Shown here piece by piece: positions 1-32,000 of a stretch of DNA of 32,000 nucleotides (positions are counted from its first letter, which is position 1; each line of letters opens with the position of its first letter). The position numbers and the translations under genes are program-made. Below the pieces are notes generated by a model. The model had not been told where the DNA came from, made no database searches, and was given only the letters and a program-made list of their open reading frames with translations. The DNA is from Candidatus Saccharimonadota bacterium (GTDB lineage Archaea; Nanobdellota; Nanobdellia; Pacearchaeales; GW2011-AR1): positions 210,001-242,000 of the forward strand of contig JAFCEL010000001.1 of the NCBI GenBank assembly GCA_017609205.1, given 5' to 3'.

Positions 1-2279
1 TTTCCAGTTAATTTCTTAATCTGCTCTATATCGGATTTTAATTTTTTAACTGCCTGCTCCTGCATATCAAATCTCTCGTCAATCTTTTTCTCATCTGCAA
101 TTGGCCATTTTTCCAGAGTAATGAAACTCTTGTTTCCTAATTTCTCCCATAATTCTTCTGTAATATGTGGACAAAAAGGGTGGAACAATTTCAAACTTTT
201 TTCTAAAACATCTTTAGAAACTTTCTCAGGCAAGGAATTAAACAAATCTCTTATTTTTATAATCGCGAGATTATATCTTAAACATTCTATATCTTTTGTT
301 ACTTCCTTTATTGTTTTATTTAATTTACTCTCTATTCTAGCTTCGACATTTTTAATAATCTCGACTTTATCAAAATAGTTTATAACCTTTCTAATAAATC
401 TTGAACTACCTTCAATTCCCCTATCACTCCATTCTATATCCTTATCAGGAGATGCAATTGACATTAAAAAGAGTCTTGCAGTATCAATCCCATATCTCTC
501 ACTAATCTCCTCTGGTAAAACCACATTTCCCCGTGATTTCGACATAACCGCGCCATCCTCTCCATGAAGCATCCCTTGATTAAATAGTTTTATAAAAGGC
601 TCGCCAAATTTAACAAAACCCATATCTCTCAGGGCCTTTGTGAAAAACCTAGAATATAAAAGATGCAAACATGCATGCTCTGCACCTCCGATATACTGGT
701 CAACAGGCATCCAGTAATTCACTTTCTTTTTATCAAAAGGTTCTTTTTTATTTTTATTATCACAATACCTCATATAATACCACGAGGAATCAAAAAAAGT
801 ATCCATTGTATCTGTTTCTCTTCGGGCTTTTGATCCGCATTTTGGACATTTAGTATTTACAAATTTCTCATTTGTTGCAAGAGGATTTCCTTCTCCGAAT
901 TTAACATTCATAGGCAACAATACAGGCAAATCTTTTTCAGGAACAGGAACGATTCCGCACTTATTACAGTAAACAACTGGAATAGGTGTTCCCCAATATC
1001 TTTGACGAGAGATTAACCAGTCCCTTAATTTGAATTGTATTGTTTCTCTCCCTAACTTGTTTTTCTCTAAGAATTTTGTGATTTTTATTATTGCTTCGCG
1101 ATTGTTCATATTGTTGAATTTATCTGAGTTAATTAAATTACCCTCACCAGTATAAGCGCGCGACATTTTCTTAGCGTCTAATTCATAAGTCTCAGGCTGA
1201 ATTACAACTTTAATATTAATATTATATTTCTTAGCAAATTCAAAATCCCTCTGGTCATGTGCAGGAACCGCCATTACCATTCCAGAGCCATAATCAGCAA
1301 CAACAAAATTTCCAGCCCAAACAGGAACTTTTTCTTTTGTAACTGGATTAACAGCATAACTTCCTGTGAACACCCCCTCTTTATCTAATTCCTCAACTTC
1401 TTTCATTGATTTTTGGGAAACTCTCTTTATTTTCTTAAGAAATCTCTCAACCTCTTTTTTCTGTTCCTTTGTTACAAATTCCATAAGACGCGGATGCTGT
1501 GCAGAGATGACCATAAAAGTCACACCATAAATTGTATCTGGACGAGTTGTGAAAACAGGAAATTTTTTTCCATTCACCTCAAAATCAATTTCAGTCCCAT
1601 GACTTTTTCCAATCCAGTTCTTCTGCATGGTTTTAATTTTGTCAGGCCACTGCAAATTATCAATACAATCCAAAAGCTCATTAGCATATGCAGTTGTCTT
1701 GATAAACCATTGTTCAAGATGCTTAATTTTAACTTCAGTATCTTCATGTCTCCAGCAACATCCACCAAGAACTTGTTCATTTGCTAAAACAGTATTGCAT
1801 TTTGAACACCAATTCACAGGAGATTTCTTTCTATAGACTAATCCCTTTTCTAAAAACTTCAAAAACCAAAATTGATTCCACTTATAATATTCAGAATCAT
1901 GACTCATTAAAATCCTATTCCAATCATAACTTAAACCAAGAGTTTTTTGCTGTTTGATGTATTTCTTAATTGCCTCATCAGTGCTCTTCTTCGGATGCTT
2001 CCCTGCTTTTATAGCAGCATTTTCTGCAGGTAAACCAAAACTATCATAACCCATTGGATAAAGAACATTAAACCCATTCATCCTCTTAAATCTCGCTAAG
2101 ATATCTCCGATGGTATAATTAAACGCATGCCCCATGTGCAATCCAGAGCCTGATGGATAAGGATACATTTCAAGAACATAGAATTTCTTTTTCTTGGAAT
2201 CTTCTTTCGCAGAGAAGGCTTTTTTATCTTCCCATCTCTTCTGCCACTTTTTCTCAATTGCTTTAAAATTCATTTTCAT
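1..2279 (-). CDS. leuS: Leucyl-tRNA synthetase, bacterial-type architecture. The C-terminus is truncated by the window edge.
   Basis: My own reverse-strand translation; the gene is not in the ORF track because the frame stays open to position 1. It starts [20 protein letters not shown]. It carries the HIGH motif [10 protein letters not shown], then [32 protein letters not shown] and [11 protein letters not shown]. The editing domain shows TTRPDT...[13 protein letters not shown], and the KMSKS variant is VMSKSRGN. The frame is stop-free for 759 codons. Confidence 0.93.
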
Positions 2280-2303
2280 ATTATTATTTTGAATTGAATA
2301 TAT

Positions 2304-2543
2304 TTAAATTATACGTCCCTCTAATTTAAATAAGTCTAACTCGAAACCCTTCTCTACCAAATCATCAATAACTTTCTTATCGATGTAAAAATTCTCTTCA
2401 TCTAATGTTAGTAAATGATAAACCCTATCAAGAGAAACGGCTCTTATTGAACCAGCTCTTTTAAGATAATAATAACCTCTCCTATCTGAAGGAAATATCC
2501 CAGAAAGATTTTCAAATTTATCAAAATAATCTCGGAGAGCCAT
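2304..2543 (-). CDS. Hypothetical small protein (79 aa)
   Basis: An intact ORF in the same orientation as leuS, ending 24 nt upstream of it. I recognise no family. Confidence 0.45.
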   Translation of the reverse strand: MALRDYFDKFENLSGIFPSDRRGYYYLKRAGSIRAVSLDRVYHLLTLDEENFYIDKKVIDDLVEKGFELDLFKLEGRII

Positions 2544-2654
2544 TTTATTTAGAAAGATTATTAAGGCTCAATAAATCAACAGAGCCCAAACTGATATTAA
2601 ATAAAGAAAAAAGAAATCTTGTATTGCTTTCATTCAGACCTTAAAGAAAGGAAG

Positions 2655-2664
2655 TTTTTAAATA
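2655..2664 (+). promoter_or_regulatory. TATA box (tttttaaata) for leaderless endA
   Basis: The box is preceded by a purine-rich BRE-like gaag. Its centre lies about 26 nt upstream of the ATG at 2685, and no Shine-Dalgarno (SD) sequence is present. Confidence 0.5.
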
Positions 2665-2684
2665 TTCTCTTTCCCTGTTAAATT

Positions 2685-3203
2685 ATGAAAAAAATTCAAG
2701 CATATATCACAGGAGAAATAATTTCAAGCAATTCTACAGAAGCACATTCACTTTATGAAAAATCATGCTTTGGAGAGCCTGTCGGGGATAAAATTCAGTA
2801 TGCACCATCAGAAGCGATGTTTCTCGTAGAAAAAGGAAAGATTGAGATTTTCTCAAGAAATCAAAAATTAACAAAACAAGAATTGATATTAAAATTAAGA
2901 AGAATTGACAAAAGATTTCAGATAAAATACGCCGTCTTTAAAGACTTAAGGGAAAAAGGGTATATTGTAAAGACAGCATTAAAATTCGGTGCAGATTTCA
3001 GAGTTTATGATAAAGGTGCAAGGCCTGGAACAAAACATGCAAGATGGATTGTATTTGCAGAACATGAATCAAAAAGATTAACTTGGCATGAGTTTTCAGC
3101 AAAAAACAGGGTAGCACACTCTACAAGAAAGAATCTCCTTTTGGCAATAGTCGACGATGAAGGAGATATAATTTACTACGAAGTGAGTTGGGTAAAACCA
3201 TAA
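2685..3203 (+). CDS. endA: tRNA-splicing endonuclease, short homotetramer-type EndA
   Basis: 172 aa. The C-terminal catalytic domain reads ALKFGADFRVYDKGARPGTKHARWIVF ... RVAHSTRKNLLLAIVDDEGDIIYYEVSW, matching the conserved Tyr/His/Lys region of archaeal EndA. Confidence 0.88.
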   Translation: MKKIQAYITGEIISSNSTEAHSLYEKSCFGEPVGDKIQYAPSEAMFLVEKGKIEIFSRNQKLTKQELILKLRRIDKRFQIKYAVFKDLREKGYIVKTALKFGADFRVYDKGARPGTKHARWIVFAEHESKRLTWHEFSAKNRVAHSTRKNLLLAIVDDEGDIIYYEVSWVKP

Positions 3204-3206
3204 AAA

Positions 3207-3215
3207 CTTTTATAA
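3207..3215 (+). promoter_or_regulatory. TATA box (cttttataa) for the leaderless gene at 3238
   Basis: aaaaacttttataa, centred about 27 nt upstream of the ATG at 3238. Confidence 0.45.
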
Positions 3216-3237
3216 CTTGTCTGCTTCTTCTTAAACC

Positions 3238-4176
3238 ATGCAAGACCACTCAGAAACAAAAGAGAGAATATTAAGAGTTTTAAGAACTCGTGGACCTTCT
3301 CTGCCTGTGCATATCTCAACACAAATAAATTCAAGTATATTATTCACATCAGCATTCTTATCAGAATTACTATCTGAAAAAAAGATTAAGATCAGTCATC
3401 TTCGCATAGGAAGTTCACCAATTTATTTTCTACCAGGACAAGAACCACAATTAGAGAAATATTCTAGCAATATAAAAGGAAAAGAAAAAGAGGCCTTCCT
3501 ATTACTAAAAGAGAAAAAATTTCTTAAGGACGATGAACAGCACCCTGCAATTCGAGTTGCACTTAGAGCAATAAAAGATTTTGCAATTCCTTTTCAAAAA
3601 GACAGCAAATTATTTTGGAGATATTTTACAATTCCTGAATCAGATTTTAAAGATGTTTCATATAACCTTTATTCTCAAATCGAGAAGAAGAATGAAGCAC
3701 CAATTTTAGCAACAAAAAAATCTGATGAATTAAAAACTAGAAAAACCGATAATGAAGAAAAATTAAACATTATCCAAAAAGAAGAACTCAACATCTTTGA
3801 CGAAAAGAAAAAAGAATCCAAGCCTAAAAAGAAAACTGCTAAAAAAACTACAAGGAAAAAACAATCTCAAAAAACAAATGAAAAATTCTTCGATAAAATT
3901 AAGGAATTCCTCTCCCAAAAAAATATAGAAATTGTCGGAATAGAAGGATTTAATAAAACAGAGATCATCCTCAAAGTCAGAATTAATGATAAAGAGAAAT
4001 TACTTGTAGCTTATAATAAAAAACGCTTAACAGAAAAAGACATAACAAATGCCCATAAAAAAGCCCAAGAAAAAAAATTAAATTATTTAATTCTATCCCT
4101 TGGAGAACCATTAAAAAAACTGACAACATTAATGAATGCTATCAAAGACTTAGACGGAATAGAGAAAATAAATTAA
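3238..4176 (+). CDS. Hypothetical protein with an N-terminal winged-helix-like region, a Lys-rich linker and a C-terminal alpha/beta domain
   Basis: 312 aa. The N-terminus KERILRVLRTRGPSLPVHISTQI...LSELLSEKKIKIS looks like a helix-turn-helix/winged-helix (HTH/wHTH) fold. The central linker is KKKESKPKKKTAKKTTRKKQSQK. I cannot assign a family. Confidence 0.5.
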   Translation: MQDHSETKERILRVLRTRGPSLPVHISTQINSSILFTSAFLSELLSEKKIKISHLRIGSSPIYFLPGQEPQLEKYSSNIKGKEKEAFLLLKEKKFLKDDEQHPAIRVALRAIKDFAIPFQKDSKLFWRYFTIPESDFKDVSYNLYSQIEKKNEAPILATKKSDELKTRKTDNEEKLNIIQKEELNIFDEKKKESKPKKKTAKKTTRKKQSQKTNEKFFDKIKEFLSQKNIEIVGIEGFNKTEIILKVRINDKEKLLVAYNKKRLTEKDITNAHKKAQEKKLNYLILSLGEPLKKLTTLMNAIKDLDGIEKIN

Positions 4177-4236
4177 AAAGAGTTATGGGCTTATTAAAAT
4201 CCAGAAGATTTAAAATGTTTAGAATCTTTATGCAAT

Positions 4237-4425
4237 ATGGGATTAATTGTTAAATCAAATATAAAAAAGATTGTTCGGGAATTGCAGGGGAAAAATGAAG
4301 AAATAACTTCTGTTGCAGAAGAAGTAGGAAGGGCATTAGAAAGAAAAGTAGAGGAGATTTTAAGGGACGCGATAAAACGCGCAAGAGAAAACCACAGACG
4401 GACACTCCATGCTAGAGATTTATGA
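4237..4425 (+). CDS. Small histone-fold-like protein (DUF1931-like)
   Basis: 62 aa. LIVKSNIKKIVRE...ITSVAEEVGRALERKVEEILRDAIKRARENHRRTLHARDL resembles a single histone fold. The RRTLHARDL end can be compared with RKTIKAEDI of archaeal histones. Assignment is from memory only. Confidence 0.5.
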   Translation: MGLIVKSNIKKIVRELQGKNEEITSVAEEVGRALERKVEEILRDAIKRARENHRRTLHARDL

Positions 4426-4480
4426 TATCCCAGATTAAGGGGGATAGCAAATAATAAAAATCCTTTTGATTCTTTATTTT

Positions 4481-4915
4481 ATGGTTTCAAAAAAATCCGC
4501 TAATTCTTCTCGTGGAAAAAAGGCAAGGGCGGCAGGTGCGCGTTTTGAATTAAAAGCAAGAAGTGACCTAGAGAAAAACGGTTGGATTGTCAGCAAATGG
4601 ATGAATAATGTTGATTTAGAGAATAAAAAACTTATTCCTGCAAAGAGAAAATACAATCCTTTTTTAAGGGCACTCTCGATTGGGACAGGCTTTCCAGATT
4701 TTATTGCATTTAAAAAAAACGGAAGAATAGACTATGAAATAATCGGTGTAGAGGTTAAAAAGAACGGGTGGCTTGATAAAGAAGAAAAGGCAAAATGCTC
4801 CTGGTTACTAAAGAATAAAATCTTTTCTAGAATATTAATTGCAAGAGGGAAAAAAGAAGGGAGAAGACTGAATATTAAATACATTGACTTTGAAGAAAAA
4901 CATAATAAAACTTAA
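4481..4915 (+). CDS. PD-(D/E)xK nuclease, Hjc/VRR-NUC-like (putative Holliday junction resolvase)
   Basis: GARFELKARSDLEKNGWIV ... GFPDFIAF ... IGVEVKK fits the E...PD...(E)VK nuclease core. I prefer the ATG at 4481 over the TTG at 4466 given in the ORF track. Confidence 0.55.
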   Translation: MVSKKSANSSRGKKARAAGARFELKARSDLEKNGWIVSKWMNNVDLENKKLIPAKRKYNPFLRALSIGTGFPDFIAFKKNGRIDYEIIGVEVKKNGWLDKEEKAKCSWLLKNKIFSRILIARGKKEGRRLNIKYIDFEEKHNKT

Positions 4916-4938
4916 AACAAATAAAGATTTTATAATTC

Positions 4939-5616
4939 ATGAAGAAGATTGTATATCCTGTCTTTATGATTTTCTTGATTTATTTTATTTCTGCAGAAAT
5001 ACGCATCAACGAGATTGAAATAAATCCTAGTGAAGGAAGAAGTGGAACAGAATGGATTGAATTGTATAGTGATAAAGAAATAGACATTTCTGGTTGGGAA
5101 ATTTATGATGGTCTAACAAGTCAAACAAAAAGATACATCATCCCCGAAGGAACAAAAATAAAGGAGTTTTATATTATTGAATTTGAAAGAGCTGTCCTAA
5201 ATAATGGGGGAGACTTTATTATTTTAAAAAATAAAGAAAGTGTAGTTGATAAAACCCCTGTTCTAAAAGAAAGTGTTTATTCTTCTAAAACATGGCAGTA
5301 TTGCGATGGAGAGTGGGATTTTCTAGAAAAGACAAAGAATAGAAAAAATAATTGTAAAGATGAAACAAATGAAGATGAAAAAATAGTCGAGAAAGCGCTT
5401 ACCTATGAAACAAAAAAGGAGAAGAGTGATTCAATGGAAAAAATAAATACTAAAGAAACAATTAGACTCATTCCAAAAAATATAAAAGATAAGAATTTCT
5501 TAGAAAAAATAGACAAGAGAGATTTTTCCTTGTATGGACTGATAGCATTCAGTATCTTACTCTTGTTTTTGTTTATACTAAAAATACAAGGATCAAAGAA
5601 AGATGAACTCCAATGA
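4939..5616 (+). CDS. Secreted lamin-tail-domain (LTD) protein with a C-terminal TM anchor
   Basis: Signal peptide MKKIVYPVFMIFLIYFISA. The LTD signature is IRINEIEINPSEGRSGTEWIELYSDKEIDISGWEIYDG ... NNGGDFIILKNKESVVD. The C-terminus is DFSLYGLIAFSILLLFLFILK plus a basic tail. Confidence 0.65.
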   Translation: MKKIVYPVFMIFLIYFISAEIRINEIEINPSEGRSGTEWIELYSDKEIDISGWEIYDGLTSQTKRYIIPEGTKIKEFYIIEFERAVLNNGGDFIILKNKESVVDKTPVLKESVYSSKTWQYCDGEWDFLEKTKNRKNNCKDETNEDEKIVEKALTYETKKEKSDSMEKINTKETIRLIPKNIKDKNFLEKIDKRDFSLYGLIAFSILLLFLFILKIQGSKKDELQ

Positions 5617-6070
5617 TAATATCAGGGCAATAGTAATTTTAGAAATCTTAGGAAGACCTCCAGAACATTTAAAAGAAACGCTGGAAAATCTTACAAAGAG
5701 TATAGGGGAAGAAAAAGGGATTTTTATTGTTGAAAAGAAAGTTAGTGAGCCCTCCCCTCTTAAGGAAAAAAATGACTTCTACACCAGTTTTGCAGAAATT
5801 GAAATTGAAATTGAAAATTTATTCAGTCTTGTTTTTTTAATGTTTAAATATATGCCTGCCCATATTGATATTCTCACTCCTGAGAAAATCTCTATGACAA
5901 ATACTGAATGGAATGATATTCTTAACGAACTTACAAGAAGACTTCATGGATATGATGAAGTCGCAAGAGTTCTTATGACAGAAAAAGCAATGATGCAGAA
6001 AAAGATTGAGGAATTAATAGGAAAGGGTAAGAATAATAAAAAAACAAAGAAAAACAAAAAGAATTCTTAA
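5603..6070 (+). CDS. Hypothetical cytoplasmic protein with a C-terminal helix and Lys-rich tail
   Basis: 155 aa. It overlaps the upstream gene by 14 nt, which suggests an operon. No family recognised. Confidence 0.5.
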   Translation: MNSNDNIRAIVILEILGRPPEHLKETLENLTKSIGEEKGIFIVEKKVSEPSPLKEKNDFYTSFAEIEIEIENLFSLVFLMFKYMPAHIDILTPEKISMTNTEWNDILNELTRRLHGYDEVARVLMTEKAMMQKKIEELIGKGKNNKKTKKNKKNS

Positions 6071-6129
6071 TCATACAATCACTCTCAGAAGATTCATTTA
6101 TTAAAAATACAATAGATGATTAATAGATA

Positions 6130-7551
6130 TTATTTCTTTCCAAATTTCTTCTTAAACTCCTGCAAGCGTTTCAAAGCATCTTTTTCGAGTTTTTTGTCAT
6201 CTTCTGATTCCTTTGATACTTGCCTATAAGGGACTTCTCGGGGTGGTTGCAAAGGAACCTCTTTATTTGAGATCCCTGGTCTCTTCTCAAAAGGGAATTT
6301 TGGCTTGCTCTCAATTTTTCTGTATTTTAGAAAAAACCATATTAAGAACCCTATAACAAGGACAATCAAAATCCATCCGAGCCATCCAAAAGAACCTTTC
6401 TCTTGTTTTATGCAAGACCCTTCGCAACAGACTCCATCTTTCGCATAAGTTATCTCAACAGAACATTTCTCTCCCTCAAGGCATGTCCTTCCGCCTAAAT
6501 CACTGCAGGTTTTTATTACTGATTCTTTTATTTCAGATTCAGACAGCTTATAATCCCTAAGATAGATTAAAGTTAATGCAGAATAAGTGTAAAGTCCTGA
6601 ATCTGTTTGCGCCTTCAATTGTCCTTCTATAACCTTTTCTTCTAAACTTTTGGAAAAATACAAGCCGATTTCTGCTTCTTCTCCAACATCAAGAAATTCT
6701 ATATTTTTTATCGGAATTAATAAATAGGGATTTAATTCTTCTGAAAAAGAGATTTGAATATTAGATAAAGGTTCTTGCCCAGTATTCTTAATAGCAACTG
6801 TCTTAACTAATTCTTCCCCTGTAGGTATCTTTATTTGAAGCTCTTTTGAATCAAATTGAAAATTCTGCTCTTTCTTATTTGATACAGGTGTTGCAAGGAC
6901 ATATAGAGGGATTTCGTAATATGTTTGGTTACCTGTGTAGATAATTATTTTTTTAAGAGAATCTTCTTCAATATCCTTAACCTTGAAAGACAATTTTTGT
7001 TTTGCTCCAGAAATAAGCGAGAAAGAATTTTCATCTCCTTCATTGAATTCTCCAAAAGAAGAAGAGTAATATGTTCCTTCATCTCCAGAGACAGTCTCTA
7101 TTTTAAGATTGATTATTATTTTGTTCTCCTGCAAATTCTGCATTTCCACATCAAAATCTCCAGATGTTACTATTACTCCTGGGTCAACCCAGAAATCAGA
7201 TGTCTGATTTGTTATAGTGAAATTTTTTATTATATCCTCCTCAACTACCTGACTTCCCTTCATATATTTAACATCCTCTAACCTAACAGAATAGTTTGCA
7301 GGATTTTCAGGAAGTTGTGCATAAAGATAATATTCTTCACCTATTTTTGTTAAATGAGGCTCAATTGAGACTCTTACATGTCCCCTGTAGAATCTTACAT
7401 TTTCTTTAGTGACAGCATCAACAAAATTTGCAGAGAAAGTGGATATTAAAGTTTCCCCTTGAGAATAAGTTTCTTTCATATTAAATTCAACTGCAGAAAA
7501 TAAAGGGGATAACAAAAATAAGACTGCAAAAAATATTATTGGAATCTTCAT
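6130..7551 (-). CDS. Type I membrane surface protein: signal peptide, Ig/CARDB-like ectodomain, juxtamembrane Cys-rich module, TM and cytoplasmic tail
   Basis: Signal peptide MKIPIIFFAVLFLLSPLFSA. A CARDB-like stretch reads VKTVAIKNTGQEPLSNIQISF. The Cys module is CSDLGGRTCLEGEKCSVEITYAKDGVCCEGSC, the TM is FGWLGWILIVLVIGFLIWFFL, and the tail is 65 aa. Confidence 0.75.
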   Translation of the reverse strand: MKIPIIFFAVLFLLSPLFSAVEFNMKETYSQGETLISTFSANFVDAVTKENVRFYRGHVRVSIEPHLTKIGEEYYLYAQLPENPANYSVRLEDVKYMKGSQVVEEDIIKNFTITNQTSDFWVDPGVIVTSGDFDVEMQNLQENKIIINLKIETVSGDEGTYYSSSFGEFNEGDENSFSLISGAKQKLSFKVKDIEEDSLKKIIIYTGNQTYYEIPLYVLATPVSNKKEQNFQFDSKELQIKIPTGEELVKTVAIKNTGQEPLSNIQISFSEELNPYLLIPIKNIEFLDVGEEAEIGLYFSKSLEEKVIEGQLKAQTDSGLYTYSALTLIYLRDYKLSESEIKESVIKTCSDLGGRTCLEGEKCSVEITYAKDGVCCEGSCIKQEKGSFGWLGWILIVLVIGFLIWFFLKYRKIESKPKFPFEKRPGISNKEVPLQPPREVPYRQVSKESEDDKKLEKDALKRLQEFKKKFGKK

Positions 7552-7658
7552 AAGAAAAACAAAGAAAACTAATTTAAATAATTTATCTAATTATACACAA
7601 ATTTCTTTTGCATCAATATCCTGAGATTAAAAGAATAATATTCCCGGGTCTTTTTAGA

Positions 7659-9452
7659 TTATTTTCCAATCTCCCTTAATCTTTTCAAAACATCATCGAT
7701 TTCGCTTGATTTTTTTACAGGAGTTTTATGAGGAATTCTCGATGATGGAGGAAGAATCCTTCTCGGAGTTGTTCTCGGATGAACAGGTCTCAACATTTGA
7801 CGCGCAAGTCTTGAACCTGGCTTTCCAGGTTTTGTTTTCTTAAATTTGGACTTAAATTTATCATAATAAGGTTTTAACCTATCCCTAAATATTATCGCTA
7901 ATATAAGAAGAATAATCAGAATAATTAAAAGCCAAATCCACCATAAACTCTTTCCCTCTGAAGAATCTTTTTTCATACAACAAGAATCCCCATAATCACA
8001 AGAGTAAGAAGGATTTTCCTCCTCTCCACTCTCACAAGAATAAGGCCTACAAGTTCCTCCATAAGATTCGCAATCTGCTCCTGATTTTCCTGAACTTTGC
8101 TCACACCTTCCTCCAACACAACAAGACTCTCCGTAAGATGCATCAGAAGATTCAACTGTTGTTCCTCCAAGACATATCTCCTTGGAACTACATATTTTTC
8201 CTCCCTGCTTTGAACAGGACTCAAGAGGAGGTTTAGTATCACAGCACATGAAAACTCCTGAGCAAGAATAATCCTTGAGAATATTCCCTTCGCAATTTAT
8301 CTCAGGCATACAATAATAACCAGCATCCTCACAATCTAAAGAAGAGGATTTTGAAGAATAAGATTTCTTAGGCCAAAGAGAATAAAGAAGAAAAGCATTA
8401 TTTCTTATGTTGCCTCCGTCCCAGCATCCATCTCTTCCCTGAATCTCCAAAAGCCAGTTTTTTGTATTGCTCTTCTCAACAGGATCTTCATACTGAAAAG
8501 GTAAAAGTGCAACTGCAGAATCATAAAATTTATCTCCTGATTCATCCCAGTATTGATTCTTCTGCTTAAGAAGAATGTTTGCTCTGAAATCAGAAGAGCC
8601 AGTGAGCAAATATAAAAATGCTTCTGGAAGAAATTCTTCATTATCTTCATACATAGTTATAAGATAAGGTAAATAAGAAGAAACATCATAACCCAAATGG
8701 TCAAGGACTAATGTTGCCCATAAACTTCCTTCATAATCACATCTCCCAGATTCTGAGAAACATTTGAAATCGACTTTTTCATAAGTTGTTCCTTCTGCTG
8801 AAGCAGAAGAAATTGATTCAGAAACATGAATTGTCGAAGAGGTTTTTTTCTTGTATAAAAAAGTCGTCAAAAATTGCTCGTCGCAGGATATTTCAAAGGT
8901 ATAATCATAACATGAAGGAGAAACCTTAAGCCACCAATCACCACTTGATAAGCTCAAACAATTTCCAGCAGAAGAACTTAATTTCTTATCTTCTCTTATA
9001 GTTATTTTATATGATGCTCCTCCATAACTTATTGTGCATCTTGTTTCAGATGGGCTTTCAATTTCTAAATACCACACAATATCTTCAGGCGTAGTATTTT
9101 TTGTCAAGAGCCAATTCTCTGCATTTAAAGTAGAAGAACCAGCATTATCAAGAGCTAAAATCGCTTGAGCAGTTGTCTTTATTTTACAATCAGATTTTGG
9201 CCAACACTCATTCTCATTCCATGCATCAGCCAAAACTTCTTCCTTGCACTTTCCTATTGCAAGAAGAGAGAAAATATTATCTTCTAAAGAAGATGAACAG
9301 TCATCCCCAAGTTTTGATTCAAGACATTTATAAGCATCATCCACTTTTGAAGATTCATCGAGGGGATTTGCAGTTTCATTTTCTGCAAAAATAAAGGGCA
9401 TAACTAAAAGTGCAAATAGAAAAACCCCTAATAATAACACCTGCTTTTTCAT
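7659..9452 (-). CDS. Type I membrane surface protein: prenyltransferase/squalene-cyclase-repeat-like (alpha/alpha toroid) ectodomain, three Cys-rich modules, TM and cytoplasmic tail
   Basis: Signal peptide MKKQVLLLGVFLFALLVMPFIFA. Repeated helical-hairpin motifs include TTAQAILALDNAG, GSLWATLVLDHLGY and NNAFLLYSLWP. A QxxxGxW (QW) motif occurs in WLLEIQGRDGCWDGG. Three C-x3-GG-x-C...CC modules precede the TM LWWIWLLIILIILLILAIIF, followed by a 75-aa Pro/Lys/Arg-rich tail. Confidence 0.75.
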   Translation of the reverse strand: MKKQVLLLGVFLFALLVMPFIFAENETANPLDESSKVDDAYKCLESKLGDDCSSSLEDNIFSLLAIGKCKEEVLADAWNENECWPKSDCKIKTTAQAILALDNAGSSTLNAENWLLTKNTTPEDIVWYLEIESPSETRCTISYGGASYKITIREDKKLSSSAGNCLSLSSGDWWLKVSPSCYDYTFEISCDEQFLTTFLYKKKTSSTIHVSESISSASAEGTTYEKVDFKCFSESGRCDYEGSLWATLVLDHLGYDVSSYLPYLITMYEDNEEFLPEAFLYLLTGSSDFRANILLKQKNQYWDESGDKFYDSAVALLPFQYEDPVEKSNTKNWLLEIQGRDGCWDGGNIRNNAFLLYSLWPKKSYSSKSSSLDCEDAGYYCMPEINCEGNILKDYSCSGVFMCCDTKPPLESCSKQGGKICSSKEICLGGTTVESSDASYGESCCVGGRCEQSSGKSGADCESYGGTCRPYSCESGEEENPSYSCDYGDSCCMKKDSSEGKSLWWIWLLIILIILLILAIIFRDRLKPYYDKFKSKFKKTKPGKPGSRLARQMLRPVHPRTTPRRILPPSSRIPHKTPVKKSSEIDDVLKRLREIGK

Positions 9453-9486
9453 AGTTGAGATAAAGAAGAGATATTTATAAATTTCA

Positions 9487-10737
9487 CTATTTCTTTTTAT
9501 GATTTATCAAACTTTTTTTTATTGTATAATTTACAGGGTTTTTTATTTTAACACAGAATTCATCAGGGGCACAAACACCAATTCCTTGATAAAATTCCTT
9601 ACAGTTTGGAGGCATAAGAGGTTTTCTTTTATAACTCCAAGATAGTTGAGATTTTATATAGCCTTCTTTTAAAGGAATCTTATTTTTTTTATTCCATTCA
9701 TAAATTTTCTTTTCTAATTCTTCTCTCTCCATTCCAACAGAACGTAAGAGATTTATCAAGATAAATACAGCCCTTTTCCTACCGTCAGAAATCCCACTTA
9801 AAATTTTCTTAATACAAGGTGGAAAATTAGAATCAGATAATTTATCAATTTTTACTGGCCTGAAACCAGAGAATTTTTTTTCTTCCTGCAAATTATTTTC
9901 TCTATACCAATCAAGAGCTTGCATTAAAAGTTCTGATGCTTCTCCTTCTTCTACTCGCGGATAAAAATCTCTTACTTTAACTTTCATAGGATTTGCATCT
10001 TTAGGACTAAATTTCTCCAATTCTTCCTCATCAAGAACAACACTAGAAAGTGCAGTTTTCTCATGAAGAGAATAGGGTGTCCTAAAGAGATGTCTAGGAG
10101 AGACAAGAACCAAATCAGGCATTACTTCTTTAGGAGCCTGGAAATTTTTTACATATCTGCTTGGTTTTTCTAAATCAGAAATTTTCTCGATTAATTGTTT
10201 TTTCGTCCTTTCAATGATATACCGAGTAATTATCCTGGGATAATCAGGAAATTTTTCAGACGTTTTTATTTCATTTATCTTTTCAGGAAAAGATTTCCAA
10301 GGAATTATTATATGGAATCCTTTTGAACCAGAGAATTTTATCCTGAAATTCTTTATTCTATGAAACTTAAGAAGATTGATTATCTCTCTTGCCATAATTT
10401 TTGAATAATCAAGATATCGGCTGTCAATATCAATTAACAAATCCCATCCAATCCGCAGTTCATTTGCTTGTTGTTCATTCATTCCTGTTTGAATTTGCAA
10501 AGGATCAGACCAGAGTTCTTCTGAACAATGGAAAGAGGTTGCTCCTTTTTTCACTAATTCAAAAATATCGCCTTGATATTGAAAATAATCAGGCCTCTTG
10601 CCAAAACCCTCAAAGTAGCGAGGGCAAATTTCGCGATGTTTTGAAAATTCAAAGATTGCCTTTTGAACTTCAGGATTAGAGTAATAAAGAGAAGTTATCT
10701 TTCTTATACGCTGCTCTTTTAGAGAATATTCTGACAT
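9487..10737 (-). CDS. priS: DNA primase: PriS catalytic (AEP) domain fused to a PriL-C-terminal-like 4-Cys domain
   Basis: Archaeo-eukaryotic primase (AEP) motifs are GWDLLIDIDS (DxD), FSGSKGFHIIIPW and LFRTPYSLHEKT. The C-terminal ~110 aa has FPPCIKKILSG...GRKRAVFILINLL plus PPNC, GVC and EFC, giving four Cys. Confidence 0.8.
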   Translation of the reverse strand: MSEYSLKEQRIRKITSLYYSNPEVQKAIFEFSKHREICPRYFEGFGKRPDYFQYQGDIFELVKKGATSFHCSEELWSDPLQIQTGMNEQQANELRIGWDLLIDIDSRYLDYSKIMAREIINLLKFHRIKNFRIKFSGSKGFHIIIPWKSFPEKINEIKTSEKFPDYPRIITRYIIERTKKQLIEKISDLEKPSRYVKNFQAPKEVMPDLVLVSPRHLFRTPYSLHEKTALSSVVLDEEELEKFSPKDANPMKVKVRDFYPRVEEGEASELLMQALDWYRENNLQEEKKFSGFRPVKIDKLSDSNFPPCIKKILSGISDGRKRAVFILINLLRSVGMEREELEKKIYEWNKKNKIPLKEGYIKSQLSWSYKRKPLMPPNCKEFYQGIGVCAPDEFCVKIKNPVNYTIKKSLINHKKK

Positions 10738-10807
10738 AAGTTAATGAATCAGAACGAGTTTAAATAAATAATCTATAATGAAAAATAACAATTAATTTAA
10801 AGGTAAA

Positions 10808-11557
10808 ATGTCTGATTTTGAGATGTTAGTCAAAATAGAGAATCCTCTCACTTTTACAAAAGTAATTGAGATCATATCTGAGTTGGTCTCAGAAGTAAGA
10901 ATGAACTTTAATGAATTTGGAATGAGCATTACAGCTATTGACCCTGCAAATGTTGCAATGGTTGGGTTCAGGATTCCAAAAAGTTCTTTTTCCCAATTTG
11001 AAACAGGAGATGAAGTAATAGGAGTCAATTTAGATAATCTTAAGAAGATTATGAAAAGAACAAATTCTGGAAGTTCTGTTATACTCAAAAAAAGAGAAAA
11101 TCTTCTTGATATAGAAATTCAAGACAGAATAAAAAGAAAATTCAGTTTAAACCTAATTGATATTGAAAATGAAGAAATTGATTTTGAAGAAAAAACATCA
11201 AGAATGATGTTTAGTTCAAAAGTTGAACTAAATTCTTCAGATTTTATTGATTCCATCGAAGATTGCATTGTTGTTGCAGATGCATGTTCTTTTATAATTG
11301 AAGAAGGCAAATTTATTATTGAAGCAAAAGAAATGAATTCAGCAAGAGCAGAATTTTCTGATGAAGCATTAATTTCAGGCGAGAATTGTAAATCAAGATA
11401 TAGCTTAGAATATCTCTCCAAGTTTACAAAAGCATCAAAACTCTGTGACAAAACAAAGATAAGCCTTGCAAATAATCATCCACTTAGGATTGATTTCAAG
11501 ATTAATGCAATTGAATTAAGTTTTATTCTTGCTCCAAGAGTAGAAACAGAAGATTAA
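10808..11557 (+). CDS. pcn: DNA polymerase sliding clamp PCNA
   Basis: 249 aa. FEMLVKIENPLTFTKVIEIISELVSEVRMNFNEFGMSITAIDPANVAMV ... YSLEYLSKFTKASKL ... FILAPRVETED is a typical archaeal PCNA N- and C-terminus. Confidence 0.9.
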   Translation: MSDFEMLVKIENPLTFTKVIEIISELVSEVRMNFNEFGMSITAIDPANVAMVGFRIPKSSFSQFETGDEVIGVNLDNLKKIMKRTNSGSSVILKKRENLLDIEIQDRIKRKFSLNLIDIENEEIDFEEKTSRMMFSSKVELNSSDFIDSIEDCIVVADACSFIIEEGKFIIEAKEMNSARAEFSDEALISGENCKSRYSLEYLSKFTKASKLCDKTKISLANNHPLRIDFKINAIELSFILAPRVETED

Positions 11558-11802
11558 AACCGAATCCAGTATAAAAGTGCCCCTAAATTCCCTAAGAATT
11601 CTAAAAACTTGCTATCAGATTCTTTTTTATGAATTTTAAGGGACTCTTCATTAGCAGGAACTGAATAACCCACTGCATTAGGAGAAACTAATTCATTCTG
11701 AAAATTATATGCAGGAGGAGAATGAGTACATCCTCCAAAAAGAATTAATCCAGCCAAAGAAGAAACTACCAACTTATCCTTTATTGTTCTCCTCATGTAC
11801 AT
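11554..11802 (-). CDS. Small putative lipoprotein or secreted protein (82 aa)
   Basis: The signal peptide has a lipobox-like LILFGGC. A TATA box on the minus strand (complement of 11821-11827) lies 25 nt upstream of its ATG. Confidence 0.5.
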   Translation of the reverse strand: MYMRRTIKDKLVVSSLAGLILFGGCTHSPPAYNFQNELVSPNAVGYSVPANEESLKIHKKESDSKFLEFLGNLGALLYWIRF

Positions 11803-11820
11803 TAATTACCAAATAAAAGA

Positions 11821-11847
11821 ATATAAACCTTTTGAAAAAGTTTATAT
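11821..11847. promoter_or_regulatory. 27-bp imperfect palindrome forming back-to-back BRE/TATA elements (bidirectional promoter, possible operator)
   Basis: ATATAAACcTTTT-g-AAAAaGTTTATAT: 13-nt arms with one mismatched pair. The left arm read on the minus strand is AAAAGGTTTATAT, 25 nt from the ATG at 11802. The right arm read on the plus strand is AAAAAGTTTATAT, upstream of the RHH gene at 11891. Confidence 0.5.
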
Positions 11848-11890
11848 AGTATTATTAAATATATTTAGTAATATAAAGTAATATCCAAAT

Positions 11891-12025
11891 ATGAAAGTTA
11901 GAATTTCTGCAACAATAGATAAAGAAACCTTAAAAATTGTAAAAGAATTTCTAGAAAAAGGAACATACAGAAATAAATCACATGTTATTGAAGAAGCAAT
12001 TAAATCCTTGAAGAGAAAGAAATGA
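11891..12025 (+). CDS. Ribbon-helix-helix (CopG/Arc-like) DNA-binding protein, 44 aa, not in the ORF track
   Basis: My translation is MKVRISATIDKETLKIVKEFLEKGTYRNKSHVIEEAIKSLKRKK. It shows a beta-strand (VRISATID), helix A, a G-x-x-x-N/S turn and helix B. Its TGA overlaps the next ATG (ATGA at 12022-12025). Confidence 0.7.
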   Translation: MKVRISATIDKETLKIVKEFLEKGTYRNKSHVIEEAIKSLKRKK

Positions 12026-12792
12026 AAAGAGGGCAAGCAACAATTTTTATTATTGGAGGAGTAGTCCTAATAAGCTTTCTAGTTTTCTTCTTTTTATTTA
12101 AGGGAAAAATAATACCTCCAAAACTAGGGAGCAAAGAAACAAACCCCAACCTTTTTCTTGAATCATGTATAGAAAAAAAGACAAAAGAAGCAATAAAGAT
12201 AATGGCTCCTCAAGGAGGGTACATTAATCCTGAATTTAGTTTTAAATTTAAATTTAGCGACGGAGATTTCCAGAATATATCTTATCTTTGTTATACTCAG
12301 AATTATTATATTCCCTGTATTAATCAAGAACCAATGTTAATTGAACATTTAAAAAAAGAGATAAAAGATTATATTGCAGAGGATGTTGAAAATTGTTTTG
12401 ATAGTTTTATTTCTGATTTGAAAGAACAGAACTATGAAGTAAATTCATCATATTCTGGATTTGATATTGAATTAGCCCCTAAAAAAATCTTAGTTAAGAT
12501 ATACGGAGAAATAATCACTGAGAAAACAGGTGAAACATTAAAACGAGAGAATTTTGAGGTAAGGATTCCTACAAAGATTTATGATTTAGCAATTGTTGCT
12601 CAAGAAATTATCAGCCAAGAAGCAGAATACTGTCATTTTGACCAAGTAGGATTTATGATTCTGAATCCAAAGTTCGAACTTAATAAATTCAAGACAGGAG
12701 ATTCAGATATAATTTATACAATAATAGATAAAGACAGTAAGGAGGAATTTCGATTCGCAGTGAGAAGCTGTGTGATACCACCAGGAATGTAA
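12022..12792 (+). CDS. Class III (prepilin-like) signal-peptide protein, module copy 1 (256 aa)
   Basis: The N-terminus MKRG|QATIFIIGGVVLISFLVFFFLF has a short basic leader, then G-Q, then about 20 hydrophobic residues. It is colinear with the paralog at 16640-17413 (shared C.E...K, GG.INP, YLCYT..YY..C..Q.P.L..H...EI). Confidence 0.7.
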   Translation: MKRGQATIFIIGGVVLISFLVFFFLFKGKIIPPKLGSKETNPNLFLESCIEKKTKEAIKIMAPQGGYINPEFSFKFKFSDGDFQNISYLCYTQNYYIPCINQEPMLIEHLKKEIKDYIAEDVENCFDSFISDLKEQNYEVNSSYSGFDIELAPKKILVKIYGEIITEKTGETLKRENFEVRIPTKIYDLAIVAQEIISQEAEYCHFDQVGFMILNPKFELNKFKTGDSDIIYTIIDKDSKEEFRFAVRSCVIPPGM

Positions 12793-15700
12793 TGATGAAA
12801 AAGAATATTCTTACAACAACAGTCATATTTCAGATTTTCTTATTAGCAATTACAGTTTTCGCAAATAGCTATAATCTTCATTCAAGTGATTTAATTCCTG
12901 TTGTCTCTGCAGAGGATTCGTTCTCCTGTTGCCCAAAAACAAATGATGGAGCAATTTGTCAGGATGTTTCTTCTGATTATTCTAACTGTGCTGAAGAACT
13001 CCTTCCAACAAAATGCGATTATGTTGCAAAATGTAAATTAGGTTGCTGTATCGACGAAAAAGAAGGCTTATGCACAACAAATTCTCCAAAAGGAAAATGT
13101 GAAGAAGATGGGGGAATCTGGCAAGAGGATAAAAATTGTAACACATTTGAATGTCAAAAAGGTTGTTGCGTATTAGGTGAAAAGGTTGAGTTCATTACAG
13201 AGGATAGATGCAATAAACTATCATTATTATTTGGATTTGATAAGGATTTCAGGGATTTGGAAACAGAATTGGAGTGTTTTGCACTCGAAAAAAGCCAACC
13301 TGAGGGAGCATGCATATTTAATGGGGGTGTTTGCAAATTTACCACTGAAAGTGAATGCAGAAAACTAGGAGGAAAATTCTCAGAAGGCAATCTCTGTTCT
13401 AAAGAAAGTTTGAATACTATTTGTGAAAGACAAGCATCTATTGGGTGTGTTGAGGGAAAAGATGAAATTTACTGGTTTGACAGCTGTGGGAATAAAGAGA
13501 ATATTTACTCTTCTAATAAAGATGCTTCCTGGAACAATGGAGAAGTTCTAAAAAAAGAAGATAGCTGTGGAGCTGGTTCTTCAAATATTAATTCAAAATC
13601 TTGCGGGAATTGTAACTATTTCCTTGGGAGTAAGTGTGCAGAATCTTCATCAGGAAAAGCCAGAGTCGATGATGGAAATTTCGTCTGTAAAAATCTGAAT
13701 TGTATTGACGAGAACGGAAAAGAAAGAGTAAATGGAGAAAGTTGGTGTGTTTATGATTCATTCATTGGAGACGGAAAAGATGCTGTAGGTTCAAGACACT
13801 GGAAAAGAATGTGTATTAATGGAGAGATAAAAGTAGAGCCCTGTGCGGATTATCGTGGGCAAATATGCGTCCAGTCGAATATAAACGGAACCGGGAGAAA
13901 CTTCTCAATAGCTGCTTGTGTCATTAATGAAGCAACAAAATGTCTTAGTTATAATTCTAATCAAGACATGGATTCTTGCAGAAAGAACGAATATTGTGTT
14001 GTTAAAGAGATTAATGTAGACTCTGGTTTTCAATTTGATGTATGCGTGGGAAAATACCCAAAGGGTTTTGACCTGACAGGAGAGGAATATCTAGAATCGC
14101 GGGATATGTGTGGAATAGCGAGCCAAAAATGCGAAGTGCTTTATGTAAAAGATTGGAAAGGGCACTGGAAATGCAAAAAGAACTGCAACTGCGAGAGTGA
14201 AGAATTTTCAAAGCAAATGAATGATTTGTGTATTTCTCTCGGAGATTGTGGAAGTTACATTAATTATATTGGGGATGGAACAGACAATTCAGATGTGGAA
14301 AATGCTCCTGAAATACCGTGGCAGGATTACAAAAAATTCGCAGAGCCAGTAAAAGGGTTATATGCAGAAGCAAAGGATATAGAAGAAGTCTTAGAGGTAA
14401 TTAAAAAAGATTATAGAAAAGATTCTAATGCCAAAGGACAAGAGAAGAATAGTTTTGCAGAAGGAATAAAATTGCTCGGAACAATATCAAGTTCCACAGG
14501 AAGTCTAATTAGTGGGTTGGCATGGGCTGGAGGATCAGTAAAAATTATTGGGGCAGGACAAACAATACCTTCAGGAGCCCAAGTTTTAGGAGGGAGTGTG
14601 GTTACTGGTCCTGCAGGAGGATCTTCCTTAGTTGCTGGAGAAGGAGGAACATTAGTTGCTACTAAAGGCGCAATAGGAGGTCAGGGATTGGTTGGAACAA
14701 CACTCGGTTCTGTAGGGGCTGCTGCAGGGGGAATTGGGATTGGAATGACTGTTGGGTCTTTCGCTGCAAAAGCATTTGGAATTAAAGGAAATGCTGCAAC
14801 ATTCTTATCATTAGCAGGGGGAATAGCAGGGGGAATAGCTGGATATGGTGCATTTGCATATAGTGCTGCTTCAACAGCAGCAGGGGGAGGAGCTGCAGGA
14901 GCAGCAGCAGGCTCTAGTGCAGCAGGAGGATTAGGAGGAATCTCTACTTTCGGAGGTTCTTCACTCTTCACAGGATCTTTCGGACCCATGATGGCAGCAT
15001 TTGCATGGGCTGTGATTGTTGTTGTCGTCCTAGCAGTTGTTATAAAAATCATTGGTTGGGGGGACACAAAGATAGTCACTGTTCAATTTGAATGCATGCC
15101 ATGGGAAGCACCCTTAGGAGGGGATAATTGTAATAAATGCAATGACGATCCCTTGAAACCTTGTTCCAAATATAGATGTGAAAGCTTAGGACAGGCATGT
15201 ATATTATTAAATGAAGACACTGAAAATCCTGTTTGTGAAAGCTTGCCAAAAGAAGACAATCCCCCAGTAATTTCTACTGGCGAGATTCTCGATGATCTCA
15301 CATTTCTCAATACAGGAGAATCAAAAACAGAGATAAGTGAAATCGGAAAAAAGTGTATTACAGAATTCAAACCTGTTTTGTTCTCCTTAAATACCGACGA
15401 ATATGCACAATGCAAGTATAGTTTTGAAAAAACAAAAAATTACGACGAAATGGAGCAATTCCCTCTTGAACAAAATAAATTCTCAAAGAATCATACATTT
15501 GCTTTTTCAATACCAAGTGTTGATAGCCTCAATACTTACAACACTATCAAAAATATCAGTGAAATGTTTTCAGAAATGAATATGTATATTAGATGCCAAG
15601 ATGTTCATGGGAATTATAACAAAGACGAATATACTGTTCATTTCTGCATTAATTCAGGACCAGATATAACCCCTCCTATTCTCGTTGCTACAAACCCAAA

Positions 15701-16595
15701 ACATAATTCTTATGTCAAATATGGAACAAAAGAAATTCCGGCTGAAATATATCTCAATGAACCATCAGATTGCAAATATGATACTAGAGATGTAAGTTAT
15801 GAAGCAATGTCCCATAATATGACTTGCTTTACAGAACTATTGCAACTTACTGACTTTGGCTGGAAATGCTCTACAACATTAAAAGGTTTCGATAAGGAAG
15901 AGAATAAATTTTATATTAGATGCAAAGACCAACCATGGCTTGTCAATGATTCTGTAAAGATAGTAAATGAAAAAACAAATGAAACAACTTATAAAACAAG
16001 AAACGTGAATACAGAAAGTTTTATTTTTACATTGAAAAGTTCATTAAACAAACTAAATATCACCTCCATCTCCCCAAAAGGAGAGATTAGTGGGGGTTTT
16101 GAACCAATAACTGTTGATCTAGAAGTTAAAACTTCTGGAGGCGCAAACAATGGAGAAGCAACATGTTACTACAAATTTTCAGAGAATGAAACAGAAACAT
16201 TATTTTTTGATACTTTCTCTAATATTCACAAACAAACATTTAACAGCATGATGAGTGGGAATTATAAAATTTGGGTCAGATGCGAAGATGATGCAGGAAA
16301 TATCGCAGAAGATACAACAGAATTTGAATTAAATCTCGATACAAAACCCCCAATAGTTGTGAGAGTGTATTCTGAAGACGGGAAAATTAGGTTAATAACA
16401 AATGAGGAAGCAGAATGTTATTATGATTTTGATAGATGTAATTTTAATTTTGAAAATGCAAGTTCAATGACAAATTTCTTTTCAAAAGAGCACAAAATAG
16501 AAAAAATCTCAGGACAAACCTATTATGTAAAATGTAAAGATATCTGGGGTAATTATGGAAATGGTTGTAGTATCATTATAAAGACCTTTAGCTAG
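12792..16595 (+). CDS. Giant (1267 aa) Cys-rich surface protein: Sec signal, ~490-aa Cys-rich domain, Gly/Ala-rich glycine-zipper/TM region and four Ig-like repeats
   Basis: The start shares 1 nt with the upstream stop (TAATG). The signal peptide is MMKKNILTTTVIFQIFLLAITVFA. The N-terminal domain is colinear with the 489-aa paralog at 17414-18883. G/A-rich segments lie at nt ~14478-14997, followed by the TM AFAWAVIVVVVLAVVIKII. The C-terminal repeats each have C[KY]Y ... [IV][RK]C.D(..GN). Confidence 0.85.
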   Translation: MMKKNILTTTVIFQIFLLAITVFANSYNLHSSDLIPVVSAEDSFSCCPKTNDGAICQDVSSDYSNCAEELLPTKCDYVAKCKLGCCIDEKEGLCTTNSPKGKCEEDGGIWQEDKNCNTFECQKGCCVLGEKVEFITEDRCNKLSLLFGFDKDFRDLETELECFALEKSQPEGACIFNGGVCKFTTESECRKLGGKFSEGNLCSKESLNTICERQASIGCVEGKDEIYWFDSCGNKENIYSSNKDASWNNGEVLKKEDSCGAGSSNINSKSCGNCNYFLGSKCAESSSGKARVDDGNFVCKNLNCIDENGKERVNGESWCVYDSFIGDGKDAVGSRHWKRMCINGEIKVEPCADYRGQICVQSNINGTGRNFSIAACVINEATKCLSYNSNQDMDSCRKNEYCVVKEINVDSGFQFDVCVGKYPKGFDLTGEEYLESRDMCGIASQKCEVLYVKDWKGHWKCKKNCNCESEEFSKQMNDLCISLGDCGSYINYIGDGTDNSDVENAPEIPWQDYKKFAEPVKGLYAEAKDIEEVLEVIKKDYRKDSNAKGQEKNSFAEGIKLLGTISSSTGSLISGLAWAGGSVKIIGAGQTIPSGAQVLGGSVVTGPAGGSSLVAGEGGTLVATKGAIGGQGLVGTTLGSVGAAAGGIGIGMTVGSFAAKAFGIKGNAATFLSLAGGIAGGIAGYGAFAYSAASTAAGGGAAGAAAGSSAAGGLGGISTFGGSSLFTGSFGPMMAAFAWAVIVVVVLAVVIKIIGWGDTKIVTVQFECMPWEAPLGGDNCNKCNDDPLKPCSKYRCESLGQACILLNEDTENPVCESLPKEDNPPVISTGEILDDLTFLNTGESKTEISEIGKKCITEFKPVLFSLNTDEYAQCKYSFEKTKNYDEMEQFPLEQNKFSKNHTFAFSIPSVDSLNTYNTIKNISEMFSEMNMYIRCQDVHGNYNKDEYTVHFCINSGPDITPPILVATNPKHNSYVKYGTKEIPAEIYLNEPSDCKYDTRDVSYEAMSHNMTCFTELLQLTDFGWKCSTTLKGFDKEENKFYIRCKDQPWLVNDSVKIVNEKTNETTYKTRNVNTESFIFTLKSSLNKLNITSISPKGEISGGFEPITVDLEVKTSGGANNGEATCYYKFSENETETLFFDTFSNIHKQTFNSMMSGNYKIWVRCEDDAGNIAEDTTEFELNLDTKPPIVVRVYSEDGKIRLITNEEAECYYDFDRCNFNFENASSMTNFFSKEHKIEKISGQTYYVKCKDIWGNYGNGCSIIIKTFS

Positions 16596-16610
16596 TCGTA
16601 ATAAAGAAAA

Positions 16611-16618
16611 TTTATAAA
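16611..16618 (+). promoter_or_regulatory. Internal TATA box (tttataaa) for the second module
   Basis: aaagaaaatttataaa, centred about 26 nt upstream of the ATG at 16640, inside the 44-nt gap after the giant gene. Confidence 0.45.
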
Positions 16619-16639
16619 CAAGAGTTATTTAATAGAATT

Positions 16640-17413
16640 ATGACAAATAAAAGAGGACAAATAACTATTTTCATCATTATTGGAATAATAATTGTAGGTC
16701 TTGCTATTGTCATTTACCTTGTGTTCCCTCAAATAAAAACAAAGATAGGATTATCTTCAAAGAACCCTTCTTCTTTTATGCAGGCATGTATGGAGGATTC
16801 AATAAAAGAAACCGTAAAAACAATCTCTTCTAATGGAGGGAGTATTAACCCAAAAAACTATGTGTTGTATAACAATAATAAAATAGAATATTTATGTTAC
16901 ACTAATGAATATTACAAAACATGTGTTGTTCAAAGACCCCTTCTTAAAAGACATATTGAAGAAGAAATAGAAAAAGAAATAAAAGACGAAGCAAAAAATT
17001 GCCTTGATAAACTAAAAGAAAATTATGAGAGTAGAGGATATAATGTGAACATAAAAGATGGGAATATTGATGTTGAATTGCTGCCTGAGATTATTGCAGT
17101 AAATTTTAATAATAGTGTTGTTCTTACAAAAGACCCCTCTGAAAAATATGATCTTCTAAGAATTTCTGTCAAAAATAATCTTTATGAGCTGATTAGTATT
17201 GCAAACAGTATAATTCAATGGGAAGCAAGTTATGGCGATGCTGAAACAACAACATACATGAATTATTATCATGATTTAAAAGTTGAAAAGAAAAAACAAT
17301 CAGACGGAACAACAATATATATCTTAACTAACAGAAATACAGGAGATAAATTTCAATTTGCATCAAGGAGTTTAGCATGGCCTCCTGGTTATGGTGCAGA
17401 AGGAGTTGCTTAA
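16640..17413 (+). CDS. Class III (prepilin-like) signal-peptide protein, module copy 2 (257 aa)
   Basis: The N-terminus is MTNKRG|QITIFIIIGIIIVGLAIVIYLVF. It is a paralog of 12022-12792. Confidence 0.7.
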   Translation: MTNKRGQITIFIIIGIIIVGLAIVIYLVFPQIKTKIGLSSKNPSSFMQACMEDSIKETVKTISSNGGSINPKNYVLYNNNKIEYLCYTNEYYKTCVVQRPLLKRHIEEEIEKEIKDEAKNCLDKLKENYESRGYNVNIKDGNIDVELLPEIIAVNFNNSVVLTKDPSEKYDLLRISVKNNLYELISIANSIIQWEASYGDAETTTYMNYYHDLKVEKKKQSDGTTIYILTNRNTGDKFQFASRSLAWPPGYGAEGVA

Positions 17414-18883
17414 ATGAATGAGAAGATTTTAATCTTGTTTGTAGGAATCTTATTAGTTGCAACATTCGTTAGTGCAGAGACATCATATTGCTGCGAGAGA
17501 TTAATCTCAGGGGCATGGTGTCAGAATGCTCCAGAAAGCAGTTGTGACAATAATTATAGGGTTGTTCCTACTTCTTGTGAATCCACTTCTTATTGCAAAT
17601 TAGGAACATGCATTGACAGTGAAGAAGGAACCTGTATAGAGAATACACCTCAGAAAGTTTGTGAAGATTCTAAAGGAGTTTGGTATGATAAAGATAGTGA
17701 TGAAGTTCCCCAATGTAACTTGGGTTGTTGTATTCTAGGAGATCAAGCAGCATTTGTTACAAAAACAAGATGTAAAAGATTATCCTCGTTGTATGGTCTT
17801 GAAACAAATTTCCGGGATGATATTAATGGGGAATTTCAGTGTATTGCAAGCGCGACTTCAGAAGTAAAAGGGGCATGTGTTTTTGATAGAGAATATGAAA
17901 GAACATGCTTAATTCTAACAAAAAAAGAATGTGCTGAGATGCAGATAGCAAATAAAACAGAATTCTATGAAGGAAGATTATGTTCTGACGAGACTCTTAA
18001 CACAAATTGCGGACCTTCTGAAAAAACAACATGTGTTGAGGGAAAAGATGAAGTTTATTTCTTAGATACTTGCGGAAATATCGCGAATATATATGATGCT
18101 TCAAAAATAAATGACAAAGAATATTGGGCAAAGATTAAAGATAAATCAGAGAGTTGTAATTATGGTTCTTCAAACGCCAATTCTGCAACATGTGGAAATT
18201 GTGACTATTATCTTGGAAGCACTTGTAAAGATTATAAATTAAATAAGGGGAATAGAAAACCCACTTATGGAACAAATGTTTGCCAAGACTTAAGCTGTGA
18301 ATATAATGGGAAAAAATATGAGCATGGAGAAACATGGTGTGCAGAGAGCAAAGGTTCAGAAGACAATCTTCCTGGTTCAAGATATTTTAGAATGATATGT
18401 TACAATGGAGAAGTAAGTGTTGAACCTTGCGCTGATTTCAGACAAGAGATTTGTATTGAATCAGAAATCGAAGGATTCAGTACTGCTGCATGCAGAGTTA
18501 ACAGATGGCAAGATTGTGTTTCACAAGGAAATTCAAAAGACTGCGAAAATGAAGACAGAAGAGACTGTATTTGGTTGGGAAAAGGACAGGGATGTGTTCC
18601 AAAATATGCCCCTGGATTTAATTTTTGGGAAAGTGGGGATGCTGAATCAATATGTTCGCAAGCAAATATGGAGTGCGAGGTTGTTTATGAAAAAACATTG
18701 GGAGGAGATAAAAAATGTGTGAGTGGATGCGAATGTATTTCAGATTCATGGAAAAGCAAGATGAATCAAATGTGTGTTTCTCTCGGAGATTGTGGAAGCA
18801 GTACAAATTACATTGGAATAAAAGGATATCACGACGAGAATGCTGTTTACTCTGGCACTGCAGATAAAGAAGATAAAGAGTAA
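17414..18883 (+). CDS. Secreted Cys-rich protein (489 aa), short paralog of the N-terminal domain of the giant protein
   Basis: The ATG immediately follows the upstream TAA. The signal peptide is MNEKILILFVGILLVATFVSA. I count about 43 Cys by hand. Shared blocks with 12792-16595 are CVEGKDE.Y..D.CGN, CGNC.Y.LGS.C, GSR....MC.NGE..VEPCAD.R..IC and C.SLGDCGS. It has no TM after the signal peptide. Confidence 0.85.
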   Translation: MNEKILILFVGILLVATFVSAETSYCCERLISGAWCQNAPESSCDNNYRVVPTSCESTSYCKLGTCIDSEEGTCIENTPQKVCEDSKGVWYDKDSDEVPQCNLGCCILGDQAAFVTKTRCKRLSSLYGLETNFRDDINGEFQCIASATSEVKGACVFDREYERTCLILTKKECAEMQIANKTEFYEGRLCSDETLNTNCGPSEKTTCVEGKDEVYFLDTCGNIANIYDASKINDKEYWAKIKDKSESCNYGSSNANSATCGNCDYYLGSTCKDYKLNKGNRKPTYGTNVCQDLSCEYNGKKYEHGETWCAESKGSEDNLPGSRYFRMICYNGEVSVEPCADFRQEICIESEIEGFSTAACRVNRWQDCVSQGNSKDCENEDRRDCIWLGKGQGCVPKYAPGFNFWESGDAESICSQANMECEVVYEKTLGGDKKCVSGCECISDSWKSKMNQMCVSLGDCGSSTNYIGIKGYHDENAVYSGTADKEDKE

Positions 18884-18895
18884 TTTAAGTTAAGA

Positions 18896-18902
18896 TTTAT
18901 AA
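18896..18902 (+). promoter_or_regulatory. Internal TATA box (tttataa) for the four-gene pilin-like block
   Basis: aagatttataag, centred about 26 nt upstream of the ATG at 18925, in the 41-nt gap. Confidence 0.4.
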
Positions 18903-18924
18903 GTTAAAGTTTTCTTTTATATAA

Positions 18925-19416
18925 ATGAAAAAAAAGGGGCAAATGAAATTATCTTTTGGGATGATTTTTACTATTATCCTCATTGTCGCGTTTATGGCCT
19001 TTGCATTTTATGCTATACAGAAGTTTCTAGGAATGCAGAGAACACTTGAAGTAGGAAGTTTTGCAAGTACTTTCCAAGAAGACATTAACAGAATGTGGAA
19101 AAGTTCCGAAGGATCCCAGGAAAAAGAATATTATCTTCCAAAAAGAATAGAAAAAGTCTGCATAATTGACTATAGTTCTAATTTAAGAGGAAAAAACAAA
19201 GAGATTGGAGATAAATTAAAACAAGTCTTTTATGAAAAAGAGAATATATTCTTCTACCCTCTTGGTTCTGCAGAAGGGCTTGATGCTTTAGCGATTGAAC
19301 ATCTCGACTTAAAAGAAATAACAAAAGAAGAGAATCCATTCTGTATTGAGAATTCTGGAAAAATAAAAGTAATAATAAAAAAAGATTATGAAAACTCTCT
19401 TGTAATAATAAAATGA
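18925..19416 (+). CDS. Class III signal-peptide (pilin-like) protein, 163 aa
   Basis: The N-terminus is MKKKG|QMKLSFGMIFTIILIVAFMAFAFYAI. This KGQ..LSF pattern resembles the euryarchaeal DUF361-type prepilin signal (from memory). Confidence 0.65.
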   Translation: MKKKGQMKLSFGMIFTIILIVAFMAFAFYAIQKFLGMQRTLEVGSFASTFQEDINRMWKSSEGSQEKEYYLPKRIEKVCIIDYSSNLRGKNKEIGDKLKQVFYEKENIFFYPLGSAEGLDALAIEHLDLKEITKEENPFCIENSGKIKVIIKKDYENSLVIIK

Positions 19417-20333
19417 ATAAGGGCTATCTTGATTTTTCATTTGCGACGATTTTTGCGATTATTGCAGGTATTTTCATTTTAGGTCTTGCTATTTATGGTT
19501 CGACAAGACTATTAAAGACAGAACAAGAAGTCCAGGATGTAAAAACAGGAAAAGAAATCGGAATCTTATTGAACCCCCTTGAAATAGGATATGAAACAGG
19601 AAAAGTCACTTCTTTTTCTATTCCTGCAGACACAAGAATTTACAATAATTGCAAAGAAGAAGGTGTTTTTGGAAGACAACTCATTAAAATATCTCAAAAA
19701 AGTTTTGGTAAATGGACTGAAACAGACTTGAACGTTAGTTTTGAGAATAAATATATTTTCTCGAAAAGGCCTGTTGAAGGAAAAGAATTCTACTTATTCT
19801 CAAAACCATTTGAATTTCCATTTAAAGTCAGTGACCTGATTTACATGACTTCTGCGAAAGATTCTTATTGTTTTGTGAACCCCCCAGAAGAAGTTAGAGG
19901 TGAATTATCTTCATTAAACCAGAAGAATATTTTTCTAGATAATTGTTCAGAAGAGAGTACAATAATTTGCTTTAATGAATTTGAAGACTGCGACGTAAAA
20001 ATCAATTATGAAGAGGGTTATTTAAAAAAGAATAATAACGTTCTTTATTTCAAAGGAGATGCCTTAATGTATGCAGGTGTTTTTTCTGATGCTGGGAGTT
20101 ATGAGTGTCAATTAAAGAGATTAATGAAAAGAGTGGGAGTATTAGCCCAAGTTTACTCTGATAAAGCTAATTTTGTCTCAAGAAGAGGATGTAATTCAAA
20201 TTTAAATGAAGATTTGCTTAGATTAATTAACTTTTGCAATAATTTCAAAGATTCATCAGAGATAAAATTAGTTGCCAAGATTTCAGAGGAAATACAAAAT
20301 AAAAATAAATTTGCAGAGTGTAAATTATGGTAA
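19413..20333 (+). CDS. Class III signal-peptide (pilin-like) protein, 306 aa
   Basis: ATGA overlap with the upstream gene. The N-terminus is MNKG|YLDFSFATIFAIIAGIFILGLAIYG. Several Cys occur in the globular part. Confidence 0.6.
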   Translation: MNKGYLDFSFATIFAIIAGIFILGLAIYGSTRLLKTEQEVQDVKTGKEIGILLNPLEIGYETGKVTSFSIPADTRIYNNCKEEGVFGRQLIKISQKSFGKWTETDLNVSFENKYIFSKRPVEGKEFYLFSKPFEFPFKVSDLIYMTSAKDSYCFVNPPEEVRGELSSLNQKNIFLDNCSEESTIICFNEFEDCDVKINYEEGYLKKNNNVLYFKGDALMYAGVFSDAGSYECQLKRLMKRVGVLAQVYSDKANFVSRRGCNSNLNEDLLRLINFCNNFKDSSEIKLVAKISEEIQNKNKFAECKLW

Positions 20334-20857
20334 AGGAAAAATCAATCCGAGCACAAGTAAAAATCCAACAGATGCTTTTCATGCTATTAGCAATAACTTT
20401 ATTTTTTGTACTTGTTGGAATTTTCTTGATTGTTATTGGTTTTTCAGGGTTGAAGGAATCTGCCATTGAATTGCAAGAAAAAAATTCACTCTTATTAGTT
20501 ACTAAACTTGCCAACTCACCTGAATTCTCGTGTGGCGAATCATTTGGAAGCAATAAAATAAATTGTATCGACGGAGATAAAATTATGATGCTAAAAGAGA
20601 ACAGTGAAAAATACAAGAATTTTTGGGGAGTATCCAATATTGAAATAAGAAAAATTTATCCAGAAACTGATGGAAAGAAAGAATGCACAATTAATAACTA
20701 TCCTGAATGTAATATTATGAAAATTTACTCAAAAGAAAGTTTGGGTGTAGATGTCTCAAATTTTGTAACATTATGCAGGAAAGAATTATCATTGGGGGGC
20801 GGTAGTTATGACAAATGTGAGATCGCTAAAATGATTGTTCGTTATGAATTAGAATGA
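20327..20857 (+). CDS. Pilin-like or N-terminally anchored protein, 176 aa
   Basis: 7-nt overlap with the upstream gene. The N-terminus is MVKEKSIRA|QVKIQQMLFMLLAITLFFVLVGIFLIVIG, with a less canonical cleavage site. Paired Cys occur in the ectodomain. Confidence 0.5.
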   Translation: MVKEKSIRAQVKIQQMLFMLLAITLFFVLVGIFLIVIGFSGLKESAIELQEKNSLLLVTKLANSPEFSCGESFGSNKINCIDGDKIMMLKENSEKYKNFWGVSNIEIRKIYPETDGKKECTINNYPECNIMKIYSKESLGVDVSNFVTLCRKELSLGGGSYDKCEIAKMIVRYELE

Positions 20858-21336
20858 AAAACAAAAAAGGACAGGAAGAATTCGTAGGTTTTGGTCTGAT
20901 AATAATAGTCGTAGCAGTAATATTATTGATTTTTCTAAGTTTTGTTCTTAAAAAAAATTCACAAAAAGAGTATGTTGAAAGTTATGAAGTTGAAAGTTTT
21001 ATACAATCAGCTCTTCAATATACTACAGACTGCGAAGACAATCTTGAATTTCTGTCAATCCAAAAAGTTATCTTCAGTTGTATTGACAAAGAAACTTGTT
21101 TAGATAAAAGAAGTAGCTGTGATGTATTAAATGAAACCTTAAAAGAAATTGTTGAAAAAAGTTGGAGAGTTGAAAAAGGAAGTACAATCCAAGGATATAA
21201 AATGCAGATTATAGATGGCGAGCAAGAAATTATTAGTATAAAGAAAGGGAATGAAACAAAGAATAATAAAGGTTCTAAACAACATTTTAGCAGAGGGGGT
21301 AATGAAGTAGAAATCTCTTTTACTGTATATTATTAA
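20854..21336 (+). CDS. Class III signal-peptide (pilin-like) protein, 160 aa
   Basis: ATGA overlap with the upstream gene. The N-terminus is MKNKKG|QEEFVGFGLIIIVVAVILLIFLSF. Confidence 0.65.
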   Translation: MKNKKGQEEFVGFGLIIIVVAVILLIFLSFVLKKNSQKEYVESYEVESFIQSALQYTTDCEDNLEFLSIQKVIFSCIDKETCLDKRSSCDVLNETLKEIVEKSWRVEKGSTIQGYKMQIIDGEQEIISIKKGNETKNNKGSKQHFSRGGNEVEISFTVYY

Positions 21337-21677
21337 ATTTTTATATTAATTATTATTGAATCTACAATAATTTTTGGCCTATGTCTAATTCTCTTGCCTT
21401 CTTTTTCTTCAACAAAGGAAATAAAACCAAATCTCTCTAGCAATTTTACATCATCAAAAACAGATTTGAAATTTCTGCCTAGAATTTTAGCAAGAGAATA
21501 GATTGAATCTGGATTTTGATTTTTTATCGTATCAAGAATTCTTGCTTTTTCATTGCTTAGAAGATTCCTTATAGCAGAAATTCCTGAAAAATCATAATCT
21601 TTTTTTGAAGTTCCCTTTTTTCTAAATAAATTGAAGGTTCCTTTTGAAAGAGTAATTATCAATTCTCGTTTAGCCAT
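21333..21677 (-). CDS. Winged-helix transcriptional regulator (ArsR/MarR-like, small HTH family)
   Basis: 114 aa. LLSNEKARILDTIKNQNPDSIYSLAKILGRNFKSVFDDVKLLERFGFISFVEEKEGKRIRHRP is a typical wHTH. It is convergent with the pilin-like operon and overlaps its end by 4 nt. Confidence 0.65.
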   Translation of the reverse strand: MAKRELIITLSKGTFNLFRKKGTSKKDYDFSGISAIRNLLSNEKARILDTIKNQNPDSIYSLAKILGRNFKSVFDDVKLLERFGFISFVEEKEGKRIRHRPKIIVDSIIINIKI

Positions 21678-22029
21678 TTTTAATTTTATACATTAATATA
21701 GATATCTGTTTATTTATCATATATATTAATTAAATAACATACATATTAAAAAATGTTTCGTTTATGGAAAAAAGGGTAAATGTAATTATAGGGAAGTTAC
21801 ATCGAAACATTTATAAATAAACCCTTGTTTTGGGCTGTTTTTCTTATTATTATAAGGGGAAAGATAGTAAACTTTTTAAAGGAAAATCGATTTTTGATAG
21901 AAGCACCCAATGGGGTTCTAATAGGGATTAAAATGAAAAAAAAATCATACTCATCAAGTGAAATAACTTTCCCTATGGTTATTACACTTGGCGAGCGTTG
22001 TCGTAGACAGCATAATCATAGAGCTGAAA

Positions 22030-22035
22030 GGAGGT
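22030..22035 (+). promoter_or_regulatory. Shine-Dalgarno sequence (GGAGGT) of the S-layer gene
   Basis: gaaaGGAGGTtataaatATG, with 7-nt spacing to the ATG at 22043. It is the clearest SD in the window. Confidence 0.6.
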
Positions 22036-22042
22036 TATAAAT

Positions 22043-24697
22043 ATGAAATTTAATTTTAGAAAAGTTGCTGCTGTTGCAAGTAGTGCATTAATGGTCGGTA
22101 TGACCATGGGTGTTGCTGCTGCTGCAAATTATCCTGCACCTTTCGTTGTCGGAAGTAATGCAGATGTAGCAATTGTTTATGGTACAGGTGCTGGTGTATC
22201 TTCACTGGACTTGATCCAAGCAGGCAATATTCAAACAAATCTTCAATCTGCTATGGGAACAACAAGCAGTGGAACAAGCACAACTGTTACAGGTGAAGCT
22301 TATGCGTTATTCACAAGTTCATCTAAGATTTATATGAACACAAGTTTGAATAGCGTTAGAACAACACTAACAGATACAGAATTGCCAGTTGTTCTTGCTG
22401 ATGGCCAATTTGAAGGTGATCAGACAAGAGATTACACCCAAACAATTACAATTGGTTCTACACCAATTCTTGAGTTTGGAAATCATCCAACAAGTGATGA
22501 TGACCCAACTGTTGCATTCTCAACAGGAACAAGCACATCAAATGTACTTTATAATTTAACAGTTACATTTGACGGAGCTGTTAACTTTACCGATTCTGAT
22601 TCAATCGGAGAATCAATGACAATCTTCGGTAAACAATACACTGTTGGTGCTGGAACTACAAGTACAAAACTTTACTTGTATGAATCCTCAGAAACAGTTG
22701 AGTTATCTATTGGTGGCTCTAACCCTACATCGCAGACAGTTACAGTCAATGGTGAAACATATACTGTTGAACTTACAGGTGCATCTGACAGTTCAGCTAC
22801 TATTAAGGTAACAGATAGTAGTGGAGCATCTCAAACAAAAGAGATTAACGAAGATGCCTCAAAGAAAGTTCAAGGTATAGACATTGCTGTAAACCTTGCT
22901 GATGAGGATACTGCTACAAATAGATTAACTGCAGAGATTACTGTTGGTGCTAATAAGATACTGCTTCAAGACGGAAACAAGGTAAAAGTTGGTTCTGATG
23001 AAGACAGTATTGATGGAACACTTGTAACAAAGAGTGGAACTAATTGGGCAGCGTCCACAGGTTTCACAATAGGTATTGTTCCAGAAGATACAGATGTTGA
23101 TGCTATTGTAGCTGGTGAAAGTTTCACAGACCCTGTGTTTGGAACATTAAAGATTGACTTTGCGTCTCTTTACTCAGATGATGATAGAGAGACTATCAAA
23201 ATAGCTCCATCAGGTGGAGACAAAGCAACTCTTGAAATGACCACACATACTGGTGCTACAAAAAAGATTAATTGGTTTTACAACGACAGCCTTGCTGCAA
23301 AATTAGCAGATGCTGGTGACTCTGGAAAAGACGTTATTCACGTCATGGAAGGAGAGAAAATCAATGTAACTCAGTATGTTGTTGTGGGTAATGAAGATGA
23401 AGGTTATCTTCTTGAATTCTATCAGTTCAGTAATGACACTGATGACCAAGATGATGAAATTATCTTCAGAGATGCTTTCAATCCAACAGATACATTCCAG
23501 GTAACAGGAATTACAACAGAAGGTACTGGTAGCTTAATTGTTGGTGGAAAAACTTACACAGTTTCATACCACGATGAAAGCGCCGAGGGTGCAGACTATG
23601 TAACTCTTGACTATCCTGATACCTCAACTGATAACTATTTTGTATTGTACCCTACAATACAAACATCAAAAGGAGCAAAAGTTGCTTTCTATGAACCTAA
23701 GATAGACCTCAATCTGAATAGCCCTGTAAATACCTCAACAGGTGATTTAGAAAGGTTGTATTTCCCTGACGGAGATGGATATACATACGTTAGCTTTGCT
23801 GTGAACGATTCAACTGAGTGGAACATTACTGTTCAAGGAGGATCAGCTTCCACACTCACCACAAATAATACTAGCGACTATGTAGACGTCTCTATTGGAC
23901 AATTGAAATATAGGTTCCAAGGTTCTGGAAACAATCTCACAGACATCTACTTATTAGATGCTGCAGAGAGCTCTACTCAAACACTTCCAGCAATTATCAT
24001 CTTTGAAGAAAAAGATGATGATAGTGAATATGAAGCATTGATTGTTGAAATGGATGCTAAATCATCTGCTTCAGAATTAGCAGGAGTTCAAGAAGTTGAA
24101 ACAACCTGGAATAACAATGCTGCATACACTGACTGGAATGAAATCCAGATGGAAGCAACAGATGATGACATCTATGCTACAATGGATAAATGGGGTACAC
24201 TTATCAAAACAGATAAGTCTGCTTCAGATCAATACAGTGTAGAGATCAGTTATCCTGATGAGCAGATTCACGCACAGGTTTATGTTGGTGAAGTTGGTGC
24301 TGAGATAACAGCAGGAAGTTCTACTGGAACATCTACTCCACTTGGAGAAGTTCTTGTAAAAGACAGTGAAGTTAGTTCTGTAAGCACAAAGAACTTGATT
24401 ATTATAGGTGGTAGTTGTATTAATTCAGCTGCTGCTACATTGTTAGGTGGTGCTTACTGTACTGCAGATTTCACAGCCCAGACAGGTGTTGGTTCTGGTG
24501 AGTTCTTGATCCAGAGCTTTGGTGATTCAAGCTTGACAAGTTCAGGCAAAATCGCATTGCTTGTCGCTGGTTATGATGCTGCAGACACTGTTAACGCTGC
24601 TAAGTATTTGACTACAAAAACAGTTGATACAACAGCAGGCAAGAAATACAAAGGAACTTCAGCAACTAGTGCAGAACTTGTAACAACGTCTGAATAA
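22043..24697 (+). CDS. S-layer protein (Methanococcus-type S_layer_N / S_layer_C architecture)
   Basis: Signal peptide MKFNFRKVAAVASSALMVGMTMGVAAA. The N-terminal ANYPAPFVVGSNADVAIVYGTGAG and C-terminal NLIIIGGSCINSAAATLLGG resemble euryarchaeal S-layer proteins. It is Thr/Ser/Asp-rich with almost no Cys. Its codon usage and G+C are visibly different from its neighbours, as in a highly expressed gene. Confidence 0.8.
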   Translation: MKFNFRKVAAVASSALMVGMTMGVAAAANYPAPFVVGSNADVAIVYGTGAGVSSLDLIQAGNIQTNLQSAMGTTSSGTSTTVTGEAYALFTSSSKIYMNTSLNSVRTTLTDTELPVVLADGQFEGDQTRDYTQTITIGSTPILEFGNHPTSDDDPTVAFSTGTSTSNVLYNLTVTFDGAVNFTDSDSIGESMTIFGKQYTVGAGTTSTKLYLYESSETVELSIGGSNPTSQTVTVNGETYTVELTGASDSSATIKVTDSSGASQTKEINEDASKKVQGIDIAVNLADEDTATNRLTAEITVGANKILLQDGNKVKVGSDEDSIDGTLVTKSGTNWAASTGFTIGIVPEDTDVDAIVAGESFTDPVFGTLKIDFASLYSDDDRETIKIAPSGGDKATLEMTTHTGATKKINWFYNDSLAAKLADAGDSGKDVIHVMEGEKINVTQYVVVGNEDEGYLLEFYQFSNDTDDQDDEIIFRDAFNPTDTFQVTGITTEGTGSLIVGGKTYTVSYHDESAEGADYVTLDYPDTSTDNYFVLYPTIQTSKGAKVAFYEPKIDLNLNSPVNTSTGDLERLYFPDGDGYTYVSFAVNDSTEWNITVQGGSASTLTTNNTSDYVDVSIGQLKYRFQGSGNNLTDIYLLDAAESSTQTLPAIIIFEEKDDDSEYEALIVEMDAKSSASELAGVQEVETTWNNNAAYTDWNEIQMEATDDDIYATMDKWGTLIKTDKSASDQYSVEISYPDEQIHAQVYVGEVGAEITAGSSTGTSTPLGEVLVKDSEVSSVSTKNLIIIGGSCINSAAATLLGGAYCTADFTAQTGVGSGEFLIQSFGDSSLTSSGKIALLVAGYDAADTVNAAKYLTTKTVDTTAGKKYKGTSATSAELVTTSE

Positions 24698-24709
24698 ATA
24701 GTTTAATTA

Positions 24710-24731
24710 TTCTTTTCTTTTTCTTTTTTTT
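24710..24731 (+). terminator. Oligo-pyrimidine/oligo-T terminator after the S-layer gene
   Basis: ttcttttctttttctttttttt begins 13 nt after the stop codon. Archaeal termination occurs at T-tracts. Confidence 0.55.
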
Positions 24732-24755
24732 AACAATCAGCGAATGCTCAAAAGG

Positions 24756-24765
24756 TTTTTATATA
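24756..24765 (+). promoter_or_regulatory. TATA box (tttttatata) for the leaderless gene at 24784
   Basis: aaaaggtttttatata, centred about 24-26 nt upstream of the ATG. Confidence 0.45.
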
Positions 24766-24783
24766 CAACCAGGATAATATTCT

Positions 24784-25353
24784 ATGCGAAGAATTATTTC
24801 AAAAGAGGAGGAAAAAAAGAAAAGAAAAAGAAAGCAATTGATTGTTGGACTTGTCCTTATTATAGTCATGCTCGGAAGCACTTTTGGCATAGTTGTTAAT
24901 TCTTTTGGAAAGAAGAAAAATTCCGACGAGAAAATAATATATAATAATGTTGAATTTGAAAGACAAGGAAACTACTGGAGTACGAGGCTAGGAGAAAAAA
25001 TTTTTATTTTTAGATACAATCCTAAAGAAGTTCTTTTTATTCCTGGTTATGTTAAAAGCTTTAGTGATTACGCTGGAAAACCATTATATATTTATTCTGA
25101 AAGTGAAGGTGCAGAACTAGAAATATATAGAAATTTTCAGAATATCGTTCAGAGAATGCAGAAAGCTTGTTATAAGGAATGCGAAGAAGATTTGCCTATC
25201 AAAAACTGCGATAATAATTTCATAATAATTCAAAATTCCAGCATTGTAAATATTGTGCAAAATAAAAGCTGTGTTTATATCACAGGACCAGAAGAAAACC
25301 TTACCCAAATTACTGACGAATTTTTATTTAAGGCTATAGGGATAGAAAAATAA
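24784..25353 (+). CDS. N-terminally anchored membrane protein, hypothetical (189 aa)
   Basis: A Lys/Arg-rich N-terminus is followed by the TM LIVGLVLIIVMLGSTFGIVV and an ectodomain with Cys. It lies directly downstream of the S-layer gene. Confidence 0.55.
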   Translation: MRRIISKEEEKKKRKRKQLIVGLVLIIVMLGSTFGIVVNSFGKKKNSDEKIIYNNVEFERQGNYWSTRLGEKIFIFRYNPKEVLFIPGYVKSFSDYAGKPLYIYSESEGAELEIYRNFQNIVQRMQKACYKECEEDLPIKNCDNNFIIIQNSSIVNIVQNKSCVYITGPEENLTQITDEFLFKAIGIEK

Positions 25354-25393
25354 GAATAACAAATCTTATAAAACAAAGGAGATAAATATTAGA

Positions 25394-26128
25394 ATGGTCG
25401 AGAAGAAAAAAATTTCCAAGCAAAGTTCCAAAAAGGACAAAGAAAAAGTCTGTGAGATTTTTGAAGTTGAAAGCAGAAAAGGAAATAAAAAGATTGTTAA
25501 AAGTTGCGGAGAGATTGATGAAAAAAAATCTAATGAAAAAGAAATTAAAGAACAAAATAAAATTTTAAAAAGAGTTCTAATTGGAATAGGATTATTTATT
25601 GTTTTCTTTATTGCCTTATTTCTATGGATTGATTCTGTTCGCCATTTTAATTATAGGGGTGTTGAATTTGAAATTGTCAAAGAGGGTAAATTAATACTCT
25701 ATAAGACAACTCTCCCTGTTTACTATCAAGGGGGGATAAGAGATTATAATTTTTATTTGAGAAAAGATCCCAGGAAAATTGATGAAAGTGTTCAATTTAA
25801 TGGAGAAATACGGCTTCTTAAAAATCTCGTCGTTAACTCAAGTGATTTCAAATGTGATGGAGACGAAATTATAGCCCTTGCAAACTTAGTGAAACTCTAT
25901 GATGTTCTCGGCTCAAAAGTTATTAAAGACCCAAATGCAACCTGCGATAAATTAGGAAGATATGCATATATAACTATAAAAGACGGCAATGAAACAAAAA
26001 TTACAGAAAAAAGTATTGCATGTTATGATATCGAAGTCAGTAATTGTGAGATTCTGGAAGCAATTGAGAGATATATGACTGAAACCTTTGTTGAAGTGAA
26101 TAAAATCAAGGCATCTCTCTCTTCCTAA
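25394..26128 (+). CDS. N-terminally anchored membrane protein, hypothetical (244 aa)
   Basis: A ~60-aa Lys-rich cytoplasmic N-terminus is followed by the TM VLIGIGLFIVFFIALFLWI and an ectodomain with Cys. It shows weak resemblance to the preceding gene (VEFE block). Confidence 0.55.
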   Translation: MVEKKKISKQSSKKDKEKVCEIFEVESRKGNKKIVKSCGEIDEKKSNEKEIKEQNKILKRVLIGIGLFIVFFIALFLWIDSVRHFNYRGVEFEIVKEGKLILYKTTLPVYYQGGIRDYNFYLRKDPRKIDESVQFNGEIRLLKNLVVNSSDFKCDGDEIIALANLVKLYDVLGSKVIKDPNATCDKLGRYAYITIKDGNETKITEKSIACYDIEVSNCEILEAIERYMTETFVEVNKIKASLSS

Positions 26129-26705
26129 AGTAATAAAATAAAGAGATAATTACAGCAACTGAAAGGGCTGCTATTGTTATCAAAAGTTTAAGAATTGGAT
26201 TAATTTCACTCCCAAAAAAGAACCCTACTAAAATTAAAAATAATACCCAAATTCCTGCACCAAGAGATGTGAAAAAGATAAACTTCGGAAGATTCATTCT
26301 GGAAAAACCAGCAGGTAGAGAAATAAACTGGCGAATAACCGGAATTAACCTTCCTACAAAGATAATTATCTCTCCGTATTTTGCAAAATAATAATCAGAT
26401 TTTTTTATTTTTTGATGTGTTATAAAGAAAATCCTTCCATACTTGTGAACAAGAAAATCAATTGTTGTTCTTCCTAAATAAAAAGCGAGAAAGTAATTGA
26501 TAAGCGCTCCTACCAAACTACCCAGAACTCCTGCTAGAAAAACAAGGAGAAAATTCATTTCTCCACGAGCAATTAATGCTCCTGCTGGAATCATGATTAC
26601 TTCACTTGGAAAAGGAATAAAAGAACTCTCAATAGTCATTCCAATAAAAATTCCAAGATATCCTAATTTATTGATAATTAATAAAAAAGCATTCAGAAAA
26701 TTCAT
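26106..26705 (-). CDS. DedA/SNARE-associated family membrane protein
   Basis: GYLGIFIGMTIESSFIPFPSEVIMIPAGALIARGEMNF...GALINYFLAFYLGR is the DedA signature region. Its ATG overlaps the stop of the upstream sortase-like gene (ATGA). Confidence 0.8.
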   Translation of the reverse strand: MNFLNAFLLIINKLGYLGIFIGMTIESSFIPFPSEVIMIPAGALIARGEMNFLLVFLAGVLGSLVGALINYFLAFYLGRTTIDFLVHKYGRIFFITHQKIKKSDYYFAKYGEIIIFVGRLIPVIRQFISLPAGFSRMNLPKFIFFTSLGAGIWVLFLILVGFFFGSEINPILKLLITIAALSVAVIISLFYYFRKREMP

Positions 26706-27217
26706 TTTATTTTCTTATAAAGGAATTTAAGATCAGAATAAAAAGGAATTTCTTTTATTTTAAATAGCCTTACATTAAAAAACCATATTCCTGCTACAAA
26801 GAGAGCACCTCCAAAATACCAAAGAGTTTTATGGATGGATTCAAAAAGTGGAGAATTATTAATAAGAAGAAGTCCAAGAAAAAAAATCCTCAGAATATTA
26901 AAGATAAAAAAGATAAAAAAAGATAAAAAAAGAACACTTAATCGGTCCTTGATTTTTATGTTAGGCGTTGATAAGTTTAAAATAAATAAAAGATAATATG
27001 CAGACCCTGCAATACAAGCATTTATGAATTCTATTTTAAAACATTCTGAGATAAGAATAGAATTTCCAGAGATAATTGTATCAAAGAATAAACTAAAAAG
27101 GAAGTAGGAAGAATAAATAGTTAAGGGCGTAAATAAAAAATAAAAAATAAAAAGATTTGGAAAAGAAACAACTAATATAAAAGCATAGCGAAATAATAAA
27201 TATCTTATTTTATTCAT
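26702..27217 (-). CDS. Compact exosortase/archaeosortase-family protein (171 aa)
   Basis: It is polytopic and very hydrophobic. Family-like motifs appear in order: Cys in FINACIAGSAYYLL, Arg in FNILRIFFLG, and His in SIHKTLWYFGGALF. It sits directly downstream of a protein with a C-terminal sorting signal. Confidence 0.6.
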   Translation of the reverse strand: MNKIRYLLFRYAFILVVSFPNLFIFYFLFTPLTIYSSYFLFSLFFDTIISGNSILISECFKIEFINACIAGSAYYLLFILNLSTPNIKIKDRLSVLFLSFFIFFIFNILRIFFLGLLLINNSPLFESIHKTLWYFGGALFVAGIWFFNVRLFKIKEIPFYSDLKFLYKKIK

Positions 27218-27246
27218 AAGATTCTAAAAAAAAGAAGTTTAAATTT

Positions 27247-28914
27247 TTATCTAATTAATCTAATAATTAAAATAACTATTGCTATCAAAATCAAGACAGT
27301 TATAATTCCTGTAGTTATAACAAAGGATAATGAAAACTCGCTTGGTATACTAAATCCAGATTTTGCTATTTGAACTGAAACAGGCTGAGTAACTACAAGT
27401 TGCCCTTCTGAAAGAACCTCGATATCAAAATTATTTTCACCTGAAGCATCTTTCTTTACATCAAAAGTGAGTGTTACTGTTTTTGATTCTCCCTTTCCTA
27501 TAACAAAAGTTGCTGGTGATACATCCACGGAATTTGCCCAACTTGCATAAGTTGCTGCATTAACATTGTATGTTGCAGAATCATCGCCTGTGTTTGTAAT
27601 TGTAGCCTTAATAGTCAATTTTTCTCCTGCTTTTCCACCTGATTCTAATGAAGCAGAAACAATTGCATCTGCAGATGTGCCCCTGCAATTTCCTTCAATT
27701 GTAAATGTCTTTGTAAACTTAGACTCATCCTCGTCATAATCATTTTCATAGATATCATTGTCCTCATCATAAACCTCAAAGGTTAAGATATATGTCTTTT
27801 CTTGTGCATCTTTTGGAATTTTTAATAGAACATTCAAGTCCTCATTCCTATAAGATCTAATTTCATTGAATTCTATTATTTCAGAAATACCCAATTCTTT
27901 ATTGTAGATTTTAACTTTAACATCATCCTGGTCATCACTTCCAATATTCCATACATCTGCTGTTATTTGCATATCTTCTCCGCAAGAGACAATCTCCGGA
28001 AGATTTACCTTGTTTAAAATTACAAAATCAGACTCTTCCTCTATTGAAATCTCTTCAGAGTCGCTTGCACAAGTGTCTTGTCCATCAAGAGAGCCAGCAT
28101 CATTGTCATCAATTGTTCCTGTAGCACGAACAACAAGATTGTAATTATTGCCTACAAATTCATCGAAATCCATGTCAAAATCTTTTTCATTAATATTAAA
28201 TGTGATTGTGAAAGTATCCTCTTTGCCATCTTTAAGCTTGAAATTATCTATTTCGTCAAGCTCAACAACCCAATCATTAAAAGAATCATCTGTAATTCCC
28301 CATTCAAGCGATATGTCATCAATATTATAATCACCATTATTTTCAACTTTTATCTCAACTTCAATCTCATCAAAAGGAAGCCATTCTTCGTCCTTTCCAA
28401 AACCCTTTATTACAGAAACATCCTTTATTCGAACATCAAGCTCTCCATTATTTGTTGATACACCATTGTCATATTTGCAGATATCTGAAGTTGATGAAGC
28501 TGCAGTAACTGTAATTGAAACAGGCACACTATAATTAGTAGCTGAAGAATAAGTTCCTTCGAAAGTTATATTTCCGGTATAGGTTCCAACTGCCTGAGAT
28601 GAGGGGATAGAAACTGTTAAAGTCACAGTATCATTATCCAATCCTTCTAAATAGGAAGGCACACTTGATAATGCAAGATTAGAACTTGCAAGAGTATTTG
28701 AACCAGAAGTTAAAGATTGCAGATAACCTTTAATACTTGTCATATTCTGAGTAGCAGTATTATTTATCACAAAATTAACTGTGATTACATCCCCTTGAGT
28801 TCCACTTCCTGTAATTGTGGATGGATTGAAATCCATTGCAGCATTAACTGCTCCTGTTAAGAACACTATTGTGAAAATTCCTAAAATCAGTGATGTTAAA
28901 TTTCTTTGTTTCAT
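27247..28914 (-). CDS. Surface protein (CARDB/DUF11-like Ig repeats) with a PEF-CTERM-like sorting signal
   Basis: Signal peptide MKQRNLTSLILGIFTIVFLTGAVNA. The Ig-like repeats include ATITNTGDDSATYNVNA...GESKTVTLTFDV. The tripartite C-terminus is IPSEF, then SLSFVITTGIITVLILIAIVILII, then RLIR. Confidence 0.8.
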   Translation of the reverse strand: MKQRNLTSLILGIFTIVFLTGAVNAAMDFNPSTITGSGTQGDVITVNFVINNTATQNMTSIKGYLQSLTSGSNTLASSNLALSSVPSYLEGLDNDTVTLTVSIPSSQAVGTYTGNITFEGTYSSATNYSVPVSITVTAASSTSDICKYDNGVSTNNGELDVRIKDVSVIKGFGKDEEWLPFDEIEVEIKVENNGDYNIDDISLEWGITDDSFNDWVVELDEIDNFKLKDGKEDTFTITFNINEKDFDMDFDEFVGNNYNLVVRATGTIDDNDAGSLDGQDTCASDSEEISIEEESDFVILNKVNLPEIVSCGEDMQITADVWNIGSDDQDDVKVKIYNKELGISEIIEFNEIRSYRNEDLNVLLKIPKDAQEKTYILTFEVYDEDNDIYENDYDEDESKFTKTFTIEGNCRGTSADAIVSASLESGGKAGEKLTIKATITNTGDDSATYNVNAATYASWANSVDVSPATFVIGKGESKTVTLTFDVKKDASGENNFDIEVLSEGQLVVTQPVSVQIAKSGFSIPSEFSLSFVITTGIITVLILIAIVILIIRLIR

Positions 28915-28994
28915 TTTGTTGTAATTCTGGAGTTATGAAGGTTTATAAGTTTTTCTATGATTTGAAATATATTTGAAAAACAACATTTCAAAAG

Positions 28995-29003
28995 TTTTAT
29001 ATA
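28995..29003 (+). promoter_or_regulatory. TATA box (ttttatata) for the leaderless gene at 29025
   Basis: caaaagttttatata, centred 26 nt upstream of the ATG at 29025. Confidence 0.45.
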
Positions 29004-29024
29004 CGAGAAATGATTATTAGATGA

Positions 29025-29417
29025 ATGACTGTAATATCCAAAGAAAATTCTTTTGGTGCATGGGCATTTCTTATTGGAGTTGTTTTGGCTGTGCTTATTG
29101 GAATTGGAACATCCTCTTTAATACCTATTGATTCAATAATAAAACATAGTCCACAGATTTATGCAGTTCTCGTTATATTAGGAATTTTAGTAGGATTTTC
29201 AATTAAAGCAGAAAGAAAGGATGCTCAGACATTTCTATATACAGGAGCAATTCTTGTCATAATAAGCAAATTTGGTATGGACAGTGTTACTGGATCTCTG
29301 ATTGGAATAGGTGTTGGAGGATTAGTTTCTTCGATATTTGGAGCACTGCTCACATTATTTGTTCCTGCTACAATCATAGTTGCATTGAAAACAGTGTTCT
29401 CTATTGCGAGAATTTAA
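29025..29417 (+). CDS. Small polytopic membrane protein, hypothetical (130 aa)
   Basis: About four hydrophobic helices rich in G/I/V. No family recognised. Confidence 0.55.
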   Translation: MTVISKENSFGAWAFLIGVVLAVLIGIGTSSLIPIDSIIKHSPQIYAVLVILGILVGFSIKAERKDAQTFLYTGAILVIISKFGMDSVTGSLIGIGVGGLVSSIFGALLTLFVPATIIVALKTVFSIARI

Positions 29418-30027
29418 GTTCAAAGAAATTAACAATTTTAGGGCTGTTCATATCTAATCTCGGACAAGCAGTATTAACCCATGATTGAATATCTGAAAAG
29501 TTCTCAAATTCGTTTATATTCACATTATTGCATACAAACAAATAAGAATCTTTATCAACAAGATTCTTTCTTAATTTTAGAGCTTTATCAAAATTCTGCT
29601 GTCCTTTTTTTGTGGATATTAAAATTCCGACTTTTTCTGCATTAAGAAATTTGACATAAGAGGCTTTTTTGCTTTTTTCAAAATTCCTTATATCTTTTTC
29701 TGATATTTTTTCCAATTTACTCTTATTATATATATAAACAGGAAGTTTTGTAGTATAAGCAAGAGAAATTGCGTGAAACTTTCCATCGCTGATTAATAAT
29801 ACAGCCTGAGTAGGTTTAGGCAATTTTAATTGAGAACATCCGAGTACTTGTATAAAATTAGTTATAATATGTTCTTTACTTAGCAATTGTTTAATTCCTT
29901 TTGCCTGAGAACTATATTGAATAGAATAAGCAATTGCAAGATATTTAGGGAGTTTTTTAGAAAAACCCAATATTCTCTCTTTATTGATTTTTGAATTTAA
30001 TTTTACTGGAATAAATAATGTTTTCAT
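29401..30027 (-). CDS. dph2: Diphthamide synthesis Dph2-like radical-SAM protein, short form (208 aa)
   Basis: IQVLGCSQL..., LLISDGKFHAISLA, VGILISTKKGQQNFDKALKL, FVCNNVNINEFENF and WVNTACPRL match the central and C-terminal domains of archaeal Dph2. Confidence 0.7.
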   Translation of the reverse strand: MKTLFIPVKLNSKINKERILGFSKKLPKYLAIAYSIQYSSQAKGIKQLLSKEHIITNFIQVLGCSQLKLPKPTQAVLLISDGKFHAISLAYTTKLPVYIYNKSKLEKISEKDIRNFEKSKKASYVKFLNAEKVGILISTKKGQQNFDKALKLRKNLVDKDSYLFVCNNVNINEFENFSDIQSWVNTACPRLDMNSPKIVNFFELKFSQ

Positions 30028-30140
30028 AAAAAATCAAGGAAGAATTAGTTAAAAAAGTTATGTAATTATGAAGCCAAATTTACAATTAAATTTCTATAAG
30101 TCTTATCTAGCCAATCCCTAGTTTCTCGTTCCCCTTAGAA

Positions 30141-30581
30141 TTAATAAGTCTCAAACTTATGTTTGGACTGGTCCCCTTTTGGTTTTGAGACTTCCTTGGA
30201 TATTTTTGCAAATGAAGGTGTTACAATAATTATATTTTCTCCAAATCCTGCAATACTTCCTTCAAGAGCGTCTGTTGTTTTTTTAATTTTTGAAACAGCC
30301 CGTTTTAATTCAATAGAATCTTTTTGTCTTAAAGTTTTAATATCAATTACCGCAATTGTATATCCTTGTCTTAATGCATTGAGGACATCATTTACTTCAT
30401 CATAACTCTTTAGAACAAATAATTTAACCAAGACTTTATTTTCTTTCTCTTCTTTTTCTAAATCGATCTCGATATACTCGTCGTCAAAATCATCTGAAGA
30501 AGTCATTACCTTCCTTAATCTATCAAACACCATGTTAAAAATATATGGAACAGATTTATAAAGATTTCTGTGATTTTTCAC
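30141..30581 (-). CDS. sepF: SepF-like cell-division protein (DUF552)
   Basis: KVLVKLFVLKSYDEVNDVLNALRQGYTIAVIDIKTLRQKDSIELKRAVSKIKKTTDALEGSIAGFGENIIIVTP matches the SepF core. The true start may be the internal ATG at 30533 (MVFDRL). Confidence 0.7.
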   Translation of the reverse strand: MKNHRNLYKSVPYIFNMVFDRLRKVMTSSDDFDDEYIEIDLEKEEKENKVLVKLFVLKSYDEVNDVLNALRQGYTIAVIDIKTLRQKDSIELKRAVSKIKKTTDALEGSIAGFGENIIIVTPSFAKISKEVSKPKGDQSKHKFETY

Positions 30582-30589
30582 TATTTCCC

Positions 30590-30901
30590 TTACTTATGAC
30601 TCACTAATTCTTCTCTCAAACTTTCAATCTTGTCAGTAAGAGCGCTTTCTTGTTTTTCTATGGACTTCACCCTCAATTCAAGAAGCCTTTCTTTATTCTT
30701 TAACTCATCAACTATCTTTGACTTATCAGATTTAATCATTAATTGCCCTATAATCTTAAAGACTTCATTATCGGACTTTTCGATTTCTCTTAAAGCAGAC
30801 TGTGTTTCTGAAATCTCCATCTGAAATGCCTGTTTTTGAAGAAGCAGATTTTGCAGATTATTTTCTAAAAATTGCATTTCTTGGATTTTATTGTCTGACA
30901 T
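30590..30901 (-). CDS. pfdB: Prefoldin beta subunit
   Basis: 103-aa coiled coil. QEMQFLENNLQNLLLQKQAFQMEISETQSALREIEK...VFKIIGQLMIK...ELKNKERLLELRVKSIEKQE is a typical PfdB. Confidence 0.85.
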   Translation of the reverse strand: MSDNKIQEMQFLENNLQNLLLQKQAFQMEISETQSALREIEKSDNEVFKIIGQLMIKSDKSKIVDELKNKERLLELRVKSIEKQESALTDKIESLREELVSHK

Positions 30902-30902
30902 T

Positions 30903-31040
30903 TTATTCTGCCTTTATTTTCTTGACTATTGTCCGTGGTTTGAAGAATATTTTACTACCACAATTTGGACAAACAAATCTTCTTTTCATGTCTTCACTTT
31001 TTATCTTTTTGTTGCACTTAAAACACTTATAGGTCGTCAT
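30903..31040 (-). CDS. rpoP: RNA polymerase subunit P (Rpo12/RpoP), 45 aa, not in the ORF track
   Basis: My translation is MTTYKCFKCNKKIKSEDMKRRFVCPNCGSKIFFKPRTIVKKIKAE. It has a CxxC...CxxC zinc ribbon. It sits between L37Ae and prefoldin beta, as in the conserved archaeal cluster. Confidence 0.85.
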   Translation of the reverse strand: MTTYKCFKCNKKIKSEDMKRRFVCPNCGSKIFFKPRTIVKKIKAE

Positions 31041-31041
31041 T

Positions 31042-31263
31042 TTATTTGTCTAAGTAATAGGTTCCTCCTGCAAATTTTTTTTCACACCTAGAGCATTTCC
31101 ATATCCCTTTTGACAATCTCTTGACTCCAACTTTGCTGCAAAAAGGGCATGTTTGTTTTTTTCGCTGTTTCTCTTCTACCTTTACAAGCTTATCTCTTAC
31201 TCTCTTTCCATATCTCGCCCCAAATCTTCCGGCTGATTTTGTTTTTTTGGATTTACTTGGCAT
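31042..31263 (-). CDS. rpl37ae: Ribosomal protein L37Ae (eL43)
   Basis: SAGRFGARYGKRVRDKLVKVEEKQRKKQTCPFCSKVGVKRLSKGIWKCSRCEKKFAGGTY. Confidence 0.93.
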   Translation of the reverse strand: MPSKSKKTKSAGRFGARYGKRVRDKLVKVEEKQRKKQTCPFCSKVGVKRLSKGIWKCSRCEKKFAGGTYYLDK

Positions 31264-31392
31264 TTAACACTCCTATTTCTTGATGCACTTTCTATTTAAC
31301 ATAAAGATACTTCTGCATAATATTCTCGACGGAGATTGTACAATCTTACATAATCTTTGTCTGAGTCCCATTATAATTTAACCATCAATAGG

Positions 31393-31401
31393 TTTATAAA
31401 A
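31393..31401 (+). promoter_or_regulatory. TATA box (tttataaaa) of the tRNA-Pro gene
   Basis: It is centred about 27 nt upstream of the mature tRNA 5' end at 31424. Confidence 0.55.
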
Positions 31402-31423
31402 TATTTGGGCAATTTAATATTGC

Positions 31424-31496
31424 GGGGATATGGGGTAGCCTGGTAGCCTTTCAGGTTTGGGACCTGACGACCCCGGTTCAAATCCGGGTATCCCCA
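31424..31496 (+). tRNA. tRNA-Pro (anticodon UGG), 73 nt, with no intron and no encoded CCA
   Basis: Hand-folded cloverleaf. The acceptor stem is GGGGATA/TATCCCC and the D-arm is GGGT-AGCCTGGTA-GCCT. The anticodon stem is TCAGG/CCTGA with loop TTTGGGA (anticodon TGG, G37). The variable region is 4 nt, the T-arm is CCCGG-TTCAAAT-CCGGG, and the discriminator is A. Confidence 0.9.
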
Positions 31497-32000
31497 TTAT
31501 TTTTTCTCCTGAGAAGAATCTTCTTTTTTCTCCTCAGTCTTCTTTGCCTCCAATTGTTTAGCAATCTTTTCTTGCTGTTTCTGAATTTTCTTAAAATAAT
31601 CTTCCAATTCCTTTTTCTTTTCTTCGGTCATCTCGGTTTTTTCTTCATTAATTTCTTTATCATATTTCCCTTCTTCTATCTCCTTTATAACCTCAACTGC
31701 GGGTTTATTTTCAATAAGAATTCCAAGACTAACGCAACTTCCTATGACAGTTTTAACCGCTGATTTTAGATTTTTACAAAGAAGATTTTGCATTTTTGTT
31801 TTTGCTATAGAAATTATTTGTTCAATTGAAGCATTTGCTACTTGTAAATCCTTTTGTAATCCCGAACCTTTCTCTATTCCTAATTCTTTTTTCAGCAACT
31901 CTGCAACAGGAGGAGAAAAAACCCTCACCTGAACCTCTTTTGTTCCAACATCAATATCAAGCTCAACAGGCACCTTCATCCCCTTAAAATCCTTTGTCGC
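31497..32000 (-). CDS. rpl11: Ribosomal protein uL11 with a Lys/Glu-rich C-terminal extension. The N-terminus lies beyond the window edge.
   Basis: The frame stays open to position 32000 (ATKDFKGMKVPVELDIDVGTKEVQVRVFSPPVAELLKKELGIEKGSG...). It is colinear with the archaeal L11 C-terminal domain. Confidence 0.9.
   Translation of the reverse strand, partial: ATKDFKGMKVPVELDIDVGTKEVQVRVFSPPVAELLKKELGIEKGSGLQKDLQVANASIEQIISIAKTKMQNLLCKNLKSAVKTVIGSCVSLGILIENKPAVEVIKEIEEGKYDKEINEEKTEMTEEKKKELEDYFKKIQKQQEKIAKQLEAKKTEEKKEDSSQEKK

Follow-up and report, generated by a model that had tools for sequence, protein, structure and literature searches.

A conserved gene block encoding proteins with prepilin-type signals and cysteine-rich proteins beside the S-layer gene: a probable new cell-surface assembly of Pacearchaeota and Woesearchaeota

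The window analyzed here is a stretch of 32,000 nucleotides of genomic DNA. Nine open reading frames, all on the plus strand, were verified at their coordinates by a direct check. They comprise a small regulator gene and eight structural genes, A to F, with A and B present in two copies, and are listed below with the associated sequence features and the two downstream neighbors.

11841..11846, plus strand: TTTAWA (TATA-like) box, found by sequence reading 50 nt 5' of the RHH start codon
11891..12025, plus strand: RHH, 44-aa ribbon-helix-helix protein (Pfam RHH_1, E 2.2e-4); its stop overlaps the A1 start (ATGA)
12022..12792, plus strand: A1, 256 aa, MKRG|Q; membrane helix, flexible linker and globular alpha/beta ectodomain; cognate partner of B1
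12792..16595, plus strand: B1, 1267-aa envelope protein with 66 Cys (Cys count, hydrophobicity profile)
aa 1-24 of B1, plus strand: Sec signal
aa 38-495 of B1, nt 12903-14276, plus strand: disulfide-rich head, followed by a linker
aa 559-757 of B1, nt 14466-15062, plus strand: Gly/Ala-rich segment and strong transmembrane helix (hydrophobicity profile)
aa 767-816 of B1, plus strand: conserved Cys motif
aa 817-1267 of B1, nt 15240-16592, plus strand: four Ig-like repeats
16611..16616, plus strand: TTTAWA box, exactly 29 nt 5' of the A2 ATG
16640..17413, plus strand: A2, 257 aa, MTNKRG|Q, paralogue of A1; the conserved copy and partner of B2
17414..18883, plus strand: B2, 489 aa, 43 Cys; secreted, made of the disulfide-rich head only, with a Sec signal ending VSA|E
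18896..18901, plus strand: TTTAWA box, exactly 29 nt 5' of the C ATG
18925..19416, plus strand: C, 163 aa, pilin-like, K-[RK]-[G/A/S]|Q-M-K-L-S-F-G-M-I-F, with invariant Gly at +7
19413..20333, plus strand: D, 306 aa, pilin-like, the largest of C-F, K-[KR]-[G/A]|[Y/F/A]-L-[Q/E]-I-S-F
20327..20857, plus strand: E, 176 aa, pilin-like, K-[KR]-[A/G]|Q-L-K-I-Q-Q-M-A-F
20854..21336, plus strand: F, 160 aa, pilin-like, K-[KR]-[A/G/S]|Q-E-E-M-V-G-F
21333..21677, minus strand: convergent winged-helix regulator, HVO_A0114 family (Pfam PF25212, E 3e-16); its stop overlaps the end of F
22043..24697, plus strand: S-layer protein gene, the fixed downstream neighbor, with an 884-aa product (S_layer_C in precomputed Pfam hits)

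Direct reading of the sequence bore out the nine genes and six junctions of the initial annotation at the positions quoted there: ATGA at 12022, TAATG at 12792, TAA-ATG at 17411-17416, ATGA at 19413, a 7-nt overlap between D and E at 20327, and ATGA at 20854. C, D, E and F are translationally coupled. The gaps between B1 and A2 and between B2 and C measure 41-44 nt, and each contains a TTTAWA box exactly at -29 from the ATG. The same box is found upstream of 64 of 73 A2 orthologues and 20 of 32 C orthologues, and at about -29 in 14 of 38 genes related to A1; it is not conserved in relatives upstream of D, E or F, where 1-4 of about 35 genes carry it. Because the boxes are conserved before A2 and C and not before D, E or F, the block probably consists of three co-directional leaderless transcription units (RHH-A1-B1, A2-B2 and C-D-E-F) rather than the single nine-gene operon originally proposed. 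The boxes at 16611..16616 and 18896..18901 are the probable promoters of the leaderless A2-B2 and C-D-E-F transcripts, respectively, while the box at 11841..11846, weaker than these two, is a candidate promoter for the first unit.

Pfam searches confirmed the identity of the flanking genes, i.e. the RHH gene at the head of the cluster, the convergent winged-helix gene and the S-layer gene after it. The RHH_1 match scores 21.5 bits, against a Pfam cut-off of 20.5, and the RHH gene is detectable by BLAST in 12 related loci. The winged-helix gene occupies the same position in 23 of the 30 related loci whose sequence continues for 9 kb or more beyond B2. The S-layer gene is BLAST-detectable in 14 loci, and S_layer_C is also among the precomputed Pfam hits of related loci L003 and L005; no transmembrane segment was found on reading the C-terminus of the S-layer protein.

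The locus is strongly conserved. In Pacearchaeota and Woesearchaeota the cluster is syntenic, with PCNA on one side and the S-layer gene on the other; the order PCNA, cluster, winged-helix gene, S-layer gene recurs among related loci, and the gene order was found again in about 80 other species. B2 relatives occur in no fewer than 249 GTDB species, about 1850 protein clusters belong to each of the A and B2 families, and C, D, E and F are all present in 23 of the 30 loci that extend 9 kb or more past B2. The cluster is kept in very small genomes. Identity to orthologues is 52-58% for A2, B2, D and E, compared with 64% for PCNA; being nearly as high as that of PCNA, it argues for a core envelope machine and against a fast-evolving or host-specific adhesin. 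Such conservation is unusual for adhesins and was counted against the stalk or tip reading given below.

Searches of Pfam, NCBIfam, PHROGs, PADLOC and PDB assigned none of the eight structural proteins to a known family, in agreement with the initial annotation. The prepilin-like pattern which it had described at six N-termini (MKRG|Q, NKRG|Q, KKKG|Q, NKG|Y, IRA|Q and NKKG|Q) is present as quoted, and behind each of them lies a single, strongly hydrophobic segment (Kyte-Doolittle 19-residue mean 2.5-3.4). The five families involved (A in two copies, C, D, E and F) have in common a short basic leader, mostly of 4-12 residues, and a hydrophobic helix of about 20 residues, with a small residue at -1, basic residues at -2/-3 and Gln at +1, but Tyr, Phe or Ala in D. 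Their best-conserved part is the K-[KR]-[G/A/S]|Q junction with the hydrophobic stretch, identity being otherwise only 38-58%. Over 35-109 orthologues per family the motifs are invariant or nearly so: Gln+1 is found in 109/109 A sequences (Gly-1 in 106/109), 35/37 C, 36/36 E and 35/35 F, and Tyr, Phe or Ala at +1 in 34/37 D; F also keeps Glu+3 in 35/35 and Glu+2 in 33/35. With the gene order recurring in other species, this goes beyond chance. Since nothing else in these proteins is conserved as well as the junction and the hydrophobic stretch, the comparison supports class III (prepilin-type) signals, as opposed to arbitrary signal anchors, at the six N-termini. For the Methanococcus maripaludis peptidase EppA, a Gln at +1 was reported to be essential for processing (PMC4390842). 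The putative cut site of C, E and F is set off from the hydrophobic stretch by two to six polar residues, a spacing also counted against the stalk or tip reading.

A and B are strictly paired, A2 lying directly before B2 in 66/66 cases and an A1-type gene before B1 in 30/31. A1 and A2 share 30% identity (E 9e-37), and A2 has a median identity of 58% to its orthologues. A confident AlphaFold model of A (pLDDT 88.9) displays a 22-residue membrane helix, a disordered, proline-containing linker and a globular alpha/beta domain. Its comparison with solved structures in PDB by Foldseek gave no fold match, and no pilin was among the matches; as modeled, A is not pilin-shaped, and the search for a pilin fold, run on this protein, was thus negative.

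The presence of two proteins with Sec signals and more than 40 Cys was verified for B1 and B2, whereas the view of B1 as simply secreted did not hold, given its Gly/Ala-rich segment and transmembrane helix. The B1 head is 39% identical to B2 (E 3e-95). B2 has 1841 relatives at 50-74% identity, and 30 invariant plus 8 nearly invariant Cys columns in 98 sequences; its confident AlphaFold model (pLDDT 82) is a chain of small beta-hairpin modules, with no fold match in PDB or in a viral structure library. Big_13 Ig-like matches were obtained for 18 of 42 orthologous C-terminal pieces, and are weak in B1 of the window. GxxxG-type motifs are repeated within the membrane segment of B1 and B2C; the latter is a separate piece in relatives, where its variable heads include LysM and HINT modules. 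Invariant Cys, Big_13 Ig-like repeats and the LysM/HINT modules of these heads all give B an extracellular character. Structure comparison revealed no resemblance of B to PilY1, the tip adhesin named in the initial comparison, or to any other solved adhesin.

Median identity to orthologues is 52% for D and 58% for E. C and D are homologous (hhalign probability 96.6%), and this supports what would be expected of a minor-pilin set. The C-F profiles matched no solved pilin and no Pfam pilin family, a PDB sequence search with D gave no match at E <= 5, and no candidate for a major pilin was found in the cluster.

As initially reported, the window lacks an ATPase, a platform protein and a peptidase of type IV filaments (TFF); none was found in about 52 kb around it (about 10 kb on each side), nor in the flanks of about 85-88 related loci. 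Pilins often lie at loci separate from the TFF machinery, and some DPANN have System 1 (Epd-type), 4A or Aap-like TFF systems (bioRxiv 10.64898/2026.04.22.720090). The genes flaB/H/I/J/K, including the signal peptidase FlaK, are reported to be present in most Woesearchaeota MAGs of one study (PMC11606122), and TFF ATPases are described from nanoarchaea in which no pilins were identified (PMC4858521). These reports were counted in favor of the stalk or tip reading given below. Counted against it was one preprint, according to which DPANN genomes miss type IV pilus components (10.1101/2020.05.14.094862).

Among known systems, the Epd-type (system 1) pili of M. maripaludis, with minor pilins EpdA-C and the dedicated peptidase EppA, share with the cluster a short basic leader, Gln+1 and a hydrophobic helix in several small proteins, and adhesin-like accessory proteins also occur (bioRxiv 10.64898/2026.04.22.720090). 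They differ in that the cluster proteins match neither Class_IIIsignal/DUF361 nor any other pilin family, no ATPase, platform protein, peptidase or small major pilin is encoded in or near the cluster, and the A and B families have no detectable counterpart. The likeness to bacterial minor-pilin and pseudopilin tip complexes (FimU-PilVWX with PilY1; GspH-I-J-K) is one of analogy only: four pilin-like genes, probably co-transcribed and translationally coupled, whose products differ in length (163, 306, 176 and 160 aa) and include one paralogous pair, are encoded together with large surface proteins other than pilins. The two systems are unrelated in sequence and fold, +1 is Gln instead of Phe/Met, Glu is absent at +5 and B, unlike the PilY1 beta-propeller, strings together disulfide-rich mini-modules and carries Ig repeats.

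The A model, with its prepilin-type N-terminus, linker and globular ectodomain, recalls the sugar-binding proteins of the Sulfolobus 'bindosome', class III signal substrates that do not serve as filament subunits; substrate-binding proteins with such signals are widespread (TFF survey preprint, bioRxiv 10.64898/2026.04.22.720090). However, A resembles neither solute-binding proteins nor any solved fold, no transporter genes lie nearby, and A is strictly paired with a Cys-rich protein. By description only, B resembles the S-layer-like multi-Ig proteins of archaeal TFF loci (arCOG05057; Makarova 2016, 2026 TFF survey), which are large, belong to the envelope, combine conserved Cys with several Ig-like domains and are likewise encoded beside pilin-like and S-layer genes; to this plan B adds a 460-residue disulfide-rich head and a Gly-rich membrane segment.

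Because the cleavage signal that characterizes type IV pilins is present in six of its gene products, the eight-gene block beside the S-layer gene is probably a new cell-surface assembly of Pacearchaeota and Woesearchaeota, found in hundreds of species. That the pilin-like proteins, once processed, build a tip complex or short stalk bearing the Cys-rich B proteins, as a variation on the type IV filament theme, is given somewhat less than an even chance. The priming or tip complex first envisaged is retained for its signals, the C-D homology and the conservation of the locus, and not for the fold of A, the PilY1 likeness or machinery near the locus; the non-pilin model of A and the lack of nearby machinery and of a major-pilin candidate were counted against it.

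The membrane-anchored A and C-F proteins, cleaved or not, may instead form with B a set of posts that build no fibre and keep the S-layer protein, which lacks an anchor, at a constant spacing from the membrane, as a scaffold of a pseudo-periplasm functionally similar to SlaB of Sulfolobales or to the S-layer-binding ArlF/ArlG stator. The S-layer gene, always found next to the cluster and with a product that has no transmembrane segment, fits such tethering, as do the near-housekeeping conservation and fixed chromosomal position, which suit a structural core part, the Ig-like repeats of B, similar to those noted for S-layer-like proteins of TFF loci (TFF survey preprint), and the model of A, closer to an anchored globular ectoprotein than to a pilin. 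Yet adjacency of genes is by itself no proof of interaction, and a plain anchor could do without the invariant Gly|Gln junction. Neither sequence nor fold comparison (Pfam, Foldseek of A, C-F profiles) revealed a likeness to SlaB, ArlF or ArlG, and the best-conserved piece, B2, lacks its own anchor in this genome; this alternative is considered unlikely.

Far less probable is a device for contact with, or penetration of, a host membrane, in which the Cys-rich head and the amphipathic, Gly-zipper-rich segment of B1/B2C would insert into the partner membrane, forming a bridge or pore that feeds the DPANN cell with lipids and metabolites, the pilin-like proteins acting as a delivery stalk. We know of no molecular basis for DPANN-host bridges, which was counted in its favor along with the repeated GxxxG-type motifs, the variable B2C heads with LysM and HINT modules, and the retention of the cluster in very small genomes; however, no similarity to fusogen folds emerged (archaeal Fsx1 at only E 2.6, probability 0.2; nothing in the viral library), and the high conservation of the head speaks against host-specific recognition. 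Equally improbable is a co-regulated group of unprocessed ectoproteins with ordinary type II anchors and a convergent prepilin likeness: no Pfam or NCBIfam pilin model recognizes any structural protein, peptidase and ATPase were not found nearby and, in the model of A, the membrane helix is free and followed by a linker, but five families keep K-[KR]-[G/A/S]|Q at a fixed distance from the hydrophobic core through deep divergence, and a plain anchor does not impose the complete conservation of Gln+1 seen in three of them (A, E and F).

In the stalk or tip reading, the three leaderless units would be controlled by the flanking RHH and winged-helix regulators. B1 and B2 would be exported by Sec, while A and C-F would be inserted N-in and cut after Gly/Ala by a class III signal peptidase of the EppA/FlaK/PibD type encoded elsewhere. 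By way of their N-terminal helices, C-F would assemble into a bundle that serves either as a minor-pilin-like complex for initiation or the tip, or as a short stalk, and that may be extruded across the sub-S-layer space by a TFF ATPase and platform protein also encoded elsewhere. A would enter this bundle, its globular domain gripping the disulfide-rich head of the cognate B, and B1 (as well as B2C in relatives) would contribute a Gly-zipper membrane anchor and an Ig-domain stalk. The best explanation of the locus is a lineage-wide envelope module of type IV-pilin-like proteins with Cys-rich cargo, which would present a conserved Cys-rich head at the S-layer or outside it, where the head would attach to a partner cell, to a surface or to the S-layer itself.

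The nine plus-strand genes examined encode a small ribbon-helix-helix (RHH) protein followed by A1, B1, A2, B2, C, D, E and F. The nine ORFs, their six start/stop junctions, the six N-termini and the Cys counts (66 in B1, 43 in B2) were read directly from the sequence and are all as described in the initial annotation; the underlying observation is real and robust. The neighboring assignments also stood: the leading small ORF exceeds the threshold of Pfam RHH_1, the convergent regulator is assigned to the HVO_A0114 winged-helix family, and the 884-aa product of the downstream S-layer gene has S_layer_C among its precomputed hits. The source organism is a DPANN archaeon of low GC (about 31%), and proteins identical to those of the window are found on JGI metagenome contigs (55-57 kb) and on an NCBI contig (511 kb). 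The window also encodes PCNA, a tRNA-intron endonuclease, SepF, prefoldin, diphthamide synthase and a fused PriS/PriL-type primase. Features are located as follows.

6130-7551 (-), Sec-signal surface protein, 473 aa
7659-9452 (-), Sec-signal surface protein, 597 aa, 30 Cys
9487-10737 (-), primase, a single 416-aa protein with small and large subunit domains
11554-11802 (-), 82-aa ORF between PCNA and RHH, hydrophobic N-terminus followed by a lipobox-like LFGGC
11891-21336 (+), RHH, A1, B1, A2, B2, C, D, E, F
14681-15079 (-), antisense ORF, 132 aa, a by-product of the Gly/Ala-rich composition of B1
21333-21677 (-), convergent winged-helix (wHTH) gene
24784-25353 (+), membrane-anchored protein, 189 aa, directly after the S-layer gene
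25394-26128 (+), membrane-anchored protein, 244 aa, following the former

The primase is 53-73% identical across related loci. The positions of the 597-aa and 473-aa proteins upstream of it are kept in 21 and 12 related loci, respectively; both proteins lack a Pfam family and show no similarity to B by BLAST. The 189-aa and 244-aa proteins recur after the S-layer gene in several related loci (e.g. L033, L034 and L069), with neither a family nor a Gly/Gln junction. The 82-aa ORF was found just in the two contigs of the window's own population, and in no other species.

In the protein database, the A and B2 families comprise about 1850 clusters each at 90% identity, all of them unnamed. A pattern scan, performed on one genome per GTDB species, detected a B2 relative in 249 species, the relatives being labelled Pacearchaeota, Woesearchaeota or Nanoarchaeota. 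ORFs were mapped in 80 of the loci from these species and in four more, and the gene order was found to recur: primase (-), PCNA, RHH (not always present), none to two A1-B1 pairs, A2, B2, B2C, C, D, E, F, wHTH (-) and the S-layer gene, where B2C is a separate gene matching the C-terminal half of B1. Among the 30 loci extending at least 9 kb past B2, all of C-F are found in 23, B2C in 22 and the wHTH gene in 23. An A2-type gene precedes B2 in 66 of 66 cases, and an A1-type gene precedes B1 in 30 of 31; this strict pairing implies that A and B proteins would form specific partnerships.

Median identities between each window protein and its orthologues in the mapped species set are 67% for the primase and 64% for PCNA, followed by A2 and E (58% each), B2 (55%), D (52%), F (50%), C (44%), B1 (43%) and A1 (38%). 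A2, B2, D and E are conserved almost as strongly as housekeeping genes, which argues, at the sequence level, for a core envelope device. A1/B1 and the head of B2C are the variable parts. Toxin-antitoxin pairs of the HepT/MNT type (HEPN plus nucleotidyltransferase) are often inserted between cluster genes in relatives, mostly in the A2/B2 or B2/B2C intervals (L003 15018-15624; L004 10809-11434 and 13204-14507; similar small-ORF pairs in many of L006-L085); the window is without any.

The block had been described as a single translationally coupled operon of nine genes. Sizeable intergenic gaps are just two, B1/A2 and B2/C, each containing a TTTAWA box that precedes the ATG by exactly 29 nt. In related genomes a box at about -29 is frequent before A2 (64/73) and C (20/32), is found before A1 in 14 of 38 cases, and is rare before D (4/35), E (2/35) and F (1/35). 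These putative promoter elements therefore favour a reading of the block as three co-directional units, (RHH)-A1-B1, A2-B2 and C-D-E-F, all probably leaderless, with transcription starts predicted upstream of 11891 and near 16640 and 18925. Genes are translationally coupled inside each unit, but a single operon is less likely. The start of gene C (18925-18942 in the window) reads MRKKGQ in one and MKKKGQ in the other of two same-population JGI contigs, L001 and L002 (gene at 16904-17395 in both), and is called differently in them (157 vs 163 aa), with the same cut-site motif.

The N-termini, initially annotated as prepilin-like, were evaluated on alignments of 109 A proteins from the protein database, and of 35-37 proteins each for C, D, E and F from related loci.

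Conserved N-terminal motifs of the five families. A slash marks the putative cut site, lying between residues -1 and +1.
A: K-[RK]-G/Q-[VIL]-T-I-F-I-I; Gly-1 in 106/109, Gln+1 in 109/109
C: K-[RK]-[GAS]/Q-M-K-L-S-F-G-M-I-F; Gln+1 in 35/37
D: K-[KR]-[GA]/[YFA]-L-[QE]-I-S-F-x-W-L-F; Tyr, Phe or Ala at +1 in 34/37
E: K-[KR]-[AG]/Q-L-K-I-Q-Q-M-A-F; Gln+1 in 36/36
F: K-[KR]-[AGS]/Q-E-E-M-V-G-F; Gln+1 in 35/35

A short basic leader, mostly of 4-12 residues, ending with G, A or S at -1 and carrying basic residues at -2/-3, is present in the orthologues of all five families (35-109 each), and one hydrophobic segment of about 20 residues per protein follows the putative cut site. In C, E and F, 2-6 polar residues (QMK, QLKIQQ, QEE) separate the site from the hydrophobic core. 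Invariant or near-invariant columns are concentrated within the first 25 residues or so, and the signal segments are the best-conserved region of proteins otherwise 38-58% identical across the same species. Since a plain signal anchor needs no conserved junction, and a class III (prepilin) peptidase site does, the prepilin-like assignment is accepted at the level of the signal. Gln at +1 has been reported as essential for processing by EppA, the pilin peptidase of M. maripaludis (PMC4390842). The proposed likeness to EppA/DUF361-type substrates is borne out by the Gln+1 of A, C, E and F, but not by D, which has Tyr, Phe or Ala, nor by the profile itself (Class_IIIsignal, PF04021), which has no match among the window proteins or, within the 25 most often matched of 51 families, among C-F orthologues. 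The motifs here are QVTIFII, QMKLSFG, QLKIQQM and QEEMVGF, against one of the QxSxExxxL type for DUF361.

No window protein matches a pilin family of Pfam or NCBIfam, and comparison of all eight structural proteins with Pfam, NCBIfam, PHROGs and PADLOC revealed noise at most, in agreement with the initial statement that no characterized family is recognized for any of them. As these searches of curated libraries were empty, a viral or defence origin was rejected. Similarly, 146 C-F orthologues compared with Pfam gave no pilin family among the 25 most often matched of 51 families, the commonest match being DUF7248 (5 members, best E 7e-4). Profiles of C, D, E and F found no significant match among PDB sequences; an N-terminal match to the type IV pilin PilE1, at E 1.4, was discarded as noise. 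Homology between C and D covers the N-terminus and extends through the first half of D (hhalign probability 96.6%), while the likeness of C to E and F is confined to the N-terminal segment. A Chou-Fasman sketch on the alignments wrongly assigned membrane helices to strand and was discounted as uninformative. No paper describing this gene cluster was found in the literature.

A2 is a paralogue of A1, with 30% identity between the two (E 9e-37). An AlphaFold model of A1, built with 109 sequences (pLDDT 88.9, pTM 0.78), features a membrane helix at 4-25, a disordered, proline-containing linker at 30-37 and a separate, compact alpha/beta domain. The pilin fold expected for A, a long N-terminal helix packed through its C-terminal half on an antiparallel beta-sheet, is not seen in the model, and a Foldseek search of PDB retrieved nothing comparable and no pilin (best match E 2e-3 with TM <= 0.17, none at E <= 0.001). 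From the model, with its free helix and linker, A is therefore a predicted globular ectoprotein anchored by a class III signal, whose modelled architecture is nearer to archaeal bindosome-type substrates than to filament subunits. With respect to the pilin superfamily, the signal features are present, while the fold of A and recognition by profiles are not. A YceG/MltG name, carried by a single A homologue from one JGI source, was rejected as it is without support from Pfam, NCBIfam or Foldseek.

Over its first 460 residues B1 shares 39% identity with full-length B2 (E 3e-95), and this region defines a disulfide-rich head. After the head, B1 has a linker and then a region rich in Gly and Ala that closes with a strong transmembrane helix (aa 559-757); a conserved Cys motif comes next, and four Ig-like repeats containing Cys complete the protein. 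The Gly/Ala-rich segment raises GC to 43% at 14001-15000, compared with about 31% in other parts. The alignment of B2 contains 30 invariant and 8 nearly invariant Cys columns, and its AlphaFold model, built with 98 sequences (pLDDT 82, pTM 0.59), consists of small beta-hairpin modules arranged in a chain. By Foldseek the model has no PDB match at E <= 0.001, resemblance being just at the level of modules (FN1/EGF-like hairpins), and none at E <= 0.001 in a viral structure library (best 0.12). The large PilY1-like tip adhesin initially proposed found no support: B1 and B2 have no Pfam match, and the B2 model has no Foldseek match to PilY1/PilC or to their C-terminal beta-propeller. A fusexin, or class II fusogen, was also discarded, archaeal Fsx1 (7p4l) being aligned over just 83 columns with E 2.6 and probability 0.2. 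B is a relative of neither.

In most relatives, B2 is followed by B2C, a gene encoding 680-950 aa (L005 12564-14789; L003 12500-14947; L065 13458-15842; L035 14027-17038). B2C is absent from the window, where its place would be between 18883 and 18925, and the window genome is unusual in this. The N-terminus of B2C, K-[KR]-G-x-[LI]-A-[IL]-S-Q-I followed by about 20 hydrophobic residues, could represent a further prepilin-like signal or, alternatively, a long Sec signal. The head is variable: aa 51-77 of the L065 protein form a LysM domain, and aa 93-228 of the L035 protein an autoprocessing domain, PT-HINT, each in a single species.

An ATPase and a platform protein of the type IV filament superfamily (TFF), or a class III peptidase of the A24 family, are encoded neither in the window, as already stated in the initial annotation, nor in the roughly 10 kb of the source contig that flank it on each side. 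In addition, 105 representative flank ORFs of related loci gave no T2SSE, T2SSF or A24 among the 25 most often matched of 114 Pfam families, and no ORF of 88 loci matched a regular expression for the secretion-ATPase Walker A motif. The literature on TFF machinery in this clade is mixed. One preprint reports type IV pilus components to be missing from DPANN (10.1101/2020.05.14.094862); flaB/H/I/J/K were described in most MAGs of a Woesearchaeota study, with flaB highly expressed (PMC11606122); some DPANN have system 1 (Epd-type), 4A or Aap-like filaments according to a 2026 survey, which also reports that pilins often lie at loci apart from the machinery (bioRxiv 10.64898/2026.04.22.720090). 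Makarova et al. described nanoarchaeal TFF ATPases without identified pilins (PMC4858521). Given these reports of flaK-type genes and TFF systems, a peptidase matching the signals is plausible in the clade, and putative for this genome.

The reading preferred here, tentatively and at somewhat less than an even chance, is that of a TFF-type pilin module, in which C-F and A would form a helix bundle carrying B heads at or beyond the S-layer. It is built on the five families with class III-type signals, the strict A-B pairing, the coupled C-D-E-F genes and the fixed place beside the S-layer gene. A and C-F would be cut after Gly/Ala; the N-terminal helices of C-F would bundle, giving either a short stalk or a complex of the minor-pilin kind, for initiation or at the tip, and machinery from other loci would serve it. 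A would dock in the same bundle and hold its cognate B by the disulfide-rich head, B1 (or B2C) would contribute a Gly-zipper membrane anchor and an Ig stalk, and the conserved head would be displayed at or beyond the S-layer. Closest in working principle are Epd/system 1 pili with their EppA-type Gln+1 substrates; bacterial minor-pilin/PilY1 or GspH-K tip complexes are close by analogy only.

A scaffold tethering the S-layer, without any fibre, would accommodate the position beside the S-layer gene and the globular domain modelled for A, and has less to say of prepilin-type signals in five families; we consider it rather unlikely, though the likeliest of the rival readings. A device for contact with, or penetration of, a host membrane could draw on the Gly-zipper segment, with the fusexin comparison standing against it, and is improbable. 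That A and C-F are plain, unprocessed anchors would suit a window free of peptidase genes, is at odds with the conserved junctions, and has an equally small chance. Least probable is a Pacearchaeota/Woesearchaeota contact apparatus, in which a pseudopilus-like stalk (C-F and A) would bear a conserved disulfide-rich head and the Gly-zipper segment of B would insert in the membrane of a partner cell, generating a bridge or pore; if true, this would be a previously unknown kind of intercellular machine, and not an accessory set for an ordinary pilus.

The initial interpretation was right on the signals and on the lack of annotation, and too specific on 'operon', 'adhesin' and 'host attachment'. 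We rate the block as a candidate TFF-type pilin module, whose protein families are all new and whose machinery would be encoded at a distance. Eight unannotated families are defined, A, B head, B tail, C, D, E and F, plus the split B2C form, which make up a syntenic surface module conserved near housekeeping level in at least 249 species, and, for Nanoarchaeota more broadly, are candidates for the pilin-like substrates still missing there. Predictions of the model are a cut between Gly/Ala and the invariant Gln, complexes of A with B in a 1:1 ratio, and a helix bundle made by C, D, E and F. The families may serve as targets in metaproteomics, in the interpretation of cryo-ET data and in enriching these organisms with antibodies or FISH.

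In groundwater, lakes and sediments, few uncultivated archaea are as abundant as Pacearchaeota and Woesearchaeota, and the module bears on how they build their envelope or contact other cells. Its value lies in its clade-wide occurrence, its near-housekeeping conservation and the concrete tests it offers; even if just an S-layer scaffold, it would still explain S-layer anchoring in a major archaeal clade.
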